Part shown: piece after piece, positions 1 to 64,000 of the stretch | How positions within the stretch are numbered: the first letter of the stretch is position 1 | Layout of the letters: each line of letters begins with the position of its first letter | Assembly (NCBI GenBank): GCA_039586815.1 | Contig: JBDHJR010000007.1 | Location: 1,844-65,843, forward strand | Reading direction: 5' to 3' | DNA from: Gemmatimonadota bacterium | Lineage (GTDB): Bacteria; Gemmatimonadota; Gemmatimonadetes; Gemmatimonadales; GWC2-71-9 | DNA length: 64,000 bases | Made by a program: the position numbers and the translations under genes | Notes under the pieces: generated by a model | Told to the model about the DNA's origin: nothing | The model's database searches: none | Seen by the model: only the letters and a program-made list of their open reading frames with translations

Positions 1-259
1 GGAGCGCAACTCCAGCCGCCGCGGCAGCCTTGATCGTGCGATCGTCCACGTCGGTGAGATTCATGATCTGGAACACCTCGTATTCGAGGTACTCCAGGTA
101 GCGCCGCAGCAGGTCCCCCAACACGAAGGTGCGGAAGTTCCCGATGTGCGCGTAGCTGTATACCGTGGGCCCGCACACGTACATCGTCACGCGCGGCGGT
201 GCGAGCGGCTCGAAGGGGTCGAGCCGGCGCGTTAGCGTGTTGTAGATCCGCAGCGTCAT
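1..259 (-). CDS. cysS: Cysteinyl-tRNA synthetase, N-terminal fragment (gene runs off the left edge)
   Basis: Manual reverse translation from ATG (259-257) gives MTLRIYNTLTRRLDPFEPLAPPRVTMYVCGPTVYSYAHIGNFRTFVLGDLLRRYLEYLEYEVFQIMNLTDVDDRTIKAA. It has the class-I HIGH-type motif (HIGN) and the N-terminal block layout typical of CysS. It is absent from the ORF track because the window edge truncates it. Confidence 0.8.
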   Translation of the reverse strand, partial: MTLRIYNTLTRRLDPFEPLAPPRVTMYVCGPTVYSYAHIGNFRTFVLGDLLRRYLEYLEYEVFQIMNLTDVDDRTIKAAAAAGVAL

Positions 260-343
260 GAGGTCTCTAACTCGGGCAACCGCAAGGAGTTTGGCCGACG
301 TAAGCTAGGGGCGAGCGTCCCGGGCCGTCAACGACCCGACCGC

Positions 344-1060
344 TCAGCTCCGCCCCAGGATGGCCGGAACCACCAGCGGTCCGAGGATCCACGTCACCAC
401 CGCCCCTCCCAGCACGCAAGCGAGCGGCAGACCCACGTGCCAGCCGCACAGCCTGCGGCCCTCCAGCTCGCGCAGCCCCATGCTCCAGAGCGCCACCGTC
501 CAGAGCACGATGAGGTTGGCTCGCGGCTCCAACAGCTCGAGCCAGGCCGGCGCCCGCGAGGCTGAGCGCCACAACAATAGTGGACCCGTGCGAAACCCGT
601 GAGGCGCCAGCACGGCGTCTCCGGCAGTCAGCTGGCTGGCCAGAGGCAGGAGGTAGGTGACGGCGAGCTCGCCGGCGCGATCCACTATGAGTGGCGCAAG
701 ACCGAGCACAGCGACCTGGACGATTGCCTTGCGTCGCTCCTGGGCCAGCATCAACACGGGCTCGGCCAGCACCACCAGCAGCACTGCGGCCACGAGCAGC
801 GCCGGGGACGGTACCAGGCGGTCCGCCACGATGAGACGCAACAGGCCGGCACGCAGGAGCTCGTGGTACATGTTCTCGGCAGGATCGCCACTGGGTGCCA
901 GCACGCGGTTCAGGATCTCGACCTGCCGAGGGAGGGTGGCGAGCCCGAGAGCCAGGGCGGCGCTTCCGAGGGCGGCCGCGGTGCGCAGCGGCCGCGGGTC
1001 CAGCACGGCACGGCGCAGCGCCTCGGGGGGGTCGATCATGACGCGGAGCAGGCTCCTCAT
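344..1060 (-). CDS. Integral membrane protein, unknown family (last gene of the ABC-type operon)
   Basis: 238-aa ORF with several hydrophobic helices (LVAAVLLVVLAEPVLML, VQVAVLGLAPLIV, IVLWTVALWSMGL, LACVLGGAVVTWILGPLVVPAIL). Its start overlaps the stop of the upstream ABC ATPase gene by 4 nt (1057-1060). Confidence 0.55.
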   Translation of the reverse strand: MRSLLRVMIDPPEALRRAVLDPRPLRTAAALGSAALALGLATLPRQVEILNRVLAPSGDPAENMYHELLRAGLLRLIVADRLVPSPALLVAAVLLVVLAEPVLMLAQERRKAIVQVAVLGLAPLIVDRAGELAVTYLLPLASQLTAGDAVLAPHGFRTGPLLLWRSASRAPAWLELLEPRANLIVLWTVALWSMGLRELEGRRLCGWHVGLPLACVLGGAVVTWILGPLVVPAILGRS

Positions 1061-1983
1061 CGCCCCGCCTGCACCGCCGCAGCCCGAACCAGGATGTCCT
1101 CCAGCGCCCGGTAGCGCACTCGCGACCCCGTCACCGCAAGGCGCTCGTCGCGGGCGGACGCCAGAATCTCCTCCACAGAGATGCCGCCGAGGAGGGGGAT
1201 CGCCACCCCTTGCCCAGTCCGCACCCCCGCCGGGTAGCGTTCAAGCAGCCGCTGGGCACGGGCGAGACCAGAGCTGCCGAGCGTGAGCTCCGCCACCCGC
1301 TCCCGCATCAGCTCGGCCGTGTAGACGTCGGCGAGAACTTGCCCTTCCCACAGCACCACTACGCGCGTGGCAAGCCGCTCCAATGCGGCCAGGTCGTGCG
1401 ATGCGATCACCACGCACACGCCGCCGCGAGCGAGGCTCGCGACCTGAGCGCGCAGGTGCCGCTGTACGAGGGGATCCACACCCGCCAGGACCTCGTCGAG
1501 CACCAGGACCCCTGCCTGGAGCACGGCCGCCGCCGCCAGGGCCAGGCGCTGCACCATACCCCGCGAGTAGGTCGCGATTCGCCTTCCCACGAAGGACTGG
1601 AGCTCGCCGATCTCCACAGCCCACCCGATGCGTCGCAGCCGTTCCTGCGGGGAGCGGCTTCGCTGGCCGGCCAAATAAGTGAGCCACTCGGCGCCACTCA
1701 GCTCGGGTGGCGCCACCGGCGGGTCCGAGACAAAGCCCACCATGCGGCGGGCAGGACGTGTGCCCGCGCGGTGGGATCCCACCACCACCTCACCCGAGGT
1801 GGCGGCCAGCTCCCCCGCAATGAGACGCAGCAGGGTCGTCTTGCCCGCACCGTTTGGCCCAACGACTCCGACGATCTCACCCTGCCCCGCGTCGAAGCAG
1901 CAGCGGTCGAGCGCGATGCGCCGGCGGCGTCCGTTGCCGAAGGCTCTGGTCACCGCCCGGCAGGCGACCAGCATCACGACCAC
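1057..1983 (-). CDS. ABC transporter ATP-binding protein
   Basis: Walker A GPNGAGKTTLLRLIAG, signature-like YSRGMVQRLALA and Walker B VLVLDEVLAGVDP, followed by H-loop ASHD. Confidence 0.85.
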   Translation of the reverse strand: MVVMLVACRAVTRAFGNGRRRRIALDRCCFDAGQGEIVGVVGPNGAGKTTLLRLIAGELAATSGEVVVGSHRAGTRPARRMVGFVSDPPVAPPELSGAEWLTYLAGQRSRSPQERLRRIGWAVEIGELQSFVGRRIATYSRGMVQRLALAAAAVLQAGVLVLDEVLAGVDPLVQRHLRAQVASLARGGVCVVIASHDLAALERLATRVVVLWEGQVLADVYTAELMRERVAELTLGSSGLARAQRLLERYPAGVRTGQGVAIPLLGGISVEEILASARDERLAVTGSRVRYRALEDILVRAAAVQAGR

Positions 1984-2780
1984 CCTGCGGCTCGCGCGTC
2001 CCCACCGTCCCCCAGGGCGACGGCCCAGGCCGCGACGGCCGCCCCCACCACCACCCAGGCCCCTAGCACCACCACGTCGGGCAGCGTGGCATCACGCAGC
2101 CAACGAGCCGCGCGCCAACTCAAGGGGAGGACGTTCCAGGCCGTGACGGCCACGCGCTGCACGAAGGGCCATCCGGCAAACATCTCGAGCACCTCTGAGG
2201 GTCGCAGGGCGCCGAAGAGCGCCCCGACGAGCCCCAGCATCCCTGCCGCCGAGGCCCCGAAAGTGGGCGCCAGGGCCAGGGTGAGTGCGCCGAGTGCCGC
2301 CGCATGCAGTAGGGCGGCCAGTCCCAGCGCCGTGAACCGCGGCTCTCCCCCACCTGCCGCGCTGAGCGCCGCGGCCGCGACCACCAGGACGGGGGCGAGT
2401 AGCAGCAGCAATCCCACCAGGCGTCCGGCGGGAGCGAGCCACCAGGGTCCCGCCGCCCGTCTGGCGGAGATGAGGGCGGCGCCGGGCGCCAGAAGACGTG
2501 ACCCCGCCACCGCAGCGAGGCATCCACCCACCGCGAACAGTGTAGGGGGAGAGGCCGCACCACCCTGAGCCAGCGCCAGCACCAGGATCAGCAGCGACAG
2601 CAGCGCCGTGAGCCGCACGGCTCGGTGACGCAGCGCCAGCAGGGCACCCAGGACGGCTTCACCCTTCACGGCGAGCAACGGGAGCGGGCGGAGCGCCAGG
2701 CGGCGGGGAGCCACCGGCTCCCCGCCGGCACCCGACCGGCCTCTTGGTTGAAGTGATCCCTCGGGATCGACTATCGTCAC
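1974..2780 (-). CDS. Polytopic membrane protein (putative permease partner of the ABC ATPase)
   Basis: Hydrophobic, Ala/Leu-rich ORF whose stop overlaps the ABC ATPase start. The track ORF extends to 2918, but that overlaps the well-supported small ORF 2786-2992. An in-frame GTG at 2780 lies 5 nt downstream of that ORF's stop, so I chose it as the start. The start is uncertain. Confidence 0.5.
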   Translation of the reverse strand: MTIVDPEGSLQPRGRSGAGGEPVAPRRLALRPLPLLAVKGEAVLGALLALRHRAVRLTALLSLLILVLALAQGGAASPPTLFAVGGCLAAVAGSRLLAPGAALISARRAAGPWWLAPAGRLVGLLLLLAPVLVVAAAALSAAGGGEPRFTALGLAALLHAAALGALTLALAPTFGASAAGMLGLVGALFGALRPSEVLEMFAGWPFVQRVAVTAWNVLPLSWRAARWLRDATLPDVVVLGAWVVVGAAVAAWAVALGDGGDARAAGWS

Positions 2781-2785
2781 TGTGC

Positions 2786-2992
2786 CTAGAAGATCCGGCA
2801 GACCGCCGTACGGATCATGTAGCAGTAACCGCGCGCGGCGGCGAGATAGACGTCCCTCGTCGGGAAGTCGCGGTCGCACGACTCGAGCGAACCCAGCATG
2901 CATGCCACCGTATGCCACGCGTCGGCGGGTCTCGGATTGGGTAACATCCCCAGGGTACCTGCCAGCAGTACTGCAAAGATCAGTCGTTTCAT
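2786..2992 (-). CDS. Small secreted cysteine-containing protein (68 aa)
   Basis: MKRLIFAVLLAGTLGMLPNPRPADA... is a classic signal peptide. The mature ~43 aa carry 4 Cys. A GAGGAGG Shine-Dalgarno sequence lies ~6 nt upstream of the ATG (reverse complement of 2999-3005). It is the first gene of the 2992->344 operon. Confidence 0.5.
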   Translation of the reverse strand: MKRLIFAVLLAGTLGMLPNPRPADAWHTVACMLGSLESCDRDFPTRDVYLAAARGYCYMIRTAVCRIF

Positions 2993-3179
2993 GGCTCGTC
3001 CTCCTCGCCGATCAGGCTGTGAGGACGAGTGTGGGGCTGAGCGCGCCCCCAGGTGTGATCGTTCCGTTGCCCCGACGCGCCGATGCTTGCACGGCGGAGC
3101 TCCTCGCCGGGGTGAAGCGCAAACGGGGCGACGGATCGAATCCGTCGCCCCGCAACAGAGGACCGCGCTGCGAGAAGCG

Positions 3180-4313
3180 CTACCCTTCGGGAGCAGTATC
3201 CACGGTGATCACCTTGCGCTCACCGGTAGTCTGCACCAGCACGGCGCTGGGTGCGCGGAACACGTCCTGCTCGCCGTAGATCTCGCCGAACAGGATGTGG
3301 CGCGTCACCACCATGAGCGAGGCCAGCGTTGGAACGGCCACGATCAACCCCAGCACACCCATGAGGTAGGCCATCACCAGCACGCTGCAAATGGTGAGCA
3401 CCGGGGGAAGGCTCACCCGCTTCTCGAAGATCAGCGGTGCGACCACGTTCGCCTCCACCAGGTGCACTCCGATGCCCAGCCCCAGCACCGCAACGGCGTG
3501 CGGCCAGCTGCTGATCGTGAGGATGAGGAGCGCTGGCAGAATGGTGGAGGTGATGGTGCCGAAGAACGGCACGATGACGACTACACCGGTGAACACGCCG
3601 AACGCCAGGACGTAGGGTACCTGCAGCACCCACAGCCCGATCGCGGTGAGCACTCCGAGCACCAGCATGGCGAACAGCTGCGCCCAGATCCAGGTGCGGA
3701 TGGTCTCGCCCAGATCGGCCAGCGTCGTGCGGGCCACGTGCCGGAACTGAGGCGGCACCAGCGAGATCATGCCCTCGCGGTACTCCCCGGGGTTGCGCGC
3801 CATGTAGATGGCCATGGCCATGACGCTCACCAGCTCGACCGCGAGCTTGCCCCCCGCGGTCAGGTACGGCAACAGCGATCCGCGCACGAACGTGGTCGCG
3901 TCGTCGATCAGGGTCTGCACCGCGCCGCCGCCCTCGGCACCGAGCACGGTTCCCTCGAGGACCGGATAGCGCTCGGCCCACTGGGCCATGATGCCCTCCA
4001 GGTCCTGGGCGTAGCGCGGCAGCGCGGCCACCAGGTCCTGCACCTGCTCCACCAGCGGCGGCAGGATGAGCCAGCCGGTGCCGACGGCAGCCGCGAGCGT
4101 CAGCATGATCGCCGCCGTCAGCGCCAGGGCGCGGCGCAGGCGAAAGCGACGCACCAGGAAGTCCGTGACGGCCGAGAGGTAGACGGAGAAGATCGCCGCG
4201 ATGAACAGCAGCACGACGACCTCGGAGACGCGCCCGAGGAAGAGGAAAAGAAGCGCGGCGACGAACAGAACTACGAGCGTCGCCGCGAGACCCCGCCAAC
4301 CGTCCATGCTCAT
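3180..4313 (-). CDS. AI-2E family transporter (PerM/YhhT-like, UPF0118)
   Basis: 377 aa with ~8 TM helices. The layout and sequence blocks are typical of AI-2E/PerM permeases (…FIAAIFSVYLSAVTDFLVRRF…, …GIGVHLVEANVVAPLIFEKRVSLPPVLT…). Its start codon overlaps the pspA stop at 4313. Confidence 0.8.
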   Translation of the reverse strand: MSMDGWRGLAATLVVLFVAALLFLFLGRVSEVVVLLFIAAIFSVYLSAVTDFLVRRFRLRRALALTAAIMLTLAAAVGTGWLILPPLVEQVQDLVAALPRYAQDLEGIMAQWAERYPVLEGTVLGAEGGGAVQTLIDDATTFVRGSLLPYLTAGGKLAVELVSVMAMAIYMARNPGEYREGMISLVPPQFRHVARTTLADLGETIRTWIWAQLFAMLVLGVLTAIGLWVLQVPYVLAFGVFTGVVVIVPFFGTITSTILPALLILTISSWPHAVAVLGLGIGVHLVEANVVAPLIFEKRVSLPPVLTICSVLVMAYLMGVLGLIVAVPTLASLMVVTRHILFGEIYGEQDVFRAPSAVLVQTTGERKVITVDTAPEG

Positions 4314-5089
4314 CAGCTCCCTTTGCTCACATCGTCATCCTCGACGAGCTCGGCGTCGGAAACCTCGCTGTCCTCGCCGTCGGTGAGCTGGGGACGATCC
4401 TCCGATTCGCCCGGCCCCAGCACCCCCATCTTGCGCTTGAGCTCGAGTAGCTGGTTGTCGGCGCTGCCATGGAACTCGAGTGCCTCGAACTGCGATTGCA
4501 GCGTGTCGCCCTCCAGCTCGCCAGCCAGCTCCGTTGCCGCCACCGCCTGGCGCTCCATGTCCTCGATCTTCTCTTCCATGCGCCGGAAGCTCTCGAACGC
4601 ACTCTTGTCGGACATGGCGGACATCGTCTCCTGGATCCGGCCCTGCGCCTCGACCCGCCGCTGCCGCGCCACGAGGAGGTTCTTCTTGCGCTTGGCGTCC
4701 TCGATCTTCTCGTTCAGCTCGCGCAGCGACGCCTTGAGGCTCTCCACGTCGGCCTTGTGTTTCACCCATGTGTCGTGCATCTGCTGCGCGGATTGCAGAT
4801 GCTCGTTGTGCCGCAACAGGGCCTGCTTGGCGAGATCGTCCCGCCCCTCCTGCACCGCCAGCATCGCGCGCCGCTCCCAGTCTTCGGCCGCCTTCTTCTC
4901 CTTCTCGACCTGTGCCTGGAGTTTCTTCTCATCGGCGATTGCGGCCGCGACCTCCTGCTTCGTCTTCGCGAGCTGCCCCCGCATCTCGACGAGCAGCTGA
5001 TCCAGGACCTTCTCCGGATCCTCCGCCCGCCCGATCAGAGCGTTGATGTTGGCTTTGATGACCGTTGCCAGACGCTGGAAAATGCCCAT
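4313..5089 (-). CDS. pspA: Phage shock protein A / IM30 family
   Basis: MGIFQRLATVIKANINALIGRAEDPEKVLDQLLVEMRGQLAKTKQEVAAAIADEKKL… is the canonical PspA/IM30 N-terminus with long coiled coils. The C-terminal tail is acidic. Confidence 0.9.
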   Translation of the reverse strand: MGIFQRLATVIKANINALIGRAEDPEKVLDQLLVEMRGQLAKTKQEVAAAIADEKKLQAQVEKEKKAAEDWERRAMLAVQEGRDDLAKQALLRHNEHLQSAQQMHDTWVKHKADVESLKASLRELNEKIEDAKRKKNLLVARQRRVEAQGRIQETMSAMSDKSAFESFRRMEEKIEDMERQAVAATELAGELEGDTLQSQFEALEFHGSADNQLLELKRKMGVLGPGESEDRPQLTDGEDSEVSDAELVEDDDVSKGS

Positions 5090-5269
5090 TTCGAAATCAC
5101 CCCTCCCGATACGGCGTCTATGGGAGCCGACGCAAACCGCACGCGATCACGGCGTGAAGTAAGCTAAAGATTTACGATTCGGCGCCACCGCGCCACCAGC
5201 CCTCGATACCGGCGCGGCGTCCTGCCTGTGGTACGCCTGGCGCCAGCGGAATGTTTCATTTATGAACGC

Positions 5270-5560
5270 TCAGCCGTCCCCCTGAGGCAGGCGCGGTGCG
5301 TCGCGGCCCCTCGCCATGAGCCGCTCGGCGAAGTCGAGCCGCTCCTGCACCTCGCCGAGCTCCTGCCGCAGCGCCTCGATCTCGTCGAGCAGCGCCATCT
5401 GGGAATCCTCGATCTGGCGGGCCAGGCCATCGGGCACGTGCTTCCCGGAACCCCTGATCCTGTCTGCCACGGCCTTCCCCACGGGGGATATCGCGAGCAG
5501 GAAGAGCGAACCGCCCCCGAAGATGAACGTGACCGCCACGATGTCGAGAATGCCTTCCAT
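5270..5560 (-). CDS. PspB-like single-pass membrane mini-protein, paralog 6 of 6
   Basis: MEGILDIVAVTFIFGGGSLFLLAI… (TM helix) …EIEALRQELGEVQERLDFAERLMARGRDAPRLPQGDG. Confidence 0.7.
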   Translation of the reverse strand: MEGILDIVAVTFIFGGGSLFLLAISPVGKAVADRIRGSGKHVPDGLARQIEDSQMALLDEIEALRQELGEVQERLDFAERLMARGRDAPRLPQGDG

Positions 5561-5565
5561 CTATG

Positions 5566-5841
5566 TCAGTGCCCCTTGGGAAGCTCCTCGTGCTTCTTTT
5601 GAGTGAGCACTCGCTCAGTGAAATCTAGCCGCTCCTCGACCTCCGTCAGCCGGAGATCGACTTCGTCCATCGCATCCAACCTGGCCCTGAGCTCATCGAT
5701 CTCGCCGCGCAGCGTGTCGTCTCCTCCGCGCGGCGTTCCCGCTCCCTTGCCCTCCATCCTGCGGACCGTGGCCTTTACGATTGGCAGCCCCAGCACGCAG
5801 GCGGTGATCGTCGCAGCGATGACAACCAGGTCGTAGTCCAC
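5566..5841 (-). CDS. PspB-like single-pass membrane mini-protein, paralog 5 of 6
   Basis: MDYDLVVIAATITACVLGLPIV… …EIDELRARLDAMDEVDLRLTEVEERLDFTERVLTQKKHEELPKGH. Confidence 0.7.
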   Translation of the reverse strand: MDYDLVVIAATITACVLGLPIVKATVRRMEGKGAGTPRGGDDTLRGEIDELRARLDAMDEVDLRLTEVEERLDFTERVLTQKKHEELPKGH

Positions 5842-5842
5842 G

Positions 5843-6136
5843 TCAGGCCCCCGGCGCCAAACGGTCCCGCTCGCGCTGCTGGGTCATGACCCGCTCGGCG
5901 AAATCGACCCGTTCCTCGAGCTCCTGCACGCGGCCGGCGACGTCCTCGAGCCCCGCGACACGGTCCTCCAGACGGGCCAGGTCGGCCCGCACGTCGTCCG
6001 CATTGGGCAATCCCTTGCGGCCATAATGCACATCCACCCAGTGGCGCACCGTGCGTCCCAGGGTGACCATGACCACGACACCCGTAGCCATCCCTGCGAT
6101 CGGGATGACGATGTTGGCGACGGCCCACGGATCCAT
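5843..6136 (-). CDS. PspB-like single-pass membrane mini-protein, paralog 4 of 6
   Basis: MDPWAVANIVIPIAGMATGVVVMVTLG… …LARLEDRVAGLEDVAGRVQELEERVDFAERVMTQQRERDRLAPGA. Confidence 0.7.
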   Translation of the reverse strand: MDPWAVANIVIPIAGMATGVVVMVTLGRTVRHWVDVHYGRKGLPNADDVRADLARLEDRVAGLEDVAGRVQELEERVDFAERVMTQQRERDRLAPGA

Positions 6137-6140
6137 ACCG

Positions 6141-6434
6141 CTATGTCCCGGGCGGCAGCCCGTCCCGCTCCCGCTGTTGTGTGAGCACCCGCTCGGTAAA
6201 GTCCACCCGCTCCTCCAAGTCGTGCAGCCGGTAGCTCTGCTCCTCGAGCGCTTCCACCCGCGCCCTCAACTGCTCGACCTCGGCAGAGCCGGCACCGCCG
6301 TGCAGCGCTTCGCGCTCCTGCTTGCGGTCGATCAGGCGGTTCGCGGTGCGGTAGATGCCGTACAGGACGCCCGCTCCCATTGCCATCCCGATGAGCGGGA
6401 AGACAACCTCCTGAATCCACAGCCAATCGGGCAT
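6141..6434 (-). CDS. PspB-like single-pass membrane mini-protein, paralog 3 of 6
   Basis: MPDWLWIQEVVFPLIGMAMGAGVLYGIY… …VEQLRARVEALEEQSYRLHDLEERVDFTERVLTQQRERDGLPPGT. Confidence 0.7.
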   Translation of the reverse strand: MPDWLWIQEVVFPLIGMAMGAGVLYGIYRTANRLIDRKQEREALHGGAGSAEVEQLRARVEALEEQSYRLHDLEERVDFTERVLTQQRERDGLPPGT

Positions 6435-6437
6435 ACG

Positions 6438-6707
6438 CTACTCCCCCGGGGGGAGCTGGCCTGTCTGATTGTGCCGCGCCAGCACCCGCTCGGTGAAGTC
6501 CTGCCGCTCCTCCAGCTCGGTCAGACGCCAGCGCAGATCCTCGACCTCACCCCGCAGCGCCTCCGCATCGGCGGAGTGCTCCAGCTCGCCATGCCGTCCG
6601 GCGATCCGCTCGCCGATCGCCTTGCCCAGCGGGCCACGGAAGATCAGGACGGCTCCGACGGTGAGAAACAGAGAGATGGGCACCAGGAATGGCGCGATCT
6701 CGTGCAT
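6438..6707 (-). CDS. PspB-like single-pass membrane mini-protein, paralog 2 of 6
   Basis: MHEIAPFLVPISLFLTVGAVLIF… …ALRGEVEDLRWRLTELEERQDFTERVLARHNQTGQLPPGE. Confidence 0.7.
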   Translation of the reverse strand: MHEIAPFLVPISLFLTVGAVLIFRGPLGKAIGERIAGRHGELEHSADAEALRGEVEDLRWRLTELEERQDFTERVLARHNQTGQLPPGE

Positions 6708-6710
6708 GGG

Positions 6711-6974
6711 CTACTCCCCCTCTCCCAGGCGCTGCGGGTCGCGCTGGCTGGTCAGCATGCGCTCGGTGAAGTCCACGCGCTCGTGCAGCTCCGACACCTC
6801 TGACGCGAGCTGCGTGATGGCATTCCGCAGCTCGTGTGCCTCAGCGGGCCCGAGGCTCGGCTTGGGTCTGCTCCACCGCTTGAGCAACGCGGCAGCCGTG
6901 ACACCCACTATCGTGAAGGCACCGAACGCGCCGATGACGATCGAAACGCCTATGCCTATCTCGATGGGATCCAC
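6711..6974 (-). CDS. PspB-like single-pass membrane mini-protein, paralog 1 of 6
   Basis: MDPIEIGIGVSIVIGAFGAFTIVGVTAAALL… …ELRNAITQLASEVSELHERVDFTERMLTSQRDPQRLGEGE. Confidence 0.7.
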   Translation of the reverse strand: MDPIEIGIGVSIVIGAFGAFTIVGVTAAALLKRWSRPKPSLGPAEAHELRNAITQLASEVSELHERVDFTERMLTSQRDPQRLGEGE

Positions 6975-7066
6975 GCCACCCCCGTTCGATTCCGACCCAC
7001 CGTACGGGCCGCTGTTTCAAAAAGTGTCACCTGTTCCGCAGAATTAATAGCCCTCGGCCAGGGAAG

Positions 7067-9910
7067 TCATTCGCGCAACAGCGGCCCCAGAAACTTCGCC
7101 GTGTGCGACTTCGAAACCCGGACCACCTTTTCGGGTGGACCTTCGGCCACCACCGCGCCACCGGCTTCGCCACCCTCCGGCCCCAGGTCGACGATCCAGT
7201 CGGCCGTCTTCACGACCTCCATGTTGTGCTCGATCACGATCACGGTGTTGCCTTTGTCCACCAGGCGGTGCAGCACCTCGAGCAGCAGCCGCACGTCCTC
7301 GAAATGCAGGCCGGTCGTGGGCTCGTCCAGGATGTACAGCGTACGGCCGGTATCGCGCTTGCTGAGCTCCGTGGCGAGCTTCACCCGCTGGGCCTCTCCG
7401 CCGGAGAGGGTCGTTGCGCTCTGCCCCAGGTGTATGTAGCCGAGGCCGACGTCGTTCAGCAGCTCGAGACGGTTGCGGATGCGGGGCTGCTGCTCGAAGA
7501 ACTCCAGCGCGTCGGCCACGGTCATGTCGAGCACGTCCGCGATCGACTTGCCGCGGTAGCGCACCTCCAGCGTCTCCCGGTTGTAACGCCGTCCCTTGCA
7601 CACGTCGCACGGCACGTACACGTCGGGCAGGAAGTGCATCTCGATCTTGACGAGGCCGTCCCCCTGGCACGACTCGCAGCGGCCCCCCTTCACGTTGAAC
7701 GAGAACCGACCCGGGCCATAGCCCCTCAGCTTGGACTCGGGGAGCTGGGCGTAGAGCTCGCGGATTGGCGTGAAGAGCCCCGTATACGTAGCCGGGTTCG
7801 AGCGGGGCGTGCGCCCGATCGGACTTTGATCAATGTCCAGGACCTTGTCGACGTGCTCGACTCCCTGCAGCACGTCGTGCTCGCCGGGCACCAGCTTGGC
7901 GCGGTACAGGTGCCGAGCCAGGGCATGGTACAGGATGTCGGTCACCAGGGTGGACTTTCCGGAACCGGATACGCCGGTGACCGCCACGAACAGTCCCAGG
8001 GGGAACTCCACGTCGAGGTTCTTCAGGTTGTGCTGCCGGGCGCCCACCACGCGGACGGCCCTCCCCGGAGATCCCTTGCGCCGTGCGGCGGGCACCACGA
8101 TGCGCAGCTCGCCTCGCAGATACCGCCCGGTGAGCGACGTGTCGTGGCGCAGCACGTCCTCCAGTCCGCCCTCGGCCACTACCTCCCCACCGTCGCGCCC
8201 CGCACGGGGACCGAGATCGATCACGTGATCGGCGGCCCGGACGGTGTCGGCATCGTGCTCCACGACCAGCACCGTGTTGCCCAGGTCCCGCAGGCCACGG
8301 AGTGTGCTGAGCAGCCGCCCATTGTCGCGGGGGTGGAGTCCCACCGAGGGCTCATCCAGCACGTAGAGCACGCCCACAAGGCGACTGCCGATCTGGGTGG
8401 CCAGGCGGATGCGCTGCGCCTCCCCCCCCGATAGGGACGACGCCGAGCGTCCCAGTGTGAGATAGGCCAGCCCCACGTCGCACAGGAAGCGGAGCCGCTC
8501 CGTCACCTCCTTGAGGATCGGGCCGGCGATCTCCCGCTCGACCGACTCGCTCCCGCCGTTGCCGCCCAACGAGAGCTCCTCGAAGAACCGCAGCGCGCCA
8601 TCCACCGCGAGGTCCACCACCTCACCGATCCCCTTTCCCCCCACTAGCACGCTCAGGCTCTCGGCCTTGAGCCGGTGGCCCCCGCAGCTCTCACATGCCT
8701 CGTCCACCATGAAGTCGCCGATCTGCACCCGCACCGAGTCCGACCTCGTCTGGTGGTAGCGCCGCTCCACGTTGCCGAGGATCCCCTCCCACTCCGCCTC
8801 GTAGTCCTGCCCCGTGCCGCGGGAGCCGCTAAACCGGAAGGTGCGGCCCGGCACTCCGTGGAGCAGCGCCTGCCGAGCCCGGTCGGGGAGGTCGCCCCAC
8901 GGGGCCGACAGGTCGAACTCCAGCTCCTTGGCCAACGTGGGGAGCACCACGTTCTTCAAGTAGCCCCGCGGCTCGCCCCAGGGGAGCACTACGCCCTCGA
9001 GCAGCGAGATCCGGTGGTCGCCCAGCACCAGGCCGGGGCTCACCACGCGCCGCACCCCGAGCCCGCCGCAGTCGGTGCACGCTCCGTAGGGCGAGTTGAA
9101 CGAGAACTGCCGTGGCTCGAGCTCGGCCAAGGAGTAGCCGCACTCCGGACATGCGAACCGCTCCGAGAAGAGGACGCTCTTCGACTCCTTGCCGTGCCGC
9201 ACCACTTCCACGAGACCATCGGCGGCACGCAGCGCCGTCTCGATGGAGTCGTGCAACCGCCCGCGGTCGGACTGCCGCACCGCCATGCGGTCCACCACGA
9301 GACCGATGTCGTGGTTGACGCGACGATTCAGCTTCGGTGGCGTGCTCAGGTCGTGCACCGCACCGTCCACCCGCACGCGCACGAAGCCCTGGCGACGGGC
9401 GCTCTCGAACAGGTCCTTGAACCCGCCCTTGCGGCCGCGCACCAGGGGCGCGATGAGCTCGATCTTGGTCCCCGCACGCCAACTCAGCACGGTGTCGGCT
9501 ATCTCAGAGGCGCTCTGTCGGCTGATGGGGGAGCCGTCGTTTGGACAATGGGGCGTGCCAACCCGGGCCCATAGGAGCCGCAGGTAATCGTAGATCTCGG
9601 TCACCGTGCCGACGGTGGAGCGCGGGTTGTGCCCGGGGGCCTTCTGCTCGATGGAGATTGCCGGAGAGAGCCCCTCGATGGCGTCGACGTCGGGCTTCTC
9701 CATGAGGCCGAGGAACTGGCGGGCGTAGGCGGACAGCGACTCGACGTAGCGCCGCTGTCCCTCGGCATAGATGGTGTCGAAGGCCAGCGACGACTTGCCC
9801 GATCCCGAGAGCCCCGTGATCACCGTGAGCCGGTTCCGGGGGATCTCCACGTCTATGTTCTTGAGGTTGTGTACCCGCGCGCCGCGGACCACGAGGTCTT
9901 CGTTCGGCAT
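7067..9910 (-). CDS. uvrA: Excinuclease ABC subunit A
   Basis: [66 protein letters not shown]… has two ABC modules (GLSGSGKSS and GVSGSGKST), zinc-finger Cys pairs and the LSGGEAQR signature twice. The track ORF starts 19 codons upstream at 9967. I prefer the ATG at 9910 because it matches the conserved UvrA N-terminus. Confidence 0.95.
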
Positions 9911-10028
9911 AGCCTTGGAACGTACCCGAGCCCCGGGCAGCCGGTCAATCCGCCGATTGTGACGCAAATCGCTTGCGGCCCCCTCCGGGCCATCGTAGTT
10001 TGACCCTCCCTACCTCCGGTGCGATGCC

Positions 10029-10373
10029 ATGACCGAGGCTCCCGCCATAGTGGTGCTCACCACGCTGCCCAACGCCGGCGAGGCGAAGGCATTCGTGCGG
10101 CACTTGGTGGAGGAGCGGGTGGTCGCGTGCGGGACGGTGCTGGGGGACGTCACCTCGATCTTTCGCTGGCAGGGTGCGATCGAGGAGGCGGGTGAGACCC
10201 AGGTGATTCTCAAGACACGCAGGGACCGGTGGGACGCCCTCCAAGCCGCTGTCCGGACCTCGCATCCGTACGACGTGCCGGAGCTGCTGGCGCTGCCTGT
10301 CGAATCCGGCCTGGGTGCCTATCTTGAGTGGGTGGCAGCCGAGACGACGGCCCATGAGGGGGAAGAGGCATGA
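10029..10373 (+). CDS. cutA: Divalent-cation tolerance protein CutA
   Basis: 114 aa. …VVLTTLPNAGEAKAFVRHLVEERVVACGTVLGDVTSIFRWQGAIEEAGETQVILKTRRDRW…SHPYDVPELLALPV… is the typical CutA1 core. Confidence 0.85.
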   Translation: MTEAPAIVVLTTLPNAGEAKAFVRHLVEERVVACGTVLGDVTSIFRWQGAIEEAGETQVILKTRRDRWDALQAAVRTSHPYDVPELLALPVESGLGAYLEWVAAETTAHEGEEA

Positions 10374-11239
10374 ATCGGACTCAACGCCGTCGCCGCACCC
10401 GGCGACGCATGGCAGCTGAGTTGGGGGCGCGGACACCTCACTTCCAGGGAGAGATGAACCACACTCCTCAGGACGAGCCCACACAGAATCACGAGCCGGA
10501 GCCCGAGGCGTCGGCCTCGCTCCCGTTCGAGCTGGCCGAGGAGATGGCGGCACCGATGACGCACGAACCAGAGGACGGCGCGGTGACGGAGGAGCAGCCG
10601 GAGGTCGCGCCCACGAAGCCCTCTCCGGAGGATGGACTCTACGCCGCCGCCCGTGAGGCCTCGGACGCGGGCGATGTGGAGCACGCCGTGGATCTCTACC
10701 GTAACCTGCTGCAGCAACATCCGCAGGACGTGCGAGCCCGCAACAACCTGGCGCTGCTGCTCGACCAGCAAGGCGATCACGAATCCGCCCTCGACGAGCT
10801 CGAGGGCTGCCTCACCTACGAGCCCGATAATCCGCACGTACTGGTGAACCGAGGCGCCGTGCTGGGCGCCGTGGGCCGGTTCGCCGAAGCGGAGGAGGAT
10901 CTCCGCAAGGTGCTACGCCTCGAGCCCGGCAATTCCGAGGCTCACTTCAACCTAGGCGTCGTGGTTTCCCGCAAAGGACTGTGGCGCGACGCGATCCCCT
11001 TCCTGCGGCGGGCGGTGGAGCTCGACTCGAGTCGCGCGGCCGCGTTCTACTACCTTGGTGAGGCGCTGAACCACGCAGACGACCTGGATGGGGCCCTGCA
11101 TTCCTTCCAGCGTGCCGTAGAGCTGCGACCCACCAATCCAAAGGCGCTCTACGGCCTGGGAATCGTGCTGGACCGCCTGAACCGGCCCGACGAGGCGGCG
11201 CAGATGTACCGCCGCTCGCGCGAACTGTCCGGGCAGTGA
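10370..11239 (+). CDS. TPR-repeat protein with an acidic N-terminal region
   Basis: Start ATG overlaps the cutA stop (ATGA). The C-terminal ~200 aa are consecutive 34-aa TPR units (…AVDLYRNLLQQHPQDVRARNNLALLL…, …EAHFNLGVVVSRKGLWRDAIPFLRRAVELD…, …YYLGEALNHADDLDGALHSFQRAVELRP…). Confidence 0.75.
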   Translation: MNRTQRRRRTRRRMAAELGARTPHFQGEMNHTPQDEPTQNHEPEPEASASLPFELAEEMAAPMTHEPEDGAVTEEQPEVAPTKPSPEDGLYAAAREASDAGDVEHAVDLYRNLLQQHPQDVRARNNLALLLDQQGDHESALDELEGCLTYEPDNPHVLVNRGAVLGAVGRFAEAEEDLRKVLRLEPGNSEAHFNLGVVVSRKGLWRDAIPFLRRAVELDSSRAAAFYYLGEALNHADDLDGALHSFQRAVELRPTNPKALYGLGIVLDRLNRPDEAAQMYRRSRELSGQ

Positions 11240-11742
11240 TCCACGTTGTGGTGGACGACCTCGCGTTCGTACCGGCGGACGCGGTCGTTCGCCCCGCTAC
11301 TTCCACTCTCGAGCCCGCTAGCTCGTCCGTCCGTCACCTGGAACAGGTGGGCGGCGCCGCCTTCTGGAAGCAACTGAGAGTCCAGAAGGAGTTGGACGTC
11401 GGGGCCGCTGTCGTGACCTCTTCTGGTGAGCTGGAAGCGGAGTTTGTGATCCACGCCGTGGTGCGAAGCGACACGGAAGACGTAAGCTCGGCGGGCGTGA
11501 GACGCAGCATGCTCAGCGTGCTGCAACGGGCGGCGGATTGGGAGCTGGCACGGATATCCACTCCGGTCCTCGGCACGGGCCCGGGTAACTTGAGCCTGGA
11601 GGACGCCGCAGGCGTAATGGTCGACGTTCTCGCCACCCAGCTCCGGACCGCCACCTATCCCAAGGACGTGTTCATAGTGGTGGAGTCCGACGAAGATCGG
11701 GCAATCGTAGAGGCCTGTCTCCGGAGTCGCATCCTCAAGTGA
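11236..11742 (+). CDS. Macro-domain (ADP-ribose-binding / Appr-1''-pase-like) protein
   Basis: GTG start overlaps the upstream stop. …VPADAVVRPATSTLE…LEQVGGAAFWKQL…GAAVVTSSGELEAEFVIHAVV…ISTPVLGTGPGNLSLEDAAGVMVDVL… follows the macro-domain pattern (Gly-rich loop GTGxG). Confidence 0.65.
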   Translation: MIHVVVDDLAFVPADAVVRPATSTLEPASSSVRHLEQVGGAAFWKQLRVQKELDVGAAVVTSSGELEAEFVIHAVVRSDTEDVSSAGVRRSMLSVLQRAADWELARISTPVLGTGPGNLSLEDAAGVMVDVLATQLRTATYPKDVFIVVESDEDRAIVEACLRSRILK

Positions 11743-13271
11743 ACCGACGGTATCTGGCTTTAGCCGTTCTGGCGGTCTGGCTCGCAGCGGTCGGATGGAT
11801 GGTGCGGCGCGAGTACTTCCGCCCGCGCGCCGACATGTTGGCAGACGCGGCGTTGAGGATACCACCCGGCGCCGCCTACTACCGGCTCGACCTCGGAGGG
11901 CAGCAGATCGGCTTCGCTTCGAGTCTGGTGGATACGCTGCCGGACACGCTGCGCCTGCAAGACCTCATGATCCTCGAGATACCGGCCCTCGGGACGGTAC
12001 AGCGCATCGAGGCGCGCACCGACGCCAAGCTCAGCCGCTCGCTGCGGCTGCGCACCTTCGAGGCCACGATTCGCGGTGCCGACGTCCGGTTCGGTGTGCG
12101 GGGAGAGGTGTCCGGCGACTCCCTGCTCACGCTCGAGATCGAGAGCGCGGACAGCCGGCAGCGCCAGGAGATCGATCTGGACGAGCCGATCGTGCTGCCG
12201 GGCCTGATGCCTCTCAGCCTGGTGTTCGGCGGCGAGCTCGAGGTGGGGAGGAGCTATGCCGTGCGCCTGTTCGATCCCCTGCAGCTCGGGCAGCGGGACG
12301 TAAACGTCACGGTGCTCGCCGAGTCCACGCTGTTCGTTCCCGACTCGGCGCGCTTCGAGCCGGAGACCGACTTGTGGGTGGCGGCGCGCTGGGACACGCT
12401 CCGCGCGTGGAAGGTACTGCAGGAGACCCGCGGCCTGGAGCTGGAGGCGTGGATCGACGAGATGGGCCAGATCGTGCAGGCCACCACCCCGGTCGGGTTC
12501 ACCATGGAGCGCACCGCGTTCGAGATCGCGTTCGAGAACTTCCGCCGCCACCAGGGCGTGCGCCTCACGAGTGACGTGGGTGCCGACCTCATACGCCAGA
12601 CCGCCATCGCCTCCGACGTACGACTGTCGCAGGAGGCGCTGGGCGAGTTGAGAGTGCGTCTGGGCGGGGTGGACCTCGAGGGATTCGAGCTGAGCGGCGG
12701 CCGCCAGGAGCTACGAGGCGACATGCTGGTCGTGCGGCGCGAGGCCGACTCGCTACTCGACGCCGGCTACCGCATTCCCGCCGACGACCCCGACCTGGCA
12801 CCGTTCCTGGAAGCGGAGCCGCTGGTTCACAGCGACGATCCGCGCATCGAGGCTCAGGCGCGCCAGATCGTGGGACGCACGCGCAACCCGAGGCGGGCGG
12901 TGGAGCGGCTGGTGGATTGGGTGTACGACGAGATAGACAAGCGCGTCACGGTGAGCGTGCCGAGCGCCCTCGAGGTACTCGAAACGCGCCGCGGCGACTG
13001 CAACGAGCACACCGTCCTCTTCGTGGCCCTTGCCCGCGCGGTGGGTATACCGGCGCGCACCGCTGCCGGCCTCGTGCACGTGGACGGCTCGTTCTACTAC
13101 CATGCCTGGCCCGAGGTCTACCTCAACGGCTGGGTCGCGGTGGATCCCACGTTCGGCCAGTTCCCCGCCGACGCCTCGCATCTGCGCTTCACCATCGGCG
13201 GGCTCGCACAGCAGGCGGAACTCATCCGGCTCATCGGCCGGCTCACTCTCGACGTGGTGGATACGGAATGA
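11739..13271 (+). CDS. Transglutaminase-like (cysteine protease fold) domain protein, N-terminal membrane anchor
   Basis: N-terminal TM helix (YLALAVLAVWLAAVGWMV). C-terminal core …RRGDCNEHTVLFVALARAVGIPARTAAGLVHVDGSFYYHAWPEVYLNGWVAVDPT… carries the Cys-His-Asp transglutaminase-core motif. The GTG start overlaps the upstream stop. Confidence 0.8.
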   Translation: MNRRYLALAVLAVWLAAVGWMVRREYFRPRADMLADAALRIPPGAAYYRLDLGGQQIGFASSLVDTLPDTLRLQDLMILEIPALGTVQRIEARTDAKLSRSLRLRTFEATIRGADVRFGVRGEVSGDSLLTLEIESADSRQRQEIDLDEPIVLPGLMPLSLVFGGELEVGRSYAVRLFDPLQLGQRDVNVTVLAESTLFVPDSARFEPETDLWVAARWDTLRAWKVLQETRGLELEAWIDEMGQIVQATTPVGFTMERTAFEIAFENFRRHQGVRLTSDVGADLIRQTAIASDVRLSQEALGELRVRLGGVDLEGFELSGGRQELRGDMLVVRREADSLLDAGYRIPADDPDLAPFLEAEPLVHSDDPRIEAQARQIVGRTRNPRRAVERLVDWVYDEIDKRVTVSVPSALEVLETRRGDCNEHTVLFVALARAVGIPARTAAGLVHVDGSFYYHAWPEVYLNGWVAVDPTFGQFPADASHLRFTIGGLAQQAELIRLIGRLTLDVVDTE

Positions 13272-14026
13272 TCCGGCTGGAGGAACTCACAAAGACCTAC
13301 GGCAAGTTCGTGGCGGTCGACTCGATCGACCTGCACGTACCCCGCGGACAGCTGTTCGGCTTCCTCGGACCGAACGGCGCCGGCAAGACGACCACGCTGC
13401 GGATGATCGCCGGGATCCTCCGGCCCACCCACGGGCGCATCTGGCTCGGGGGTGACGACCTCATTGCCGATCCCATGACGGCCAAGGCTAGGCTCGGCTT
13501 CATACCCGACCGGCCGTTCGTCTACGAGAAGCTCACCGGTGCCGAATTCCTCCGCTTCGTAGCGGGGCTGTACGGCGACGACGGTGCCGCCGTGGAGCGC
13601 CGCGTGGACGAGCTGTTCGAGCTTTTCGAGCTCTCGGTGTGGAAGAACGAGCTGGTGGAGTCGTACAGCCACGGGATGCGGCAGAAGCTCATAATCTCGA
13701 GCGCACTGATCCACCGCCCCGAGTGCATCGTGGTGGACGAGCCGATGGTGGGCCTCGACCCCAAGGGTGCCCGCCTGCTGAAGGACATCTTCCGCGCCTT
13801 CGTCGAGAAGGGCGGGACCGTGCTGATGAGCACGCATACTCTCGAGGTGGCACAGGCGATGTGCGACCGCATCGCAATCATCCAGGAGGGACGGATCGTT
13901 GCGCGCGGCACCATCGACGAGCTGCGCAAGCAGACCGCGGCCGGCGACGCGTCACTGGAGGAGCTGTTCCTCAGGCTGACGGGCGGCGCGGCCATCCAGG
14001 AGCTGGCGGCTCTCCTCAGCGATTGA
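13268..14026 (+). CDS. ABC transporter ATP-binding protein
   Basis: MIRLEELTKTYGKFVAVDSIDLHVPRGQLFGFLGPNGAGKTTTLRMI…YSHGMRQKLIISSALIH…IVVDEPMVGLDP… has Walker A, signature and Walker B motifs. The ATG at 13268 overlaps the upstream TGA, so the long track ORF starting at 12917 is rejected. Confidence 0.9.
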   Translation: MIRLEELTKTYGKFVAVDSIDLHVPRGQLFGFLGPNGAGKTTTLRMIAGILRPTHGRIWLGGDDLIADPMTAKARLGFIPDRPFVYEKLTGAEFLRFVAGLYGDDGAAVERRVDELFELFELSVWKNELVESYSHGMRQKLIISSALIHRPECIVVDEPMVGLDPKGARLLKDIFRAFVEKGGTVLMSTHTLEVAQAMCDRIAIIQEGRIVARGTIDELRKQTAAGDASLEELFLRLTGGAAIQELAALLSD

Positions 14027-15705
14027 TGCAGTCCCTCACCCAGATCCTGATGCCGAAGTGGCGCACCGGCTTGGCGCGGCTGCGCCAGGGTCGGGGACGC
14101 GGCGGCAAGGCGCTCGTGGTGGGCACGGTGGGGCTCATCTTCTGGACGGCGATCTTCGGCGTGCTGTACCGGGTGCTGGTCTATTTCCGCGGCGTCGAGG
14201 AGATCGGCCCCCTGCTCGCGGGGAAGCTCTTGAGCCTGGTACTGCTCTCGTTCCTCGCGATCCTGCTCCTCTCCAACGTGATCACCGCCCTCTCGTCCTT
14301 CTTCCTGGCCAAGGACCTCGATCTACTGGTGTCGGCGCCGGTGGACTGGCTCAACATCTATCTCGCCAAGCTGGGCGAGACCATGTTGCACAGTTCCTGG
14401 ATGGTGGCGCTCATGGCGGTGCCGATATTCTCGGCCTATGGCGTGATCTACGGTGGGGGATGGCTGTTCGGCCCCTTCGTGGTCGCCGTACTCCTACCGC
14501 TTATCCTGATGCCGGCCGTGATTGGCAGCGCGTTCACGCTGACCCTGGTGAACGTGTTCCCGGCACGACGCACCCGAGACCTCCTTTCCGTGATCGCCAT
14601 ACTGGCCGCGGGCGGAGTGGTCCTCTTGTTCCGCATCATCAGGCCGGAGCGCATCGCCCGCCCGGAGGGCTTCCAGAACCTGCTCGACTTCATCACCGTG
14701 CTGCGCACTCCCACGTCGCCGTTTCTCCCGAGCGAGTGGGCGACCGACGCATTGATGGGTTACCTCGTGGGACCGTTCGACTGGCTGCCGTTGTTGCTCC
14801 TGTGGAGCACGGCCGGCGCACTCGTGGTGGCGGGCTCATGGCTTCACGCGCGGCTCTACCCGTCCGGATACACGCGCGCACAGGAAGGCGCCGAGCGTTT
14901 CATCAAGGGATGGATCTGGCGCAGTGTGCTCGACCCGGTGTTCAAGCCGCTTTCGGTGGCGCGCCGCGAGTTCGTGATCAAGGACCTGAAGCTGTTCTTC
15001 CGTGACACCACGCAGTGGAGTCAGCTCATCCTGCTCGGGGTGCTCGTGGTCATCTATCTGTTCAACATTCAGGCGCTCCCGCTGTTCACGGGCGAGCGGG
15101 TCCCCTTCTTCCTTGTCACGGTCGTGTCGTTCCTGAACCTGGGTCTGGCCGGCTTCGTGCTGGCATCGATCGCGGCCCGGTTCGTGTTCCCGGCGATTTC
15201 GCTCGAAGGACAGCAGATGTGGCTACTGCGTTCGAGCCCTCTCGACCTGCGAGCGTTGCTGTGGTCCAAGTACTGGGTGGGGACCGTGCCACTGTTGGTA
15301 CTGGCGGTGCTCATCACCGTGTTCACCAATGTCATTCTCAAGGCCTCGCCATTCATGATGGTGGTGAGCACCGCTACGATCGTGCTGCTCACTTTCGCTA
15401 TCAGCGCGCTGGCTCTCGGGTTCGGCGCACTCTATCCGCAGTTCGAGACCGAGAACGCCGCTCAGATCCCGACCTCCTTCGGCGGGCTCGTCTTCATGAT
15501 GACGACGGTCGCGCTGCTCGCCGTGGTCATCATGATCGAGGCGGTGCCCGTCTACCGCTACCTGCGCGCAGGCTTCCTCGGTGAGGCAATGAGTGTGGAC
15601 GCCACGATGGTCGGAGCGTTCGCCGCAGTAGTGCTCATCTGCGTGCTGGCGACCCTGATCCCGCTCAAGGTTGGCCTCAGGAGGATGGAGGGATTCGAAT
15701 TCTGA
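14026..15705 (+). CDS. Polytopic membrane protein, putative ABC-exporter permease
   Basis: MQSLTQILMPKWRTGLARLRQGRGRGGKALVVGTVGLIFWTAIFGVLY… is followed by ~10-12 TM helices. The ATG at 14026 overlaps the ATPase stop codon. Confidence 0.7.
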   Translation: MQSLTQILMPKWRTGLARLRQGRGRGGKALVVGTVGLIFWTAIFGVLYRVLVYFRGVEEIGPLLAGKLLSLVLLSFLAILLLSNVITALSSFFLAKDLDLLVSAPVDWLNIYLAKLGETMLHSSWMVALMAVPIFSAYGVIYGGGWLFGPFVVAVLLPLILMPAVIGSAFTLTLVNVFPARRTRDLLSVIAILAAGGVVLLFRIIRPERIARPEGFQNLLDFITVLRTPTSPFLPSEWATDALMGYLVGPFDWLPLLLLWSTAGALVVAGSWLHARLYPSGYTRAQEGAERFIKGWIWRSVLDPVFKPLSVARREFVIKDLKLFFRDTTQWSQLILLGVLVVIYLFNIQALPLFTGERVPFFLVTVVSFLNLGLAGFVLASIAARFVFPAISLEGQQMWLLRSSPLDLRALLWSKYWVGTVPLLVLAVLITVFTNVILKASPFMMVVSTATIVLLTFAISALALGFGALYPQFETENAAQIPTSFGGLVFMMTTVALLAVVIMIEAVPVYRYLRAGFLGEAMSVDATMVGAFAAVVLICVLATLIPLKVGLRRMEGFEF

Positions 15706-15740
15706 CCGCGGGGAGGCGACTGCCGCTGTGGGAGCTATTC

Positions 15741-17513
15741 GTGGCACTCGCGGCGGTAGCGCTCTACGCTCGAACGATCGGGTTCGGTTGGGTGTTCGAC
15801 GACAATTTCGACGTCGTCAGCAACACGTTCGTACAGTCATTCGCATACCTGCCGCAGTGGTTCACGACCACCTCATGGACTGGAGCCGCGGGGGAGAACT
15901 TCCTCTATCGGCCACTCGCGCTGCTGACCTATGCCTTGAACTACCAGGTCTCCGCGCTCGAGCCCTGGAGCTACCACCTCGTCAACATCGCGCTGCACGC
16001 CGGCGTCTCGGTGCTAGTCGTACGAGTCGGCCGGATTTGGGGGCTCTCGACGATGGCCGCCGGTCTCGGCGGTCTCCTGTTTGCCGTGCACCCCGTTCAC
16101 GTGGAGGTCGCGGCGGCAGTGTTCGGGCGCAAGGACTCGCTCATGGCGCTGTTCACCCTCGCCATGGTACTGCTGCACCGGAGGGCACTGGCCCGAGGGG
16201 GATGGACTGCGTTGCTGCCGGTGGTCGCATACGCCTGCGCCATGCTGTCCAAGGAAGCGGGGGTGGTGAGTCTGGCCCTCGTGGCGGTGCACGACTGGTA
16301 CCTCGAGCCGGACCGTGGCAGGCTGCTCAGGAATCAGCGGGCAGCGGGACTGTACATCGCCTACCTACTCACGTTCCTGGTCTACCTGCTCGTTCGGACG
16401 ACCGTCGCCGGCGGGATCGGCGTGGCCGAAACGTCGTTCCTGGACAATCCCCTGGTCGCAGCCGGGCCGGGAGCACGCCTGGGTACGGCCATTGTCGTGG
16501 TTGGACGCGGCGTCGCACTGCTGGCGGCGCCCCTCACACTGTCACCCGACTACTCCTACGACGCGATACCCGTCGTCCAGTCGCTGTTCGACCTGCGGCT
16601 CGTGGCGACCGTCGTGGGGCTCGGCCTGCTGGGGTGGATGCTGGCGACCCGCGGGGTCCGCAGCCCGGCCGTGCCGATTGGGGTGCTGTGGTACGCCATC
16701 GCACTGTTCCCCACTTCGAACCTGCTTCTTCCGGTGGGGACGATGTTCGCGGAACGGCTGCTCTACCTACCCAGCGTGGCCGCCTGTCTCCTCGCGGCCG
16801 CAGGGATCGCATGGATGAGCCGCAGGAGCGGTCGCGTCGCTCTGGCGGCCGCGTTTGGGCTGGTGGCGGCCTTCTCAATCCAGACGGTGCGGTACTCGAG
16901 CGCTTGGCGGGACGACGTCGCGCTCTTCCGCTGGGCGGTGGCGAGCGTGCCGCAATCCACCAAGGCACACCACAAGCTGGGCGAGGAGCTATTGCGTGCC
17001 GGTGACCTGGGTCAAGGCGTGCGGGAGCTGGATCTGGCCCTCACGATCGCGCCCGAAAACGGATACGCCGCATCGACGCGGGCGGTGGCGGAGCGGCTGA
17101 TCGCCGACCGCTACTTGCAGCACGGTGAGGAGGCAGTCGACCCTCCCACCGACCCCGACCTGCTGAGCGTTCTGGCCAAGGTGAGCGGTGACCGCGGCGA
17201 TTTCGCGCAGGCCGAGCGCTACTGGCAGGCGGCGCTCTCGATCGATTCGCTGCACTCACACAGCCTGGCCGGCATGGGCCTGTTGCACCTCATCAGGTCC
17301 GACACGGCCAGCGCGATCGGGTACCTTGAGCTGGCGGTGGCGCAGGAGCCGCCGCCGGCCCCCGCGTGGTTCAACCTGGGGCGTATACACCTGGCACGCG
17401 GCGAACGCCTGCTCGCAGCGCGGGCGCTGCGCCAATTCGTGGCGTTGGCCGGTTCACGGTACCCGACCCAGGTACAGTGGGCGGAGGGCGCACTTGCCAC
17501 CCTGACACAATGA
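15741..17513 (+). CDS. Membrane protein with C-terminal TPR repeats (PMT/TMTC-like glycosyltransferase-fold candidate)
   Basis: The N-terminal ~400 aa hold ~10 TM helices starting …YARTIGFGWVFDDNFDVVSN…. The C-terminal ~180 aa are TPR units (…AHHKLGEELLRAGDLGQGVRELDLALTIAP…, …AWFNLGRIHLARGERLLAARALRQFVAL…). Confidence 0.7.
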   Translation: MALAAVALYARTIGFGWVFDDNFDVVSNTFVQSFAYLPQWFTTTSWTGAAGENFLYRPLALLTYALNYQVSALEPWSYHLVNIALHAGVSVLVVRVGRIWGLSTMAAGLGGLLFAVHPVHVEVAAAVFGRKDSLMALFTLAMVLLHRRALARGGWTALLPVVAYACAMLSKEAGVVSLALVAVHDWYLEPDRGRLLRNQRAAGLYIAYLLTFLVYLLVRTTVAGGIGVAETSFLDNPLVAAGPGARLGTAIVVVGRGVALLAAPLTLSPDYSYDAIPVVQSLFDLRLVATVVGLGLLGWMLATRGVRSPAVPIGVLWYAIALFPTSNLLLPVGTMFAERLLYLPSVAACLLAAAGIAWMSRRSGRVALAAAFGLVAAFSIQTVRYSSAWRDDVALFRWAVASVPQSTKAHHKLGEELLRAGDLGQGVRELDLALTIAPENGYAASTRAVAERLIADRYLQHGEEAVDPPTDPDLLSVLAKVSGDRGDFAQAERYWQAALSIDSLHSHSLAGMGLLHLIRSDTASAIGYLELAVAQEPPPAPAWFNLGRIHLARGERLLAARALRQFVALAGSRYPTQVQWAEGALATLTQ

Positions 17514-17537
17514 CGCCCAGCGAATTCGCTGGGCGTC
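17512..17537 (+). terminator. Perfect 26-nt palindrome (13-bp arms) at the stop codon of the TPR membrane gene; putative bidirectional terminator
   Basis: GACGCCCAGCGAA|TTCGCTGGGCGTC starts one nt into the TGA stop (17511-17513) and lies between convergent genes. It has no clear U-tract. Confidence 0.5.
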
Positions 17538-17645
17538 ATGTCTTAGCGAGGTGAGTCGCCCGGAGGCGGGACCGACGGCGGTCTGCCGGTCGGTTTAGTT
17601 CCGTCCACGCCGACGGCCTACCTCCGGGCGTATCGAGCGGGCATC

Positions 17646-18584
17646 CTACTCGATGATGTAGGGAATGCCCCAGATGTTGGCGTTGTAGTCGTCACCGTCC
17701 TGGGTGGCGAACGTGCCGGCGTCGATCGCGTCCACGGCTATCCGCTCGCGCCCACGGTGCTTCACCATCCAACTCAGCGTCCAGTATGTGTCGACGCCCG
17801 CGTCGGTCTCGCTCACCACCATCTGCATCGGCAGCCTCACCCACATCCGCATGTCCAGGCTGGCGTGGAACAGGTGGAGGTACACGAAGGTGGGCGGCGT
17901 GAAGTCCGCGTCGGAGCTGTTGTCCACCCACGCCTTCACGGTCACTTCCTGCTCGGGGCGCAGGTGCGGCACGCGGCCGTCCACTTCGAACAGCTGGCTG
18001 GGATCCTCGACCTCGAGGAACGGCTCTCCGTCCACCCAAACCTCGATGCGTGCTATATCCACGGTCTGCTTGTCCGGATCGGTCAGCACCACCTCGGCAG
18101 GCGAAACCGCTACCAGGCGCCAGCGCCGCCCTCTCTCATCGGTATTCGCAGCGTCGTTGCGCCGGAACCGGGCGTACTGCACGAGCGTCTGGTTCAGCGG
18201 CTTGCTGGTGGGGTTGAACTGATCGTCCTCTGTGATGTCGAGCAGGAACTCGCCTTCGAACACGAGCTCCTTGGTGACCTGCGCGATGCCGGCCTCGGTG
18301 TCCACGTCGATGGTGATCAAGCGTTGGACCGGCCGGCCGTGGCGTCGGCCCCAAGCTCGCGGCGCTGCGACCCCTTCCCCAGCCGCGCCTGGCGCTGCTG
18401 CCGGGCTTGCACCCTGCGCCACGCCTTCAATACCCAACTCGTCGGAGAAGAACCCCGACTCCTGCAGGATTTGGAGAATCTCCTCGCGATCCTCTTCCGA
18501 GGCGTTCCCCAGGCCGGTGGTGTCGGTACACGCCGCCAAGGCGAATGCGCCGAGCACGACGGCCGTCATGAGGTAGCGTTTCAT
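17646..18584 (-). CDS. Lipoprotein, unknown function
   Basis: MKRYLMTAVVLGAFALAAC|TD is a signal peptide with a lipobox. The 312-aa soluble domain matches no family I recognise. Confidence 0.6.
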   Translation of the reverse strand: MKRYLMTAVVLGAFALAACTDTTGLGNASEEDREEILQILQESGFFSDELGIEGVAQGASPAAAPGAAGEGVAAPRAWGRRHGRPVQRLITIDVDTEAGIAQVTKELVFEGEFLLDITEDDQFNPTSKPLNQTLVQYARFRRNDAANTDERGRRWRLVAVSPAEVVLTDPDKQTVDIARIEVWVDGEPFLEVEDPSQLFEVDGRVPHLRPEQEVTVKAWVDNSSDADFTPPTFVYLHLFHASLDMRMWVRLPMQMVVSETDAGVDTYWTLSWMVKHRGRERIAVDAIDAGTFATQDGDDYNANIWGIPYIIE

Positions 18585-18736
18585 TGGATCCCTCCCAGTG
18601 TTCGAGCCTAGTCTATCGCTTCTGGGAAGGGGGACGCAGCGACATTAGGGGGTGTTAAGCACGTGATGGGGATCACACTCGATTTCCCCGGGCGGCGGGC
18701 GCATTCGGGAATGCCTCGGGTGGCCGAGGCCGTGTC

Positions 18737-19849
18737 TCACTCGGGCACTGGGGACGATTCCCTGAGCTCCACGAAACCGTAGACGACTATTCTGTCGGGT
18801 CCTGACTGGTTGGTCACGAAGATCAGGTGCTGCAGCTCGAACTGCGGGTGCACGTACTGCCTGAAGTAATCGAGATGCCGGTAGTCCACTGCCACCTTCG
18901 CCGGGAGGGACATGAAACCGGGGCCACGGTAGGGGCCTCCGAAGAACGTGAGGAGCTTCCCCTCGCGGTCGAAGATCTGCACGTTCTCGAACCGCGCATC
19001 CACCACATAGACCCGCCCCTCCTCATCCACGGCCACGCCCTTGGGTAGCGCGAACTGCCCGAAGGCAACGCCACGGCTGCCAATCGTCCGGAGGTGGTGG
19101 CCTTCCGTTGAATACACCTCCACCTTGGCCCCCAACTGGTCGCTGACGTACACTTCGTCGCGCCACACGTAGAGGTTTGCGGGCCTCGCAAGTCCGCCCG
19201 GCTCACGCGGCTCGAGGCCGTTGGGGAAAGAGAACAGGTGTTCACCCGAGGCCCTGTCGAACACGCGCACACCCCGTACCGCGTAGTCCGAGATCCAGAT
19301 CCGGTCCTCGGTCACGAACACATCCCCAGGCTGCACCACGCTGTCGGCACCCACGCTCCCCCGGTACGTGCCGGTGCTGTCCAGCACGAGGACCTCGCCC
19401 AGGCCGAGGTCGGCAACGTAGAGATTCCCCGCGTCATCCATGTGGCAGTTCACAGGTCGTCCGATGCGCTCCGGACCCCCAGCATACACGTGTTCCAGAG
19501 TCCGCTCCTCGAGATCGAGCACCTCGAGCCCGGGAAGCCCCAGGTCGCACACGTAGATCTTGCCGCCGCCGACCGCGAGCCCGTATGGACGCACTATGAG
19601 GCTCACCGAATCGACCTCGCTCTCGCCCACCAGCCACGACAGGAACGAACGCGACTGCGCTTCCCGTAGATCCGAGGCCGACGTGATACGCGTGAGGAAC
19701 TGAATGCGAGCGGTATCGGGAGGTGGCGGGAATACCACCAGAGAGTCCGAGGGGACCGACGATGCCTGCTTCCCAGCGCACCCGCCGAGATTCAACCCGA
19801 CGGCTACCAGCACTGCGCCCTGGCGCAACCGGCGTGCAACAGACTTCAT
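18737..19849 (-). CDS. NHL-repeat / six-bladed beta-propeller lipoprotein
   Basis: Lipobox …VAVGLNLGGC|AGK. Repeated blades of the type G.F..P.G.AVD..G.IYV.D (…RPYGLAVGGGKIYVCDLG…, …RPVNCHMDDAGNLYVADLG…, …LPKGVAVDEEGRVYVVDAR…). Confidence 0.7.
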   Translation of the reverse strand: MKSVARRLRQGAVLVAVGLNLGGCAGKQASSVPSDSLVVFPPPPDTARIQFLTRITSASDLREAQSRSFLSWLVGESEVDSVSLIVRPYGLAVGGGKIYVCDLGLPGLEVLDLEERTLEHVYAGGPERIGRPVNCHMDDAGNLYVADLGLGEVLVLDSTGTYRGSVGADSVVQPGDVFVTEDRIWISDYAVRGVRVFDRASGEHLFSFPNGLEPREPGGLARPANLYVWRDEVYVSDQLGAKVEVYSTEGHHLRTIGSRGVAFGQFALPKGVAVDEEGRVYVVDARFENVQIFDREGKLLTFFGGPYRGPGFMSLPAKVAVDYRHLDYFRQYVHPQFELQHLIFVTNQSGPDRIVVYGFVELRESSPVPE

Positions 19850-19873
19850 ATCGGCAGACTCCCTTGAATGACC

Positions 19874-19903
19874 GAAGGGGATGACCGTTTGGGCATCCCC
19901 TTC
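19874..19903 (-). terminator. Intercistronic stem-loop (10-bp stem) between the tetraheme gene and the NHL propeller gene
   Basis: GAAGGGGATG-N10-CATCCCCTTC. No U-tract, so it could be a terminator, attenuator or processing/stability element. Confidence 0.35.
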
Positions 19904-19950
19904 GTACTATAGAGACCAGCGGTCCAACTCGCCACCGCTCGCCGGTTCGC

Positions 19951-20556
19951 CTACTTCGTGTGGCAATCTCCACAGAGGGAAGCCGGAGCCAAGCGCAGGA
20001 ACATGACCTGGCCCTCGCCGTGCGGATTGTGGCAGCTCGCGCACTCGACGTCACCACCCCGTAGCGGGAGAGACGTCGGGGTGCCGGCCACCAGGTCGCC
20101 GTCCGTCGAAGCCGCAGCTGCGTAGTCGATCGACACCGGATGGTCGTCACCCAGATTGGTGCCGATGTTCGCGCTGGCGTTCACCAGGCCCTGCGCATCC
20201 GCCCCGCCCCCGAAGTTGTCGACGTTCAGCGTCCCGTCATGGCATCCCAGGCACAGGCGCGATGACTCGTTCACCGTACTCGGATTGGTCTCCATCGTGA
20301 GGCTGCTATAGAGCACGGAATACGTGGCCGCGGCATTCACGGAGTGGTTCCACAAAGGACTGATAGTCGTGGCCGGGCTGTGTGGCACGTGACATGATTC
20401 GCACAGACCGGCAGCAAGCCCGTTGTAGTTAGCTGACGAGGGGTTGCCAGCCACGAAGTCGTGCGGACTGTTGTCGACCTGACTCCAAGCCTGACCCATC
20501 GCCGCGGCTGCAGGCATCAGCAGCAGCGCCGCGACAGTAAAGAGCGTCTTCTTCAT
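19951..20556 (-). CDS. Tetraheme c-type cytochrome ('doubled CXXCH' Geobacter-type family)
   Basis: Signal peptide MKKTLFTVAALLLMPAAAAMGQA. Four CxxCH motifs (CESCH, CLGCH, CASCH, CGDCH) with the pattern SPHDF…CxxCHxPH typical of paired-CXXCH cytochromes. Confidence 0.85.
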   Translation of the reverse strand: MKKTLFTVAALLLMPAAAAMGQAWSQVDNSPHDFVAGNPSSANYNGLAAGLCESCHVPHSPATTISPLWNHSVNAAATYSVLYSSLTMETNPSTVNESSRLCLGCHDGTLNVDNFGGGADAQGLVNASANIGTNLGDDHPVSIDYAAAASTDGDLVAGTPTSLPLRGGDVECASCHNPHGEGQVMFLRLAPASLCGDCHTK

Positions 20557-20811
20557 CCCACCCTCCTTCAGTCCAGCCGGACCATTGGCCCAAGGCTGAG
20601 GAGAAACTCGTGATTATCGCTGAGTACAGCTTAGGTGAGTGGGCGAATCGCTACTGTGATACTCGTCATAAACTCGCGTTCATCTTTCTTGTGATTTCAG
20701 TCATAGTGAATTGCTCCGGATTGCTGCATACATACTGCGCGTACTTCAGACGAAATTCATCGATTCTTCATTGAGGAGATCCGATTCCCGAGAAGTGATA
20801 TCGGGATTGTC
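20557..20811. promoter_or_regulatory. AT-enriched divergent intergenic region (shared promoter/operator region of the two arms of the cytochrome cluster)
   Basis: ~255 nt, markedly less GC-rich than the flanks, lying between divergent genes. It contains the inverted repeat TCCCGA(20786-20791)-N9-TCGGGA(20801-20806) just upstream of the + strand gene. I could not assign -35/-10 boxes with confidence. Confidence 0.4.
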
Positions 20812-21762
20812 TTGTCCCAAAGCATGGACTTCTCCGACTCGAAGCCCGCACGCCGGCAATCGCCGCGTCACAGGGAGATCGATCGAGTGCATAGCGGGGC
20901 GCAAAGCAGGATGGGTTGGGCGATGGTGGCAACCGCGGTCGCGTCGATCGTCGGGTGCAGTACGGCTGCGTCCGTATTCCTCGACTTGCCCGAGCAACGC
21001 GAACAACCTGCGGTGCCCATTGCCGCCACTACGAGTCTGGCCGCCCCGCCGCAAGACACCGTCAGGCCACCGATCGAATCCACCCTGAGCGCAGACAGCG
21101 CCCTAGCATTGCTCCCGAAGGACGCCGCCGGCGACGTCGATTGGGTTGCGGCACTCCGCTCGGGCGTCGTGCGACCGAGACGCGGCCTCCCTGGAGTGGC
21201 TTCCCCCAGTGGCAACTCCGACTTCGGCTATGATTTCCGACTCCGGGGCCCGAACGAGATGTTCGACGCTCTCTTCCCACACTCCTCCCACGTGGAGTGG
21301 ATGGCCTGCGACGCGTGCCACCCGTCGATCTTCCCGTATCGCGGGGCCCCGATCTCGATGAAGGAAATCAACGAGGGTGACTCCTGCGGCCGCTGTCACG
21401 GTACGGTCGCGTTCCCCGCCTCCACTTGCTCGCGATGCCACCCGGCCATGCCGGCACCCTCACCGCGCCAGACGCAGCTGAGCCACGACATTCTGCCGGC
21501 GCGTGCCGGCAGCGACAGCACCAGCCCGTCGGGCGAGTATCCCAGGGCCCGGTTCGCGCACTGGGTTCACCGCGTCCGCTACCAGTGCTCGGCGTGCCAC
21601 CCGCAGCTCTTCGACATGCGTGCCGGCTCCGACACTCTCACAATGAGCGCCATGCAGAAGGGAGAGGCATGCGGCGCGTGTCACGACGGAGACGTCGCCT
21701 TCTCGCTTCTGAACTGCACCACCTGTCACGCGACGCCTGCCGGTGGAGAGGAGGGGCCCTGA
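20812..21762 (+). CDS. Hexaheme cytochrome c with two c7-type triheme domains
   Basis: Six CxxCH motifs (CDACH, CGRCH, CSRCH / CSACH, CGACH, CTTCH) in two repeats of the c7 pattern F.H..H….C..CH…………C..CH……….C..CH. The start is uncertain: TTG 20812, ATG 20824, or ATG 20911. The last would give a lipoprotein-like signal MGWAMVATAVASIVGC. Confidence 0.8.
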   Translation: MSQSMDFSDSKPARRQSPRHREIDRVHSGAQSRMGWAMVATAVASIVGCSTAASVFLDLPEQREQPAVPIAATTSLAAPPQDTVRPPIESTLSADSALALLPKDAAGDVDWVAALRSGVVRPRRGLPGVASPSGNSDFGYDFRLRGPNEMFDALFPHSSHVEWMACDACHPSIFPYRGAPISMKEINEGDSCGRCHGTVAFPASTCSRCHPAMPAPSPRQTQLSHDILPARAGSDSTSPSGEYPRARFAHWVHRVRYQCSACHPQLFDMRAGSDTLTMSAMQKGEACGACHDGDVAFSLLNCTTCHATPAGGEEGP

Positions 21763-23696
21763 CCCGGCTGGGGACGCTGGCTGCGCTTCTCGCGCTGGCC
21801 CTGCCCCTTCAGCCAGCGCGCGGGCAGAGCCCGGTCTCGCTGACGTCGGGTCAGGGGCAGATCGGCGTCGAGTTCCTGGGGCTGTGGTCCGATTACGACG
21901 CACGACCCGGGATTCGGCAGGCCAACTTCAGGGAGTGGGCCGAGGCTCGCGTCCGTGCCACCATCGTCGATCCCCGCCTCCTCAGCTTGCGGCTGCGCAT
22001 CAGACCCGAATGGCAGCAGTCCAACTGGGGCGGCGAGACTGACGTGCCTGATCAGACGGCTGCACGGCTCGGCTGGAACGGCTCGCTGACGCTGCTGGAG
22101 GGGCGCCCGGTCTCGCTCACCATGACCACGCTGCGCTCGACCGCCACAACCCGCAGCCAGATCGGCTCCGAGACCGGAGTCACGCGCTCGGAGTTCACCT
22201 CGTCCTTGCGTGCACGTCTGCGTTATCTCCCGATGCGGATCACCTTTCGGCGCTTCACGCAGGACCACGACGTACGTTCCGGTCCGCTGCCGGTGCGCCA
22301 GTGGTTCACCAGCAGCCGTCTGCGGCTGAGCGCGAAGAACTCCAAGACGCAGCTGTCGCTGGAGCGACACTGGTACGACGACCGCCTGCAGCAGCCAAAC
22401 GATTTCACGGAGACACACGGGTGGTTCCATCACATGTTCCGCTGGGGCAAGGGCAGCAGCATCGCGTCAGACGTGGACTTCGTGGATCGAGTTGGTGGCT
22501 ACCCCTACCGCAACTTCTCCTGGTCGGAGAGGGTGCACCTGCAGCACACACGCTCCGTCAACTCCGAGTACGAGTTCCGCACGGGCTCGACACGGGCGGG
22601 CTTGGGATCGAGCAGCTTCCGCTCGCTCGGCGCCGCGGTGTCGTTTCCCATCATGGCCGCCCTGAGAGCCCGGATCGAGGGATCTTCCCTTCGGACGCGG
22701 TTCGACATCGGCCACGAGAGCATTCTGCGCGTTGGGCCCCGGCTGGAGTTCGCCACCCGACTGCCGCTCCGTTCGCGGCTCAGTGTCGGGACTGCGCTCA
22801 TGTACGAGCGGGCCTCACAGCAGCCAGTGGCCGACCAGTGGGTCCCGGTCGCCGGTGAGCGACATATAGTGGACGTCCAGCGCAGCTTCTTCCTCGATCG
22901 GGCCGCGGTCGACCTCGCCTCGATTCGCGTGCTTCGCAACGATCGAACACTCGTTTACCAGTCGGCTTTCGACTATGAACTCGTCGAATCGGGGCCATTC
23001 ATTCAGGTAGTGGTACTCCCGGCCGGCCTGATTCAGGTCGGTGACACGCTCCTCGTGGACTACCGGCACCACGTCGTCCCACAGGCAAGTAAGGAGCAGT
23101 TGGTCGCCACCTTGAACGTGACCATCTCCAGCGGACCTGTCCTGGCGTACTCTCACTCTCGATTGACCGGCGGACTGACGGCGGACGACCCACCTCCACT
23201 GCCGGTGCCGACAGGTAGTGCAGTCACCAGTCTGCGTGACCTCGACGAGATCGTCTTCGGACTGCGCGTGCGCGGCAGAATCCCGATCGGCCAGGGTGAT
23301 GCCGGTATCGAGCGGTCCATCCGCAGGGCGGACGCCTACCGTATCGAGACGCTCGAACTGAGGGCGATCTGGAGCTTCACCGTCGGCCCGGGCATTCTCG
23401 GTTCGGTGCAGGGAGCCTTGGCACGGACGGATGGGAGCGACGGTCCTTCACGCACGCTCTCCGGCAGCGCCTCCGTTGTGTGGTGGGCGCACCGCTCGCT
23501 CTCACTCCGCGCAACGCTGGGTTCATGGCAGCGCAGTGTCGAAGACAGCGACGCATCCTTCCTTGGTGGCGGAGTGGGTGCCGAGTGGCGGCGCGGCAAG
23601 TTCCTAGCCGCGTTGCGCTACGATCACTCGCAGTGGGACGAGTTCAGCCCCCGACTGGACGACCGGGTTTCCGCGATTCTCGTGCGCGAGTTCTGA
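21669..23696 (+). CDS. Putative outer-membrane beta-barrel protein (porin component of a porin-cytochrome module)
   Basis: Signal-like …LGTLAALLALALPLQPARGQ. The long body has alternating-hydrophobicity, Arg/Ser/Thr/Gly-rich segments with no TM helices or Cys, and it ends …RVSAILVREF (C-terminal aromatic, OMP hallmark). The start is uncertain: the ATG at 21669 overlaps the upstream gene by 94 nt, and a non-ATG start near 21760 is possible. Confidence 0.55.
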   Translation: MRRVSRRRRRLLASELHHLSRDACRWRGGALTRLGTLAALLALALPLQPARGQSPVSLTSGQGQIGVEFLGLWSDYDARPGIRQANFREWAEARVRATIVDPRLLSLRLRIRPEWQQSNWGGETDVPDQTAARLGWNGSLTLLEGRPVSLTMTTLRSTATTRSQIGSETGVTRSEFTSSLRARLRYLPMRITFRRFTQDHDVRSGPLPVRQWFTSSRLRLSAKNSKTQLSLERHWYDDRLQQPNDFTETHGWFHHMFRWGKGSSIASDVDFVDRVGGYPYRNFSWSERVHLQHTRSVNSEYEFRTGSTRAGLGSSSFRSLGAAVSFPIMAALRARIEGSSLRTRFDIGHESILRVGPRLEFATRLPLRSRLSVGTALMYERASQQPVADQWVPVAGERHIVDVQRSFFLDRAAVDLASIRVLRNDRTLVYQSAFDYELVESGPFIQVVVLPAGLIQVGDTLLVDYRHHVVPQASKEQLVATLNVTISSGPVLAYSHSRLTGGLTADDPPPLPVPTGSAVTSLRDLDEIVFGLRVRGRIPIGQGDAGIERSIRRADAYRIETLELRAIWSFTVGPGILGSVQGALARTDGSDGPSRTLSGSASVVWWAHRSLSLRATLGSWQRSVEDSDASFLGGGVGAEWRRGKFLAALRYDHSQWDEFSPRLDDRVSAILVREF

Positions 23697-23698
23697 AG

Positions 23699-24514
23699 GT
23701 GCGGACCGTCATCTCATTCGCCGTGATCTGCCTGGTCGCCTTTCCCGGGTACACGTACGCTCAGCACGCTGCGCTCGGAGGATCGCTCGAGTCGGGGAAC
23801 AGCTGCTCGGTATGCCACACCTCCCATCCCGAACGCAGCACCACGCGCAGCCTTATTCAGGATCGTGATTTGTCGGATAGAGCCGCGTGGCTGCGCCACC
23901 AGGCAACCGGCGTCTCGGCCGTGTCCCTCAGCTGTCTCCGGTGCCACGCCGACGCCAGCGTACGTCAGCGCCAGCCGGAGTTCGCCAGGCGCGCGGTCTT
24001 GGCACCCGAACGAGCGTTTCTCGGCTTCGACCTGGGCGACGATCACATGCTGGGAACCTTCGATCCCCTGATCGACGACTACTCGCACCGCATCCGTGGT
24101 CAGGCCGATCCTCGGACCGAGCAGCGGAGGCCGACGATCCTCGGTGACACCACCATCGTGATCGAGTGCACGACCTGCCACGATCCACACGACCGCGTCT
24201 CCGCCATTCCGAATGTCGCCAGACAGCACATGGTATGCGGCACGTGCCACGACCTCGCTACGTACCTCACCAGGCATCACTCAGGGCAGGCCTGCTCGGA
24301 CTGCCACGCAGTGCACGGGAGCGCACAGGCAGGATTGCTCATGGGTCGGGGGCCGGAGGAGACCTGCGGTCGCTGCCACGGGGGCCTGGGCGTGCAGTCC
24401 GACGACGGTCGATTGGGCATGATGGCGGCGGCCCGGGGCCCGCAGATTCCACTCAGCGATGATCACCAGCTGGGCTCGAACTGCATCGACTGCCACGGGG
24501 CGCATCGGCGCTAG
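23699..24514 (+). CDS. Heptaheme c-type cytochrome
   Basis: The GTG at 23699 lies 2 nt after the upstream stop. Signal VRTVISFAVICLVAFPGYTYAQ. Seven CxxCH motifs (CSVCH, CLRCH, CTTCH, CGTCH, CSDCH, CGRCH, CIDCH). I rejected the 5' extension of the track ORF to 23480 because it overlaps the barrel gene. Confidence 0.8.
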   Translation: MRTVISFAVICLVAFPGYTYAQHAALGGSLESGNSCSVCHTSHPERSTTRSLIQDRDLSDRAAWLRHQATGVSAVSLSCLRCHADASVRQRQPEFARRAVLAPERAFLGFDLGDDHMLGTFDPLIDDYSHRIRGQADPRTEQRRPTILGDTTIVIECTTCHDPHDRVSAIPNVARQHMVCGTCHDLATYLTRHHSGQACSDCHAVHGSAQAGLLMGRGPEETCGRCHGGLGVQSDDGRLGMMAAARGPQIPLSDDHQLGSNCIDCHGAHRR

Positions 24515-24517
24515 ACG

Positions 24518-26383
24518 CTAGAACCTCCCCCCGTCACCGTGTCGGTGACAGCCGTAGCAGTTGTCCTTCGTCACCATCGCCGTGCGGTTGTGGCACGTGT
24601 TGCACCACGCTCCGGCATCGCTCACCGGATCGGCACTGCTCGCATTGGTGACCACCCCATAGTCGAAAGTCTGCAGCCAGTTGCCCCCCTGCTTCGCATA
24701 GTAACCGTCCAGCGGCACACCGGTCCTGCTCTTGACCGTGTCCACCAGCATGAAGTGCGACGTCGTATCGCGACTCACATCGACGTTGGGATGTGCGCGG
24801 TGGCAGACTGAGCAGGTCAAGATGGAGCCGGGCCCCCACCCGTCATCACCCTCCAGGTCGAGTCCGGCGGCTGACTGGCTCCGACCACCCATGCCGTCAC
24901 TGGCCCACGTGCTCTGAATGTTCACGATCGTCGGCGCCGCGTGGTCCTGGACACCGGACGGGAAGGTGCCGTCGTGGCAGTCGAGACAGAACTCGCTCAA
25001 CGTATCCGCATAGCTCGTGTAGGCGTAGTAATACGAGTCGGTACCCACGACGTGACCGTCCGCCACCGTCGGATCTGGATCCAGAATGAACGGCAGTGCA
25101 GTCGTGGCCGTGTGCGGATCATGGCAGTCGACACACTCGATCTTGGCACCGCTCCGCGCCTGCGCCGTTTGCTGGACGTCGTGACGGTCATTCAGGTTCG
25201 GGTTGCTGTTGAGGCCGGTGGCCTGCTGCACCCAATTGATCGCCCGGCTGAAGGCGGAGTTCAGGTCTATGCTGGATGGGCCACCGGCGTCGTGGCAATT
25301 GAGGCAGAATCCTTCCTCCTGCTCCGCGTTGGCGGGCGCCGTGGCCGGCACGCCGGCCGGAGCGAGCAGCTTGAGCTTGTCCGAGCCGTGGCCGCTGGCA
25401 TGGCAGCCGAAGTCACCGTCGCCGTAACACGACACGGACGGCGACGTGGAGTTGTGAGACGCCAGGGCCCACGCGGCACCGTCGATCTGCGGGACAGCCA
25501 CGTTGTCGGTGAACGGCGTCGTATCACCGTTGGCGCCGTCGGCGTCGTGGCAAGCCAGGCAGAACGAGTTCAGCGAGACCGCTTCGGGGGCTGACGCGTT
25601 GGGATCTCCCGTCAGCACGATCGCCGCAGCCGTATTGCCGGGGTCGTCCACATTCCACAGGCGCACGCTGCCCTGCTGGTGCTCGCTCTGGTCGTGACAA
25701 ACCACGCAGTCCAGCGTATCGGCGGGTGTGGCCGCGTGGTGACTGAGCCGATCGAATTCCGCGACGACCGCGCGGCGGCTGCCCTTTACGGACGCGTGAC
25801 AGTCGGTACAGGCTCCTCCGGCCGCTGCGAACCCGCTGGCATGGGTGTGACAGGCTGGGCAGTCCTTCTGGTTGTTGTGTGCCGGCATGCCGCCGCTCTG
25901 GCGGTGGTAGTCGGTGGCCGTGTGGCATACCTCGCACACGCCGTCGTAGGTGCCGTCGCCGTCGGCGAAGTCGGTCGTGTCCATGAACACTACCGCTCGA
26001 GCTCCGCCGGTATAGCGGTTGTCGAGCGCAACGGGGATCAGCGCCAGGTTGGTGCCCGTTTCGCCCTCGTGGTCGTGACAGTCCCGGCAGCTTGTCGAGT
26101 CGGGTGGCGTATGCTTGCCGCCCGCGTGAACGGCCACGCCCTTAGGCACCGTCTCCCCATTGTACGTGGCAGGCGCACCGTCCGCGTGGCACGACATGCA
26201 GAGATCCTCGGCGCGCTGGTAGTCCATCAGCTGCGCCTCGGCAGCACCGTGCAGATTGTGGCAATAGTCACAGGTGTCGTGTTTCACCTGTGCGCGGGCC
26301 GTTTCGGCGCTCCCACCCAGGACGCCCAGCACGACCACGACAGCCGTGACGACCTGCGCTGCCGCGAACCGAGCGCAGCTCAT
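24518..26383 (-). CDS. Large multiheme c-type cytochrome (14 CxxCH plus one CX7CH candidate)
   Basis: Signal …VVVVLGVLGGSAETARAQ. Motifs: CDYCH, CMSCH, CRDCH, CEVCH, CPACH, CTDCH, CVVCH, CLACH, CLNCH, CVDCH, CLDCH, CSVCH, CNTCH, CYGCH, plus CYGDGDFGCH. The long heme-poor spacers suggest a surface-exposed or extracellular cytochrome. Confidence 0.85.
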   Translation of the reverse strand: MSCARFAAAQVVTAVVVVLGVLGGSAETARAQVKHDTCDYCHNLHGAAEAQLMDYQRAEDLCMSCHADGAPATYNGETVPKGVAVHAGGKHTPPDSTSCRDCHDHEGETGTNLALIPVALDNRYTGGARAVVFMDTTDFADGDGTYDGVCEVCHTATDYHRQSGGMPAHNNQKDCPACHTHASGFAAAGGACTDCHASVKGSRRAVVAEFDRLSHHAATPADTLDCVVCHDQSEHQQGSVRLWNVDDPGNTAAAIVLTGDPNASAPEAVSLNSFCLACHDADGANGDTTPFTDNVAVPQIDGAAWALASHNSTSPSVSCYGDGDFGCHASGHGSDKLKLLAPAGVPATAPANAEQEEGFCLNCHDAGGPSSIDLNSAFSRAINWVQQATGLNSNPNLNDRHDVQQTAQARSGAKIECVDCHDPHTATTALPFILDPDPTVADGHVVGTDSYYYAYTSYADTLSEFCLDCHDGTFPSGVQDHAAPTIVNIQSTWASDGMGGRSQSAAGLDLEGDDGWGPGSILTCSVCHRAHPNVDVSRDTTSHFMLVDTVKSRTGVPLDGYYAKQGGNWLQTFDYGVVTNASSADPVSDAGAWCNTCHNRTAMVTKDNCYGCHRHGDGGRF

Positions 26384-27360
26384 GGGACCCGCTCTATGCT
26401 GGCGGTTCCGTTGCTTACGACGATGAGTCGTCCGTCCTCGCCCAGCACCACGTCGAGGGGCACGCGCAGCCTGCCTCCGTCGGCAACGTGGGCGCCCACG
26501 TGTGGCAGCGGCTGGCCGGTGGCGCGGTCGAACACGAGAACCTGCCCCAGCAGCGCGTCAGCCACGTAGATCCTGCCTTCGCCGTCGACGGCGATGCCTT
26601 GCGGCCGGGAGAAGCCGTCCGAGCACCCGAGCATGCCGCAGGTACCATCGCCCGAGATCTCGGCCAGGAAGTTGCCGTCGTAGTCAAAGATCTTGACGGC
26701 CGCCGCGACACCCGGCTCGCCGTAATCGCTGACGAGCACCTCCCGGCGGTTCTCGTCCACGGCGATACCCGTGGGCGCGCGGAGCCCCGCCCGGTCCGGG
26801 CTGGGACCGGCCAGCGTCCCTCGAGCCTCGCCATCGAGAGTGAATGTCTTCACCTCACGTGTCCCGCCGGCGACGACGAACACGAGGCCCATCCGATGAT
26901 CAATGGCGAGGTCACTGGGATACGGGGCCGCACCGCGCCCGAAGGAGTACTTCCAGGTCCCGTCGGGACCGAACACGTCCACGGTACCTGCGTCGGCGTT
27001 TCCCACAAACACCCGGCCGCCCCACAAGCCCACCCCCAGGGGCTTTCCGTCAACCTGAAGTGCCTGATCCGGCTGGAGGGTCGCCGCGTTGACTCGGAGC
27101 ACAACTTGAGATCGCGAGTCCGACACGAGCAACCCGCCGCTCGGGGTCAGGACCATTCGAACGGGGGACTGCAGCCGGAGGAGTGAGGTATCGAACGGCC
27201 GCGAGAAGTTGGGCTCGACCGGGTCTTCCGGTCCGGCCAGTGGCTCCTCGTGCTGGCCGACGGTTGGACGGTCGACGCACGCCGCCGCGAGCAGGGCTCC
27301 GCCCAGCACGGCGAGTTTGACCGCAGAGTTCCGTCGATACAGGCTACGCATCGTGATCAA
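26380..27360 (-). CDS. NHL-repeat / beta-propeller lipoprotein
   Basis: Lipobox …LGGALLAAAC|VD. Blades include …PVRMVLTPSGGLLVSDSR…, …PSDLAIDHRMGLVFVVAG…, …PTGIAVDENRREVLVSDYG…, …PQGIAVDGEGRIYVADAL…, …PLDVVLGEDGRLIVVSNG…. Its stop overlaps the start of the 14-heme gene (26380-26383). Confidence 0.7.
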   Translation of the reverse strand: MITMRSLYRRNSAVKLAVLGGALLAAACVDRPTVGQHEEPLAGPEDPVEPNFSRPFDTSLLRLQSPVRMVLTPSGGLLVSDSRSQVVLRVNAATLQPDQALQVDGKPLGVGLWGGRVFVGNADAGTVDVFGPDGTWKYSFGRGAAPYPSDLAIDHRMGLVFVVAGGTREVKTFTLDGEARGTLAGPSPDRAGLRAPTGIAVDENRREVLVSDYGEPGVAAAVKIFDYDGNFLAEISGDGTCGMLGCSDGFSRPQGIAVDGEGRIYVADALLGQVLVFDRATGQPLPHVGAHVADGGRLRVPLDVVLGEDGRLIVVSNGTASIERVP

Positions 27361-27519
27361 CCGTCCCCCTATCCACCCAACTGCTTGTAGATAAAGCCTT
27401 TACGGCACACGACGCCGGAGTGCTCAGGCACCGCTCCGCCGCACGACCTTTGTCGAGCGATTCTCTAGGGATGTTGTAGGGAACAGGGGTGCCGTGCCGT
27501 GACACCCCTCACGATGGGC

Positions 27520-28056
27520 TTATACGTGTGCGATGGTCTTCGCGCCGCATTCCGCGCAGAACTTCGCGCCGGCCGGCAACTCCTTGCCGCACTCTGAGCA
27601 GAACGACCCACTTTCAGAGACCGCCGCGGAGAGCTTGCCGCCGCAGTTGGAACAGAACGTCGCGTCCACCTCGGGCCGCGGTCCGCAAGACGGGCACACG
27701 GCGCCGCGCCCGGCCGCCGCTCGCTTGATCAACTCCTCGGCCACGTCCTCCGCAGCCATGTCCAGCTCCTCCGCCTCCTCGGCCTCGATCGCCGCGATCG
27801 CCACCTTGGAGTACTTCGCCTTGAGCGCTGCGTAATCATCATCGGACAGCTTGCCCGTGGCGCGGTCGAACTCGATCTCCTTCAAGGCCAGCAACGCCTG
27901 GACCTTGGCCGAGTCGGACTCTTCGATGTCGGTGAAGTCGATCTCGTCGGCGGGGGATGTCGCCTGCTCGTCGGCCCCTCGGGCCGAGAACAGGGGCTCG
28001 AGCACGAGCGCCACCGCGACGAAGGCTACGATGACACCCGCTATCAACTCCAGCAT
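27520..28056 (-). CDS. Membrane-anchored double zinc-ribbon protein (possible CcmI-like accessory factor)
   Basis: N-terminal TM helix MLELIAGVIVAFVAVALVLEPLF, which resembles the CcmI N-terminus. An acidic coiled region follows, then two CxxC…CxxC ribbons (CPSCG…CSNCG, CSECG…CAECG). It lies 6 nt downstream of the ccmH-like gene. Confidence 0.55.
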   Translation of the reverse strand: MLELIAGVIVAFVAVALVLEPLFSARGADEQATSPADEIDFTDIEESDSAKVQALLALKEIEFDRATGKLSDDDYAALKAKYSKVAIAAIEAEEAEELDMAAEDVAEELIKRAAAGRGAVCPSCGPRPEVDATFCSNCGGKLSAAVSESGSFCSECGKELPAGAKFCAECGAKTIAHV

Positions 28057-28062
28057 GAATCG

Positions 28063-28644
28063 CTACTCCAGCTTTTCCAGCTCGGACTCGAGCTTGGCTC
28101 GTTCGTCAAGACTGAGGTCGGTCGGCAGGTCCGCCGCACCGGCCAGCTCCACCCCGTCCGCCGAGCGACGAGAGAAGACCCAGAGGAGCGCGGATCCGAC
28201 CGCTATTATCGCCGCACCAGGAACGAAGTATGCCGCGAGATTGAACCCTTCCTTCTTCGGCGCCATCAGCACGGTCTCGCCGTGCTTCGCCACGAACGCA
28301 TCGAGTATCTCCTCACCGGTCATCCCCTCCTCCACCATGCCCACCAGCTCCCGGTGGATCGCGGGAGAGGTTCCGCAGGTGAAGTCGGTAGTGCGGCACG
28401 TGTAAACATCCAGATTGCACCCGCAGGTGCAGCGCATCTGGCTCTCGATGCCGACGATGAAGGGATCGTTCTCGTAGTCGGTGATGCGGCCGCGTGGGCG
28501 ACCGGCGAGATCCGGTCGCAGTAGCTGCCCCACCGCTGTGTCACCCTGCGCCTGCGGATCGCCCTGCAGCAGCGCACCTGGCAAGAGGGCCGCTCCCGAC
28601 AGCTTCAGGGCATCGCGCCGCGAGTAGCGTCGCTCAACTAGCAC
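28063..28644 (-). CDS. CcmH/NrfF-like cytochrome c maturation protein with an atypical Cys motif
   Basis: Tat-like leader RRYSRRDALKLSGAALL. Core …QMRCTCGCNLDVYTCRTTDFTCGTSPAIHRELVGMVEEGMTGEEILDAFVAKHGETVLMAPKKEG… is followed by a TM helix, which is the CcmH topology. The canonical LRCxxC box is replaced by RC-T-C-G-C. Its start overlaps the ccmF stop. Confidence 0.5.
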   Translation of the reverse strand: MLVERRYSRRDALKLSGAALLPGALLQGDPQAQGDTAVGQLLRPDLAGRPRGRITDYENDPFIVGIESQMRCTCGCNLDVYTCRTTDFTCGTSPAIHRELVGMVEEGMTGEEILDAFVAKHGETVLMAPKKEGFNLAAYFVPGAAIIAVGSALLWVFSRRSADGVELAGAADLPTDLSLDERAKLESELEKLE

Positions 28645-30670
28645 CGGCTGAGCTCCCCTCCAGCGTCGCCGCGTAGCCCGCCATGGCGCGGCGTCGATCC
28701 GCTCCGGTGCTGCTTCCGGGCCACAGGGTCACCACACCTCCGGCCACCAACACGATGCCGCCGAACCAGAGCCACCACACCAGCGGATTGAGCGTGAAGC
28801 GGTACACCGCCTCCTCGGTGCCGGCCACCGATCCGGCGTACACGATGTAGATGTCCTCGCGCAGGTCGCTGCGGATTCCCGCCTCGGTGGACGGCTCGAA
28901 GGTCGCCCGTCCGAAGGAATCCACGTGCTGCCGCTTTTCGCTCTTCATGACGCCCACCCGCTCGCCGTCTCGAGCGACTTCGACGCTCGCCGCGGTCGTG
29001 AAGCGGTTGAGTTCCTCGTACTGCGAGACGCCCAGGTGGGTGAACGTATAGGTGTAGCCCCAGGGGGACCGCAGATCCGCCGACTGTCCGGGCTTCAGGG
29101 AGGCCTCGATGTCCGTCTTGAACGCCTGCCCAGCGAACGCCACGAAGTACAGCACGATGCCGAGATGAACGACATAGCCGCCGTAGCGCCGCCGATTGCG
29201 ACCCACCAGGCGCGCAAAGGCCTGCGGATAGCTCTCACCGTGCAGCCGGTGCCGTGCCCCGACGCCGCGCACGAACTCCTGCGTGACGGTTCCGACCACG
29301 AACGCGGCGAGGGCGAACGTCATTATGGCGTACAGGTTCCGCATGCCCAGTGCCAGCAGCAACACCGCCACGATGGCGCCGGCGCTCATCGGCACGGCAA
29401 ACTGGCGGTTCAGGTGTCCCGGGCTCGCCCGACGCCACGCGATGAGCGGCCCGATGCCGGTGAGCGCCAGCAGCCCCAAACCGATCGGGATGTTCACCTG
29501 GTTGAAGAACGGCGGACCCACTGTGACCTGGGTACCGCGGATCAGCTCGGAGATCATGGGGAACATGGTGCCCCAGAGCACGGAGAACGCGATCCCCACC
29601 AGCAGCAGGTTGTTGAACAGGAAGCTGGCTTCGCGGGAGACCATGCTCTCCAGGTGCGACTCCGCCTCGAGCATCGGAAGCCGCTTCCAAATCACCCATG
29701 CCGTCGCCACGATGATGAAGATCAGGTAGAACCCGAAGTACATCCCGATCGGCGACTGCGAGAAGGAGTGGACGCTGGAGATGATCCCCGAGCGCGTGAT
29801 GAACGTGCCGAAGATCGACAGCAGGAACGACAGCGAGATGAGCACCATGTTCCACTTCTTCAGCATCCCGCGCTTCTCCTGGATCATCACCGAGTGGAGG
29901 AACGCGGTCATCGTGAGCCACGGCAGGAAGCTGGCGTTCTCAACCGGATCCCACGCCCAGTAGCCGCCCCAGCCCAGCTCGACGTACGCCCACCACATCC
30001 CGAGCGTGATGCCGATGGACAGGAACAGCCACGAAATGATGGTCCACTTCCGAATGGCGTGCAGCCATCCCGTATCGAGCCGCTTGGAGAAGAGCGCGGC
30101 CATCGCGAACGCGAATGGGATCGTGATGCTGATGTACCCCAGGTACAGCATCGGTGGATGGATCACCATCCCGGGGTTCTGCAGCTGCGGGTTGAGTCCG
30201 TTGCCGTCCGCCGGCGTGAACGCCAGCCGCTCGAACGGATTGGCCGCGAACAGCGTCACCACCACGAAGAAGAAGACGATGGATGCCGTCACCGCTCCGG
30301 CGTACGGCATCAGGTCCTCGTAACGCCGGCCCGTGAGCCACTGCGCCAGGGCTCCGAAGATGGCGAGCACCACCGCCCAGAAGAGCAGGCTGCCGGCCTG
30401 CCCACCGTAGAAGGCGGACAGCGTGTACACCAGCGGGAGATTGCGGCTGGTGTAGCTCGCCACGTAGGCAACGTTGAAGTCGTGCTTGACGAGCGCGACG
30501 ATGAGCGCAAAGGACGCCACCACCAGGACGCCGGCCAGGGCGTAGGTGGCGCGCCGCGCACTGCGAACGAGATCCGGGCGCTGCTTGGCACCGCCCACGA
30601 AACCCACAATGGTGGCCCAGGCGCTGAGCAGCAGTGCCAACCACAGCGCTAGCTGTCCGAGAATCGTCAT
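28634..30670 (-). CDS. ccmF: Cytochrome c heme lyase / maturation protein CcmF
   Basis: MTILGQLALWLALLLSAWATIVG… with ~15 TM helices. It has the WGGYWAWDPVENASFLPW tryptophan-rich (WWD) heme-handling motif and a conserved CcmF C-terminal domain. I prefer the ATG at 30670 (4 nt after the ccmE stop) over the track start at 30718. Confidence 0.9.
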   Translation of the reverse strand: MTILGQLALWLALLLSAWATIVGFVGGAKQRPDLVRSARRATYALAGVLVVASFALIVALVKHDFNVAYVASYTSRNLPLVYTLSAFYGGQAGSLLFWAVVLAIFGALAQWLTGRRYEDLMPYAGAVTASIVFFFVVVTLFAANPFERLAFTPADGNGLNPQLQNPGMVIHPPMLYLGYISITIPFAFAMAALFSKRLDTGWLHAIRKWTIISWLFLSIGITLGMWWAYVELGWGGYWAWDPVENASFLPWLTMTAFLHSVMIQEKRGMLKKWNMVLISLSFLLSIFGTFITRSGIISSVHSFSQSPIGMYFGFYLIFIIVATAWVIWKRLPMLEAESHLESMVSREASFLFNNLLLVGIAFSVLWGTMFPMISELIRGTQVTVGPPFFNQVNIPIGLGLLALTGIGPLIAWRRASPGHLNRQFAVPMSAGAIVAVLLLALGMRNLYAIMTFALAAFVVGTVTQEFVRGVGARHRLHGESYPQAFARLVGRNRRRYGGYVVHLGIVLYFVAFAGQAFKTDIEASLKPGQSADLRSPWGYTYTFTHLGVSQYEELNRFTTAASVEVARDGERVGVMKSEKRQHVDSFGRATFEPSTEAGIRSDLREDIYIVYAGSVAGTEEAVYRFTLNPLVWWLWFGGIVLVAGGVVTLWPGSSTGADRRRAMAGYAATLEGSSAGAS

Positions 30671-30674
30671 GTGA

Positions 30675-31079
30675 TCAGGCGGAAGGTTCCGATTCGTACC
30701 GCGAGCCGCACTTGGCAAGCAGACTGGTTGCGTGGAACGTCCCGTCAGGCGCCAGTCGTCCCTCGACCACCACGTCCACGTCGTCGGTGAACGTGTCGGG
30801 CGCGATTCCTCGATAGACCACCGGGTACGTCTGCTCGCCGTCCGTCACCTCGAAGTTGATCGTCTGCGAGGCGACGTCGCGCTCGATGGTGCCGTGCACC
30901 ACCCGCGCTCCCATCTTGACACCGACGTCGTGGAAGGTGGGATCGGCCTGGACCCTGTCGGCCAGCTCCGACGGGGTGAGGAAGTACACCCCCGTCTCCT
31001 TGATGCCCGAGGTCATGAGGAAGCCAACCGTCGTGAGGACCAGCCCGGCTCCGATGATGAACTTAGTGCGTGGTTTCAT
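30675..31079 (-). CDS. ccmE: Heme chaperone CcmE, Cys-variant (CxxxY instead of HxxxY)
   Basis: N-terminal anchor KFIIGAGLVLTTVGFLM, then an OB-fold core …VKMGARVVHGTIERD…INFEVTDGEQTYPVVYRGIAPDTFTDDVDVVVEGRLAPDGTFHATSLLAKCGSRYE. The canonical LAKHDxxY heme-binding His is a Cys here. Confidence 0.85.
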   Translation of the reverse strand: MKPRTKFIIGAGLVLTTVGFLMTSGIKETGVYFLTPSELADRVQADPTFHDVGVKMGARVVHGTIERDVASQTINFEVTDGEQTYPVVYRGIAPDTFTDDVDVVVEGRLAPDGTFHATSLLAKCGSRYESEPSA

Positions 31080-31142
31080 GGCTCGAAATATATCCTACGT
31101 TTACACTCAGGAAAAGCTCTCCGGAACCCCTCTAAAGAACCC

Positions 31143-32654
31143 TTAACCGCCTATTACATCGGGTTTTTCGGCCCTCGCCCAGTGGAGCGTCGCCTGTACG
31201 GCGCGGCGCCAGGCCCCGTGGCCCCCGGCCGGCTGGGGGCCGGGCTCGAACCAGCTGTAGCTACGGCACTGCATGAAGGCCTCGGAGCTGCTCCACACCC
31301 CCGTGGCCAGCCCAGCGAGGCCCGCGGCTCCCAGGGCCGTGGTCTCCACCACGTCCGGCCGCGCCACCGGGACCCCCAGCGCGTCGGCCTGGAACTGCAT
31401 CAGCCAGTCGTTGGCGGCGGCCCCGCCATCCGCCTTGAGCTCCGCGAGCGCCACCCCGGACGCCTCGGCCATGCTCTCGACCACGTCCTGCGTCGAGTAG
31501 GCCATGGCCTCGAGCGCTGCCCGCACCAGGTGCGCGCGGGTCACCCCGCGGGTGAGCCCCACGATCGTTCCCCTGGCTTCCGCCTCCCAATGCGGCGCCC
31601 CCAAGCCCACGAACGCCGGCACGAACGATACTCCCGCCGTATCCGGTACCGAACGCGCCAGGGCCTCAGTCTCCGCGGCATGCTCGATGAGCTGGAGACC
31701 ATCCCGCAGCCACTGCACGGCGGCACCGGCGATGAAGATCGAGCCCTCCAGGGCGTAGCCGGGTCCACCAGTGGCGTCGCACGACACCGTGGTGAGCACC
31801 CCTGTGCCCGACCTGCTGCCGGGGAGCTCCGCGCCCACGCTCATGAGCAGGAACGCCCCCGTGCCATATGTGCATTTCGCCTGTCCCGGCTGCCAGCATC
31901 CCTGGCCGAACAGAGCTGCCTGCTGGTCGCCCGCGATGCCCGCGATGGGGATCTCCGCGCCCAGGTGCTCGGCCGCTGCGGTACCGACGATCGCGCTCGA
32001 CCGCCCGATCTCCGGCAGGCTCACCCGCGGCACCCCGAACAGCTCCAGCAGCTCCTCGTCCCAGTCCTGCCGCTCCAGGTTGTAGAGCAGGGTGCGCGAG
32101 GCGTTGGTGTGGTCGGTCACGAAAGCTCGTCCACCGGTGAGCCGGAAGATGAGCCACGCGTCGATGGTGCCGAACAATGCATCGCCCGCCGCCGCGCGGG
32201 CCCGCAGGTCGGGGACCTCGCTCAGCAGCCACTCGATCTTGGTGGCGGAGAAGTAGGGATCCCACACGAGGCCCGTGCGCTGGGCCACCCAATCCGGGCC
32301 CAGCTCGTTGTGGAGCGCACGACAGCGGGCGGCGGTACGGCGATCCTGCCACACCAACGCATGGTGCAGCGGGGCTCCGCTGGCTCGATCCCACGCGACG
32401 ACCGTCTCCCGCTGGTTCGTGATCCCGATGGCGGCCGGTTCGTCGCCGGCCTGCTGTACCGCTTCTCTCGCGGTTTCGAGCGTGACGCGCCAGATCTCCT
32501 CGGCGTCGTGCTCGACCATGCCGGGTGCGGGAAAGTGCTGGGTGAACTCGCGGTAGGCGCGGGAGACGACGTTACCGTCGGCGCCGATCACGAGGGCCGT
32601 GGACCCGGTGGTGCCCTGGTCGAGTGCGAGAATCGTGGGCATGGATCGAAACAC
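31143..32654 (-). CDS. glpK: Glycerol kinase
   Basis: …ILALDQGTTGSTALV…, …ITNQRETVVAWD…, …GTIDAWLIFRLTGG…FVTDHTNASRTLLYNL…, …IAGIAGDQQAALFGQ…GQAKCTYGTGAFLL… is the FGGY kinase/GlpK signature. The start is 32654 or 32642. Confidence 0.9.
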   Translation of the reverse strand: MFRSMPTILALDQGTTGSTALVIGADGNVVSRAYREFTQHFPAPGMVEHDAEEIWRVTLETAREAVQQAGDEPAAIGITNQRETVVAWDRASGAPLHHALVWQDRRTAARCRALHNELGPDWVAQRTGLVWDPYFSATKIEWLLSEVPDLRARAAAGDALFGTIDAWLIFRLTGGRAFVTDHTNASRTLLYNLERQDWDEELLELFGVPRVSLPEIGRSSAIVGTAAAEHLGAEIPIAGIAGDQQAALFGQGCWQPGQAKCTYGTGAFLLMSVGAELPGSRSGTGVLTTVSCDATGGPGYALEGSIFIAGAAVQWLRDGLQLIEHAAETEALARSVPDTAGVSFVPAFVGLGAPHWEAEARGTIVGLTRGVTRAHLVRAALEAMAYSTQDVVESMAEASGVALAELKADGGAAANDWLMQFQADALGVPVARPDVVETTALGAAGLAGLATGVWSSSEAFMQCRSYSWFEPGPQPAGGHGAWRRAVQATLHWARAEKPDVIGG

Positions 32655-32755
32655 AACCGGCGCGGCTCGGCACTGTCAACCCGCGTCACCCCCGCTTCAT
32701 CCTTTCTTCATCCCGCGCCGGGTACGGTACACGCGGGACCGCGAAGGAGGGATGC

Positions 32756-33427
32756 ATGGGCGTGCGGACCATCGAGGCACGCGAACGCGTCATGGAGAAG
32801 AACAACGAGCTGGCCGCAGAGGTGCGCCGGCGGCTCGAGGAGCACCGCGTCTGCGCGTTCAACCTGGTGTCGTCACCGGGATCGGGAAAGACGCTCCTGC
32901 TGGAGCGGACGCTCGAGCGACTGGGGGACCGTCTCGAGATCGCCGTGATAACGGGCGACGTGCAGACCCAGAACGACGCCGACCGGCTGGCGCGCTACAC
33001 CAACAAGCTGGTGCAGGCAGTGGTGACTGGAGGAGCGTGTCACCTCGACGCCCGCCAGATCTCGACGGCGCTCGACGCGATCGACCTGTCACGCACCGAC
33101 CTCGTGTTCATCGAGAACGTCGGAAACCTGGTCTGCCCCGCCGGCTGGGACCTCGGCGAGGAGGCCAAGGTAGTGCTGTTCTCGGTCACCGAGGGTGAGG
33201 ACAAGCCGGTCAAGTACCCGGCCATGTTCCAGCGCGCCGAGTACGCGGTGCTCAACAAGATAGACCTCCTGCCCCACCTCGACTTCGACGGCGAGCGCGC
33301 GATCGCCTGCGCCCACGAGGTGAATCCGAACCTGCGGTTCTTCCAGACCTCTGCGCTGACCGGGGAGGGGGTCGAGCAGTGGTGCACCTTCATCGAAGCG
33401 CACGTGCGGGACGCGGTGGTAGCTTAG
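32756..33427 (+). CDS. hypB: Hydrogenase/urease-type nickel-insertion GTPase HypB
   Basis: GAAGGAGG Shine-Dalgarno sequence 7 nt upstream of the ATG at 32756. …AFNLVSSPGSGKTLLLERT… (P-loop), …ITGDVQTQNDADRL…, …CHLDA…, …DLVFIENVGNLVCPA…, …VLNKIDLLP… are G3E-family HypB motifs. Confidence 0.85.
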   Translation: MGVRTIEARERVMEKNNELAAEVRRRLEEHRVCAFNLVSSPGSGKTLLLERTLERLGDRLEIAVITGDVQTQNDADRLARYTNKLVQAVVTGGACHLDARQISTALDAIDLSRTDLVFIENVGNLVCPAGWDLGEEAKVVLFSVTEGEDKPVKYPAMFQRAEYAVLNKIDLLPHLDFDGERAIACAHEVNPNLRFFQTSALTGEGVEQWCTFIEAHVRDAVVA

Positions 33428-33436
33428 CGCTCGGCC

Positions 33437-34462
<1,026 letters not shown>

Positions 34463-34504
34463 GGTCGGTCCCTCCCCTCAGCGTCGTGTGAGTGCCCGGA
34501 TGAG

Positions 34505-36130
34505 CTAGCGGTGCCCCGACGAGCGAGCGGCGCCGTCGCGCCGTGGGTCGGCGGCGCCGCGCCATGTGCCGCCACGTCGCGCCACAGCGTGGACGCCGCC
34601 GAAGTACGCGTTACGCCCCTGGAGATCCCACGAGGCGCGCGGCTCACTGAGCACAAAGCCTCGCTGCTCCATCAACATGAGAACCGAGTCCGGCGCTTCG
34701 CGCCATTCCACGAACAGGGCGCTGTCCGGAATCACGTGCAGCCTGGGGGCGGCGACCGCCGTCTCGATGTCCAGTCCATCGTCCACCCAGAGCTGCGCCA
34801 CCTGTACCACGGCAGAGATGATCCGGGCGCTTCCGGGGCTCCCCAGCGCCAGCACGGGCTCGCCTTCCCGTGCCAGGATGGTCGGACTCATCGAGGAGTA
34901 CGGCATCGCATTGGGTCGCAGCGCAAACGGGTGCCCGGGATCGCCTAGCACGAACTCGCGCATGTAGTCGTTGTACAGGAACCCCAGCGAGGAATCGGCG
35001 GCTTTGGCTCCGAACGCAAAGTTGATGCTGGCGGTGACCGCGACAGCCATGCCGTCGCCGTCCGCCACGGAGAAGTGCGTCGTCTCGCCGGCCCCCACCT
35101 CCAGCAGCTCCCGTGCGCGCGCCTTGTCGATCTTCTCGGCCACGTCGGCGCCGTAATCCACCAGGTCCCTCACCGGCGTATCACGCCTCGTGCGATGGCC
35201 AATGCGCAGCGCCTGACCGAGCAGCGGAATCCGACCAGGCGAGTCCGACGCCAATGCCTCGGATGGCGACTGCTCCAGCAAGTTGAGCATCTGCAGAACG
35301 ACCCATCCCCCACCCGGTGGCGGGAGCGTGTACACGTCCCACCCGCGGTATGATCCTCTCAGAGGATGCAGCTCTGCCGGCTGCGGCAACTGCTCCAGGT
35401 CTTGCAGCGACAGCCAGCCGCCGTTGGCTGCCATGTCACTGGCAATTGCGCGCGCGATCTCCCCTGTGTAGAAGTCCTCCGCTCCATGCTGCGCGAGCCG
35501 GCGCAGCGTGCGCGCCAGCTGCGGTTGGCGAAACACGCTGCCCTCCGCAGGGGCCACTCCCTCACCGGTGAGGAACAGTCTCCCGGCCGCCGGATTGGCG
35601 CGCAGCGCTTCCTCCGCGTTCACCCACACGCGGTGCCGGAAGGGACCCACTACGAACCCCTCCTCTGCATAGCGTATCGCCGGTTCGAGCAGCTGCGCCC
35701 ACTGAATTCGGCCGCTTCCGTGGTGCTGCCAAGCGTACTCCAAGACTCGAACCGTCGTGGGGACGGTCGTGGCCCGGTACGTGACGATATCGGCAGGGCC
35801 CGCGTCGAGAGGCGTTGCGCGCGGCGCATAGGAGGTGCCGTTGATGACCAGGGGAGGCTCGCCTGGCGGGTGAAGCAGTATTTGCGTCTGCCCTCCCAGC
35901 CCCGACATGGCGGGCTCGGTCACGGCCAGGGCGAAGGACACGGCGACAGCCGCATCGACTGCGTTGCCGCCGGCTCGCAGGATCGCTGCTCCGGCCTCGG
36001 CCGCCTCCGGGCTGGCGGCGACGGCGACGCCGGCTCGCTCACTGCCGGGCTCACAGGCTGCCAGCGTGAGCGCATTCCACAACGCCATGCCCAGCGCGGC
36101 TCTTCTGACGATACTCCCCTGCATCGGCAT
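34505..36130 (-). CDS. ggt: Gamma-glutamyltranspeptidase
   Basis: Signal or lipoprotein-like N-terminus (…NALTLAAC). …AGAAILRAGGNAVDAAVAVSFALAVTEPAMSGLGG… and the autoprocessing site …GETTHFSVADGDGMAVAVTASIN…. Confidence 0.9.
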   Translation of the reverse strand: MPMQGSIVRRAALGMALWNALTLAACEPGSERAGVAVAASPEAAEAGAAILRAGGNAVDAAVAVSFALAVTEPAMSGLGGQTQILLHPPGEPPLVINGTSYAPRATPLDAGPADIVTYRATTVPTTVRVLEYAWQHHGSGRIQWAQLLEPAIRYAEEGFVVGPFRHRVWVNAEEALRANPAAGRLFLTGEGVAPAEGSVFRQPQLARTLRRLAQHGAEDFYTGEIARAIASDMAANGGWLSLQDLEQLPQPAELHPLRGSYRGWDVYTLPPPGGGWVVLQMLNLLEQSPSEALASDSPGRIPLLGQALRIGHRTRRDTPVRDLVDYGADVAEKIDKARARELLEVGAGETTHFSVADGDGMAVAVTASINFAFGAKAADSSLGFLYNDYMREFVLGDPGHPFALRPNAMPYSSMSPTILAREGEPVLALGSPGSARIISAVVQVAQLWVDDGLDIETAVAAPRLHVIPDSALFVEWREAPDSVLMLMEQRGFVLSEPRASWDLQGRNAYFGGVHAVARRGGTWRGAADPRRDGAARSSGHR

Positions 36131-36156
36131 GCTTGCTCTCCCTCTGCTGGCGTCGC

Positions 36157-36699
36157 CTAGATCATCCCCACGTACCGCTCTCGCAACACCTGCGCATGAT
36201 GCCGCTCGTGCCCGGCCAGGATGTAAGGCACCGAGCGCACCGTGAACGCCATCTCATTGGCCACCCCGGAGCGCTGCGCGAGCTCCGAGTTCAACGAGCG
36301 GAAGAACGTGAGGCTCGCGGCCCTCACGCTGCGGAACTCGTCCAGCACGTCGCCGAACGGGCGCTCGTCGAAGTTGGCGCCCGCCACGAAATCGTTCTCC
36401 TCGAACCCCGGCAGGGCGGTGGCGTCGTTCCGGCTGAAACGGAGCGCCCGATAGGTGAACACCCGCTCCGTATCGCTCAGGTGCCCGATCACCTGCTTCA
36501 CGCTCCACTTCTCGGGAGCGTAGCGAAACAGGGCCTGTTCCTCGCTCAGCCCCGACACCGACGCCAGCGTCTCGCCACACTGCCGCTCGAGCAGCTCAAG
36601 GACATCTTCCTCGGGCACCAAGCTCGTATAGCGGCGGAAGTATTCCGGATATTCGGACGGTTCGGGTCTGGCGATCTGCGGGACTGCCATCTGCGGCAT
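36157..36699 (-). CDS. DinB-family (four-helix-bundle metalloprotein) protein
   Basis: …YAPEKWSVKQVIGHLSDTERVFTYRALRF…LAGHERHHAQVLRERY… shows the DinB/YfiT-type His triad spacing. I chose the ATG at 36699; the track ORF starts at 36801. Confidence 0.7.
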   Translation of the reverse strand: MPQMAVPQIARPEPSEYPEYFRRYTSLVPEEDVLELLERQCGETLASVSGLSEEQALFRYAPEKWSVKQVIGHLSDTERVFTYRALRFSRNDATALPGFEENDFVAGANFDERPFGDVLDEFRSVRAASLTFFRSLNSELAQRSGVANEMAFTVRSVPYILAGHERHHAQVLRERYVGMI

Positions 36700-36839
36700 G
36701 CTCCAGGTGGATTGGGACCTTGAAATGAAACGCCGGGCGCGTGACGGGGCCAGATGGCAAGTGGCCCGACCACACGCGCCGCCAAACCTGCCAGCGGGCA
36801 TGCAGCCGGGCCGGGGGGGTCCTGTCGGGACCCAGCGTC

Positions 36840-37352
36840 TTACGTGAAGACGATCTGGCCCCCTGCTGCCATCTCGTAGAACTCACCCACCGTGATGATG
36901 TCCGTGATGTGCGGTACGAAGTCGTCCTTACTGAGGTCGAACATGTCCACCGACGCCTTGCAGGCGTACATGCCCGCTCCCGTGTCGGCGATCATCTCGA
37001 CGAACTCGGGGATCGGCGGAATGTCCAGCTCCTCCATCTTCTTCTGCATCATCTTGGTGACCATGGCGGACATTCCGGGGAAGCCGCCCAGCCAGGTCGC
37101 CATGTGGAGGCCGGGGTTCCCCACGGTCGCCACCTTGATCCGCTCTTGCTTCTTCTTCGTGATGGCGTCCATCCCGAAGAAGGTGAAGAACACGTTCGCC
37201 TCGATCCCTTCCATCCGGGCGCCGTTGGCCATGATGAGGCCGGGGTACACACCCTCGAGCGAGCCCTTCGAGATGATGATCGAGACCTTCTTGATCGTCT
37301 CCGGCACGGCCACGTCCGCCGTGGCCTGCTCGGGCATTGTTGCATTCGTCAT
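36840..37352 (-). CDS. DsrE/DsrF-like sulfur-relay family protein
   Basis: …KVSIIISKGSLEGVYPGLIMANGARMEGIEANVFFTFFGMDAI… and …GAGMYACKASVDMFDL… carry the conserved DsrE-type Cys. I chose the ATG at 37352; the upstream extension is Arg/Gly-rich with no support. Confidence 0.75.
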   Translation of the reverse strand: MTNATMPEQATADVAVPETIKKVSIIISKGSLEGVYPGLIMANGARMEGIEANVFFTFFGMDAITKKKQERIKVATVGNPGLHMATWLGGFPGMSAMVTKMMQKKMEELDIPPIPEFVEMIADTGAGMYACKASVDMFDLSKDDFVPHITDIITVGEFYEMAAGGQIVFT

Positions 37353-37381
37353 GGTCGCGTTCCCTCTCTTTGACTCGCCGA

Positions 37382-37696
37382 TCAGATGCAGCCGCGAGGC
37401 TTGGGAATCCCGCCGATCTTGGCGGCCAGCTTCGCGGGTCCCTTGGGGAAGAGCTTGTACAACTCCTTGATCGGCACGCCCGACTCCTTGCCCAGCGCGC
37501 GGATGGAGGGGGCGTTGCCCGTCTCCAGGTACTGGTTGCGCATGAACTCCACGACCTGCCAATGCCGGTCGGTCATCTCGGCGATGCCGGAGTCACGCGC
37601 GATTTCCTGCCCGACGTCCCTGCTCCACTGCTCCGGCTTCTGCATGAAGCCCTCTGCGTCTACTTCGATCGTCAGCCCTGCAATCGTTGCCGTCAT
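37382..37696 (-). CDS. TusE/DsrC/DsvC-family sulfur carrier (single C-terminal Cys, TusE-like)
   Basis: 104 aa. …EVDAEGFMQKPEQWSRDVGQEIA…EMTDRHWQVVEFMRNQYLETGNAPSIRAL…KELYKLFPKGPAKLAAKIGGIPKPRGCI. The C-terminal arm has the penultimate Cys but not the second Cys found 10 residues upstream in DsrC. Confidence 0.8.
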   Translation of the reverse strand: MTATIAGLTIEVDAEGFMQKPEQWSRDVGQEIARDSGIAEMTDRHWQVVEFMRNQYLETGNAPSIRALGKESGVPIKELYKLFPKGPAKLAAKIGGIPKPRGCI

Positions 37697-37715
37697 GGTG
37701 TTTCCCCCCTATGGC

Positions 37716-39050
37716 TCAAGCGACTCTCGCGGAGTCGTCCTCAGTTACCATCGAGTTGCGCGCCCCTCCCTGCACCGCGTGACGCTCCGGCGGGGGAAGG
37801 TCAACCCGTTGCTTGCCGCGCAGCGACATGCGCGCGGGCACACCGGGCATGTTCCGCCCGGGAAGCAGCATGTGCCAGTACACCCAGCGGAACCACATCT
37901 TGCCGATGTGGTTCATGCGCGTCTCCTTCAGCAGGGAGAGCGGGCCTACACCGGCGAACGGGAACTTCCCGGGCAGCGGCTGGATGTCGTAGTTGAAGTC
38001 GATGAGCACGGCCTTGTTGAAGCCGGTCTCGATGAAGCAGTTGGCGTGGCCGTCGAACCCCTCCTCGAGCGGCTCCGACGCCAGGTACCGCCGGATGTTC
38101 TCCTCCAGCACCTCGGCCTCGAAGTGCGCCACCGATCCCGCCTTGGAGGTCGGGAGGTTGGTGGCGTCTCCCAGCGCAAAGATGTTCTCCTTCACCTTCG
38201 CCTGGAGCGTGGCCTGGTCGGTGAAGATGAAGTTCATGTCGTCGCCGAGGCCGGGTGAGCGGCTGACGAAGTCAGCGCCCATGTGGAGCGGGATGCTTAC
38301 CAGCAAGTCGAAGCCCTCGACCCGCTCGTCCCACGACTTCAGCTCGCCCTTCTCCCCATCGACCTCACCGGCGTTGAAATCGGTGATGAGCTCGATTCCC
38401 TTCTTCTCCAGCAGATCCCCCAGCGCCTTGGCGGCTAGCGGCCGGGTGAACGCTCCATCCAGCGGCGTGGCCAGCGCGATCTCGACCTTGTCGCGCATGC
38501 CCTTCTCCTGGAAGTACCAGTCGGCCAGGAACACGAACTCCAGTGGCGCGATGGGGCACTTGATGGGCATCTCCACGATGTTCACGACCAGACGCCCGCC
38601 CTCCCACCGCTCGAGCGCCTGGTGCAGCTTGGTTGCGCCATCGAGTGTGTAGAACTCGTGCATCGTGTCGCCCCACCCGGCTCCGGTCAGCCCTTCCGTC
38701 TCCTGGGGGGCAATGCCCGTGCCGCTGGCCACGATGAGTACGTCGTAGTCGAGCGTCTTGCCGCCCTCCAGGTAGACGCGGTCCTCCTCGGGCTCGACTC
38801 TATCGATGGCCGCCTGGACGTACTCCACACCCTTCCCGACCTGGGGGCGGCGCGGCTTGACCGTGTCTTCCGGTGTGTAGATCCCGAAGGGAACGAACAG
38901 CAGACCGGGCTGGTAGACGTGCTGATTGTCCTGATCGACAATCGCAATCTGCAGCTCGCCGGACCTGTAGTCGGACCCGTACAGTTTGCGCAAACGGTTG
39001 GCCATGATGGTGCCGGCCGTACCTGCGCCCAGGATCACGATGCGCTTCAT
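37716..39050 (-). CDS. sqr: Sulfide:quinone oxidoreductase-like flavoprotein (FAD-dependent pyridine nucleotide-disulfide oxidoreductase)
   Basis: MKRIVILGAGTAGTIMANRL (FAD GxGxxG motif), …QHVYQPGLLFVPFG…, …YDVLIVASG…, …IFALGDATNLPTSKAGSVAHFEA…. Its position next to DsrE and TusE/DsrC-like genes supports a sulfide-oxidation role. I chose the ATG at 39050. Confidence 0.75.
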   Translation of the reverse strand: MKRIVILGAGTAGTIMANRLRKLYGSDYRSGELQIAIVDQDNQHVYQPGLLFVPFGIYTPEDTVKPRRPQVGKGVEYVQAAIDRVEPEEDRVYLEGGKTLDYDVLIVASGTGIAPQETEGLTGAGWGDTMHEFYTLDGATKLHQALERWEGGRLVVNIVEMPIKCPIAPLEFVFLADWYFQEKGMRDKVEIALATPLDGAFTRPLAAKALGDLLEKKGIELITDFNAGEVDGEKGELKSWDERVEGFDLLVSIPLHMGADFVSRSPGLGDDMNFIFTDQATLQAKVKENIFALGDATNLPTSKAGSVAHFEAEVLEENIRRYLASEPLEEGFDGHANCFIETGFNKAVLIDFNYDIQPLPGKFPFAGVGPLSLLKETRMNHIGKMWFRWVYWHMLLPGRNMPGVPARMSLRGKQRVDLPPPERHAVQGGARNSMVTEDDSARVA

Positions 39051-39249
39051 GGGTTTCCCCCCCTTGTCCTCGTGTATCCCAGCTCCGGGGCGCGGCGCTC
39101 GGGCCGCGGGCCGCCGGTTTCCTTGCATCACCCAGGCGTAAGAATATAACATATCTATATGGCTATTATCAAATTACAATGAAGGGCCCTTCAGATTACC
39201 CGCTATAGGGATAATGTGTTATCGAGCAACGACTTAGCCATCCTGCCGC
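39051..39249 (-). promoter_or_regulatory. AT-rich leader/promoter region upstream of the SQR sulfur operon
   Basis: It contains a ~70-nt stretch that is strikingly AT-rich for this genome (…AAGAATATAACATATCTATATGGCTATTATCAAATTACAATGAAGG…, ~39141-39186). Exact promoter elements are not assigned. Confidence 0.35.
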
Positions 39250-39918
39250 CTACACGAACGTGGTGATCTCCTCCAGCCGCTTGCGGGAGATGTCGGGGAC
39301 GACCGCATCTTCCGCGGGGTAGCCCACGACTAGCAGCAGGAACGGGCGCTCGTTGGCGGGACGCCCCAGCACCTCGTTGAGGAAGCCCATGGGGCTCGGG
39401 GTGTGGGTGAGGGTCGCCAGGCCCGCGTGATGCAGTGCCGTGATGAGTAGCCCGGTCGCCAGCCCGACCGACTCGGTCACGTAGTAGTTCTGCATGCGCC
39501 TCCCGTCGGGAGCCACTCCGTAGCGTTCCGCGAATACGGCAATGAGGTAGGGCGCGGTCTCGAGGAAGGGCTTGTTCTCGTCGGTTCCGAGGGGGGCCAG
39601 CGCTTCGAGCCAGTCACTCGGCGCCCGGTGGCGGTAGAACTCTCGTTCCTCCTGCTCAGCACCCTCGCGGATGCCGCGCTTGATCTCGGGGTCCGCCACG
39701 ACCACGAAATGCCACGGCTGCCGGTTGGCACCGCTCGGTGCGGTGCCGGCGGCACGCAGGCAGTCCTCTATTACGGCGCGTGGGACCGGTCGGTCCGAGT
39801 AGTGCCGCACCGTGCGGCGGCGGCGCACTTCCGCGTAGAACTCGGAAGCACGCCGCTCCATCTCCGCCACCGGGTACTCCCGATAGGCGGGCAGGGAAAC
39901 AAAGTGGGGCTCCGTCAT
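39250..39918 (-). CDS. Nitroreductase-family flavoprotein (iodotyrosine-dehalogenase-like subgroup)
   Basis: …[43 protein letters not shown]…, …[31 protein letters not shown]…. Confidence 0.8.
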
Positions 39919-40397
39919 GCCCGCTTGGCCGAGCGAATCACGACGGGCTCGAGCGGCACGTCCTGGTGGCCGCCCTTACCGCCCGTGGGGACCCCCACGA
40001 TGTCGTCCACCACATCCATTCCGTCGGCCACCTTACCGAACACCGCGTAGCCGAAGTCACGCCCCCCGTGATCGAGGAAGGCGTTGTCGGCCACGTTGAT
40101 AAAGAACTGGGAGGTGGCGCTGTGGATGTCGGAGGTGCGCGCCATGGCCAGGGTGCCGCGCTCGTTCTTCAGCCCGTTGTCCGCCTCGTTCTTGATCGGA
40201 TCCCGGGTGGGCTTCTGCTGCATGTCCTCGGTGAAGCCGCCGCCCTGGACCATGAACCCCGGGATCACCCGGTGGAAGATGGTGCCGTCGAAGTGGCCTT
40301 CATCCACGTACGCCAGGAAGTTCTCCACGGAAGCGGGGGCCTGCTCCACGAAGAGTTCGATGCTGACGTTCCCCTTGGTCGTCTCCAATACGACCAT
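39915..40397 (-). CDS. ppiB: Peptidyl-prolyl cis-trans isomerase, cyclophilin type
   Basis: …[20 protein letters not shown]…NE…[10 protein letters not shown]…..[15 protein letters not shown]…YAVFGKV..GMDVVD.I…. Confidence 0.9.
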
Positions 40398-40418
40398 CGG
40401 CTCCTCCAGTGTGAATGG

Positions 40419-40742
40419 TCAGATTGTGGGGGGCCGCCACGCGAAGCGCGACAGTGCGACCCGCTGCCGGCCGTCGAAGCATATGCCCTCGGCTTCGAGA
40501 AGTGAACGCTGCACTCCTTCCCACCCCGGCTCCGCGCGGCGGCTGATCTCGCCGCGGGCATTGATCACGCGGTGCCACGGAACGTCGGAGCCGTCGGGGA
40601 GGGCGTGCAGCGCGTATCCCACCTGGCGGGCGTGTCCGGGCAGACCCGCCAGCTGCGCCACCTGGCCGTAGGTGGCTACCCGACCCCGCGGCACCCGCCG
40701 CACCACACGGTAGATGCGCTCGTACGTGTCAGCGCGACACAT
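40419..40742 (-). CDS. MGMT-family DNA-binding protein, alkyltransferase-like (ATL; no acceptor Cys)
   Basis: …VPRGRVATYGQVAQLAG.PG.ARQVG.AL…..VPWHRVIN..G.IS. The PCHRV active-site Cys is replaced by Trp (PWHRV), as in ATL proteins. Confidence 0.75.
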   Translation of the reverse strand: MCRADTYERIYRVVRRVPRGRVATYGQVAQLAGLPGHARQVGYALHALPDGSDVPWHRVINARGEISRRAEPGWEGVQRSLLEAEGICFDGRQRVALSRFAWRPPTI

Positions 40743-40819
40743 CCGGAAGCCCCTAAACGAAGCGGCCCCCGGGTCGCGGTGACCCAGGGACCGTTACGCC
40801 TCGAATTCCGTACCGTCCG

Positions 40820-41215
40820 TCAGCCGGTGTGGCACAGGGTGCAGTACTTCACATCCCTGCCCTCGTGGCTGGCCGGAGCGTCGGGAATGGCCTCCATGGC
40901 ACCGGGCGTGTGGCACATCATGCACTGCTCCCTGCCCTGCACGCCGTGGGAGACCGCCTTCGGGCTCATCGTCTGCATCGGCGAGTCTGTCGCGTGGCAC
41001 CACATGCACGTCTCGATGCCCCGTCCCTCGTGGGTCGCGGGCGCATCGGGCACCGCCTCCATGGCACCAGCGGTGTGGCACATCAGGCAGTTGTCCCGCC
41101 CCTGCACGTCGTGGCTCACCGGTGGCGGCATCGTCTCCTGCCCGAACGCCGGCACCGCAAGCACGCTGGCCACTAGCAACACACCCATGGCACTCGCGAA
41201 TCTCGCATGGCTCAT
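40820..41215 (-). CDS. Tetraheme c-type cytochrome built from an internal tandem duplication
   Basis: Signal MSHARFASAMGVLLVASVLAVPAFGQ. Two ~50-aa repeats: VSHDVQGRDNCLMCHTAGAMEAVPDAPATHEGRGIETCMWCH and VSHGVQGREQCMMCHTPGAMEAIPDAPASHEGRDVKYCTLCH. That gives 4 CxxCH motifs. Confidence 0.8.
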   Translation of the reverse strand: MSHARFASAMGVLLVASVLAVPAFGQETMPPPVSHDVQGRDNCLMCHTAGAMEAVPDAPATHEGRGIETCMWCHATDSPMQTMSPKAVSHGVQGREQCMMCHTPGAMEAIPDAPASHEGRDVKYCTLCHTG

Positions 41216-41244
41216 GAATCCCCTCCCCTGTTGATGTCAGCCAA

Positions 41245-41265
41245 AGGGCGGCCCCCCGCCGCCCT
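41245..41265 (-). terminator. Short GC stem-loop after the dodecaheme gene
   Basis: AGGGCGGC-CCCCC-GCCGCCCT (8-bp stem). It lies in the 108-nt gap before the tetraheme gene and has no U-tract. Confidence 0.3.
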
Positions 41266-41323
41266 CGGACAGATACTTCCCTGCTGTCTTATACACCGCC
41301 AAGCCGCGGCGGTCCACCCACGG

Positions 41324-42277
41324 CTACGGTGATCCCGGAATGGACGTCCCGTGACACACCGTGCACGCCTGCGGGTTGCTCTTCCGCAGACTCTCCGCGT
41401 TGAAGTTGGGCCCGTGTGGACTGACGCCCCGGTGGCAACTGATGCAGGAGCTCTCGGTGTGGCACGCCACACAGCTCTCGAGGCTCTGCCGCGCGGCTTG
41501 TCCATGACCCGCGCCGAAGCCCTGCTGGCCGTCGTGATATCCCGTGCCCTGAATGTTGTCGACAGTGAGCCGGGCCGTCTGGTGACAGTCCTGGCAGAAC
41601 TGCCCTGGATTGTGGCACGAGCTGCACTCGGCGAGCTGGGAATACGCCTCCGCCGGGTGCGCCGACAAGTAGTCGGCCTGGTGGTACCCCGGCGCGGGAT
41701 CCGCGGCCCCGGGCCGATGGCACGACAGGCAATCGGAGCGCACGTGGCAGTTGGCACACGTCTCCGGAGCCGATGTGGCCGGTCCGCGGTGCTCCTCGAC
41801 CCAGGCACCTATGTGGGACGCCGGCTGCGGCGCCTGCGCGTGGCACAGGCTGCAGGGCGACTCCGGCGCGGACTGGTGCGGCGCTTCGATGCCGTGGCAA
41901 CTGAGACAGTTGTCCACTACCGCGCGCTCGACCGCCATCGCGGGGGCGCCCGCCGCCTGGTGGCACGAAGCGCAGTCGATCGGCGGGTGCGTCTCGTGGC
42001 TGAAGTTGTCCGCTGCATAGGCGCCCGCCGTCGGCGGCTGGTACTCTACCACGGGCTGAATCTGCCCGTTGTGGCAGCCGGCACAGAAGGAGGCATCCGG
42101 GTAGACGGCTCCCTCACCGGCCACGCCGGAGTGACACATGGTGCAAGACGTGAACAGGGCAGCGTGTCGCTCGTGCGGGAATTGCCCTTGGGACCCTGGC
42201 TCCGGAGCCGGCGCCGGACCCGTTCCCGCAGCGGCGGCGATGACCACCCCCGCGGCCAGCGTCATCATGGTCTTCAT
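41324..42277 (-). CDS. Dodecaheme c-type cytochrome (c7/c3-type polymer, GSU1996-like architecture)
   Basis: ATG at 42277 (MKTMMTLAAGVVIAAAAG…). 12 CxxCH motifs in ~318 aa: CTMCH, CAGCH, CASCH, CLSCH, CSLCH, CANCH, CLSCH, CSSCH, CQDCH, CVACH, CISCH, CTVCH. c7-type leader motif FPHERHAALFTSCTMCH. Its start overlaps the stop of the barrel gene (ATGA at 42274-42277). Confidence 0.85.
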   Translation of the reverse strand: MKTMMTLAAGVVIAAAAGTGPAPAPEPGSQGQFPHERHAALFTSCTMCHSGVAGEGAVYPDASFCAGCHNGQIQPVVEYQPPTAGAYAADNFSHETHPPIDCASCHQAAGAPAMAVERAVVDNCLSCHGIEAPHQSAPESPCSLCHAQAPQPASHIGAWVEEHRGPATSAPETCANCHVRSDCLSCHRPGAADPAPGYHQADYLSAHPAEAYSQLAECSSCHNPGQFCQDCHQTARLTVDNIQGTGYHDGQQGFGAGHGQAARQSLESCVACHTESSCISCHRGVSPHGPNFNAESLRKSNPQACTVCHGTSIPGSP

Positions 42278-43797
42278 TTCGCGCTCCGCGCTTCGGGAAT
42301 CAGGAGGATCGACGGGTGCAGCGTCGGCGCGTCCGGGGTCGAGCCAAAGTAGAGCGTCAGACCCAGGTTGAAGCGCCACTGATCCCACTTGAACGCCGCA
42401 GCGTCGGGCCGCCGACGGTCTTCCGTGTAGTAGCGGGCCTCACCCATCACCCGCACGTCCGGAACCGGCAGGTAGTCGATCCGCAGCGCGCCGTTCCACC
42501 CCTTCACGTCGTTGAAGCGGTACTCCAGCGGCCGCGAGAGGTATCCGCCGTGCCCCGTGATCGTCAGGTTGTCGACCGGCGCCTCCCAGGTGACGCGGAG
42601 GTCGGCGCCGAGCTGCGTCGCGCCCGTTCCCTTCTCGGCCCAGTAGTTGCCGCCGATGCGCCACCGGTCGAACCCCGAGTAGGTGACGCCGAACAGGCCG
42701 CGCCACCCGTCGTTGGCGACGGTCCCGAAGCGGTCGGTGGCCTCGGTGTCCTCGTACTTGAAGATCTCACCGACGCCGCGCAGCTCCAGCCCCCTGATCG
42801 GGTACCAGTAGACGTTGCCGAACCCGGCGTTGTAGCCGACCGGGCTGAAGGAATTCCAGATCTGCCACAGCGGGAAGTTGGGGCGATAGCGCCGCCAGCC
42901 CACGTTGGCCCTGATGTTGCGCTTGGGGGTCGTGTACCCCACGGCCACATCAGCCGTCCCGACCACCCTCTGCGCGATGTCCCACTGCACGCCGCCGGTG
43001 ACCGAGAAGCCGCGCGAGGGGTACCAGGCCAAATCGAGGGTCGTCTGCTCGGCGAACAGGTAGTTGGCGGAGGAGGCCGCGTCGATCTCGCGGTGGTACA
43101 GCCAGCGCCCCTCGAACCCCTTGAGACGCCAACCGAGTCCGCCTCCAATCACGTACTGCCGCTGGGACGGCTGGTATTGGTCAAGCGGATTCACGTACTG
43201 GCTGGAAACCAGCACGGGAGTCCCGCGGGCCAACCCCCATCCGCCGTAGCCGAAGACCTCGAGCCTGCGGTCGAGTAGGAAGAGGTTGAGCTTGGCGCCG
43301 TCCACACCGATGTATCCCAGACGGTTGGTCTCGTGGAACCGGCCCAGCACTGCGGTGAGAAGACTGATCTTGTACTCCCCGTAGGCCTCGAGCAGCTGCA
43401 CGTCCGGCTTCACGGCGGGCCACACGTCGGGGTTCGCCAGATCGGTGCCGGCCCGGGCCTTCACGCGGAAGCTCAGGCCCCTGACGCCGAGCCCAAACAG
43501 CGCCGCATCGAGCGTGCTCACCAGCGGCGCACCCTGCCGCGCCGCTCCCTCTTTGTGGTAGTAGCAGGTCGACGTCGTGCCCTCGCCGCACGTCACGGCG
43601 AAGCCGTTCCACTCGTAGCCCCCGGTGGCGCCGGTCGTCACATCGGCGAATGGAACGCTGTCCAGATCCCAGCCCTTGTAGGCGACGGACTGGAACCAGG
43701 TGTCGAGTCGGACCTGGTATCCTTGGGCGAGAACCGGTGCCGTCCAGAAGACCAGTGCTGCGGCGGCAACCATCACGCGGACGAAGGACCGCTTCAT
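42274..43797 (-). CDS. Putative outer-membrane beta-barrel protein (porin partner of the dodecaheme)
   Basis: ATG at 43797. Signal MKRSFVRVMVAAAALVFWTAPVLAQ. It is Cys-free and rich in Gly/Tyr/Trp/Arg, with alternating-hydrophobic strands (…GLSFRVKARAG…, …LDLAWYPSRGFSVTGGVQWD…, …WRFNLGLTLYF…). I rejected the 95-codon 5' extension in the track. Confidence 0.6.
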   Translation of the reverse strand: MKRSFVRVMVAAAALVFWTAPVLAQGYQVRLDTWFQSVAYKGWDLDSVPFADVTTGATGGYEWNGFAVTCGEGTTSTCYYHKEGAARQGAPLVSTLDAALFGLGVRGLSFRVKARAGTDLANPDVWPAVKPDVQLLEAYGEYKISLLTAVLGRFHETNRLGYIGVDGAKLNLFLLDRRLEVFGYGGWGLARGTPVLVSSQYVNPLDQYQPSQRQYVIGGGLGWRLKGFEGRWLYHREIDAASSANYLFAEQTTLDLAWYPSRGFSVTGGVQWDIAQRVVGTADVAVGYTTPKRNIRANVGWRRYRPNFPLWQIWNSFSPVGYNAGFGNVYWYPIRGLELRGVGEIFKYEDTEATDRFGTVANDGWRGLFGVTYSGFDRWRIGGNYWAEKGTGATQLGADLRVTWEAPVDNLTITGHGGYLSRPLEYRFNDVKGWNGALRIDYLPVPDVRVMGEARYYTEDRRRPDAAAFKWDQWRFNLGLTLYFGSTPDAPTLHPSILLIPEARSAK

Positions 43798-43955
43798 ATA
43801 CCCCTCCCCCAACGGACCGTGTGCGACTATAGTAGGGTCCGGCCGGGAACGCGTCCAGCCCCGAACGCTCCTATCCCCTTTGATTTCTCTTAACGTTTCT
43901 TCATCCAACGGTAGGCCGTCCACTCGGGGTGCGTCGGCCTGCCGGGTTGCCGCCT

Positions 43956-46814
43956 TTACTGGTACCCGAAGAGCATGGAGTACACGATCAGCGCAATCAA
44001 CGTGAGCCCGACTCCGAGCGCCGCAAAAGCGAAGATCCGGAACCCCAGCTCCACCCGCTTGGGGTAGGGCTCGACCAGCCACTCCTCCAGCTTACCCTCC
44101 GCCACCAACTCCTCGTACTCTCCGGGCTTGTCAGCCTTCAGCTCCTCGATGGGCACTCGACCCGTGAAGATCACCGGGTCCATCGGGAATTTGTCGGGCC
44201 GGAAGTGCGTGTTGAAGAAGTGCACGGTGAAGATGAACGCCACCGCCAGCAGCTTCACCGACCACCCGGGCATGATGATCGTGAACAGCTCCGGGAACCA
44301 GAGCAGCAGGCCCGTCGAGCCGATGATGAACATCCCCCAGAAGACCGCGAAGTAATCGAACTTCTCCCAGTAGGTGTACCGCCCGTACTTGGGCCGCGGA
44401 CCACGGCCGAAGAACCACCTGATCGACTGCCCGAACTCCCGGAGGTCACGGGAACCGAAGATGATGGAATCCCGCGAGGTGATGTACTGCCACCACGTCA
44501 GTCCAGCGCTCTTCTTCTGCTTGCGCACGTCCCACAGGTGCACCAGGAACGTCGCGATGAGCGCCACTGCGCCGACACGGTGCAGCACCCCCGTTGTCTG
44601 GAACCCACCGGCCAGCCGCGCGGAAACCTGCGCCCACCCCATGTACGAGAACTTCAGCACCATCCCCGTGAGGGCCAGTATGAAGAAGCTGAGCAGCATC
44701 ACACCGTGCAGCGATCGCTGGAACACGGTGAACCGGCGGTACAGCGGCTCCCCGGGCTTCGCGTGGTGCCGCTTTCGCGCCTCCGGCGTGCGCACCAGCC
44801 GGAACAGCCACGCCAGGGTGTGCAGCGTGGCGAAGGTCAGAGTACCGACCAGCAGTGCCGTCATGCCCCAGAAGGTCCAGAACAGGAACGGGTATTTCTC
44901 CGGATCGTGGTGCGTGGCGTGTGTGAGATACCCCGTGAAGCGGATGTTGGCGCCAGCGTGGCACCGTGAGCAGGTCTCCACCACGTTGCGGCGGCTCAGC
45001 AGCGAGGTCGGCTCGCTGGTGGGCAGGATGTTGTGGGTCCCGTGGCAGTCGTAGCACTTGGCGGCCGCCTCGTCCCCCAAGCGCGAGACCTTGCCGTGGA
45101 ACGTGTCGAAGAAGGTCTTTGCCTCGTCCTCGTGACACCGGCCGCACTGGTTCATCATGAGCAGCCGGAAGTCGCCCCGGTCTACCCGCCTGATGGTGTG
45201 CGACGTGTGGCAGTCCTCGCAGGTGGGGAGCGAGCGGTGGTCGTCGGGCTCTCCCACGTCCGGCGAGTGGATGCTGGTGTTGAAGATCTCCTCGATGCCG
45301 TGATGGCACGTACCGCAAGTCCCGGCGAGGTTGTCGGGGTGCACACTCGAGTTGGGGTCGTCCGCTGGCAGCTCGCGGTGCGCCGTGTGGCAATTGCTGC
45401 ATGTGGCGGTCACAACCAGTCCGCTCTCGAACAGCCCCTTGCCGTGGATGCTCATCTCGTAGCTCTCCACGGGGGGCGGGATGTCCATTGTGCGCGCCAG
45501 GGCTTCGAGCGGCTCCGGTCCAGCGGCTTCGATGTCCTCCATTAGGTGCGCCGACTCGATGCGCACCGCAGCGGTCTGGCCCGTGCGGTGGCACTGCGCG
45601 CACAGCGCCGGCACGTTGCGGGCGAAAGTCGGCGAGGCCGGGATCCGCTTGCCCAGGGTAGCGTGCTGGTCGTGGCAGTCGAGACACACCGGTGCGTCAG
45701 GATCACCTTCGGCGGCCAGCCGGCCATGCATGCCGGCCGTGTACTCCCCGACCTCGTCCTCGTGGCACGCGGCGCAGTCCACCCGCTGGGTGATCGCCGC
45801 GCAGGGTCGCGATAGCCTGGGGCTCACCTCAGCGTGGCACTGGGCACACGGTGTCTCCGCGTGGCTCGAGGTGAAGTACGCTTCCTCGTTCACGTAGAGC
45901 GACACCGTGTCGCCCCGCGCCACTCCCACGAGCTCCTCGTCACCGTGGCATCGCAGGCAGTTGGCGTTGGCCGAGCCAGCCTCGTAGAACACCCTGCGAA
46001 TACGGTGCGGCGCATGGCAGTCCACACAGGCGGGGATCTGGTGAGGCTCCTCCTCCCATAGCCGCCCCTCGATGACCTGCACGTGCACCTGCTCGATCTG
46101 CGCGTGGCACTGCGTGCAGGTTTCCGCGACGTTGTCGTGGTGGATGCTCGAGCGGGCGTCGGTGTGCGGTAGGATGAAGTGCGACGTATGGCACGAGGTG
46201 CACACCGCCGTCACGGTGAGCCCCTGCTCGTACAGCCCCGAGCCGTGGATCGACTGGGAGTAGTTCTCGAGGATGCTGTCCTGGGGAATCTGCAACCGCC
46301 GCGAGACTGGCGTGCCCTCCTGGTGGCACTCCCCGCACAGGAACGGGATGTTCATCACCCGCGTGGGCGAGCGGGGGTCGCGGTGGGAGCGTATGTCGTG
46401 CGTGCCGTGACAGTCGACGCAGCTGGGGGCAAGCGGGTCGGCACGGGCTGCCGCCTGCCCGTGCAGTGAAGCGTCGTGCTCCTCCGCCTGCTGGCGGTGG
46501 CACAGGCTGCAGTCGACCGCCGGCACATCGTCGGGATGCGGGAAGCTCAGCCCGGTGTGGCACATGACGCAGAGCATCCCGGTCTGCCCGTGCGCGGATC
46601 CGCCGAACTCTTGCTCGTCCACGACGAGCTGCGCAGCGTCGGGGCGCCCCTCGAACAGCGCGGGGTTGGTGTGGCACATCAGGCAGGGTTGATTGTCCTG
46701 TGCCACTGCGCCCGCAGCCACACAACAGAAGAAGGCGGCGAGCAGCACACCCCTCCCAACCACCCACACCCGATGGTTCCGGCTGCTCGACCGCCACCCA
46801 TGATGGCTGCGCAT
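43956..46814 (-). CDS. CbcL-like fusion: 19-heme periplasmic cytochrome c domain + C-terminal diheme b-type (HydC/FdnI-like) membrane domain
   Basis: ATG at 46814 (MRSHHGWRSSSRNHRVWVVGRGVLLAAFFCCVAAGAVAQ). I counted 19 CxxCH motifs from CLMCH to CSRCH. A 4-5 TM domain follows with conserved His residues (…FQRSLHGVMLLSFFILALTG…, …GVLHRVGAVALIATFLVHLWD…, …FIFTVHFFNTHFRPDKFPMD…). Confidence 0.85.
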   Translation of the reverse strand: MRSHHGWRSSSRNHRVWVVGRGVLLAAFFCCVAAGAVAQDNQPCLMCHTNPALFEGRPDAAQLVVDEQEFGGSAHGQTGMLCVMCHTGLSFPHPDDVPAVDCSLCHRQQAEEHDASLHGQAAARADPLAPSCVDCHGTHDIRSHRDPRSPTRVMNIPFLCGECHQEGTPVSRRLQIPQDSILENYSQSIHGSGLYEQGLTVTAVCTSCHTSHFILPHTDARSSIHHDNVAETCTQCHAQIEQVHVQVIEGRLWEEEPHQIPACVDCHAPHRIRRVFYEAGSANANCLRCHGDEELVGVARGDTVSLYVNEEAYFTSSHAETPCAQCHAEVSPRLSRPCAAITQRVDCAACHEDEVGEYTAGMHGRLAAEGDPDAPVCLDCHDQHATLGKRIPASPTFARNVPALCAQCHRTGQTAAVRIESAHLMEDIEAAGPEPLEALARTMDIPPPVESYEMSIHGKGLFESGLVVTATCSNCHTAHRELPADDPNSSVHPDNLAGTCGTCHHGIEEIFNTSIHSPDVGEPDDHRSLPTCEDCHTSHTIRRVDRGDFRLLMMNQCGRCHEDEAKTFFDTFHGKVSRLGDEAAAKCYDCHGTHNILPTSEPTSLLSRRNVVETCSRCHAGANIRFTGYLTHATHHDPEKYPFLFWTFWGMTALLVGTLTFATLHTLAWLFRLVRTPEARKRHHAKPGEPLYRRFTVFQRSLHGVMLLSFFILALTGMVLKFSYMGWAQVSARLAGGFQTTGVLHRVGAVALIATFLVHLWDVRKQKKSAGLTWWQYITSRDSIIFGSRDLREFGQSIRWFFGRGPRPKYGRYTYWEKFDYFAVFWGMFIIGSTGLLLWFPELFTIIMPGWSVKLLAVAFIFTVHFFNTHFRPDKFPMDPVIFTGRVPIEELKADKPGEYEELVAEGKLEEWLVEPYPKRVELGFRIFAFAALGVGLTLIALIVYSMLFGYQ

Positions 46815-46958
46815 CCTCGTCACCACTCGTCCCCGCCTAGATTCGATCGAATCGTGCCCCCGCCAAGATACACTTGAATGCCGCACCGAGAGCCGGCCCG
46901 GTAGATCCTAAAGAATTCCTCACCCGAATTTGTAAGTCGGTGCCAGGTCACCCCTTAG

Positions 46959-46998
46959 GCGAGGGGCGGGAGGTACCTAGGCACCTCCCGCCCCTCGC
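46959..46998 (-). terminator. Perfect 16-bp GC-rich stem-loop between the two CbcL-like genes
   Basis: GCGAGGGGCGGGAGGT-ACCTAGGC-ACCTCCCGCCCCTCGC lies 19 nt downstream (minus strand) of the stop at 47017. There is no U-tract, so it may be a terminator, attenuator or mRNA-stability element. Confidence 0.55.
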
Positions 46999-47016
46999 TA
47001 CTCCACGTGCGCTACG

Positions 47017-49008
47017 TCAGTTCTTCGTCCGCACCGTTCCGCCTGATTCTCGCGTCGGCGTGTTCTGCGCTGCGGCGGCGTTCTCATCAACGCCTTGAGC
47101 CGAGGCCGCGGGAGCCAACTCCTCGTCATACCACTGCGCGTGGTGGTGCATCACGAAATGCTCCGGCAAGCGGCCCGTTAGCCATGCCCAGTTCATGGGG
47201 TATGCGTCGGGGTGCACGATCACGAAGAAGAGGTGCCACACCAGGATTGCAAGCGTGGCGAGCCAGGCCTCGTAGTAGTGCACCGTCTGCGACGCCGGCA
47301 CGATCCACCACGGCAGGATCTTCACCGCCGCGACCGGGAACCAGAGCACGAATCCGGTCACCACCATGACCACCGTGCCCCACACCAGCGCCCAATACTC
47401 CGCCTTCTGCGTGTAGTCGTAGCGCCCGAAGCGCGGGTGCTTCCTCGTACGCCACGTGTAGTACCGCAGGTACTGCGTCGCGTCGGTGGCGTCGCGCCAC
47501 TGCGGCAGCATCGCCTTGAACTCTTCCTTGCCCCGCCGCGTCATCATGACGTACAGCACGTGGCTCACCGCCACCGCGATGAGCACGACCGCGGCGATGC
47601 GGTGCAGGTTGGAGCGCACCGGCTCGTTCATGCCGATGGCGGTGAGCCATTGGACCCACCACGCGTCGGGGAACCGCAGCGCAAACCCCGTGACCACCAG
47701 CAGGATGAAGGCCACGGCGTTGACCATGTGTTGCGCCACCTGAGTACGATCGAGCCGCGTGATGTAGCCCACCCGCCGTTCCTCCCGGCGGCGCTCGATC
47801 AGGTAGTAGTTGAACACCACGGCGTTGTGCAGCGCCATGATCCCGATCGTCGCCGCGATGATCACGTAGTAGATGAGGCGGATCACGTTGTTGATCGGGT
47901 TGGCCGCCATGGAGGCCGTGATGTGGGTGTAGCTGGTTGCGAACTCCGTGTCGGCATCCGGATGGCACTGTCCGCAGGTGGCCGTCAGGTTGGCCGGGTG
48001 GATCGTGGAGGCCGAGTCGGACGCCGGCAGCACTGCATGGGTGGTGTGGCAGCTCACGCAGGTGGCGGCGCGCTCATAGTCGCGGGCCGTCGCCCAACCG
48101 TGGTAGCTGTCCTCGTAGGTGCCAATGACGCCACCCTGCATGCCATACTTGGCGATGATCTCCGGGTCGCCGTGGCACTCGCCGCACGTCTCGGTCGCGA
48201 GCCGGGCGTCGTAGGTCCGGGCGTGGGGGTCGTCGTGGGACAGGATCAAGTGCTCCCCGTGACAGTCCGTGCACGTGGGGCTGTCGCCCAACCCCGCCCG
48301 CAGCGCCCGCCCGTGAATCGAGGCATCGTAGAGCCGCTCAATTTCGTCGTGGCATTGGCCGCACGTGGAGGCGACGTTCAGGTGGTTGATCTTGGACTCG
48401 GGGTCCAGCGTCCCCCGCAGATCGTGCACGCCGTGGCAGTCGGTGCAGCGGGCGGCATCTCCGTCACCGTTGCGGCCGTGCACTGACTGGGCGTACGACC
48501 CGTAGATCTGGGGCAGGCGGACGGCCTCTTCGGTACGCAGGCCCGCCTCGCCGTGACAGGCGGCGCACATTATTGGGACGTTCTCGTGGTGAGTACGCGC
48601 CTCCGGATCCGAGCTGCGCCGGATGTCGTGCGCCCCATGACAGGAGGCGCAGGTCGGAGCTGCGGCAACCCCGCGCGCCAACGCGTAGCCGTGCAGGCTC
48701 TCGCTGAACTCCTGTTCCACGCCGCCGTGACACCCTCCGCAGCTCGGTGGCGGGGCGTCGGCAGGATGGGGGAACCCCGTGTAGCCCTGGTGACAGAACA
48801 CGCACTGCAAGCCAAGCGCCCCGTGCACGGAGGATGTGTACTCCTCCTCCGTGACCACCATCTGCGTCGGGTCCTCCAGCCCGGAGAACATGGCCACGTC
48901 GCCGTGGCACATGAGGCAGAGTTGGTTGTCCTGGGCCGCGGCGGGCTGTGCCGCTATGAATACGCTGGCGATCGCCAGCGAGAAGATCGTCAAGGGACTC
49001 GCGCGCAT
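47017..49008 (-). CDS. CbcL-like fusion: 11-heme cytochrome c domain + C-terminal diheme b-type membrane domain
   Basis: ATG at 49008 (MRASPLTIFSLAIASVFIAAQPAAAQ). 11 CxxCH motifs: CLMCH, CVFCH, CGGCH, CASCH, CAACH, CTDCH, CGQCH, CTDCH, CGECH, CVSCH, CGQCH. The TM domain has His residues at …VAQHMVNAVAFILLVVTG…, …LHRIAAVVLIAVAVSHVLY…, …TVHYYEAWLATLAILVWHLFFVIVHPD…. Its N-terminal 60 aa are clearly paralogous to those of 43956-46814. Confidence 0.85.
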   Translation of the reverse strand: MRASPLTIFSLAIASVFIAAQPAAAQDNQLCLMCHGDVAMFSGLEDPTQMVVTEEEYTSSVHGALGLQCVFCHQGYTGFPHPADAPPPSCGGCHGGVEQEFSESLHGYALARGVAAAPTCASCHGAHDIRRSSDPEARTHHENVPIMCAACHGEAGLRTEEAVRLPQIYGSYAQSVHGRNGDGDAARCTDCHGVHDLRGTLDPESKINHLNVASTCGQCHDEIERLYDASIHGRALRAGLGDSPTCTDCHGEHLILSHDDPHARTYDARLATETCGECHGDPEIIAKYGMQGGVIGTYEDSYHGWATARDYERAATCVSCHTTHAVLPASDSASTIHPANLTATCGQCHPDADTEFATSYTHITASMAANPINNVIRLIYYVIIAATIGIMALHNAVVFNYYLIERRREERRVGYITRLDRTQVAQHMVNAVAFILLVVTGFALRFPDAWWVQWLTAIGMNEPVRSNLHRIAAVVLIAVAVSHVLYVMMTRRGKEEFKAMLPQWRDATDATQYLRYYTWRTRKHPRFGRYDYTQKAEYWALVWGTVVMVVTGFVLWFPVAAVKILPWWIVPASQTVHYYEAWLATLAILVWHLFFVIVHPDAYPMNWAWLTGRLPEHFVMHHHAQWYDEELAPAASAQGVDENAAAAQNTPTRESGGTVRTKN

Positions 49009-49195
49009 CGTCTTCCTCCACTCCAACCCGGCCATCGTGTGGCAACCACCCATTCCCATCGCCGCTCGTCCATCTCACCGTTGGGATATATGGCCCGACG
49101 GCGCATGAAAGATAATGGGAACCACAGCTCCCGAAGGGACGAATTACCTGTTAGGAGGTCTTACCCGACCAGAGGAGTCGCGATTTCGTCGCGCC

Positions 49196-51184
49196 TTACC
49201 CACCACCCAATGGCGCGACGTCGTGACACAGGTGGCACTCCGCGGGAGCGTTGTGCTCCACCCGGTCGGCGTGGCAGATGGTGCACACCTGGCGGGACCA
49301 CTCGGTGATCCCCTGCGCCTTGTCGCCGTGGCATGTGCTGCACTGCGAGTGCCCGAAAGCGAGCGCGTGGCGGTCCTGCACCCCGCCCCGGTGGCACGAG
49401 AGGCAGTCCGCCTCGGGCTGATGGTGCATGTCGTGGCACGCCACGCAGTCTACGCCCCCACCGCTCATGTTGGGCGCGGCGTGGCACATGCTGCACGAGA
49501 GCCCGGCATCCCGGTGCGGGGCGTGCGGGAAGTCGCCGGTCTCGGTTGCCACCGGCGCCTCGGGTGCGCCACCGGGACCCGCGTGGCACTCGGCGCAGTT
49601 GCGGGATTCGATCTGCGCGTGGTGGCACCCGACGCAGTCGGAGGGCGAGCTGAGCAGCGTCTTACCGTGATCGTCGAGCGGCGAGTGGCAGCTCGCGCAG
49701 TCGAGGCCGGCATCCAGCACGTGTCGTTCATGATCGAACGCGGTGCCGCGGAACGAAAGCTCGCTGCGCTCCACCCCCAGGTGACACTGCAGGCAGACGT
49801 TCTCGCTCACCCGCGGCCCGAGGTCCACCTGTGGCACCGCGTACGGGAGGCTGCCCGCGCGCACGGCTTCTTCCACCAACTCCACGCTCGCCCGCAGCAG
49901 CTCGTCGGCGTAGGCGATGTTGTGCGCCCCCTTACCGAGCTCGACGAACTCCACGTTCTCCCGGGCGAGCTCCAGCAGCGAATCCACCTGTGTTCGGGTG
50001 CGCACCTGGGCCGACCCGGCAGCCCGCACTGCCCCCTCTACCACACGCGACGCGAGCCGCACCTTGCGGTCCATCTCCTGCTGCCATGAGGGCAGGATGT
50101 TGACGTAGCGGATACCGTGACACGACAGGCACGACGCCTCGCCGGCGAACCGTACCGACTCGTGCGCGCTCACGCCGCGGAGCAGCTCGTGGCACCCGGT
50201 GCAGGAGACCCGGGCGAGGAACATGGAGCTCGGAGTGTCGTCGGATCCGTGACCGCCGATCCCCGCATACAGTTGTTGCTGCGCCTCGTGCACCCGTCGG
50301 TGGCAGGCCTCGCAGTCGAGTTGGGCTGTCTCGTTTAGTGAGAAGAGCTGATGCACGATCTCTGTGTGGCACTGGGTGCATTCCACGTTGTGCTCGGCGA
50401 TGTGCACCCGATGAACGAGCGTCGTGTTCTCGAACTCCTCGACGCGCTCCGGCCGATTGTGGCACGTCCAGCAGCGTTGCTCGTCGGCGTCCCCCGTGCC
50501 GCGCCGCACCTCATCATGACACGATACGCAAGAGACGAGGTCCTCCACATACTGCTCGTGGTCCACGACGAACCCCGCCGGCGAAACGACGCGTGGTGGT
50601 GCCGTGTGGCACGCTACGCAGCCCGCCACCGGCTCGTCTGCCTCGGCGGCCTTGAAGTGACACAGATTGCACGTCGTCTGCGTGACCGCGAGGTGCTGTC
50701 CCTGTACTATCTGGGAGTGGCACGATGTACAGCGTAGCTGCTTGCCGCGGCGCAGCTCGCCCAGGTGCTGGGTGTGGTCGAACCGCACCCCTCGGTAGTT
50801 CACCACGCCTTCGACCTTGCGCAGCGAGTGGCACCCCGAACGCAAGCAGGCGGCGTCCTCGATCTCGGCCCACGGCTTGGTGCCATAGGCCCCCGTCACG
50901 TACCGCGCTACCTGGTTGGCCGCCTGGAACTTGCCCATCGCTTCGGCCTTCACCCCTGGCGCGTAGTGGCACTTGATGCAGGGCACGTCGTTGTGGGAGG
51001 AGGTCGCCCAGGAATCGTAGTAGGGCTGCATGATGTGGCAGTTGGTGCAGAAGCCCGGCTGGGCGCTGTACTCGATGAACCCGACCGCCCCCACCGCCGC
51101 CAGGATCACCGCGAGCACGCCGATCTGAATGCCGATCTTCAGCGGCTTCGAGAGACGCTGGAGCTGCTCCGAGGCGCGTCGCAT
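49196..51184 (-). CDS. NapC/NirT(CymA/ImcH)-headed membrane-anchored multiheme cytochrome, 21 CxxCH + one CX4CH
   Basis: N-terminal TM helix (IGIQIGVLAVILAAVGAVGFI) is followed directly by CTNCHIMQPYYDSWATSSHNDVPCIKCH, the NapC/NirT quinol-dehydrogenase head. 19 further CxxCH motifs run along 660 aa. An additional CLRSGCH is present. Confidence 0.85.
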   Translation of the reverse strand: MRRASEQLQRLSKPLKIGIQIGVLAVILAAVGAVGFIEYSAQPGFCTNCHIMQPYYDSWATSSHNDVPCIKCHYAPGVKAEAMGKFQAANQVARYVTGAYGTKPWAEIEDAACLRSGCHSLRKVEGVVNYRGVRFDHTQHLGELRRGKQLRCTSCHSQIVQGQHLAVTQTTCNLCHFKAAEADEPVAGCVACHTAPPRVVSPAGFVVDHEQYVEDLVSCVSCHDEVRRGTGDADEQRCWTCHNRPERVEEFENTTLVHRVHIAEHNVECTQCHTEIVHQLFSLNETAQLDCEACHRRVHEAQQQLYAGIGGHGSDDTPSSMFLARVSCTGCHELLRGVSAHESVRFAGEASCLSCHGIRYVNILPSWQQEMDRKVRLASRVVEGAVRAAGSAQVRTRTQVDSLLELARENVEFVELGKGAHNIAYADELLRASVELVEEAVRAGSLPYAVPQVDLGPRVSENVCLQCHLGVERSELSFRGTAFDHERHVLDAGLDCASCHSPLDDHGKTLLSSPSDCVGCHHAQIESRNCAECHAGPGGAPEAPVATETGDFPHAPHRDAGLSCSMCHAAPNMSGGGVDCVACHDMHHQPEADCLSCHRGGVQDRHALAFGHSQCSTCHGDKAQGITEWSRQVCTICHADRVEHNAPAECHLCHDVAPLGGG

Positions 51185-51185
51185 C

Positions 51186-52421
51186 CTACGGCTTGGCTTC
51201 CCGCAACTTGAACCAGGCGAGCGCGATCACCGATAGCGCCAGGAACCAGACCGGAACGAGCAGCAGCTTGTGCTCCCACTGTTCCTCCGCGTGCGCCTCC
51301 GCCGTGGCCCGGATGATCCCCGTGTTCGAACGCACACGCAGCCCAAGATCTCTCAGCTGTTCGAGGTCCAGACTGTGCTGCACCAGCGCGACCTGGTTGT
51401 ATTCTGAGACGGCACTCTGGTAGCGGAAGCGCTCATCAGCTACCTCGTGACCCATCGCCACCATCTCATCGATGGCATCGGCCGCCTGGTGGAGCTCCTC
51501 CGTGGCTCGCAGCACTTGTTCCTGGATCTCCGCGCCCATGAGTCCCGGACCACTCTCGGCATCGTGACACCTTTGACACAGCGCGGCGATCGCGTCGAAC
51601 GGCGTGCGCTCGGTACCATGGTTGCTGTGGCATCCTAAGCAGCCCTGGAGCTCCCCGCTGCGTGCCGGCCCACCGTGCGGCCCCCGGTAGAACGCTCGCC
51701 CCAGAAGCTCGTGGCACTGACTGCACACGTCGGCGATCTGGTTGACCGCGGGCGGCAACGCAGCGTGCGAGCCGTGACACCCGATGCAGGTCGGCGCCGC
51801 AAAATTGCGTTGCTCGAACACGGCGACTCCATGGGCTCCGGTGCGGTAGCGCTCGAACTGATCGGTGGGCTCCCTGTACCGGGCCATGAGCTGCGCGTCC
51901 TCATGGCAGTTCCCGCACGTGGCCGGGATGTTCGTGGGGTGGACCTCGCTGCGCGCATCCTCCGGCGGCAGGATCAGGTGCGCGTTGTGGCAGTCGGTGC
52001 ACGTGGGCGCGGCGGCGTCGCCCTGTTCGAGAAGCAGTTGGCCGTGGCGACTGGTGCGGAACTCGGCGAGCTGGTCGGCCGCCAGACCGTACTGCCGCAT
52101 CTGGTTGGGGTCGGCGTGGCAGGCACTGCACAGTTGGATGGTCCCCAGCTTGCTGGGCGTTCCAACGAATCGCCCCTGATGCGCTGCCGGGGCCTCGTAC
52201 ACCGCCGTGTTGCCTCCATGACAGTCGTGGCACTTGATACCCTGCTCCGAGTGCACTCCGAGCGTGAACGATCGCCGTTTGTCGGCGTGGCAGACGATGC
52301 AGCCGTACACGGAGTCGTCCTGTGCAGCGAGTCTCTGAGCCGGGGGCACGGGCGCCGCGGTGGCGCCATCCGGCACCGCCCCCAAGAGGAGCACCAACCC
52401 CAGGACCGAGAGGGTCCTCAT
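51186..52421 (-). CDS. Nonaheme c-type cytochrome with C-terminal membrane anchor (paralog of 57711-58994)
   Basis: The ATG at 52421 shares one nt with the cytochrome b stop. Signal MRTLSVLGLVLLLGAVPDGATA. Nine CxxCH motifs (CIVCH, CHDCH, CSACH, CTDCH, CGNCH, CIGCH, CSQCH, CLGCH, CQRCH). A helical region and a C-terminal TM helix LLLVPVWFLALSVIALAWF follow. The 196-codon 5' extension in the track overlaps cytochrome b and is rejected. Confidence 0.8.
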   Translation of the reverse strand: MRTLSVLGLVLLLGAVPDGATAAPVPPAQRLAAQDDSVYGCIVCHADKRRSFTLGVHSEQGIKCHDCHGGNTAVYEAPAAHQGRFVGTPSKLGTIQLCSACHADPNQMRQYGLAADQLAEFRTSRHGQLLLEQGDAAAPTCTDCHNAHLILPPEDARSEVHPTNIPATCGNCHEDAQLMARYREPTDQFERYRTGAHGVAVFEQRNFAAPTCIGCHGSHAALPPAVNQIADVCSQCHELLGRAFYRGPHGGPARSGELQGCLGCHSNHGTERTPFDAIAALCQRCHDAESGPGLMGAEIQEQVLRATEELHQAADAIDEMVAMGHEVADERFRYQSAVSEYNQVALVQHSLDLEQLRDLGLRVRSNTGIIRATAEAHAEEQWEHKLLLVPVWFLALSVIALAWFKLREAKP

Positions 52422-53779
52422 CACGGCCTCCCCACTCCATCCCCGACAGCGCTGTCTGCGGGAGATCCCGGCTCTACCGGCGTCGGCCCGACTCGTTCGA
52501 GCGGTGTGCTGGATCTCGCCGGCACCACCCGCTCCTGCCGCTCCACCTGCCCAATTCCCTCGGAGGGAGGCAACGAACCGATGCCCCGCCCCAGGGCCCA
52601 CAACATGACGAAGCCGCCGAAGAAGACCGCCCCGAGAGCGGCCACAACCGGGCGCTTGCGGATGTGTCGCTCCGGGCGTCGATCGAACAGGGGGAGGAGG
52701 AACAGGCTGAAACCCACCAGCGTAAAGGCCGTGAACCCCCACATCCCGAGATAGCGAAGCAACGCCAGCGACACGTCTACGGGCACCCAGGTGGAGACCA
52801 ATCGATCTGGTACCGTGAGGGGATCCGCCGGATTGCCGAACGGCCGCGGGAACAGCACGGCCAGGGTCACTACCAGCGCCAGGACCAGCACCGTCACGCT
52901 GAGTGACCTCAACAGGTGGTTGGGGAAGAAGGGCGTGCCCTGCTGCTCGGCCTCCTCCATCGCCTGCTTCAGAACTTCCTGTGTCGTTCCCACAGCACTC
53001 AGGCGCCACGGCGCCTTCTCTTCGTTTACTTCTACCGGCGGCGCGATGCCGCGGCGGCGCACGAGCGTGAAGTGGTACGAGAGCAGCGCCAGAGAGATCC
53101 AGGGAAGCACGATCACGTGTAGCGAGAAGAAACGGCTGAGCGTCGCGCCCGACACGATTACGTCACCCATGAGGGCATCAGCAATCACCCCACCGAAGAA
53201 CGGGAAGCCGGAGATCGCAACCAACACCTCGGTCACCGTCCAGTAGGCCCACTGATCCCAGGGCAGCAGGTAGCCGCTGGCGCCGAACGCCAGGACCACT
53301 CCCAGCAGGAGCAGCCCGACGGTCCAGTTGGTCTCCCGGGGGGGCTTATACGCCGCCTCGAACAGGACCCGCGCCATGTGCGCCAGAACGGCCAGAACGA
53401 TGAGGCTTGCGGACCAGACGTGGACGTGGTAGATCAGCCAGCCGAACGACACGTTCGACACGATGTGTTGCACGCTCGGGTTGGCCTCTTGCACCGACGG
53501 GCGATAATACAGCGCCAGCAACACGCCCGTGACCACCAGCATCATGAAGAGCACGTACGTGATGCCACCGAACATCTGGCGCCAGCCCACGTGGGGGTCG
53601 AGCCGGTACTTCAGAGCCTTGCGGAGTGCATCATCGATCCGCAGCCTGCGGTCGATCGGTCCGTAGATCAGCCCGAGGAACCGGGCGCCTCCCAGCAGGC
53701 CCGCATCTGCACTCGCCTTGAGGTCGTCCCACGTCTGGGAGAACCATAGGCTCGTGGCGTGCCACATCCGACGAATCAT
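52421..53779 (-). CDS. Cytochrome b (fused b6 + subunit-IV type), divergent: Qo PEWY motif absent
   Basis: …FGGITYVLFMMLVVTGVLLALYYRPS…FGWLIYHVHVWSASLIVLAVLAHMARV… has the heme His pair at H-x13-H. …TLSRFFSLHVIVLPWISLALLSYHF… has H-x14-H. In the position where the paralog 56113-57210 reads KPEWYF, this protein reads VSTWVP. Confidence 0.85.
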   Translation of the reverse strand: MIRRMWHATSLWFSQTWDDLKASADAGLLGGARFLGLIYGPIDRRLRIDDALRKALKYRLDPHVGWRQMFGGITYVLFMMLVVTGVLLALYYRPSVQEANPSVQHIVSNVSFGWLIYHVHVWSASLIVLAVLAHMARVLFEAAYKPPRETNWTVGLLLLGVVLAFGASGYLLPWDQWAYWTVTEVLVAISGFPFFGGVIADALMGDVIVSGATLSRFFSLHVIVLPWISLALLSYHFTLVRRRGIAPPVEVNEEKAPWRLSAVGTTQEVLKQAMEEAEQQGTPFFPNHLLRSLSVTVLVLALVVTLAVLFPRPFGNPADPLTVPDRLVSTWVPVDVSLALLRYLGMWGFTAFTLVGFSLFLLPLFDRRPERHIRKRPVVAALGAVFFGGFVMLWALGRGIGSLPPSEGIGQVERQERVVPARSSTPLERVGPTPVEPGSPADSAVGDGVGRP

Positions 53780-53780
53780 G

Positions 53781-54236
53781 CTATGACTCCGTCACGTAAA
53801 CTGTGCCGTCCCGTACGAACACCGAGTAGCGGGCGAGCGGTGCGGTGGAGAGGCCGGTCACGACGTAGCCGTGCAGGTCGTAGATCACGTAGGAGCAGGG
53901 CGAGAAGACGCGCGACGACTCGTCATCCCACTGGAGGATGCAACCGTCGCTGGGGGAAACGCCCTGCAAGGCAAAGTATGTGTCTTCCTCGACCCTAACG
54001 ACGAGGATCGCGCGCTCGCCCCACCGCACCAGCCGGCTTGCGCCGACCGGGAAGTCGGCCTGGCGCACCACGCGAAACGCAGGCTGCACCTGGGGGATCT
54101 CGAGGCGCTCGCCCGGTAGGACGTAGAGCCCGACACTCAGCCCGATGGTCGCGAGGATCAGGACAACGACCGCGCCGAGCAGGAGCTCGTTGAAACCGAG
54201 CCCCGAAGTCTTCTCCTCCGCACCGTCAGCGCTCAG
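53781..54236 (-). CDS. Rieske-fold protein lacking all four 2Fe-2S ligands (pseudo-Rieske subunit), probable N-terminal TM anchor
   Basis: Alignment with the canonical Rieske protein at 57212-57694:
[32 protein letters not shown]
GVSPSDGCILQWDDESSRVFSPCSYVIYDLHG
Box spacing is identical, but Cys/His/Cys/His are all Ser, while the two disulfide Cys are kept. The track ORF starts at GTG 54089. However, the frame stays open to 54329 and encodes a TM helix (LLLGAVVVLILATIGLSVGLYVL) with no ATG/GTG/TTG. I propose a CTG start at 54236, preceded by GGGAGGGGA. The 5' end is uncertain. Confidence 0.55.
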   Translation of the reverse strand: MSADGAEEKTSGLGFNELLLGAVVVLILATIGLSVGLYVLPGERLEIPQVQPAFRVVRQADFPVGASRLVRWGERAILVVRVEEDTYFALQGVSPSDGCILQWDDESSRVFSPCSYVIYDLHGYVVTGLSTAPLARYSVFVRDGTVYVTES

Positions 54237-54315
54237 CGCTCCCCTCCCTGGATATGAGCCTGGTGGCTCGTAGTCAAACCGTGCTAAGATTGGCAGACCC
54301 CTTCCGATTGTGCAA

Positions 54316-54347
54316 CCGGCCCCGCTCCCTCACGAGGGCGGGGCCGG
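54316..54347 (-). terminator. GC-rich stem-loop downstream of the nonaheme lipoprotein gene
   Basis: CCGGCCCCGC(TC)CCTC-AC-GAGGGCGGGGCCGG gives a ~14-bp stem with a 2-nt bulge. It lies 29 nt past the stop at 54376 and has no U-tract. Confidence 0.35.
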
Positions 54348-54375
54348 CGCCAACCTGTGTCTGCGGCGAATCCGT

Positions 54376-55944
54376 CTACTTCCGCACCACGCCCTCCGGC
54401 AGCACCCCCTGTAGCGGCGCCGGCAGCGGGTTGGTCACGCCGTAGTGCGCAGCTCCCTCGTTGATTGAGGCGATCATCAGGGCCCGGAGGAACTTGGGAT
54501 TGTGCACGCCGTTGCCGCTGGTGGGGTGCGAGCTGATGTGGACGACAGTGGCCGGGTTGACCCGAATGTAGAAATCCGCGAACCACGGCGCGTCATCGGT
54601 CGCCGCGAGCTGCGCATTCCACAGGACACCCTCCGCCGTGGTGAACAGCACGTCGCTCACGTCGAGGATGCTGCCCCCCTCCTGCGCGACGATGCTAACC
54701 AGGAGCCCGGTATCGCCCGCGTCCAGTGTGTCGTTGGCGTTGGCATCGTCCCACACCATCTCGAGGTAGCCGGTCAGCTCGGCCTTGAAGTTCAGGTACG
54801 CGGTCCGGGCGAAATCCTCGGAGATGTGGCACGGGAGACACGCGGTAAACCGCTGCGAGTCCACCGTGCAGTTGTGGCCCGGTACCGGGATGCCCTGAGC
54901 GTTGAGGCACGGGATGGCCTCGAACAGGTGTCCCACGCTCTCGAACACAAATTCACCGGTCGCCTGGTCGTTCACCGTGAACCGCTCCACGTGACACGTG
55001 GCACACAGTCGCTCGTTGAGGTCTTCGTCACCGTGCGTCGGTACCAAGCCGTCCTGCCAGTCGAGGCTGTCCGGCCACCACCCGATGTTCTGCGCCAGCA
55101 CCAGCGGTCCCTGCGCCGCATGCGGGCCGTGCGTAGTGGCCCCGGGTATCGTGCGGTTGTTATGGCACTTGACGCAGAGGTTGCGGTTCGAGCCGATGTC
55201 GATCGGCGATCGCAGCTGCGAGTCGTTGTCACGACTGTGCGGATCGTGACACGTGGCGCACACGATGTCGAACGCGCCTGTGCTGTCCTTCTCGACGTAA
55301 TTGGCGTTCTCGCCGAACTGGGCCAGCATGGCGATGCGGCCGTTGTGGCACTCCCCGCAGTCGCTGCGACGGGAGGCGAAGCTCGTGACGTTGCCGTGTG
55401 CCGACTGGGACCACTGTTCCACGAACGGAGTGTGGACACCCGTGTGGCAGTCGCCGCAGCCGTCACCCAGACCCACGCCGGCCTGGATCGAGGCGAGCGG
55501 CTGCGTGTTCCCGGGATTCACCATATGGTCGGCGCCGGGACCGTGGCAGTTCTCGCACTGCACGTCGTAGTAGGTGGCACGGCCCACGGTGTCGCTGGAG
55601 TCGAGCGCGTTGATCCCCGCCGGGGCCGTCAGCGCGTTACCGTTCTCGCTCACCGCGTGGCAGCCCTCACAGTAATCCGCGACGTGGCCCGAGTTCTGCA
55701 AAGATGCCCACGCGTGCGAGTGGCCCGTGCTTTCCCAGTCCTTGGTCTGATCGGCGTGGCAGTTGCCGCAGGTGGGCCAGCCGGCCTCAGCGTCGGCGTA
55801 GCCGAGGAACCCGTTCACGGAATCGGGCGGCGGGTTGAAGGGATCGCGCGTTTCCGGTGTGACCGTGTCGTCGGTACACGCGGCCATGGCGAGGAACCCC
55901 AGCGCGAACACAGCCAGGAAGGCTCTTCTTACGGAATGTGCCAT
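54376..55944 (-). CDS. Nonaheme c-type cytochrome lipoprotein
   Basis: MAHSVRRAFLAVFALGFLAMAAC|TDD contains a lipobox. Nine CxxCH motifs (CGNCH, CEGCH, CENCH, CGDCH, CGECH, CATCH, CVKCH, CATCH, CLPCH), then a ~170-aa heme-free C-terminal domain. I prefer the ATG at 55944 over the track start at 55962. Confidence 0.8.
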   Translation of the reverse strand: MAHSVRRAFLAVFALGFLAMAACTDDTVTPETRDPFNPPPDSVNGFLGYADAEAGWPTCGNCHADQTKDWESTGHSHAWASLQNSGHVADYCEGCHAVSENGNALTAPAGINALDSSDTVGRATYYDVQCENCHGPGADHMVNPGNTQPLASIQAGVGLGDGCGDCHTGVHTPFVEQWSQSAHGNVTSFASRRSDCGECHNGRIAMLAQFGENANYVEKDSTGAFDIVCATCHDPHSRDNDSQLRSPIDIGSNRNLCVKCHNNRTIPGATTHGPHAAQGPLVLAQNIGWWPDSLDWQDGLVPTHGDEDLNERLCATCHVERFTVNDQATGEFVFESVGHLFEAIPCLNAQGIPVPGHNCTVDSQRFTACLPCHISEDFARTAYLNFKAELTGYLEMVWDDANANDTLDAGDTGLLVSIVAQEGGSILDVSDVLFTTAEGVLWNAQLAATDDAPWFADFYIRVNPATVVHISSHPTSGNGVHNPKFLRALMIASINEGAAHYGVTNPLPAPLQGVLPEGVVRK

Positions 55945-56112
55945 CACGGACACCTCCCCCACATATCGTTGGCACCGACACCCCGTGCAGTTCGCGGGAC
56001 GCTGCTACTAATTAATGCGAGCAAACTAGTCGCGCAATAGAGGGCTTCCGACTAAAGAAACATTAATAGTCCGTTATACATTATCGACTTAGCCGCCCGC
56101 ACCGGCGCACCA
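55945..56112 (-). promoter_or_regulatory. AT-rich 168-nt gap inside the supercluster (candidate internal promoter/regulatory site)
   Basis: …CTACTAATTAATGCGAGCAAACTAGTCGCGCAATAGAGGGCTTCCGACTAAAGAAACATTAATAGTCCGTTATACATTATCGACTTA… (~56005-56092) is far more AT-rich than the surroundings. It separates bc module 1 from bc module 2. Confidence 0.35.
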
Positions 56113-57210
56113 TCAACTCGCAGGATCGGCCGTGTATCCGAGATAGGTCAACACGATGATGTAGACGATCATGGCAATCCCGATCCACGTATACAACCGG
56201 CTCGGCTCGCCTCGTGCGGAGCGTCGGTCGAGCAGCGGGATGAGCAGCACGAAGAGACCGGCCAGGCCGAACCCGATGATGCCTACGACCTCTCCCTCGA
56301 TTCCCAAGATGTGGGCCGGTAGGTACTTCAACGTCTGGAACGTGAACATGAAGTACCACTCCGGCTTGATGCCCGCCGGCGCAGGAGCGAACGGGTCCGC
56401 CTTGTCACCGAGATGCGCCGGGAAGTAGGCCGCCAGTGCCGCCAGCGCCGCCAGCGCCACGAGCCACCCGACCAGGTCCCGCAGCAGGAAATTGGGGACG
56501 AACGGCATTGCACCCTTGCTGCCTCCGCGCCGTTCGACGTCGAGCGGGACGCTCATCCCCTGCTTCTGCACGAGGAACAGATGAAGCCCTAGAATGGCGA
56601 CGGTGAGCAGCGGAAAGACAGCCACGTGAAACGCGTAGAACCGCGTGAGCGTGGCCCCTGTCACGTCGTCTCCCCCGCGCGCCACCCGCAGCAGGAACTC
56701 CCCGACGACCGGCACCACCCCGAGGATCTCGGTCCCCACTCGCGTCGCGAAGTATGCCAACTCGTTCCAGGGCAGCAGATACCCGGTAAACCCGAAGGCC
56801 AACGCTAGGCCCATGAGCGCCACGCCGGAGAACCAAGTTATCTCCCTCGGCCGGCGGTAGGCCTTCAAGAGCAGCACGCTGAACAGGTGAATGAACAGAG
56901 TGAAGATCATCAGGTTCGCCGCCCACGAATGGATCGAGCGGACCAACCATCCGAACTCCACTTCGGCCATCAGGAACTGCACCGACTCGTAGGCCTCCTC
57001 GGCGCTCGGTCGGTAGTAGAACAGCAACAGGATGCCCGTGGACACCTGGACGATGAACAGGAAGAGGGTCATCCCACCCAGGTAGTACCAGATCGTGTGC
57101 CGGTGGACCGGCACCTCCTTCTTCTTAGCGAGGGCTTTCAGGCCGGCCAGCCCGACACGCGCCTCGAGCCACGCCTCGCACTCCACCAACCACTTTCGCA
57201 ACCGCGCCAT
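56113..57210 (-). CDS. Cytochrome b (fused b6 + subunit-IV type), canonical
   Basis: …[28 protein letters not shown]…[25 protein letters not shown]… (H-x13-H), …[26 protein letters not shown]… (H-x14-H), and the Qo motif …[17 protein letters not shown]…. Confidence 0.9.
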
Positions 57211-57211
57211 A

Positions 57212-57694
57212 TCAGCTTTCCCTGCTCACGAAGATCTGATCGTCGCGCACGTTCACGACGTACGCCTCGAGCGGCGTCGGGGGTGGGCCCTCGATTTGCT
57301 GGCCATTGAGGTCGAAGTGCCCGTTATGGCACGCGCACCAGATATGGCCGATGTCCCCTCGATACTGCACGATGCAGCCCAGGTGCGTGCAGGCGGCCGA
57401 GAAAGCTCGAAATTCACCGGCACTGGTGCGCACCAGGATCCCCGGTCGGCTGCCAAACCTGAAGATCTGGGCCGAGTTGGGCGGGACGTCAGCGGGTGTG
57501 AACGGTAGCACTACCGAGGCCGCCGCGGACTCGCCCGCCGCGGGCGGCACGAGGTAGCGTCCCGTAGGGTAGAGTATCGCCAGTACCAGGCCGCCGACGC
57601 TGGTGCTGAGCAGCCACGTCGTCAACGTCCTGCTCAGCACCCAATCGATGAATCTCCTGCGAGAAGTCCCGCGCTCGGGGCCGTCTGCAGCCAT
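57212..57694 (-). CDS. Rieske 2Fe-2S protein (canonical ligands, Tat leader)
   Basis: Tat motif SRRRFIDW plus a TM helix. Cluster boxes CTHLGC and CACHNGHF. It lies 1 nt upstream of cytochrome b. Confidence 0.9.
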
Positions 57695-57710
57695 TCAGAG
57701 GTCCTCGGGT

Positions 57711-58994
57711 TCAGGTGGTGGGTTGTTCCCTGCTATCGAGCTCGCGGATCTTGAGCAGGAGCCCGACAATCAACATCCCGATGATGACCACCGAGATGGC
57801 CAATCCCATGCGTCGGAACTGGAGCCGCCCCGTTGCCTGTACCCCAAGCTCGTGGGCCGTCGCCGCGATCTCCAACCCCGACTCGACCTCGTCCTTCACG
57901 GCAATCACGTTGAACGAGTGCACGGCCGCTCGGGCGCTGATCAACGCGGTGCTCGCGCCGGTGAGCTCGAATTGCGCCTGGCTCACCTCCATGCCGGCGT
58001 CCTCTGCCCGCTCCAGAAGCGAGTCCGCCTCATGATGCGCCGTCGAGAGGGAGTCGATCAGGCTGCGCATCGCGCTGGCTACCTGGCCACCCGGGTCTCC
58101 GGAGGTGTGGCACCTGGCGCACACCGCTCCCTCCTCGAGCCCGAGTAGATCGTCACCGGGCCGCGTGATGTCGTGGTTGTTGTGGCACGTTGCACATCCC
58201 GGCACACCCAGCATCGCAAATGTCCGCGCGTGCCTGCTCTGCGCGAAGAGATCCGCCATCACGCTGTGGCACTGCCCGCACACGTTGCCGACCCAGGAGA
58301 TTCCGGGCGGGGCAGCGCCATGATTGCCGTGACAGTCGTTGCAGGTGGGTGCCGACAGATCGCCCCCTTCCGACATCGCCTCCCAATGGACGCTCCGCTG
58401 ATATCGCTCCAGTTGGTCGACGGGAATGCGATACGGCTCCATGTACTCGGCATCGGCATGACAGCTCGAGCAGGTCGCAGGTACGTTCAGCGGATTGACA
58501 CTCGAGAGCGGGTCCGTCGGCGGTCTGATGGAGTGCGCTGGGTGGCAGCTCACGCACGTCGCCGTCTTTGAATCGCCGAGCTCTATCAGCCGCCGACCGT
58601 GAACCGAGCTGGCAAATTCCGCCACCTGGTCAACACGAATCGACGGGTTATAGCGCCTCATGAACTCCGCGTTCGAGTGGCAGCGACCACAGAACTCGGC
58701 AACCTGCTCGCGCCCGGGCTTGGCGAGGAATCCCTTGGCCGGGTCCATGGAGGTAATCCCAGGATCCGTCGCATCGCCGCCGTGGCAGGCGACACAGCCA
58801 AATCCCCTCGCCGCATGAATGTCACTGGGAAACGCCCTCGCTGGATTGGAGAGCCGTTCGTCGCCCAGCACCAGGTGGCACGCTCGGCAGTTGTCCTCCG
58901 CGGCCTCCTGCTCTTGCGCAAGCACATCTGCCTGCGACGCGAACGTGGCAAGCAGACAGAGCGAGGCGAGCGTGCGGAGAGCCGAGCGCGACAT
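57711..58994 (-). CDS. Nonaheme c-type cytochrome with C-terminal membrane anchor (paralog of 51186-52421)
   Basis: Signal MSRSALRTLASLCLLATFASQADVLAQ. Nine CxxCH motifs (CRACH, CVACH, CGRCH, CVSCH, CSSCH, CNDCH, CGQCH, CATCH, CARCH). A helical region and the TM helix GLAISVVIIGMLIVGLLL follow. Confidence 0.85.
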   Translation of the reverse strand: MSRSALRTLASLCLLATFASQADVLAQEQEAAEDNCRACHLVLGDERLSNPARAFPSDIHAARGFGCVACHGGDATDPGITSMDPAKGFLAKPGREQVAEFCGRCHSNAEFMRRYNPSIRVDQVAEFASSVHGRRLIELGDSKTATCVSCHPAHSIRPPTDPLSSVNPLNVPATCSSCHADAEYMEPYRIPVDQLERYQRSVHWEAMSEGGDLSAPTCNDCHGNHGAAPPGISWVGNVCGQCHSVMADLFAQSRHARTFAMLGVPGCATCHNNHDITRPGDDLLGLEEGAVCARCHTSGDPGGQVASAMRSLIDSLSTAHHEADSLLERAEDAGMEVSQAQFELTGASTALISARAAVHSFNVIAVKDEVESGLEIAATAHELGVQATGRLQFRRMGLAISVVIIGMLIVGLLLKIRELDSREQPTT

Positions 58995-60250
58995 CAGTTC
59001 TCACGCCCCAGCGTCTGGAGATACGAAGACAGGTCCGCCATCTCGACGGTGCTGAACGTGGGCCAGGCCTCGCCTTCTATCATGGCTGCGTGGTTCCACA
59101 GTGCCGCCATGACCGCGGCGGGCGAGTCGAGCCCTTGAACCTGAGCCAGGTCGCCGGCCGCCGTGCCTCCTGTTCCTCCCACTGAATGACACTCCAGACA
59201 TCCCTTATCTCGCACGCGGCGCGCTCCTCGGGTCGCATTGCCTGCCTCGCCAAAGTACCGAACCGACGACAGATAGGCGACGAGATCCGCCATGTCTCCC
59301 GCGCTGAGCCGCGGGACCGAGATCCCACTCGTCTGGATCGCCTCGAGCATGGAGGGAGCCTTATTCCACATGGCCGCGGCGAAGTCGATCAGGCTCTCGT
59401 GCCGTCCCATTCTACCCAGGTCCGGTGCCAACATGCCAGTCTCACCATCGTCGCCGTGGCATTGGCTGCAGCCACGGTCCACGAAACGCTGGCGGCCCTC
59501 CACCGGACGCCCCGGGAGCACGTACAGCGGTGCAGTCGGCATCGCCGGAGACCACGACTCCAGGAAGGCGATGACATCCGTCAGCTCGGAGCCAGTGAAG
59601 GAGGGACGTCTGATTCCTTGAGCCCGCATCGCTTCGGTCATTGCCGGGCCGTGGTTCCACATCGCCGTGGCGATCTGGATCGGCGATCCGTACTGGCTCA
59701 GGAAGTCGAGGTCCGGCCCGGCGACACCACCAACTCCGGCGACCTGGTGGCAGAGCACGCAGTTCTTCTCGGTGAAGAGCTGCCGACCGCGCTCGATCTC
59801 GCCGGGAGGATCGAAGTAGTCGAGCCATACCAGAAAGGCGACCAGGTCGCCGGCTTCCCACGGATCCAGGTGTGGCCGCGCGATCCCGAGCTCATCCATA
59901 CGCTGCACCATCTGCGGGAGGTGATTCCACATCGCGGCGGCAAAGCCGTAGTAGGACTGAGGCTCGGAGGACCGCCCCAAGTCGGGGCCCACCGCGCCGC
60001 CAACTCCGTCGATGGCATGGCACCCGGCGCACCCCATGGCTCCGAAGAGCCGTGCACCTGCCGGCACGCTTTGGCCAGTTCCTTCCGGTATCTGCGAAAG
60101 CAGCGGCTGGAGCGGCCAGCCGAGCACCACGAGAGCGCCACACAGCGCCCGCACCGTGGCTCCCATGCTGTGTCTGATCATTGGCCACCGTCCTTCATGC
60201 TGAAGCCCAACTCGCACTGGCAGACCAGCACTCTGCAGCAGAGCCGTCAT
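58994..60250 (-). CDS. Cytochrome c with four tandem class-I monoheme domains
   Basis: Four ~100-aa repeats of G..LF…GC..CH…G.GG..GPDL……..A.MWNH...M…….P.…E..D..A(F/Y)L. The heme motifs are CAGCH, CVLCH, CSQCH and CLECH. The start is uncertain: 60250 directly abuts the upstream stop, and an alternative ATG lies at 60181. Confidence 0.8.
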   Translation of the reverse strand: MTALLQSAGLPVRVGLQHEGRWPMIRHSMGATVRALCGALVVLGWPLQPLLSQIPEGTGQSVPAGARLFGAMGCAGCHAIDGVGGAVGPDLGRSSEPQSYYGFAAAMWNHLPQMVQRMDELGIARPHLDPWEAGDLVAFLVWLDYFDPPGEIERGRQLFTEKNCVLCHQVAGVGGVAGPDLDFLSQYGSPIQIATAMWNHGPAMTEAMRAQGIRRPSFTGSELTDVIAFLESWSPAMPTAPLYVLPGRPVEGRQRFVDRGCSQCHGDDGETGMLAPDLGRMGRHESLIDFAAAMWNKAPSMLEAIQTSGISVPRLSAGDMADLVAYLSSVRYFGEAGNATRGARRVRDKGCLECHSVGGTGGTAAGDLAQVQGLDSPAAVMAALWNHAAMIEGEAWPTFSTVEMADLSSYLQTLGREN

Positions 60251-61480
60251 TCAGTCACGCCCTCCCGGCTCCTGTGCTTCGGCGAGATTCTTGAGAAAGA
60301 CCGACAGATCCCGCATTTCGTCGCCTTCGAACAGCGGCCACTCCGCATGTTGGAGCTGCGACTGGTCGTACATGGCCGGGGCATGGTCCCACATGGCCGT
60401 GGCGAGTCCGAGCGGCGTCCGGACCGCCTGCGACTCGGATAGGTCGGGTCCGGCCGCCGACTCGCTGCCGCTGGTGTGGCAGGTCGAGCATCCTTTGCTG
60501 CCGAACAGCGCCTCGCCCCGCCGCACGTCACCCCCCATCTCATTGAACCGCAGGTAGTACAGGAACGCGATCACGTCGGCCATTTCGGTTCCTTGGAACC
60601 GCGGAAACGAAATACCCCGACCGCGCATGACCTGGGCCATCTGCGACGCGTGGTTCCACAGCGTCCCCGCGATCTCGGAAACCCGCAGCCGTTGCGTCGC
60701 CGTGCGCAGGTCCGGGCCGAATGCCGTCCCGCTACCATCCGGTCCGTGGCAGGCGACACATCCTTTCGTCGTGAACAGCCGTCGACCCGTGTTGGGGTCT
60801 GGCGGCGTGAGGAACACCAGGTCGCGTCCCCGCAGCGAAGAACGCTCTCGGATGTACGCCTGGATGTCCGCCATCTCTCGCCCGAGGAAGGTGGGCATCG
60901 GGACCCGCTCCACCGATAGCTGCGCTCGCATACTGGCCCAGTGGTTCCACATCCCCTGGGCAAGCACGATCGGTGCGACATAGCGAGCGTAGTCGTCGAG
61001 CGCAGGACCGCCATTCCCGCCTTCACCGCCCACGGCGTGACATGCTGCGCAGCGCTGTTCCCGGTACCACCGCTCGCCGAGCCCGGGGTCTCCCGGCTCG
61101 TCGAACAGCTTCACGTAATAGATGTAACTGATGATGTCAGCGAGCTCCGCCTCCGTGAAGGTGGTCCACTGGAATCCCCTCTCTCTCACGGTCTGTATCA
61201 TCCTCGGCGTGTGGTTCCAGAACACCCCCGCCAGTTGCTGCAGGCTCCGACCGGCTCCGACCAGCGCGAAGTCGGGACCCAGGTTGCCGCCATTCCCCCA
61301 GATGGCGTGGCACCGCACACAGCCCCGCTCGACGAACAGGCGCCGACCGGCAATTGGGTCGCCCGGAATCGACTCGGTTGACTGTGCATGGGTGCTCGGC
61401 GCGCCGGTCATGGTGAGCCAGGCGAGGGCTCCCACGACCCGCAACCACGGATGTTTCACACAACGAAGAGGAGGCATCAT
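60251..61480 (-). CDS. Cytochrome c with four tandem class-I monoheme domains (paralog of 58994-60250)
   Basis: Signal …VVGALAWLTMTGAPSTHAQ. Heme motifs CVRCH, CAACH, CVACH, CSTCH, each followed by GPDL…(M/F)WNH…M and …E(L/M)ADI(I/Q)(S/A)Y(I/L)…. Confidence 0.8.
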   Translation of the reverse strand: MMPPLRCVKHPWLRVVGALAWLTMTGAPSTHAQSTESIPGDPIAGRRLFVERGCVRCHAIWGNGGNLGPDFALVGAGRSLQQLAGVFWNHTPRMIQTVRERGFQWTTFTEAELADIISYIYYVKLFDEPGDPGLGERWYREQRCAACHAVGGEGGNGGPALDDYARYVAPIVLAQGMWNHWASMRAQLSVERVPMPTFLGREMADIQAYIRERSSLRGRDLVFLTPPDPNTGRRLFTTKGCVACHGPDGSGTAFGPDLRTATQRLRVSEIAGTLWNHASQMAQVMRGRGISFPRFQGTEMADVIAFLYYLRFNEMGGDVRRGEALFGSKGCSTCHTSGSESAAGPDLSESQAVRTPLGLATAMWDHAPAMYDQSQLQHAEWPLFEGDEMRDLSVFLKNLAEAQEPGGRD

Positions 61481-61496
61481 CTGTCTCTCACGACGG

Positions 61497-62843
61497 CTAG
61501 AATCCGGTCGAGCTCGAGTACCTCGCCACCCGCTCGGCCACTTCCTGCACGGCCTCTCGCCCTTCCTTAATCTCCCAGATCGAGACGATCGGCACGAACT
61601 TTGTGGCGACCATGTAGAGTAGGACGAACCCAGAGAACGTCGCGGACATGATGGAGAACTCGATCCACGACGGCAGATAGTGACCGATGGACTCGACCTC
61701 CCAGCGTGGATTGACTGACGTGGGAACCACGATGTTATACCGCTCGAGCCACATGCCGATCACCACGGCAATGCTGGCGATGAGCGTGCCGCGTGGTGTC
61801 CGGGTCGACGGCCGCGCCATGAGGGTCAGTGGGATCACGAAGCAACCCGCGACCATGAGCCAAAACGGTATGGCAAATGGGCCGGTCAGCTTCGCCCAGA
61901 AAGTGCGCATCTCGCCCGGCTCACCGCCATAGAAGGCCGTCAGATACTCCGCGAACGTGAAGTAGAACCACAGCACGCTGAACACGAGCAGCATGCGCCC
62001 GAGGTAGTCGAAGTGAATATCCTTGAAGTAGCCCTCGAGGCCGTACGCCTTTCGCAAGATCACCATCGCGATCAGGATCGCCGCGATTCCGGAGTAGATC
62101 GCCCCCATGACGAAGTAGGGTCCGAAGATGGTGCTGTGCCACATCGGTCGCAGCGTCATCGCAAAGATCCAGCCAATCACCGTGTGCACCGACACCGCGA
62201 TGGGAATCACGACGATCGACAAGACTCCGATGGTACGCTCCAGTCGCCAGCGCTGTACGGGCGTACCCCTATACCCGATGGCCAGAAACCTGTAGAGGCG
62301 CGGAGCCTTGATTCCCGAGTCACGAATGATCGCCAGGTCCGGGATCATCGGGACGTAGAGGTAGATCGTGCAGGCCGTGAAATAGAGCCCGATGCTGATC
62401 ACGTCCCACAGCAGTGGGGAACGGAGCTGGGCATGGAACAACACATTGAGCACACGGTCGGGCCGCCCCAAGTCGATGATCGGCTGGATCGCGCCGAACC
62501 CGATGACGAGCACGGTGATCAGCTCCGCCGATCGGGTGATCGCCCGTCTCCACTCCGCCTTGCTGACCCGAAGGATGGCGGAGATCAGCGTACCAGCGTG
62601 GCTGATACCGATGAAGAACACGAAGCAGATGATGTAGATGCCCCAGTAGCCTGGCCGGTTCAATCCGGTGCGGCCGAGACCGTGGCGGACCTGCAGGTAG
62701 TAGGCGAAGACGCCCCAGAGGGTGACGGCGACCAGGATGGCCGCCACGACGTAGAACCCACGCGAAGTCTCCACGAGAGGCCGCAAGAGCACGCGCTCGT
62801 CGGGCGGCAGGCCGTCCAGTTTGGCCTTCACGTCCTCACGCAT
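61497..62843 (-). CDS. NrfD/PsrC/ActC-family quinone-interacting membrane subunit
   Basis: 448 aa, ~10 TM helices. …GLNRPGYWGIYIICFVFFIGISHAGTLISAILRVSKAEWRRAITRSAELITV… is the characteristic NrfD-family N-terminal block. It lies 1 nt downstream of the FeS subunit gene. Confidence 0.85.
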   Translation of the reverse strand: MREDVKAKLDGLPPDERVLLRPLVETSRGFYVVAAILVAVTLWGVFAYYLQVRHGLGRTGLNRPGYWGIYIICFVFFIGISHAGTLISAILRVSKAEWRRAITRSAELITVLVIGFGAIQPIIDLGRPDRVLNVLFHAQLRSPLLWDVISIGLYFTACTIYLYVPMIPDLAIIRDSGIKAPRLYRFLAIGYRGTPVQRWRLERTIGVLSIVVIPIAVSVHTVIGWIFAMTLRPMWHSTIFGPYFVMGAIYSGIAAILIAMVILRKAYGLEGYFKDIHFDYLGRMLLVFSVLWFYFTFAEYLTAFYGGEPGEMRTFWAKLTGPFAIPFWLMVAGCFVIPLTLMARPSTRTPRGTLIASIAVVIGMWLERYNIVVPTSVNPRWEVESIGHYLPSWIEFSIMSATFSGFVLLYMVATKFVPIVSIWEIKEGREAVQEVAERVARYSSSTGF

Positions 62844-62844
62844 G

Positions 62845-63528
62845 TTACCCCCTCGCTCGCAGGTAGTAGACCTTGGGCTGCGTTCCCAGATCCTCCATCA
62901 ACCGCATCACACGTGGATCCTCCTTGAGCTCGGCCACCCGATGGGTCGGATCGTCGAGGTCGCCGAAGACGATGGCACCGGTGGGACAGATCTCGGCGCA
63001 CGCCGGCTGATAGTCGTCCTCCCGCAGCTCGCGCCCTTCGGCGCGGGCGTCCTCCCGTGCGTGCTGCAGCCGGTGGTGGCAGAAGGTGCACTTCTCGATG
63101 ACGCCCTTGGACCGCACCGACACGTCCGGATTGAGATGCTGGCGCTCGGATTCGGCCCACTCGGGTCCGTACCAGTTGAAGTACTTGACCAGGTAGGGGC
63201 ACGCGTTGGCACAGTAGCGGCATCCGATGCAGCGCGGATAGATCTGACCGACGACCCCCTCGTCGCTGATGTACGTCGCCTCAACCGGACACACCTTGAT
63301 GCAGGGGGGGTTGTCACAATGCATGCAGGGACGAGGGTAGAAGTGCATGGCCGTGTGGGGGAACTCTCCCTCCACATGCGCCGTCACCTTCATCCAGGCG
63401 ATGGTGCGTCCCATCTCCGCCTGCTCGGGCGAGACCGTCGGGATGTTATTCTCGCTCTTACACGCCACCTCGCACGCGGCACAGCCCGTGCAACGGTCGA
63501 GGTCGATCACCATGCCCCATCGCGTCAT
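62845..63528 (-). CDS. 4Fe-4S ferredoxin-type subunit (PsrB/NrfC/ActB2-like)
   Basis: The ATG at 63528 gives MTRWGMVIDLDRCTGCAACEVACKSEN…, …CMHCDNPPCIKVCP…, …RCIGCRYCANACPY…, …KCTFCHHRL…ACAEICPTGAIVFGD. These are four Cys clusters in the arrangement of CISM-family beta subunits. I rejected the 5' extension in the track because it overlaps the upstream gene's 3' end. Confidence 0.9.
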   Translation of the reverse strand: MTRWGMVIDLDRCTGCAACEVACKSENNIPTVSPEQAEMGRTIAWMKVTAHVEGEFPHTAMHFYPRPCMHCDNPPCIKVCPVEATYISDEGVVGQIYPRCIGCRYCANACPYLVKYFNWYGPEWAESERQHLNPDVSVRSKGVIEKCTFCHHRLQHAREDARAEGRELREDDYQPACAEICPTGAIVFGDLDDPTHRVAELKEDPRVMRLMEDLGTQPKVYYLRARG

Positions 63529-63542
63529 CGTTCCCGCACCCC

Positions 63543-64000
63543 TCACGCCCTCTCGAGGCGTATGAAGGTGGAATACCAGTTCGACAACCCCGTCAGCGAA
63601 TCGCTCGACGGCTCGAGCACCTGGAGAGGATTGGCCGACTCTCCCTCGGGGGATTGCAGCCGGTAGGGTGCACACACGTTTTCCGCGGCGGTACCCGGAA
63701 AGATCTTGAGGCGCGCACGATACCGGCCCCGTCGGGACGTCACCCACACCATCGTGCCGTCGGCCAAACCCATCGCCGCAGCTGTGGCGGGCGCAACTTC
63801 CACCCAAGGCGCCCAATGCACCTCGGGGAAGAGACCGGGCTGCTCCACGAGCCACCGCTCGAACGCCAGTGTGCCCGACGCGAGGGTCGAGACTCGGTAC
63901 GGCATGAGCCGAAGCGGGAACTGGTCCTCGGCAATCGTTGCCTCTGCCGCCACATCGATGTACGGCGTCCGGTCTCCGCCCTCCGCATCGATCGCGCGCA
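63543..64000 (-). CDS. Molybdopterin-oxidoreductase-family large subunit, C-terminal part (gene continues beyond the right edge)
   Basis: The frame is open to the window edge. …FPLRLMPYRVSTLASGT…NPWLVEQP-like…VEVAPATAAAMGLADGTMVWVTSRRGRYRARLKIFPG… is the typical C-terminal molybdopterin-dinucleotide-binding beta-barrel domain of Psr/Phs/Ttr/ActB1-type subunits. The catalytic region is outside the window. Confidence 0.7.
   Translation of the reverse strand, partial: RAIDAEGGDRTPYIDVAAEATIAEDQFPLRLMPYRVSTLASGTLAFERWLVEQPGLFPEVHWAPWVEVAPATAAAMGLADGTMVWVTSRRGRYRARLKIFPGTAAENVCAPYRLQSPEGESANPLQVLEPSSDSLTGLSNWYSTFIRLERA

Follow-up and report, generated by a model that had tools for sequence, protein, structure and literature searches.

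PspA/Vipp1/ESCRT-III proteins serve in membrane repair and remodelling in all domains of life, but their targeting to the membrane is understood in only a few model bacteria: E. coli has PspB/C for it, Bacillus has LiaI and mycobacteria have PspM. In the window analyzed here (the whole 64,000-nt stretch of Gemmatimonadota DNA), six small reading frames stand in tandem shortly upstream of pspA, and an earlier note, made from the letters alone, took them for a multiplied set of PspB-like membrane proteins. What are these proteins, and is their place beside pspA more than an accident of gene order? The features concerned, in the direction of reading, are as follows.

7067 to 9967, minus strand: uvrA, conserved as the upstream neighbour of the array (a matter of synteny, with no functional link implied)
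6975 to 7066, minus strand: spacer between uvrA and paralogue 1, 92 nt
6711 to 6974, minus strand: paralogue 1, 87 aa, GTG start, with TM helix, basic linker and cytoplasmic helix; motif HERVDFTERML (codons 6760-6782), tail RLGEGE; family HMM 64 bits; L001 orthologue 76% identical
6438 to 6707, minus strand: paralogue 2, 89 aa; motif EERQDFTERVL (codons 6487-6509), tail QLPPGE; family HMM 112 bits; L001 orthologue 90% identical
6141 to 6434, minus strand: paralogue 3, 97 aa; motif EERVDFTERVL (codons 6190-6212), tail GLPPGT; family HMM 128 bits; L001 orthologue 90% identical
5843 to 6136, minus strand: paralogue 4, 97 aa; motif EERVDFAERVM (codons 5892-5914), tail RLAPGA; family HMM 117 bits; L001 orthologue 91% identical
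5566 to 5841, minus strand: paralogue 5, 91 aa, GTG start; motif EERLDFTERVL (codons 5612-5634), tail ELPKGH; family HMM 77 bits; L001 orthologue 71% identical
5270 to 5560, minus strand: paralogue 6, 96 aa, of the SPVGKAVADRIR subtype; motif QERLDFAERLM (codons 5322-5344), tail RLPQGDG; family HMM 93 bits; L001 orthologue 77% identical
5090 to 5269, minus strand: spacer between array and pspA, 180 nt, conserved with the closest relative
4313 to 5089, minus strand: pspA, 258 aa, PspA/IM30 family (PF04012, E = 1.3e–43), encoding a membrane-remodelling protein of the ESCRT-III-like type whose C-terminal tail is acidic
3180 to 4313, minus strand: AI-2E family transporter gene (PF01594, E = 2.2e–57), its start overlapping the pspA stop by 1 nt

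The six consecutive frames of 87-97 aa, 1-5 nt apart, all lie on the minus strand where the earlier note had placed them, with intercistronic gaps of 3, 3, 4, 1 and 5 nt from paralogue 1 to paralogue 6. Its observation that Shine-Dalgarno sequences overlap the C-terminal codons of the preceding gene at two junctions was likewise borne out: these read GGGGAG-TAGCCC-ATG and GGGGAG-TAGCGT-ATG, the GGGGAG in the final codons of paralogue 2 sitting 6 nt 5' of the paralogue 3 ATG. Among family arrays (loci L001-L080) the commonest intercistronic distances were –4 nt (51 cases), 3 nt (21) and –1 nt (19), which points to translational coupling.

These six small ORFs are real, coding genes, because comparison of the array with that of the closest genome (L001) gave a dN/dS of 0.141 over 551 codons, and the GC3 of the six copies, 0.78-0.89, is far above their GC2. 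Long spurious ORFs are many in this GC-rich window (e.g., 2898-5000 and 6051-6803, both on the plus strand), and one might accordingly suppose that the array too is untranslated, its pattern due to chance or to a DNA or RNA repeat. Besides dN/dS and GC3, the size of the family (approximately 3,100 homologous clusters at 50% identity) speaks against this, as does the back-translated motif pattern, which matched six times in the 64-kb window vs. 0.00 times expected (100 shuffles). Tandem Repeats Finder detected no DNA-level tandem repeat in the array, and the motif codons vary at synonymous sites while the amino acids stay invariant, so that conservation is at the protein level; an Rfam search of the whole window returned no match. 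The untranslated or chance reading is effectively refuted, and we give it a vanishingly small probability.

The proposal of one N-terminal TM helix per copy held for all six: each has a single hydrophobic 19-residue segment (mean KD hydropathy 1.8-2.4) with acidic residues flanking it on the N side and basic residues on the C side, and each is predicted to be a bitopic inner-membrane protein in N-out/C-in orientation. An AF2 model of paralogue 1 (pLDDT 86) has helices at residues 3-35 and 43-78, with pLDDT approximately 98 at residues 51-70 of the second. In the alignment of the six copies E65, R66, D68, F69, E71, R72, L83 and G86 are invariant, and R66, D68, F69, E71, R72 and L83 remain so across 119 family sequences, in which hydrophobic positions are spaced 3-4 apart and the TM segment repeatedly carries Pro and Gly. 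The block E(E/H)R(V/L)DF given by the earlier note is indeed shared, but its pattern was too narrow, the first position being E, H or Q and one copy reading ERQDF. Similarly, the described divergence of the N-terminal half against a constant C-terminal block holds between paralogues (19% identity in the TM plus linker part vs. 43% in the C-terminal part), but it is only ancient; between orthologues dN/dS is similar (0.157 for the N half, 0.126 for the C half), and both halves are under similar purifying selection.

Neither Pfam nor NCBIfam has a model for this family. Searches of both with the six copies, the 119 members and the consensus gave only sub-threshold matches to families that combine a TM segment with a coiled coil (such as RIC3, TraQ, MtrG, GspM and TolA_bind_tri), which we regard as reflecting architecture and composition. 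Sequence search of the PDB found only coiled-coil look-alikes (E > 0.06), and a Foldseek search of the PDB with the AF2 model gave no match at E < 6. The F-x-G-P-x-G-K-A-I hinge of paralogues 2 and 6 prompted a TatA-like reading, which was dropped, as no TatA family is among the Pfam matches listed for the six copies or among the 25 families that the 119 members matched most often. An identity as RiPP or bacteriocin precursors was rejected, given the lack of modification genes, the C-terminal placement of the conserved part and the N-terminal TM anchor.

The family is nearly confined to Gemmatimonadota, where it occurs in arrays of 2-14 copies and also as single copies; in Longimicrobiales only single copies distant from pspA are found. 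The module is also fused to other anchors, namely a TM2 domain or a 2-TM N-terminus, and the neighbourhoods of single copies have no common partner gene. (In the representative library P0265, P0276 and P0254 seem to carry several modules, but they resemble frameshift chimeras.) That the copies form a diversified paralogue set, as had been suggested, is well supported: positional orthologues in L001 are 71-91% identical vs. 27-43% off the diagonal, and the SPVGKAVADRIR subtype of paralogue 6 is common in other arrays, with orthologues in L004 and L060. The paralogues are old, retained and non-redundant, because the nearest relative of 326 of the 333 members lies in another genome. Single-linkage clustering of array members chained them into one cluster, and orthogroups were not defined by it.

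The tie to pspA proved far stronger than a single locus could show, and is near obligate in both directions. In a motif-based sample, pspA lies directly downstream in 45 of the 48 evaluable multi-copy arrays (2-14 copies) vs. one of 46 singletons; conversely, the family lies upstream of pspA in 29 of 30 Gemmatimonadota loci vs. none of the 17 loci sampled outside the phylum. Fifty arrays (L001-L080) have pspA on the same strand no more than 703 nt downstream, 14 of them no more than 31 nt. In the window, the 180-nt gap (5090-5269) followed by pspA and an AI-2E gene was as first described, Pfam confirming both genes; the pspA product scores E = 7e–42 against TIGR02977, below the equivalog cut-off, and 2.2e–19 against E. 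coli PspA by phmmer. The block uvrA-array-pspA-AI-2E is syntenic in related loci, although the AI-2E gene, kept downstream of pspA in many, is missing in many others, and the array still adjoins pspA at distances from uvrA that vary by kilobases. The main comparative-genomics papers on the Psp system, which do not mention Gemmatimonadota, give no account of such an array, in agreement with the earlier note's suspicion; this array-pspA arrangement, found across the phylum, is not known to have been described before.

The spacer between array and pspA opens with the palindrome TTCATAAATGAA (5266-5255), closes with a Shine-Dalgarno sequence, GGGAGGGG, ahead of the pspA start, and may hold a pspA promoter or operator; a scan for sigma-70 promoters and terminators yielded neither a sigma-70-like promoter nor a convincing terminator there, and nothing above shuffle expectation, and no Rfam family matched. 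The array promoter is presumed to lie in the 92-nt uvrA spacer (6975-7066), where we found only a weak terminator-like hairpin (7060-7048). In other lineages the interval between array and pspA is 1-30 nt or is occupied by a CesT_Tir_1 gene (PF22550, E = 8e–26), present there in approximately 25 related Gemmatimonadota loci and usually accounting for spacers of 375-703 nt. The CesT/Tir chaperone is a known PspA partner, and a CesT/Tir-PspA dyad was described by Ravi et al. 2024 (PMC11237479); these related loci agree with it in having CesT_Tir_1 directly upstream of pspA, with the array preceding CesT_Tir_1, whereas the window has no CesT/Tir gene and the single-pass array lies outside the dyad as described.

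Are the copies PspB? The earlier reading is supported only in part: it matches in architecture, topology and pspA linkage, but not in family-model scores, C-terminal signature or pspC/pspF context. Against the curated PspB models, all six copies and all 119 members fell below the cut-offs (51.7 bits for TIGR02976, the gathering score for PF06667). The best scores were E = 0.015 for PF06667 and E = 0.0017 for TIGR02976 (18.6 bits, a window copy); PF06667 is not among the matches of the window copies even at E ≤ 10, and the family consensus sequence has no PspB match. At E < 1, PspB matched 24 (Pfam) and 41 (NCBIfam) of the 119 members, none at threshold, and PspB (41) and PspC (30) are the NCBIfam models matched by most members, all below threshold. 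PspB resembles the family in being a bitopic protein of approximately 75-100 aa, N-out/C-in, with a Pro near the TM start, a basic juxtamembrane segment and a cytoplasmic helix carrying L..L...R(I/V)..LE..LD, and in having its gene adjoin pspA. It differs in being proteobacterial and in occurring as one or two copies downstream of pspA, whereas the family stands in 2-14 copies upstream, in Gemmatimonadota, without pspC or pspF nearby. The PspB C-terminal signature LE-ILDAE-P-WR, with E67 and W71 invariant and P69 nearly so in the PspB alignment, is absent from the family alignment, which has no AE-P-W; in its place the helix runs on as D-F-(T/A)-E-R-(V/L)-L to an LPxG end, and PspB has neither D-F-x-E-R nor LPxG. 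Single-sequence searches (of limited sensitivity) with E. coli and Aeromonas PspC found no match at E < 0.01 in the window or approximately 200 related loci, and likewise, at the same limited sensitivity, the E. coli PspF query gave one match among those loci, at an unrelated singleton locus.

Profile-profile comparison was more favorable to kinship. Hhalign against a shallow Enterobacterales PspB profile gave 44%, since superseded by a profile of 34 diverse PspB sequences, with 85.5% local and 87.9% global probability and the TM proline superposed in the global alignment. (A plasmid tblastn for diverse PspB returned almost only Enterobacterales sequences.) A reversed profile reached 3.9%, and none of 150 column shuffles reached the real score; heptad-preserving permutations averaged 27.5 vs. 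the real 36.4 (+2.4 sd), one of 119 reaching it, and approximately three quarters of the score is generic heptad signal. By this sequence evidence, distant homology of the family to PspB is plausible but unproven.

Two further systems invite comparison. In PspC (PF04024 / TIGR02978), too, a TM helix leads into a cytoplasmic leucine-zipper-like helix, and TIGR02978 is the second most matched NCBIfam model (30 of the 119 members; best E = 0.00088, the window paralogue aligning to model positions 41-111), but the scores lie far below its 104-bit cut-off, the family is without the N-terminal amphipathic PspC region, and the Pfam matches listed do not include PF04024. In the Bacillus subtilis liaIH operon, LiaI is likewise a small membrane protein encoded immediately upstream of, and co-oriented with, a pspA homologue (LiaH), with a proposed role in anchoring or recruiting PspA at the membrane, a functional analogy (established knowledge and PMC11237479). 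It differs as a single-copy protein with a multi-TM LiaI-LiaF-TM domain, under LiaRS control, whereas the array proteins are single-pass. Neither the Pfam matches listed for the window copies nor the 25 families most often matched by the 119 members include LiaI-LiaF-TM/DUF2157, and we saw no two-component system adjoining the array.

Our preferred reading, to which we would give about an even chance, is that the array encodes Gemmatimonadota-specific, possibly PspB-derived membrane partners or anchors of PspA that oligomerise via their common helix. These membrane-embedded proteins would take the role that PspB/PspC have in E. coli and LiaI in Bacillus. The tightly coupled cistrons would be co-translated in comparable amounts, and the common cytoplasmic helices would associate as a coiled coil, for which R66 (heptad g) and E71 (heptad e) would suit an interhelical salt bridge; the small-residue-rich TM helices could pack together too. 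Since the paralogues are distinct, mixed oligomers would form in the membrane, the exposed invariant D68, F69 and R72 together with the LPxG tail making a common docking surface that would recruit, nucleate or regulate the ESCRT-III-like PspA polymer at the inner membrane face, in some lineages with help from the CesT/Tir-type chaperone encoded between array and pspA. A bolder version, tentative and in our view rather doubtful, is an unrecognised multi-subunit PspA receptor, in which up to 14 paralogues hetero-oligomerise via the E-R-x-D-F-x-E-R helix and set the place and time of PspA nucleation, with singletons and TM2 fusions recruiting PspA elsewhere. Copy numbers from 1 to 14 argue against a complex of fixed composition, and the 180-nt spacer in the window means that co-transcription of array and pspA is not assured.

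The copies might instead be true, very divergent and multiplied PspB orthologues, that is, stress-sensing regulators that switch the state of PspA rather than passive anchors. The common length, topology, TM proline and helix pattern would fit, as would the hhalign probabilities, with the rarity of shuffled or permuted profiles that reach the score, the standing of PspB as the most often matched NCBIfam model, and the PspB duplicates known from psp operons (PMC11237479). However, the curated thresholds are missed by approximately 30 bits or more, and the silent consensus, the missing E67, P69 and W71, the D-F-x-E-R and LPxG foreign to PspB, the lack of nearby pspC or pspF in approximately 200 loci and the reversed gene order lead us to think this unlikely. 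A different view dispenses with PspA altogether: the singletons far from pspA (45 of 46) and the TM2 and 2-TM fusions mean that the module need not be PspA-specific, and since the conserved block includes uvrA, clearly unrelated in function, and AI-2E, part of the tie to pspA could be gene order retained by descent. The family might then consist of subunits or regulators of the AI-2E transporter, or of membrane-organising coiled-coil proteins, and the 123-703 nt between array and pspA in most loci (the 375-703 nt class usually with CesT_Tir_1) would be in keeping with that. Yet the array adjoins pspA whatever the distance to uvrA and also in the many loci where AI-2E is missing, only three of 48 multi-copy arrays lie away from pspA, 14 loci leave no more than 31 nt between the last copy and pspA, and the gene that intervenes in other lineages encodes a known PspA partner; this independence from PspA therefore seems to us quite improbable. 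Most improbable among the accounts that accept the genes as coding is that the small proteins act as membrane-perturbing cargo or clients (holin-, toxin- or bacteriocin-like) from which PspA protects the membrane of the producer. Small hydrophobic proteins in variable-copy arrays beside membrane-protection and exporter-family genes might suggest this, but the paralogues are of ancient origin, keep their positions and evolve under purifying selection over their full length, without the rapid turnover typical of toxins or bacteriocins; genes for modification, immunity or lysis are lacking, and the acidic N-terminus and positive-inside pattern point to a stable N-out anchor, not a secreted peptide.

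These results add a whole phylum whose pspA genes nearly always follow a set of 2-14 genes for small single-pass proteins with one invariant cytoplasmic helix in common. A Pfam/NCBIfam model is warranted, and would allow annotation of thousands of 'hypothetical proteins' adjoining pspA. If the array proteins are PspA partners, they would offer a compact, mutable docking motif for the study of PspA recruitment and a case in which an anchor has been multiplied into a set of paralogues. They may then also be a missing link, indicating that proteins of the PspB kind have an earlier origin and a wider distribution than the proteobacterial family.

The six small single-pass membrane-protein genes (paralogues 1-6) form a tight array on the minus strand, upstream of pspA:

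Features of the array and its neighbours in the window
7067-9967: uvrA, upstream of the array
6711-6974, minus strand: paralogue 1, ORF of 87 aa
6438-6707, minus strand: paralogue 2, ORF of 89 aa
6141-6434, minus strand: paralogue 3, ORF of 97 aa
5843-6136, minus strand: paralogue 4, ORF of 97 aa
5566-5841, minus strand: paralogue 5, ORF of 91 aa
5270-5560, minus strand: paralogue 6, ORF of 96 aa
5090-5269, minus strand: spacer between array and pspA, 180 nt
4313-5089, minus strand: pspA (PF04012, E = 1.3e-43)
3180-4313, minus strand: AI-2E transporter (PF01594, E = 2.2e-57)

These coordinates and Pfam matches bear out the layout described in the earlier note, namely six consecutive ORFs of 87-97 aa lying 1-5 nt apart (3, 3, 4, 1 and 5 nt from paralogue 1 to 6), then a 180-nt gap, pspA and an AI-2E permease. 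Terminal GGGGAG codons had also been said to double as Shine-Dalgarno sequences at two junctions; these are indeed seen, 6 nt ahead of the next start (GGGGAG-TAGCCC-ATG and GGGGAG-TAGCGT-ATG), where the final codons of paralogues 1 and 2 are Shine-Dalgarno-like. At position 4313 the transporter start and the pspA stop codon share one base, and the pspA-AI-2E pair was found again in many related loci, which together suggest that PspA is translationally coupled with the transporter. The spacer, strongly conserved against the closest fetched array (L001) with conservation lost in more distant loci, opens directly after the paralogue 6 stop with a perfect palindrome, TTCATAAATGAA (5266-5255, minus strand), a possible operator or promoter element. 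Long plus-strand antisense ORFs over pspA and the transporter (2898-5000, 700 aa) and over the array (6051-6803, 250 aa) are spurious products of the 65-67% G+C, a possible trap for automated gene calling.

The six ORFs are real genes, and the proposal that the array is non-coding sequence deserves practically no credence. Against their positional orthologues in L001 the paralogues gave a dN/dS of 0.141 (551 codons, dS 0.68), and the proposed comparison of halves gave 0.157 for the N-terminal and 0.126 for the C-terminal half; GC3 was 0.78-0.89 and GC2 0.40-0.47. Ten columns are invariant among the six (M1, L49, E65, R66, D68, F69, E71, R72, L83 and G86), and the back-translated pattern of the E-R-x-D-F-x-E-R motif, GARCGNNNNGAYTTYRCNGARCG, matched six times in 64 kb, once per ORF, with 0.00 expected from 100 shuffles. 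Because motif codons vary synonymously (GAC/GAT, TTC/TTT, GAG/GAA, CGG/CGC) and Tandem Repeats Finder detected no DNA-level repeat in the window, the motif is conserved at the protein level. The block as first written, E(E/H)R(V/L)DF(T/A)ER(V/L)(L/M), was slightly too narrow, since E, H and Q all occur at position 1 and one copy reads ERQDF.

Linkage of the family (the paralogues and their homologues) to pspA extends well beyond this genome. Among the fetched loci L001-L080, with arrays defined by a 400-nt clustering threshold, 50 arrays had a same-strand pspA at most 703 nt downstream, 14 of these within 31 nt; multi-copy arrays lacking pspA were cut by contig ends or split by the threshold, except the three-copy L046. 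In a motif-based sample of 118 loci, chosen independently of similarity to paralogue 1, pspA lay directly downstream of 45 of the 48 evaluable multi-copy arrays, versus one of 46 evaluable single copies. The reverse test started from the window PspA and required a minimum of 1.5 kb upstream at Gemmatimonadota loci: the family was immediately upstream in 29 of 30, with two or more copies in 28, and no copy was present at any of 17 pspA loci from elsewhere (Cyanobacteria, Chloroflexota, Poribacteria, Kineococcus and an unclassified MAG). The cross-genome check of copy number and linkage called for in the earlier note thus found the linkage conserved. Among these Gemmatimonadota pspA loci, the sole one without a family copy (JAEUJL010000054.1, 6 kb upstream, PspA 59% identical) may reflect array loss or a paralogous pspA; the closest genome, CP070716.1, has a 93% identical PspA and six family copies. 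Copy number ranged from 1 to 12 in L001-L080 and reached 14 in L158, and the commonest intercistronic spacings were -4 nt (51 cases), 3 nt (21) and -1 nt (19), a signature of translational coupling.

In about 25 loci, many from Gemmatimonadales, a CesT_Tir_1 gene (PF22550, E = 8e-26, ~130 aa) fills a 375-700-nt gap before pspA (e.g. L055 8612-9035; also L021, L023, L027, L051 and L059); it is absent from window 5090-5269, which holds the 180-nt spacer instead. CesT/Tir is described as a PspA partner (Ravi et al. 2024, PMC11237479), and these loci match that dyad, with the array ahead of it. A degenerate member of ~70-80 aa, lacking the invariant motif but keeping the TM segment and a GPIGKAxARWIE hinge, adjoins pspA in four loci and closes some large arrays on the side facing pspA (L036, L050 and L054, between array and CesT_Tir gene; L158 1366-1572).

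Each paralogue carries a single hydrophobic stretch of 19 residues (mean Kyte-Doolittle hydropathy 1.8-2.4), flanked by an acidic N side (net -1 to -2) and by 3-5 K+R among the 15 residues past the segment, so that the positive-inside rule predicts an outside N-terminus and a cytoplasmic C-terminus. An AlphaFold2 model from a 119-sequence alignment (mean pLDDT 86, about 98 over residues 51-70) predicts two helices (3-35, 43-78) followed by a disordered tail. In all 119 sequences R66, D68, F69, E71, R72 and L83 are invariant, and E65, R33 and L49 are nearly so; Pro occurs near the TM-helix start in 86%, Gly recurs at alternate TM positions, and the second helix has a 3-4 spacing of hydrophobic residues. 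With V/L67 placed at heptad a, R66 would fall at g and E71 at e, the two positions that classically pair between helices (i to i'+5) in parallel coiled coils, and F69 would be exposed. The stronger divergence of N-terminal halves noted earlier reappeared as 19% identity among the six over TM plus linker versus 43% over helix plus tail.

The arrays are ancient sets of separate paralogues, each retained in its own right, and did not arise by recent amplification, as judged by positional orthology and by nearest relatives lying in other genomes. Paralogues 1-6 are 76, 90, 90, 91, 71 and 77% identical to L001 copies 1-6 and only 27-43% to non-corresponding copies; several copies still correspond by position in L003-L007 (45-69%). 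For 326 of 333 array members (61 loci) the nearest relative was in another genome, median identity being 58% to the closest relative versus 37% within the same array, and only six of the 333 had a same-array relative at least 60% identical.

From this genomic context we propose as our leading reading, at about even confidence, that the six proteins are PspA membrane partners in Gemmatimonadota. They would be co-translated, may oligomerise through the common cytoplasmic helix and small-residue TM helices, and might present PspA, or its CesT/Tir chaperone, with an invariant surface and tail, with the outcome that the ESCRT-III-like polymer would be anchored, nucleated or regulated. The order of small anchor then pspA likens the array more to liaI-liaH than to pspA-pspB-pspC. 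Inherited synteny with a PspA-independent role is an unlikely explanation. In some proteins the motif helix follows a TM2 domain (PF05154, E = 2.6e-20) or a two-TM N-terminus with PWHATxHA, which suggests a portable interaction module that need not be exclusive to PspA. Such proteins lie away from pspA at L032 7800-8195, L018 8320-8655 (minus strand), L039 10687-11034 and L044 10318-10623, and single copies with the motif occur elsewhere in Gemmatimonadota genomes with no common neighbour gene. Among the matches listed, the Longimicrobiales loci (L089, L096, L108, L136) showed only single copies (MEERLDFTERL), and none of these 8-kb loci contained pspA; pspA-linked multi-copy arrays may be confined to Gemmatimonadales and related lineages. 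We find it quite improbable that the paralogues are membrane-perturbing clients.

A true multiplied PspB acting as sensor or regulator is possible but doubtful. The PspB-like reading of the earlier note stands for length, topology and pspA linkage, and hhalign against 34 PspB sequences (Enterobacterales, Aeromonas and more distant gammaproteobacterial clusters) gave 85.5% locally (27 columns) and 87.9% globally (79 columns), the latter superposing the TM prolines and an LE..LD segment. The reversed profile gave 3.9% and none of 150 column shuffles reached the real score, but heptad-block permutations, which keep the periodicity, scored 27.5 +/- 3.7 against the real 36.4 (1 of 119 reaching it), so a generic coiled coil accounts for most of the signal. 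TIGR02976 (PspB) was the most frequent NCBIfam match among 119 members (41), ahead of TIGR02978 (PspC, 30), yet no member reached a curated cut-off (best 18.6 bits versus 51.7 for TIGR02976) and the family consensus did not match PspB. The PspB end signature (E67, P69, W71) is absent from the family and the family invariants from PspB, the array lies upstream rather than downstream of pspA, and a single-sequence phmmer search of the window and about 200 related loci found no pspC or pspF. The paralogues thus fall outside PspB as currently defined; as judged from the sequences, the chances for and against distant common ancestry seem about equal.

The family lacks a model in both Pfam and NCBIfam. 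A six-copy profile matched 3,153 proteins at E <= 1e-3 in a 90%-clustered database, all "hypothetical", essentially without Pfam domains and, wherever an organism was named, from Gemmatimonadota; exhaustive HMMER against 50%-identity representatives gave 3,115 clusters at E <= 1e-3, of which 673 also passed E <= 1e-10. Representative-library proteins P0265, P0276 and P0254 carry two or three modules each, but rather than natural fusions these look like frameshifted read-throughs of genes that neighbour each other in an array, from assemblies of low quality. When one genome per species (185,579 species) was scanned for the exact DNA pattern, 76 of the 80 loci among the matches listed carried a Gemmatimonadota label, Longimicrobiales included; the others were one Spirochaetia locus (no family match), two unclassified MAGs and one contig labelled Miltoncostaeaceae. 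The last (CAVORO010000003.1, 1.5 Mb, Actinomycetota by label) bears a typical Gemmatimonadota uvrA-array-pspA-AI-2E block, and the MAG is probably mislabelled.

Two broad comparative-genomics papers on Psp (PMC11237479, PMC9239133) describe PspB as seldom found beyond Proteobacteria and as occasionally duplicated or fused to PspC; neither mentions Gemmatimonadota. Full-text searches pairing PspA or phage shock with Gemmatimonadetes or Gemmatimonas returned nothing relevant, and in the Psp literature searched we found no prior description of an array upstream of pspA, in keeping with the earlier claim that it was undescribed. A small membrane partner of PspA is known; the family, the phylum and the multiplication into arrays are new, and the array is of solid interest to researchers on Psp, Vipp1 and ESCRT-III.

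Follow-up and report, generated by a model that had tools for sequence, protein, structure and literature searches.

The 64,000-nucleotide stretch of DNA analysed here (the window), whose host is probably a member of the Gemmatimonadota, contains a genuine nine-gene set with the predicted task of electron transfer across the outer membrane. This region is probably an OmcE-type extracellular-electron-transfer module, one of a family of clusters represented by the omcE nanowire cluster in Geobacter and Desulfuromonas and by Uet in Ca. Tenderia. Because it is centred on an OmcE homologue, it represents a recently described kind of cluster and not an unknown system. The original prediction had placed all of the genes correctly but had not recognised the set as an already described type, that of the omcE (bioRxiv 10.1101/2025.10.22.684050) and Uet (bioRxiv 10.1101/2022.05.06.490989) clusters. 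The locus adds a member, probably from Gemmatimonadota, to a known kind; the omcE and Uet cluster types and the pairing of NHL and cytochrome genes were already known. Particular to this locus are a fused hexaheme with two c7 domains, a divergent pair of NHL and 14-heme genes, a three-way split between strands, and four conserved CRP/FNR-like palindromes.

The genes of the cluster are arranged in three strand blocks. Two NHL propeller proteins with lipobox-like motifs flank the cytochromes, and there is one beta-barrel of ~620 aa that ends in VREF. Motif counts on the translations give 31 CxxCH in four cytochromes (4, 6, 7 and 14), as had been claimed. Pfam and NCBIfam assign both propellers to NHL and the cytochromes to Paired_CXXCH_1 and Cytochrome_C7. 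Among six-frame open reading frames of at least 80 aa in the window, which served as background, CxxCH is confined to cytochrome-like frames plus a few with a single motif, and the counts in the cluster are therefore far above chance.

The central gene (19951–20556, minus strand) encodes a tetraheme cytochrome of 201 aa with a signal peptide, a candidate nanowire subunit. It had been described as a generic “doubled CXXCH” cytochrome. The four CxxCH motifs are indeed present, but its sequence shows the protein to be homologous along its whole length to OmcE, which builds cytochrome nanowires of solved structure. It aligns over its full length with the OmcE filament structure 7TFS (E=8.5e-18) and with D. 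soudanensis OmcE, 9YUQ (E=2.6e-17). All eight heme-ligating histidines are kept, namely those of the four CxxCH motifs and the distal H32, H59, H139 and H179, and the N-terminal histidine among the OmcE heme ligands is retained. The AF2 model (pLDDT 42) is too poor for fold comparison. To our knowledge, polymerisation has been demonstrated for just two OmcE homologues.

On the opposite strand, the hexaheme gene (open reading frame 20812–21762, likely start 20911) encodes a candidate periplasmic carrier with two c7-type triheme domains, as originally read: two TIGR04257 nanowire_3heme domains are found with NCBIfam (133 bits), and the multi-domain c7-type cytochrome 3OV0 is matched at E=8.5e-43. 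Its homologues adjoin the barrel gene in four Gemmatimonadota loci (L001, L003, L009 and L052). The barrel gene follows on the plus strand (open reading frame 21426–23696, likely start 21669). Its start is uncertain, and every ATG, GTG or TTG at which it could begin lies in an overlap with the hexaheme gene at the 3′ end of the latter. The product, with ~620 aa in its mature form, a C-terminal phenylalanine and about 28–30 predicted strands, is interrupted at mature residues ~347–415 by a conserved beta domain of small size. There is no sequence match to it in Pfam or the PDB. The AF2 model is all-beta (pLDDT 85.6, pTM 0.72), and the Foldseek matches are limited to large outer-membrane barrels, namely TonB-dependent receptors, LptD and MtrB (TM 0.25–0.43). 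Judged by this model, the protein is a genuine giant outer-membrane beta-barrel, in agreement with the original reading, and it resembles MtrB (6r2q_B, E=9e-7, TM 0.33) only as one large barrel resembles another. Directly 3′ of the barrel gene lies that of a heptaheme with seven CxxCH (likely 23699–24514, plus strand), and the same order of barrel and heptaheme homologue is seen in L001, L003 and L009. Residues 31–185 of the heptaheme make up a four-heme module like that of OmcE but without the N-terminal histidine, with matches to positions 43–212 of the OmcE-family HMM and to 9YUQ (E=3.6e-4).

The two propellers differ in how closely they follow known classes. NHL-1 (18737–19849, minus strand), encoded directly downstream of the OmcE homologue as a conserved partner gene, is a six-bladed class-A NHL beta-propeller (Pfam NHL; 501 bits on the class-A HMM versus 189 on class B). 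Its PDB relatives are the NHL propellers of TRIM71, Thin and Brat, and with 43–51% identity across phyla it shows the highest conservation of any protein in the cluster. NHL-2 (26380–27360, minus strand; Pfam NHL, 58.6 bits) is a divergent six-bladed propeller that fits neither class (104 bits for class A versus 98 for class B); its PDB relatives are again NHL propellers, and its counterparts in the close relatives L080 and L162 share 85% identity with it. The propellers had been called lipoproteins, and both do have lipobox-like motifs at the N-terminus; calls of this kind were made solely from such motifs (LGGC in NHL-1, AAAC in NHL-2 and IVGC in the hexaheme). The NHL-2 gene has the expected 4-nt overlap with the gene for a 14-heme cytochrome (24518–26383, minus strand; 621 aa, Sec signal peptide, 14 CxxCH), which converges on the heptaheme gene with stop codons 3 nt apart. 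The 14-heme protein matches the Pfam MtrC/MtrF domain II/IV model (41 bits), and its residues 398–513 align to residues 28–148 of OmcE (E=1.7e-6). Its score on the HMM of the 11-heme family is only 70 bits and non-collinear. By sequence comparison, NHL-2 and the 14-heme protein are not clear orthologues of the canonical NHL-B/11-heme pair. “Heme-sparse,” as the large cytochromes had been called, is a relative term; in the 14-heme protein there are 44 residues for each heme.

How general is the pairing of propellers with cytochromes? Co-occurrence was assessed across 79 genome loci, which represent 15 phyla or more. These were retrieved with OmcE-like peptide patterns, so the counts hold for the OmcE family and not for genomes at large. 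OmcE-like proteins are present in 71 loci, NHL-A in 60, NHL-B in 55, and the barrel and the 11-heme cytochrome in 51 each; the barrel family spans 51–54 of the 79 loci and appears in 1,759 representative clusters. All five components occur together in 27 of the 38 loci that have full flanks. Of 86 OmcE-like genes, 54 are followed by an NHL gene and 32 are not, and NHL-B precedes a cytochrome with at least 10 hemes in 49 of 66. In the relatives L080, L162 and L163, the entire gene set is syntenic and 60–90% identical. The NHL-2/14-heme pair recurs among metagenome loci: an NHL-2-like gene lies ahead of the 14-heme homologue in L080, L162, L082, L085, L086, L088 and L090, and in L082 the pair again abuts a convergent heptaheme-like gene. 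L078 has a 14-heme homologue with no NHL neighbour. The proposed linkage thus proved to be conserved in relatives. The window's other cytochrome cluster, with 100 hemes, has no NHL gene, which speaks for a specific pairing.

The cluster type has close counterparts. In the description of Petersen et al. (2025, bioRxiv 10.1101/2025.10.22.684050), the minimal omcE cluster “always” comprises OmcE and a large beta-barrel together with a pair of multiheme cytochromes and a pair of beta-propeller lipoproteins; OmcE homologues were taken there as nanowire-competent if they had a barrel and propellers as neighbours. Every component of that minimal cluster is found here. Shared with the omcE clusters of G. 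sulfurreducens and Desulfuromonas soudanensis (7TFS, 9YUQ) are an OmcE-type tetraheme in which no heme ligand is missing, a pair of beta-propeller lipoproteins, a large beta-barrel, accessory multiheme cytochromes and adjoining cytochrome c maturation genes. However, there are three accessory cytochromes here (6, 7 and 14 hemes) instead of two, the barrel is preceded by a fused double-c7 hexaheme and not by the small 5-heme cytochrome of Geobacterales loci such as L058, and the divergent NHL-2/14-heme pair stands in place of NHL-B/11-heme. The three strand blocks are a further difference, as is maturation by System I (ccm) in place of resB/ccsB, and the phylum to which the host probably belongs is missing from the list of Petersen et al. 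The Uet (undecaheme electron transfer) cluster of Ca. Tenderia electrophaga, reported also in Gallionella (bioRxiv 10.1101/2022.05.06.490989; PMC10734462) and proposed to serve electron uptake, is by its description similar in having a tetraheme, c7-type triheme domains, a ~28-strand barrel, two NHL proteins, a large cytochrome (extracellular in Uet) and maturation genes alongside. It differs in its PPIase (UetB) and cupredoxin (UetF), both lacking here, in its c7 domains, which are not fused in one protein, and in the 11 rather than 14 hemes of the large cytochrome. One locus found through homology to the window's tetraheme (L064) has its genes in the same order as Uet, including three for c7 triheme proteins, and two further Uet slots are occupied there solely by proteins with no Pfam match. 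The barrels of Uet-like loci (L064, L056) have no significant similarity to that of the window.

Other systems are more distant. In D. ferrophilus IS5 (DFE_448-451, DFE_461-465), NHL beta-propeller genes are described as co-located and co-expressed with multiheme outer-membrane cytochromes, and complex stabilisation was proposed as their role (Deng et al., PMC5815863); the paper describes neither a barrel nor homology to OmcE. The pairing, for which the original prediction knew of no defined role, has been in print since 2018 with a proposed one. The idea that propellers serve assembly or anchoring of a surface cytochrome or filament, put forward in the original prediction, now appears in the literature as well. 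The osc (OmcS companion) cluster of G. sulfurreducens (Shen et al. 2025, summarised in PMC13194489) likewise has dedicated accessory genes beside a nanowire subunit, with proposed roles in folding, secretion and morphology and a proposed porin-like mounting model; OmcS, a hexaheme, is not similar to OmcE in sequence, and the likeness is one of description. The comparison with a Pcc-type conduit stands as an architectural analogy, since MtrCAB and Geobacter Pcc follow the same logic of periplasmic multiheme, outer-membrane barrel and outer multiheme. It does not extend to sequence membership in the Mtr/Pcc families: scores for the MtrA/DmsE family are 32–38 bits (cutoff 192), and the barrel has no Pfam match to the MtrB family.

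The surrounding DNA points to coordinated control. The divergent promoter region (20557–20910) is lower in G+C than its flanks (0.56 versus 0.63–0.70), where an AT-rich region had been noted, and contains the only two copies of TGTGA-N6-TCATA in the 64 kb (20655–20670 and 20690–20705; expected 0.01), both kept in L162 and L080. The palindrome GTGATGGGGATCAC, of the CRP/FNR type GTGA-N6-TCAC, lies at 18663–18676, 79–92 nt upstream of the gene for a predicted lipoprotein of 312 aa, and is conserved in L162 and L080 within a near-invariant block of ~100 nt. That gene (17646–18584, minus strand; FALAAC lipobox-like motif), downstream of NHL-1, is an accessory, lineage-specific one: its product has no relative in Pfam, NCBIfam or the PDB, is 81–83% identical and syntenic in L080 and L162, and was not found in the 79 distant loci. 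A further palindrome, GTGACACCCCTCAC (27499–27512), is perfectly conserved in L162 and L080. It lies 139–152 nt upstream of NHL-2, between that gene and one for a zinc-ribbon protein, which suggests that the NHL-2/14-heme unit has its own promoter. In all, four GTGA-N6-TCA(C/T) palindromes lie upstream of the cluster's transcription units and are kept in relatives; no palindrome of this type lies upstream of the window's other cytochrome cluster. Such operator-like sites, common to the transcription units, would favour shared regulation. Beyond them (27520–31079, minus strand) are genes for a membrane-anchored double zinc-ribbon protein (27520–28056; Pfam DZR) and for ccmH, ccmF and ccmE of System I cytochrome c maturation, whose Pfam families are recorded on the syntenic genes of relatives and whose arrangement is kept in L080 and L162. 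Because the zinc-ribbon gene separates ccmH from NHL-2, the NHL-2 unit does not directly adjoin ccmEFH, contrary to the original description.

There are other ways to read the locus. It is doubtful, if possible, that omcE/NHL-1, hexaheme/barrel/heptaheme and NHL-2/14-heme are separate modules lying side by side and not one machine, with the last pair serving another purpose and being here only through the ccm genes. The three strand blocks, the divergence of NHL-2 and the 14-heme protein from the canonical pair, the conserved site upstream of NHL-2, and similar pairs with no visible OmcE or barrel gene (for example L085, L086 and L090, on short contigs) are consistent with this. However, canonical clusters in many phyla have OmcE/NHL and NHL/large-cytochrome pairs around a barrel, the same type of palindrome precedes all units here and in relatives but not the window's other cytochrome cluster, and the arrangement is intact in L080, L162 and L163, with the pair in L082 again adjoining a convergent heptaheme-like gene. 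Somewhat less likely is a non-filamentous conduit like MtrCAB or Pcc, in which the barrel would hold a multiheme, the tetraheme and 14-heme proteins would be monomeric at the surface or in the periplasm, and the propellers would do no more than stabilise the complex, the role that Deng et al. proposed for the NHL proteins of D. ferrophilus. The architecture of a barrel with periplasmic and outer cytochromes would suit such a conduit, as would the MtrB match of the barrel, the MtrC/MtrF match of the 14-heme protein and the wide distribution of OmcE-like tetraheme proteins. Against this, the tetraheme keeps all OmcE heme ligands, N-terminal histidine included, its neighbours are exactly those that define nanowire-competent homologues, and the MtrA/DmsE scores below the cutoff and the missing Pfam match to MtrB do not fit.

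The propellers themselves might not be cytochrome partners at all, but enzymes (lactonase or lyase) or modules that bind minerals or polymers. They do match the SGL, arylesterase and ScyF families weakly, the high conservation of NHL-1 would be in keeping with an active site, and a G. metallireducens NHL protein has been tied to Fe(III) oxide reduction, possibly via adhesion (Eddie et al.). We consider this improbable: every enzyme-family score in Pfam and NCBIfam is below its curated cutoff, the solved structures most closely related to them are NHL domains that bind protein or RNA, and NHL genes adjoin those of OmcE-module cytochromes one to one, often with overlapping reading frames, which argues for a protein partner.

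What would an OmcE-type module do with these parts? The adjacent ccm system would mature the cytochromes, and periplasmic carriers, with the double-c7 hexaheme as a candidate, would hand on electrons. The outer membrane would be crossed at the ~28–30-strand barrel, housing or docking a multiheme, for which the heptaheme encoded right after it is a candidate, and the OmcE-like tetraheme, polymerised outside the cell, would receive the electrons. Any placement of the hexaheme, heptaheme and 14-heme proteins is a guess. The NHL lipoproteins may be dedicated partners of the OmcE-module cytochromes, with NHL-1 serving OmcE and NHL-2 the 14-heme protein, and may act in assembly, holding or anchoring at the inner face of the outer membrane. 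Elsewhere in the window, positions 43956–49059 encode two multiheme-c/cytochrome-b fusion proteins, which could supply the cluster with electrons from the quinol pool.

The region is a cluster of the OmcE/Uet type, Uet being the undecaheme electron transfer cluster of Ca. Tenderia electrophaga. The core of this cluster type is already known, and its occurrence in Gemmatimonadota has not been discussed before in connection with nanowires. How is the cluster organized? Two arms diverge from a 354-nt gap (20557–20910) that has a G+C content of 0.56, as against 0.63–0.70 in its flanks. The left arm, on the minus strand, carries the tetraheme gene (19951–20556; 4 CxxCH), the gene for the first propeller, NHL-1 (18737–19849; NHL repeats by Pfam/NCBIfam), and a gene for a 312-aa lipoprotein of no known family (17646–18584). 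The right arm, on the plus strand, carries the hexaheme gene (likely 20911–21762; 6 CxxCH), the barrel candidate (likely 21669–23696; C-terminus VREF) and the heptaheme gene (23699–24514; 7 CxxCH). Convergent with the right arm, on the minus strand, the gene for the second propeller, NHL-2 (26380–27360; NHL repeats likewise), overlaps by 4 nt the gene for a 14-heme protein (24518–26383; 14 CxxCH). Further context is provided by a zinc-ribbon gene, ccmH, ccmF and ccmE on the same minus strand (27520–31079). The ORF list and motif count bear out the original prediction of 31 CxxCH in four cytochromes between two NHL propellers. Among six-frame ORFs, CxxCH motifs in the window are confined to those that look like cytochromes, apart from a few that have one motif each. 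The cytochromes have paired-CXXCH and c7 domains (Pfam, NCBIfam); in the hexaheme, two c7 triheme domains (NCBIfam TIGR04257) are fused in one protein, which matches PDB 3OV0 with E=8.5e-43. There is no Rfam family match anywhere in the window, and consensus scans for sigma-70 promoters and terminators gave nothing beyond chance.

The tetraheme is, on its sequence, a homologue of filament-forming OmcE. In a comparison with all PDB sequences it matches 7TFS, the G. sulfurreducens OmcE filament, with E=8.5e-18. It also matches 9YUQ, the D. soudanensis OmcE bundle (bioRxiv 10.1101/2025.10.22.684050), with E=2.6e-17 in an alignment that spans residues 1–201. Its N-terminus is hydrophobic and its four CxxCH lie at residues 52, 102, 172 and 195 of 201 aa, which fits the OmcE-type description of ~200–230 aa, four CxxCH and a signal peptide. 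The four motifs, together with H32, H59, H139 and H179, align with histidines of both solved OmcE structures; OmcE-type subunits have four conserved distal histidines, one of them a ligand of the inter-subunit heme. An alignment of 30 tetraheme relatives shows no exception at H32, H139 or H179, and among 83 four-heme relatives the distal histidines are kept in 76 (H32), 73 (H59), 80 (H139) and 80 (H179). A heme-free AF2 model from the 30-sequence alignment reached a pLDDT of 42, too low for a fold search.

The barrel candidate is probably an outer-membrane protein, from a large unannotated family. The AF2 model of the mature protein is all-beta (pLDDT 85.6, pTM 0.72); it was built from 11 sequences, a shallow alignment because the word-indexed homologue search gave only 6 and then 10 relatives. 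The model has ~28–30 long strands, and a small beta domain interrupts it at about mature residues 347–415. Foldseek matches in the PDB are exclusively large outer-membrane barrels (TonB-dependent receptors, LptD, MtrB) with TM scores of 0.25–0.43; the match to MtrB (6r2q_B) has E=9e-7 and a TM score of 0.33. The C-terminal residue is Phe. The predicted fold and these structural matches thus support the assignment to the outer membrane that the original prediction had made. By sequence, the barrel is related to no PDB structure and matches no Pfam or NCBIfam model. The family, which lacks a Pfam model, became visible only with a local iterated HMM and a full HMMER scan, the latter with 1,759 representative clusters at E≤1e-3, of which 1,206 reach E≤1e-10; the relatives are mostly ~630–650 aa, judged from the best 150 of the 1,759 clusters. 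The beta domain (22836–23075; mature residues ~336–415) follows roughly the 18th strand and is the best-conserved stretch of the family across phyla, with the motifs DY...VDY and an invariant Y411. It may serve as a plug or for docking and, from the strand count, would lie on the periplasmic side. The idea that the insert is a docking domain common to cytochromes was dropped, there being one dubious match only (locus L054).

Is this gene set specific to the window? An alignment of tetraheme relatives was scanned against one genome per GTDB species, giving >548 loci, of which the best 79 were kept and their six-frame ORFs searched with the window proteins and iterated HMMs. Gemmatimonadota provide the best matches to the tetraheme (~40% identity), and the best 79 of the >548 loci cover at least 15 phyla as labelled. 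These include Calditrichota, Bacteroidota, Ignavibacteria-type bacteria, Planctomycetota, Verrucomicrobiota and Kiritimatiellota; Acidobacteriota, Nitrospirota, Deferribacteres, Desulfobacterota and Geobacterales; and Alpha-, Beta- and Gammaproteobacteria, among others. The cluster type is thus spread far past the five phyla given in the literature. The recurrent order is an OmcE-like gene (4 hemes), an NHL gene of class A (the propeller HMM class found after OmcE), a small cytochrome of 5, 6 or 9 hemes, the barrel, a cytochrome of 7–14 hemes, an NHL gene of class B (the class found before a large cytochrome) and an 11-heme cytochrome. The OmcE-like gene was found in 71 of the 79 loci, NHL-A in 60, the barrel in 51 (54 with the iterated HMM), NHL-B in 55 and the 11-heme gene in 51; all five components are present in 27 of 38 loci with full 10-kb flanks. 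The pairing of propellers with neighboring cytochromes that the original prediction had pointed to recurs in these relatives: of the 86 OmcE-like genes with downstream room, 54 have an NHL gene next, and 49 of 66 class-B NHL genes are followed by a cytochrome with at least 10 hemes, although such counts are not an unbiased census because the loci were retrieved through OmcE-like patterns. As an internal control, genes of the NHL, OmcE and barrel families are all absent from the window's other cytochrome cluster. The trio of hexaheme, barrel and heptaheme is common to four Gemmatimonadota MAG loci (L001, L003, L009 and L052), and L001 has the same divergent layout as the window. Together with the best matches of all the proteins and a G+C content of 65%, this points to Gemmatimonadota as the probable origin of the window. 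One contig labelled as a Thermoplasmata archaeon (L076) carries bacterial-type NHL, OmcE-like and 11-heme genes, either because it was binned wrongly or through horizontal transfer. L164 (3218–11929) has a distantly related cluster, with genes for an NHL protein, for two small cytochromes and one of c7 type, and for a barrel with 28% identity to that of the window. This cluster adjoins a heme-copper oxidase operon (COX1, COX2, CoxIIa), a hint that an aerobe may use it, perhaps to take up electrons.

Conservation within the cluster is highest for NHL-1, higher even than for the presumed filament subunit itself. The identity of NHL-1 to distant loci (Calditrichota, Bacteroidota and Ignavibacteria-type) is 43–51%, compared with 33–41% for the OmcE homologue and 20–33% for the barrel. 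It belongs clearly to class A (501 bits, versus 189 for class B), whereas NHL-2 fits neither class (104 bits for class A versus 98 for class B). Lipobox-like motifs were read by eye from both sequences, making both putative lipoproteins. In D. ferrophilus, NHL propellers are co-expressed with outer-membrane cytochromes, and stabilization of the complex has been proposed (Deng et al. 2018, PMC5815863). The pairing, which the original prediction had found unexplained, was thus already published in 2018. The published accounts of the D. ferrophilus, Uet and omcE clusters contain no experiment that defines the role of the NHL propellers.

The large cytochrome of the window departs from the recurrent pattern. 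In the canonical form of the cluster among the 79 loci, a class-B propeller directly precedes an 11-heme cytochrome with a complete N-terminal OmcE module. That canonical pair was not found in the window's cluster, where NHL-2 and the 14-heme protein form an analogous pair in its place. The 14-heme protein scores only weakly, with 70 bits and a non-collinear alignment, on the 11-heme family HMM. The tetraheme, by comparison, aligns to positions 28–232 of that HMM with 128 bits, and all eight OmcE histidine ligands are present in 46–47 of the 47 members of the 11-heme family. OmcE-like sequence in the 14-heme protein is limited to half modules at residues 399–477 and 198–281, and the heptaheme has a nearly complete module (residues 31–185) that lacks the N-terminal histidine. 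In a metagenome scan with the 14-heme protein, an NHL-2-like gene immediately precedes a 14-heme-like gene in five loci (L082, L085, L086, L088 and L090), and six further loci have other NHL genes upstream of large cytochromes. The large cytochrome of L082, with 15 hemes, is 45% identical to the 14-heme protein, and here too a convergent heptaheme-like gene comes next; L078 has a 14-heme homologue with no NHL neighbor. The NHL-2/14-heme pair is thus a conserved yet distinct variant of the propeller/large-cytochrome theme. We also considered whether cytochromes encoded after the barrel are generally OmcE-like filament bases. Only the C-terminal paired-CXXCH part is common to them (21 of 21), and the idea of an OmcE-like base subunit in this position holds at best for the window's lineage. 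The 11-heme genes that follow the second propeller in L002–L079 (e.g., L058, 16386–18137) begin with a complete OmcE module, and their products could be base or tip subunits of the filament. Petersen et al. noticed no base or tip subunit candidate in omcE operons (bioRxiv 10.1101/2025.10.22.684050).

In three metagenome contigs (L080, L162 and L163) the entire region recurs with its gene order unchanged, including the 312-aa lipoprotein gene, the zinc-ribbon gene, ccmEFH and flanking genes. Identity to these close relatives is 92–94% for CcmF, 84–90% for the OmcE homologue, 85% for NHL-2, 78–83% for NHL-1, 61–79% for the barrel, 60–69% for the heptaheme and 64–65% for the 14-heme protein. The identities kept in all three indicate that all cluster genes are maintained. 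Evolution is fastest in the heptaheme and the 14-heme protein, as would suit proteins that are exposed. Sites recognized by the CRP/FNR family have the consensus TGTGA-N6-TCACA. Alignment of the intergenic regions of the relatives revealed conserved palindromes of this kind: TGTGA-N6-TCATA at 20655–20670 and 20690–20705, the sole matches in 64 kb where 0.01 would be expected, and GTGA-N6-TCAC at 18663–18676, upstream of the lipoprotein gene, and at 27499–27512, upstream of NHL-2. All four are conserved in L162 and L080, and in L162 they are the sole matches in 21.9 kb. They stand ahead of the cluster's transcription units, and none occurs at the window's other cytochrome cluster. The conservation of these putative sites argues that the units of the cluster are co-regulated and that NHL-2 and the 14-heme gene have a promoter of their own, outside the ccm operon. 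A scan of ten other ORFs of the window gave no regulator of the CRP/FNR family. The relatives differ hardly at all in the ~100 nt (18585–18685) that precede the 312-aa lipoprotein gene, whereas their proteins are only ~80% identical; this leader has no significant RNA fold (z = −0.47) and no Rfam match. The zinc-ribbon gene (27520–28056, minus strand), directly after ccmH, encodes a membrane-anchored protein that has an acidic linker and bears a double zinc ribbon at its C-terminus; it is syntenic and 80–83% identical in the relatives and has no obvious role in cytochrome maturation.

Which of the described conduits does the cluster resemble most closely? A porin-cytochrome system of the MtrCAB/Pcc type fits poorly: the MtrA/DmsE model TIGR03508 reaches 32–38 bits against a cutoff of 192, and the barrel, with no Pfam match and a TM score to MtrB of only 0.33, does not group with porins of the MtrB/OmbB family. 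The agreement is far better with the minimal omcE cluster of Petersen et al., who regard a barrel and a propeller lipoprotein as the neighbors that mark nanowire-competent homologues (bioRxiv 10.1101/2025.10.22.684050). Barrel, propellers and accessory multiheme cytochromes are all present in the window: the minimal cluster has two beta-propeller lipoproteins, and NHL-1 and NHL-2 are both NHL propellers; it has two accessory multiheme cytochromes, and the window has three, with 6, 7 and 14 hemes. Uet consists of the tetraheme UetA, the PPIase UetB, the 28-strand barrel UetC, the c7 trihemes UetD, UetE and UetG, the cupredoxin UetF, the NHL proteins UetH and UetI and the undecaheme UetJ, with ccsAB downstream (Eddie et al., bioRxiv 10.1101/2022.05.06.490989). 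The window shares the c7 triheme domains, but two of them are fused in the hexaheme, and its large cytochrome has 14 hemes rather than the 11 of UetJ. Local variations set the cluster apart: the c7 domains joined in one hexaheme, an NHL-2/14-heme pair that has diverged, genes laid out in three blocks, an extra lipoprotein, and ccm in place of ccs; Desulfuromonadia omcE clusters, for example, adjoin resB/ccsB (bioRxiv 10.1101/2025.10.22.684050). No rotamase (UetB-like) or cupredoxin (UetF-like) domain is encoded by the genes at 17.6–28 kb. Sequence comparison with Uet was made through the Uet-like loci L064, L056 and L053. The alphaproteobacterial L064 has the Uet order: an OmcE homologue, a SurA-like PPIase, a 627-aa protein without a Pfam match, two c7 proteins, a 301-aa protein without a Pfam match, a third c7 protein, two NHL proteins, an 11-heme cytochrome and ResB. 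Homology of the window's barrel to UetC is unproven, because its HMM gave no significant match to the barrels of L064 and L056. In L053 (Acidiferrobacterales), three separate c7 trihemes lie beside a barrel of the window's family.

How the cluster works can be inferred from the homology of the tetraheme to OmcE, the predicted barrel, the conserved gene linkage and the common upstream sites. The ccm system would mature the cytochromes, and electrons would pass through periplasmic c7-type carriers to a cytochrome housed in the barrel or docked at it, with a filament of the OmcE-like tetraheme extending from the cell surface. The NHL lipoproteins may be assembly or anchoring factors, each specific to its partner. 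Two multiheme-c/cytochrome-b fusions elsewhere in the window could connect the quinol pool to the OmcE path. Electrons could flow in either direction. Geobacter OmcE is used in metal reduction. Uet, on the other hand, has been proposed to serve electron uptake (bioRxiv 10.1101/2022.05.06.490989). A more specific reading, which we hold to be improbable, is a heme-filament pathway in the style of chaperone-usher systems, with the NHL proteins as one-to-one chaperones, the barrel as an usher-like platform and cytochromes with OmcE modules as base or tip adaptors. The propellers would then hold and assemble, in the periplasm, cytochromes with an OmcE module; the canonical 11-heme protein, built into the filament, would wire it to the barrel conduit; and in the window the heptaheme and the 14-heme protein, with their partial modules, would be the adaptors. 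This reading fits the conservation of NHL-A, the one-to-one pairing and the common operator-like sites.

What does the cluster add to the study of cytochrome nanowires? The field has no settled answer on the export, initiation, anchoring and termination of such nanowires, and the window offers a complete and compact example of the cluster from a lineage new to that discussion. The conserved propeller and the 11-heme companions with a full OmcE module are candidate assembly factors and adaptors that could be tested in Geobacter. The distribution of the cluster suggests that long-range electron transfer may be open to many uncultured soil and sediment bacteria.

Two neighboring regions deserve mention. 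Just outside the cluster, and syntenic in the relatives, a plus-strand gene (15741–17513) encodes a TMTC/DUF1736-type protein, O-mannosyltransferase-like and with TPR repeats. Glycosyltransferases, some of them of family 39, and TPR proteins are encoded beside many omcE clusters, and the OmcE of G. sulfurreducens carries glycans (bioRxiv 10.1101/2025.10.22.684050); a link of the window's protein to cytochrome glycosylation is possible. The second cytochrome cluster (40823–61759, minus strand) has ~102 CxxCH in ten ORFs and contains a 602-aa ORF with no Pfam match (42274–44082). It also encodes two multiheme-c/cytochrome-b561 fusions, at 43956–46886 (19 hemes) and 47017–49059 (11 hemes), which look like inner-membrane, quinol-linked proteins.

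Follow-up and report, generated by a model that had tools for sequence, protein, structure and literature searches.

The window, the whole 64,000-nucleotide (64-kb) stretch of Gemmatimonadota DNA analyzed here, carries a four-gene cytochrome c maturation cassette that probably provides the haem-ligation half of a general System I* pathway in this organism, in the form that is standard for Gemmatimonadota. We conclude that there is nothing exceptional about the cassette, which represents a widespread System I* subtype that has received little description. Its genes lie on the minus strand in the order ccmE, ccmF, ccmH-like gene, zinc-ribbon gene, from 31079 down to 27520 (Table 1). The ccmF ATG, at 30670, lies 4 nt past the ccmE stop, the ccmH-like open reading frame (ORF) overlaps ccmF by 11 nt, and the zinc-ribbon gene begins 6 nt past the ccmH-like gene, a spacing that suggests translational coupling of all four. 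An earlier sequence-only reading had described the order, motifs, and spacing of the cassette, including the 4-nt gap, and all of its statements on the sequence proved correct when they were rederived. These features are not due to chance, since thousands of homologues carry the same motifs.

Table 1. Features of the cassette and its two downstream neighbors
Feature	Position	Strand	Basis
ccmE, Cys-type membrane-anchored haem chaperone (System I*)	30675..31079	-	PF03100, structure alignments
KCGSRY, predicted haem-binding motif: Cys124 for canonical His, Tyr128 kept	30696..30713	-	translation checked
ccmF, haem lyase/holocytochrome c synthase core, 678 aa	28634..30670	-	PF01578 + PF16327
CcmF WWD haem-handling motif WGGYWAWDPVENASFLPW	29918..29971	-	6ZMQ alignment
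ccmH-like gene, five-Cys subfamily: leader, three-helix domain in the periplasm, membrane helix at the C terminus, short tail in the cytoplasm	28063..28644	-	PF03918
ccmH-like N-terminal leader with twin-arginine motif (YSRRDALKLSGAALLPGALLQG…)	28543..28644	-	homologue conservation
Five-Cys box CTCGCNLDVYTCRTTDFTC: C72, C74, C76, C83, C90; at canonical LRCxxC position	28375..28431	-	
CcmI-like gene (putative): N-terminal membrane helix, cytoplasmic helical hairpin with CcmI loop motif, two C-terminal zinc ribbons	27520..28056	-	
CcmI-like conserved cytoplasmic hairpin …ALLALKEIEFDRATGKLSDDDYAALKAKY…	27754..27909	-	invariant/near-invariant columns, alignments A3 + A4
Two zinc ribbons (CPSC…CSNC and CSEC…CAEC)	27547..27696	-	PF12773, motif positions
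NHL-repeat protein gene, neighbor outside the maturation module	26380..27360	-	PF01436
14-haem c-type cytochrome gene, neighbor outside the module, probable substrate	24518..26383	-	14 CxxCH, multihaem Pfam families

System I*, also called variant System I, is known from Desulfovibrio and archaea (Allen et al. 2006; Goddard et al. 2010; reviewed by Stevens et al. 2011, PMC3601427); it has also been studied in Methanosarcina acetivorans (eLife 2022, PMC9084895). The taxa listed for it in 2011 were delta-proteobacteria, chloroflexi, and firmicutes, with Gemmatimonadota not among them (PMC3601427). Absence of CcmH was part of the original 2006 definition and was withdrawn by the 2011 review: about one-third of bacteria with a Cys-type CcmE also have CcmH, and lacking it is therefore no hallmark of System I* (Stevens et al. 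2011, PMC3601427). CcmI helps in the Desulfovibrio System I* (PMC3601427). The window has the Cys within CxxxY of CcmE and the CcmF with a WWD domain and four conserved His residues by which System I* is recognized; it also encodes a PF03918 protein, at odds with the original definition. The sequence-only reading had assigned the locus to variant System I, and the assignment stands as far as the Cys-type CcmE is concerned, whereas its description of that system as lacking CcmH is outdated.

In a profile search that had been proposed earlier, CcmE matched PF03100 (E 4e-28). Its C-terminal end reads …HATSLLAKCGSRYESEPSA, with the motif LAKCGSRY. In pairwise alignments to solved structures, Cys124 aligns with His130 of Escherichia coli CcmE (LAKHDENY; 8ce8_E and 1sr3_A) and also with the corresponding Cys in CcmE from Desulfovibrio vulgaris (2kct), which confirms the His-to-Cys replacement that had been claimed. 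The pattern K-C-G-[SA]-[RK]-Y recurs in 119 of the 120 closest CcmE homologues. Judging from these alignments, Cys124 is the predicted haem-carrying residue of the window CcmE. CcmF matches PF01578, PF16327, and Thermus thermophilus CcmF (6ZMQ, 6.6e-97) and keeps both the WWD box and four His motifs (VIHPP, FLHSV, SVHSF, and VVHLG).

The product of 28063-28644 matches PF03918 (54.8 bits; cut-off, 25), so its membership in CcmH/NrfF, for which this search had been suggested as a test, is upheld; no NCBIfam model matched it. Current reviews define CcmH by LRCxxC. That redox pair is absent here: the protein reads RCTCGC within MRCTCGCNLDVYTCRTTDFTC, only C72 aligns with the first canonical Cys of 2HL7, and the position of the second is Gly75. 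Five Cys (CxCGC-x6-C-x6-C) are invariant in 114 diverse CcmH-like sequences. The AlphaFold2 model (pLDDT 86.9 overall and 93-98 per 10-residue block over residues 61-130) has the three-helix-bundle periplasmic fold and a C-terminal membrane helix at 135-165, and its top two Foldseek matches are 2HL7 (prob 0.99, TM 0.65) and 2KW0 (prob 0.98), while profile-level likeness to solved CcmH is limited to helices 2-3. The leader reads YSRRDALKLSGAALLPGALL; its RR pair and the MRCTCGC box are present as previously noted. On sequence grounds, we assign this protein to a distinct CcmH subfamily in which five invariant Cys (CxCGC…C…C) replace LRCxxC, and the subfamily appears undescribed in the literature searched.

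The fourth product has a single N-terminal membrane helix and four CxxC that make up a PF12773 double zinc ribbon, in line with the membrane-anchored double zinc-ribbon protein of the sequence-only reading. Residues 7-99 match TIGR03142, the CcmI N-terminal domain, at E 0.0019 (18.5 bits, below the 29.3 cut-off). Of 78 family members, 47 match this model at E≤0.01 (the best at 3e-6), all with scores below the curated cut-off and always in the same register (model positions ∼6-86), and zinc-ribbon-less relatives match it too. The domain corresponds to the region of Rhodobacter capsulatus CcmI known as "CcmI-1" (Sanders, Daldal and co-workers). In the AlphaFold2 model, a helix at 2-24 is followed by a hairpin at 50-101 (10-residue block pLDDT 82-95), the core common to all family members, including those without zinc ribbons; the same hairpin motif occurs in loci L088, L091, L092, L094, and L095. 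The number of ribbons in relatives varies from zero to two. Pfam detected no TPR domain in the window protein and its model has no second membrane helix. By sequence, it thus appears to be a CcmI counterpart with ribbons in place of the second membrane helix and TPR; the ribbons are probably cytoplasmic, and such a counterpart appears undescribed. The CcmI-like assignment rests on sub-threshold TIGR03142 matches, which we counted against reading the cassette as part of a general pathway. Database labels for the gene are "zinc ribbon domain-containing" or "hypothetical," so that soil bacteria and cytochrome-rich Gemmatimonadota seem to lack part of their maturation pathways.

The CcmH motif was matched at least 594 times in species-representative Gemmatimonadota genomes, and 84 loci were analyzed; named homologues all belong to Gemmatimonadota or Gemmatimonadales. 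The ccmE-F-H-zinc-ribbon order is found in ∼60 of these 84 loci and a zinc-ribbon gene downstream of ccmH in 81, and an adjacent CcmE, found at 62, is of the Cys type every time. In CP070792, a distant complete genome (CcmH identity, 54%), the cassette is kept with unrelated neighbors. In lineages beyond Gemmatimonadota, the four genes belong to one complete operon, ccmE-F-H-I-(A)-B-C. Calditrichota L088, as well as L091, L093, and L095, have CcmE(Cys)-CcmF-five-Cys CcmH-CcmI-like, and L094 has a single operon, ccmE-F-H-I-x-A-B-C-D. Among 80 metagenome loci of another five-Cys CcmH class, CcmE is Cys-type wherever found (30/30), a CcmI-like gene is present in 74, and ccmB or ccmC lies within the locus in 24, most commonly in the order E-F-H-I-B-C. 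Across Gemmatimonadota, Calditrichota, and several other lineages, five-Cys CcmH adjoins a Cys-type CcmE in all 97 loci in which a neighboring CcmE was found, a pairing that appears undescribed. The suggestion that the variant CcmE is accompanied by a divergent CcmH-like protein and a zinc-ribbon factor is borne out across these relatives.

Pfam searches of the main ORFs of the window found no ccmA, ccmB, ccmC, ccmD, ccmG, or ccsBA, and a six-frame phmmer search over the window with CcmB and CcmC queries found none, consistent with the earlier remark that ccmABCD are not adjacent; as a positive control, the same E. coli CcmC query found the true CcmC in L094 (3.9e-30). Neither ccmABCD nor ccmG nor ccdA/dsbD was found in the window, in the 8.8 kb by which the source contig continues past it, or within 8 kb of the cassette in any of the 84 Gemmatimonadota loci. 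That these genes are missing from the regions searched was likewise counted against the general-pathway interpretation, under which a single ccmABCD set would lie elsewhere in the genome.

The sequence-only reading went further, proposing a specialized or additional haem-attachment machine for the surrounding very large multihaem cytochromes, beside a canonical system elsewhere. The setting invites this idea: the cassette lies directly upstream of the NHL and 14-haem genes, on the same strand (the NHL gene starts 159 nt past the zinc-ribbon gene, close to the 160 nt given earlier, and the next ORF has 14 CxxCH), ccmABCD are not adjacent, and the 133 CxxCH that we counted over 14 window ORFs agree with the >130 haem sites reported. 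A gene with at least four haem sites also lies within 8 kb of the cassette in 24 of 52 full-length Gemmatimonadota loci, in at least two arrangements; linkage that recurs in this way may be more than chance, and we counted it against a purely general role. However, the cassette includes the general chaperone CcmE and is kept phylum-wide with unrelated neighbors, the NHL and multihaem genes come after it at just 8 of the 84 loci, every one of them in a close relative, and other lineages have the four genes in their sole visible ccm operon, with ccmABC. There was no His-type CcmE among the 62 Gemmatimonadota loci with CcmE or the 120 closest homologues, and the neighboring cytochromes have ordinary CxxCH motifs only, apart from one Cx4CH. 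The findings essentially describe an ordinary ccm locus with ccmABCD elsewhere, the outcome that the sequence-only reading had itself set against its proposal, and we regard a specialized machine as improbable. The neighboring multihaem genes are probable clients of the cassette, not the reason for its existence. A paralogous lyase of the NrfEFG type (a CcmF/NrfE, CcmH/NrfF, and CcmI/NrfG-like trio) serving a nonstandard motif such as CxxCK seems highly improbable: CcmF scores equally on the NrfE model TIGR03145 (423.7 bits) and the general CcmF/NrfE model (424.6 bits), and relatives of CcmH match the NrfF model TIGR03147 weakly, but both CcmF scores are far below the cut-offs (927.3 and 569, respectively), Nrf sets are without CcmE, the window cytochromes have zero CxxCK sites, no NrfA is nearby, and the distribution is lineage-wide.

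For the mechanism of CcmH only, one alternative is that the five Cys hold an Fe-S or Zn center inserted in the cytoplasm, the protein being exported by Tat as a folded metalloprotein and not acting as a thiol-disulfide relay. We consider this unlikely. An SRRxALK-type twin-arginine motif occurs in most of the 120 closest CcmH-like homologues (several without it are N-terminally truncated), the number of invariant Cys is odd, and, from the model secondary structure, Cys i, i+2, and i+4 may fall on one face of an extended strand. Yet the conserved SRRDALK of the window leader gives only 12 bits with PF10518 (TAT_signal; cut-off, 22.7), and of 60 members, just 7 score at E≤1. An RR motif is found in only 5 of 68 sequences from the other five-Cys classes, whose leaders look Sec-type, so that folded, cofactor-loaded export is not a general requirement of the five-Cys box.

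As the haem-ligation half of a general System I* pathway, the cassette could work as follows. CcmABC(D), encoded elsewhere, would load haem covalently onto Cys124 of CcmE, and holo-CcmE would hand it to the WWD site of CcmF, which would keep its four His ligands for its own b-haem. The five-Cys CcmH, held by its C-terminal membrane anchor, would act in the periplasm on the CxxCH thiols of apocytochromes as they arrive. The single-pass CcmI-type protein, with its cytoplasmic hairpin and then zinc ribbons, would join CcmF and CcmH in a CcmF-CcmH-CcmI-like complex. More tentatively, and with considerable doubt, five-Cys CcmH may be an obligate evolutionary partner of Cys-type CcmE that provides thiol chemistry the canonical system lacks, with the zinc-ribbon CcmI-like protein coupling the synthase to a cytoplasmic partner. 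Its Cys residues could possibly form an internal second redox pair making CcmG dispensable, or could help to release haem from its thioether bond to the CcmE Cys. If this is true, "System I* with CcmH*" would be a distinct, widespread third flavor of System I. CcmH function and haem exit from the covalent CcmE adduct are still open questions of cytochrome c biogenesis, and a five-Cys CcmH with a Cys-type CcmE and a stripped-down CcmI offers a comparative system for the needed cysteines and CcmI parts. In the window itself, the cassette would be housekeeping equipment of a very cytochrome-rich organism.

Known System I* and the window have in common the Cys for the haem-binding His within CxxxY of CcmE and a conventional CcmF, but the window CcmE reads CGSRY, compared with CPSKY in the majority of System I*. 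Desulfovibrio and archaeal System I* are without CcmH, whereas the window cassette has a five-Cys CcmH, and its ccmABCD are unlinked to the cassette, unlike those of known System I*. With canonical CcmH/NrfF (PF03918; 2HL7 from Pseudomonas aeruginosa and 2KW0 from E. coli), the window protein shares the three-helix periplasmic fold, the helix 2-3 sequence (…GxxxxEIxDxxVxxYGxxV…), the C-terminal membrane anchor, and a gene directly behind ccmF; in place of LRCxxC, it has five invariant Cys, only the first of which is alignable, and, unlike the canonical protein, it is extended at the N terminus by an RR leader and a conserved ITDYENDPFI box. The zinc-ribbon protein resembles CcmI/CycH in its N-terminal membrane helix, in the cytoplasmic helical segment predicted to come next, in a motif of the type L-x-E-[IV]-E-x-D-x-x-x-G-x-[IL]-x-x-x-[DE], and in a gene position directly behind ccmH. 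Where CcmI/CycH continues into another membrane-spanning helix and a TPR domain in the periplasm, the window family instead has one or two zinc ribbons, or none in some lineages.

The cassette consists of four close-set genes, separated in order by a 4-nt gap, an 11-nt overlap, and a 6-nt gap (table). A sequence-only reading had described a CcmE with Cys in place of the haem-binding His, ccmF 4 nt behind it, and a membrane-anchored double zinc-ribbon protein last in the module; gene coordinates and profile searches agree on each point, and the CcmE and CcmH-like products both match their family models. When aligned to solved structures, Cys124 of the window CcmE, whose C-terminal end is …LLAKCGSRYESEPSA, falls exactly on His130 of Escherichia coli CcmE (LAKHDENY) and on the Cys of Desulfovibrio vulgaris CcmE, confirming the identification as variant System I (System I*). 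In CcmF, the WWD box is retained, as are the four His motifs. As had also been read, an NHL gene lies about 160 nt downstream (159 nt by our coordinates), followed by a 14-haem gene. A consensus terminator scan was negative between the cassette and the NHL gene, and a 9-bp hairpin after the zinc-ribbon stop codon does not exceed shuffled sequence in stability (z = -0.77).

Coordinates and composition of the cassette, its surroundings, and compared loci (L handles denote related loci)
Feature	Coordinates	Strand	Composition or match
ccm cassette	31079 to 27520	minus	four genes
Gene 1, CcmE		minus	PF03100, E 4e-28
Gene 2, CcmF		minus	PF01578 + PF16327; 6.6e-97 to solved Thermus thermophilus CcmF 6ZMQ
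Gene 3, CcmH-like	28063-28644	minus	PF03918, 54.8 bits vs cut-off 25
Gene 4, zinc-ribbon protein		minus	one N-terminal membrane helix + double zinc ribbon PF12773
NHL/multihaem pair 1	19849..18737; 20556..19951		NHL; 4-haem gene
NHL/multihaem pair 2	27360..26380; 26383..24518		NHL; 14-haem gene
PspA/IM30 gene	4313-5089
Six-paralogue array	5270-6974	minus	87-97 aa each
Three-gene set	11739-15705; L004:12486-16477		transglutaminase-like, ABC ATPase, PF16949
ABC ATPase	13268..14026		DrrA/GldA-like
Large ORFs	21426-23696; 42274-44082		no family match
Sulfur-relay-like cluster	36840-39152	minus	DsrE-like, DsrC-like, pyridine nucleotide-disulfide oxidoreductase
Respiratory run	40820-63855	minus	cytochromes of 4 to 21 haems
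b561-type fusions	43956-46886; 47017-49059		19 haems; 11 haems
L088 (Calditrichota)			CcmE CPSKY; CcmE, CcmF, CcmH (CTCGC…CEC), then membrane helix + CcmI-like motif + one zinc ribbon
L091			CcmE CPSKY; L088-type layout, CcmI-like protein without zinc ribbon
L093			CcmE CASRY; L088-type layout, with zinc ribbons
L095			CcmE CPSKY; L088-type layout, one zinc ribbon
L094			CcmE CPTKY; whole pathway in one operon, ccmE-F-H-I-x-A-B-C-D
Fusion protein	L088:5322-5930		PF12773 + PF03918; CACGSC…CLC
Beta-sandwich-like proteins	L088:3746-4903; L092:1197-2546; L094:3580-4545; L094:8062-9045		CcmI-like motif …IAKLDVAHEAGELEESEY…
Tandem five-Cys protein	L096:1223-1822		two CYCDC boxes
~260-aa protein gene	L046:5136-5921		double zinc ribbon, helix, TPR-like domain

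The window has a G+C content of 63 to 70%, and all close homologues that carry a name belong to Gemmatimonadota or Gemmatimonadales. It corresponds, in reverse orientation, to bases 76991 to 140990 of a 142.8-kb JGI metagenome contig. Family scans (Pfam and NCBIfam) of the main ORFs reveal a very cytochrome-rich neighborhood, in which multihaem proteins occur together with two Rieske/cytochrome b modules and NrfD accompanied by Fe-S subunits; the more than 130 haem sites counted earlier stand at 133 CxxCH motifs in 14 ORFs. Respiratory genes form a long same-strand run that includes multihaem cytochromes, two of them fused to cytochrome b561-type membrane domains, two Rieske and cytochrome b pairs, NrfD and 4Fe-4S subunits, and two four-haem proteins of repeated class I cytochrome c domains (PF00034); a molybdopterin oxidoreductase lies beyond it, just outside the window. 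NHL-repeat and multihaem genes are paired twice in the window, and two large ORFs among the cytochromes match no family. The sulfur-relay-like cluster, 6 to 8 kb upstream of ccmE, is absent from the same place in L001, a close relative. In the array of six tandem paralogues, every product combines a single membrane helix with a coiled-coil and a box conserved at the C terminus (…ELEERVDFTERVLTQQRE…LPPG), and none matches a Pfam family; the array is directly upstream of PspA/IM30 and AI-2E family transporter genes.

Pfam and NCBIfam searches of the window's main ORFs returned no ccmA, -B, -C, -D, or -G and no System II genes. Six-frame phmmer with E. coli CcmC and CcmA, -B, -C, and -D of the complete L094 operon as queries likewise detected no ccmABCD, nor was any present in 8.8 kb added beyond the window; with the E. 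coli CcmC query, true CcmC was found in L094 as a positive control (3.9e-30). An ABC ATPase considered as CcmA was rejected as DrrA/GldA-like. Together with transglutaminase-like and PF16949 membrane protein genes, the DrrA/GldA-like ABC ATPase gene forms a trio that is found again within a few kilobases of the cassette in distant Gemmatimonadota genomes (also L054, L062, and L071) and is not CcmAB.

To sample the cassette, one genome per species was scanned with the CcmH motif [VI][YF][TV]CRTTDF, yielding at least 594 matches; the best 80 are essentially all from Gemmatimonadota and, with four loci fetched earlier, make up a sample of 84. The order ccmE-ccmF-ccmH-zinc-ribbon is kept in about 60 of these 84 loci, a zinc-ribbon gene follows ccmH in 81, and CcmE, found in 62, is of the Cys type every time (62/62). 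One complete genome, whose CcmH is just 54% identical, retains the cassette among unrelated neighbors. Neither ccmB nor ccmC occurs within 8 kb of the cassette in any of the 84 loci; thus, separation from ccmABCD is the phylum's normal arrangement. In another large clade, a gene for a ~260-aa protein lies just upstream of the cassette (L046 and 24 other Gemmatimonadota loci, e.g., L036, L038-L041, L048, L053, L054, L062, L074, and L084) and, in 16 loci, occupies the ccmE position ahead of ccmF; 8-haem and 18-haem cytochrome genes diverge from it in many of its loci. The encoded protein has a double zinc ribbon at its N terminus, a single membrane helix, and a helical periplasmic domain that is TPR-like; it could represent the TPR half of a CcmI that has been split.

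The sequence-only reading proposed a specialised or additional haem-attachment machine, pointing to the adjacent multihaem cytochromes. A gene with at least four haem sites does lie within 8 kb in 24 of 52 full-length loci, about half, in at least two different layouts, and this is a real tendency of the cassette to sit near clients, although no evidence that the machine is dedicated to them. The NHL and multihaem pair follows the cassette in only 8 of the 84 loci, all close relatives, and the cassette itself is phylum-wide, leaving the proposal unsupported. The cassette is not special to this locus. We conclude that it is probably the regular module for haem ligation in a System I* subtype that is widespread and under-described.

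Because the 80 genome-scan loci were saturated by Gemmatimonadota, other lineages were sampled separately, through contigs encoding CcmH homologues (table) and one metagenome scan. The latter used a different CcmH class and gave 80 loci, 30 with a CcmE, Cys-type in all 30; a CcmI-like gene is present in 74 and ccmB or ccmC in 24, with E-F-H-I-B-C the commonest order. Across all samples, the five-Cys CcmH stands beside a Cys-type CcmE in every locus with a neighboring CcmE (97/97). In the Calditrichota contig RFIL01000434 (L088), a gene 2 kb downstream of the cassette, by two YHS-domain genes and a DUF3347 gene, encodes a natural fusion of a CcmH-like domain to a double zinc ribbon and a membrane helix, linking zinc ribbons with CcmH domains. 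Further proteins beside non-Gemmatimonadota cassettes (L088, L092, and L094) combine a signal peptide and a single membrane helix with a beta-sandwich-like domain in the periplasm and, at the C terminus, a cytoplasmic segment carrying the CcmI-like motif; they may be apocytochrome-handling partners.

The earlier reading of gene 3 as CcmH-like holds by profile and by fold. An AlphaFold2 model on a 114-sequence alignment is confident (mean pLDDT, 86.9; 10-residue blocks of residues 61 to 130 average 93 to 98), and among known structures it meaningfully matches only two periplasmic domains, those of Pseudomonas aeruginosa CcmH (2HL7, probability 0.99) and E. coli CcmH (2KW0, probability 0.98). 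Judged by the modeled fold, the protein is a true CcmH. An exhaustive profile-free search placed its relatives in 1583 clusters at 50% identity, with named members from Calditrichota, "Candidatus Frackibacter," and Gemmatimonadota; CxCGC and two more Cys are present in nearly all full-length sequences among the best 150, and C72, C74, C76, C83, and C90 are the sole invariant residues among 114 diverse members. Most of the 120 closest homologues share an SRRxALK-type twin-arginine leader motif, which scores below threshold with the Pfam Tat model, so Tat export of the Gemmatimonadota class is possible from sequence. A cytoplasmically inserted cofactor is nevertheless unlikely as a general explanation of the five Cys, since the other five-Cys classes have ordinary Sec-like leaders (RR motif in 5/68). 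Instead, the five Cys may provide an additional redox pair within a thiol-disulfide relay, or they may bind a metal in the periplasm. The PCYCGC domain (PF13798) was rejected as a relative: it has the letters CYCGC in common with the box and no profile similarity, and the literature was uninformative. In locus L096, a CcmH-family protein with the five-Cys domain in tandem duplicate adjoins a PKD protein that carries a PCYCGC domain, and the 8.8 kb retrieved there contains neither ccmE nor ccmF, which suggests a further use of the five-Cys domain beyond cytochrome maturation.

Publicly annotated as "zinc ribbon domain-containing" or "hypothetical," the fourth product weakly matches the CcmI N-terminal model TIGR03142 over residues 7 to 99, its N-terminal half (E 0.0019). 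This model is the top family for its relatives, always in the same register, and is matched at E ≤ 0.01 by 47 of 78 family members from the loci (best, 3e-6); relatives from other lineages match too, including a 99-residue protein without a zinc ribbon. The core conserved in the family places …ALxALKEIEFDRATGKLSDEDY… after a membrane helix, a motif that we take to resemble the cytoplasmic loop motif of Rhodobacter CcmI. A structure model built on database homologues has a helix (2 to 24), a disordered acidic linker, a well-modeled helical hairpin (50 to 101), and then the ribbons; profile searches of the PDB with the family recovered generic zinc ribbons only.

System I*, defined by Cys-type CcmE, was originally reported from archaea and Desulfovibrio with "no CcmH," and the sequence-only reading held that such systems generally lack it. 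That generalization is too broad: about one-third of bacteria with Cys-type CcmE have CcmH, and CPSKY is the majority CcmE motif (2011 review, PMC3601427). The role of the CcmE Cys was confirmed in Methanosarcina (2022 study, PMC9084895). Among open-access papers, we found none that describes a CcmH with five Cys, a CcmH leader with an RR motif, or a CcmI with zinc ribbons, and a 2025 review still defines CcmH by LRCxxC. Unlike canonical CcmH, the window protein lacks this pair: the first Cys alone aligns, the second position is Gly75, and profile-level similarity to solved CcmH is confined to helices 2 and 3. The second membrane helix of CcmI and its TPR domain are both missing from the zinc-ribbon protein, and we therefore name it CcmI-like rather than CcmI.
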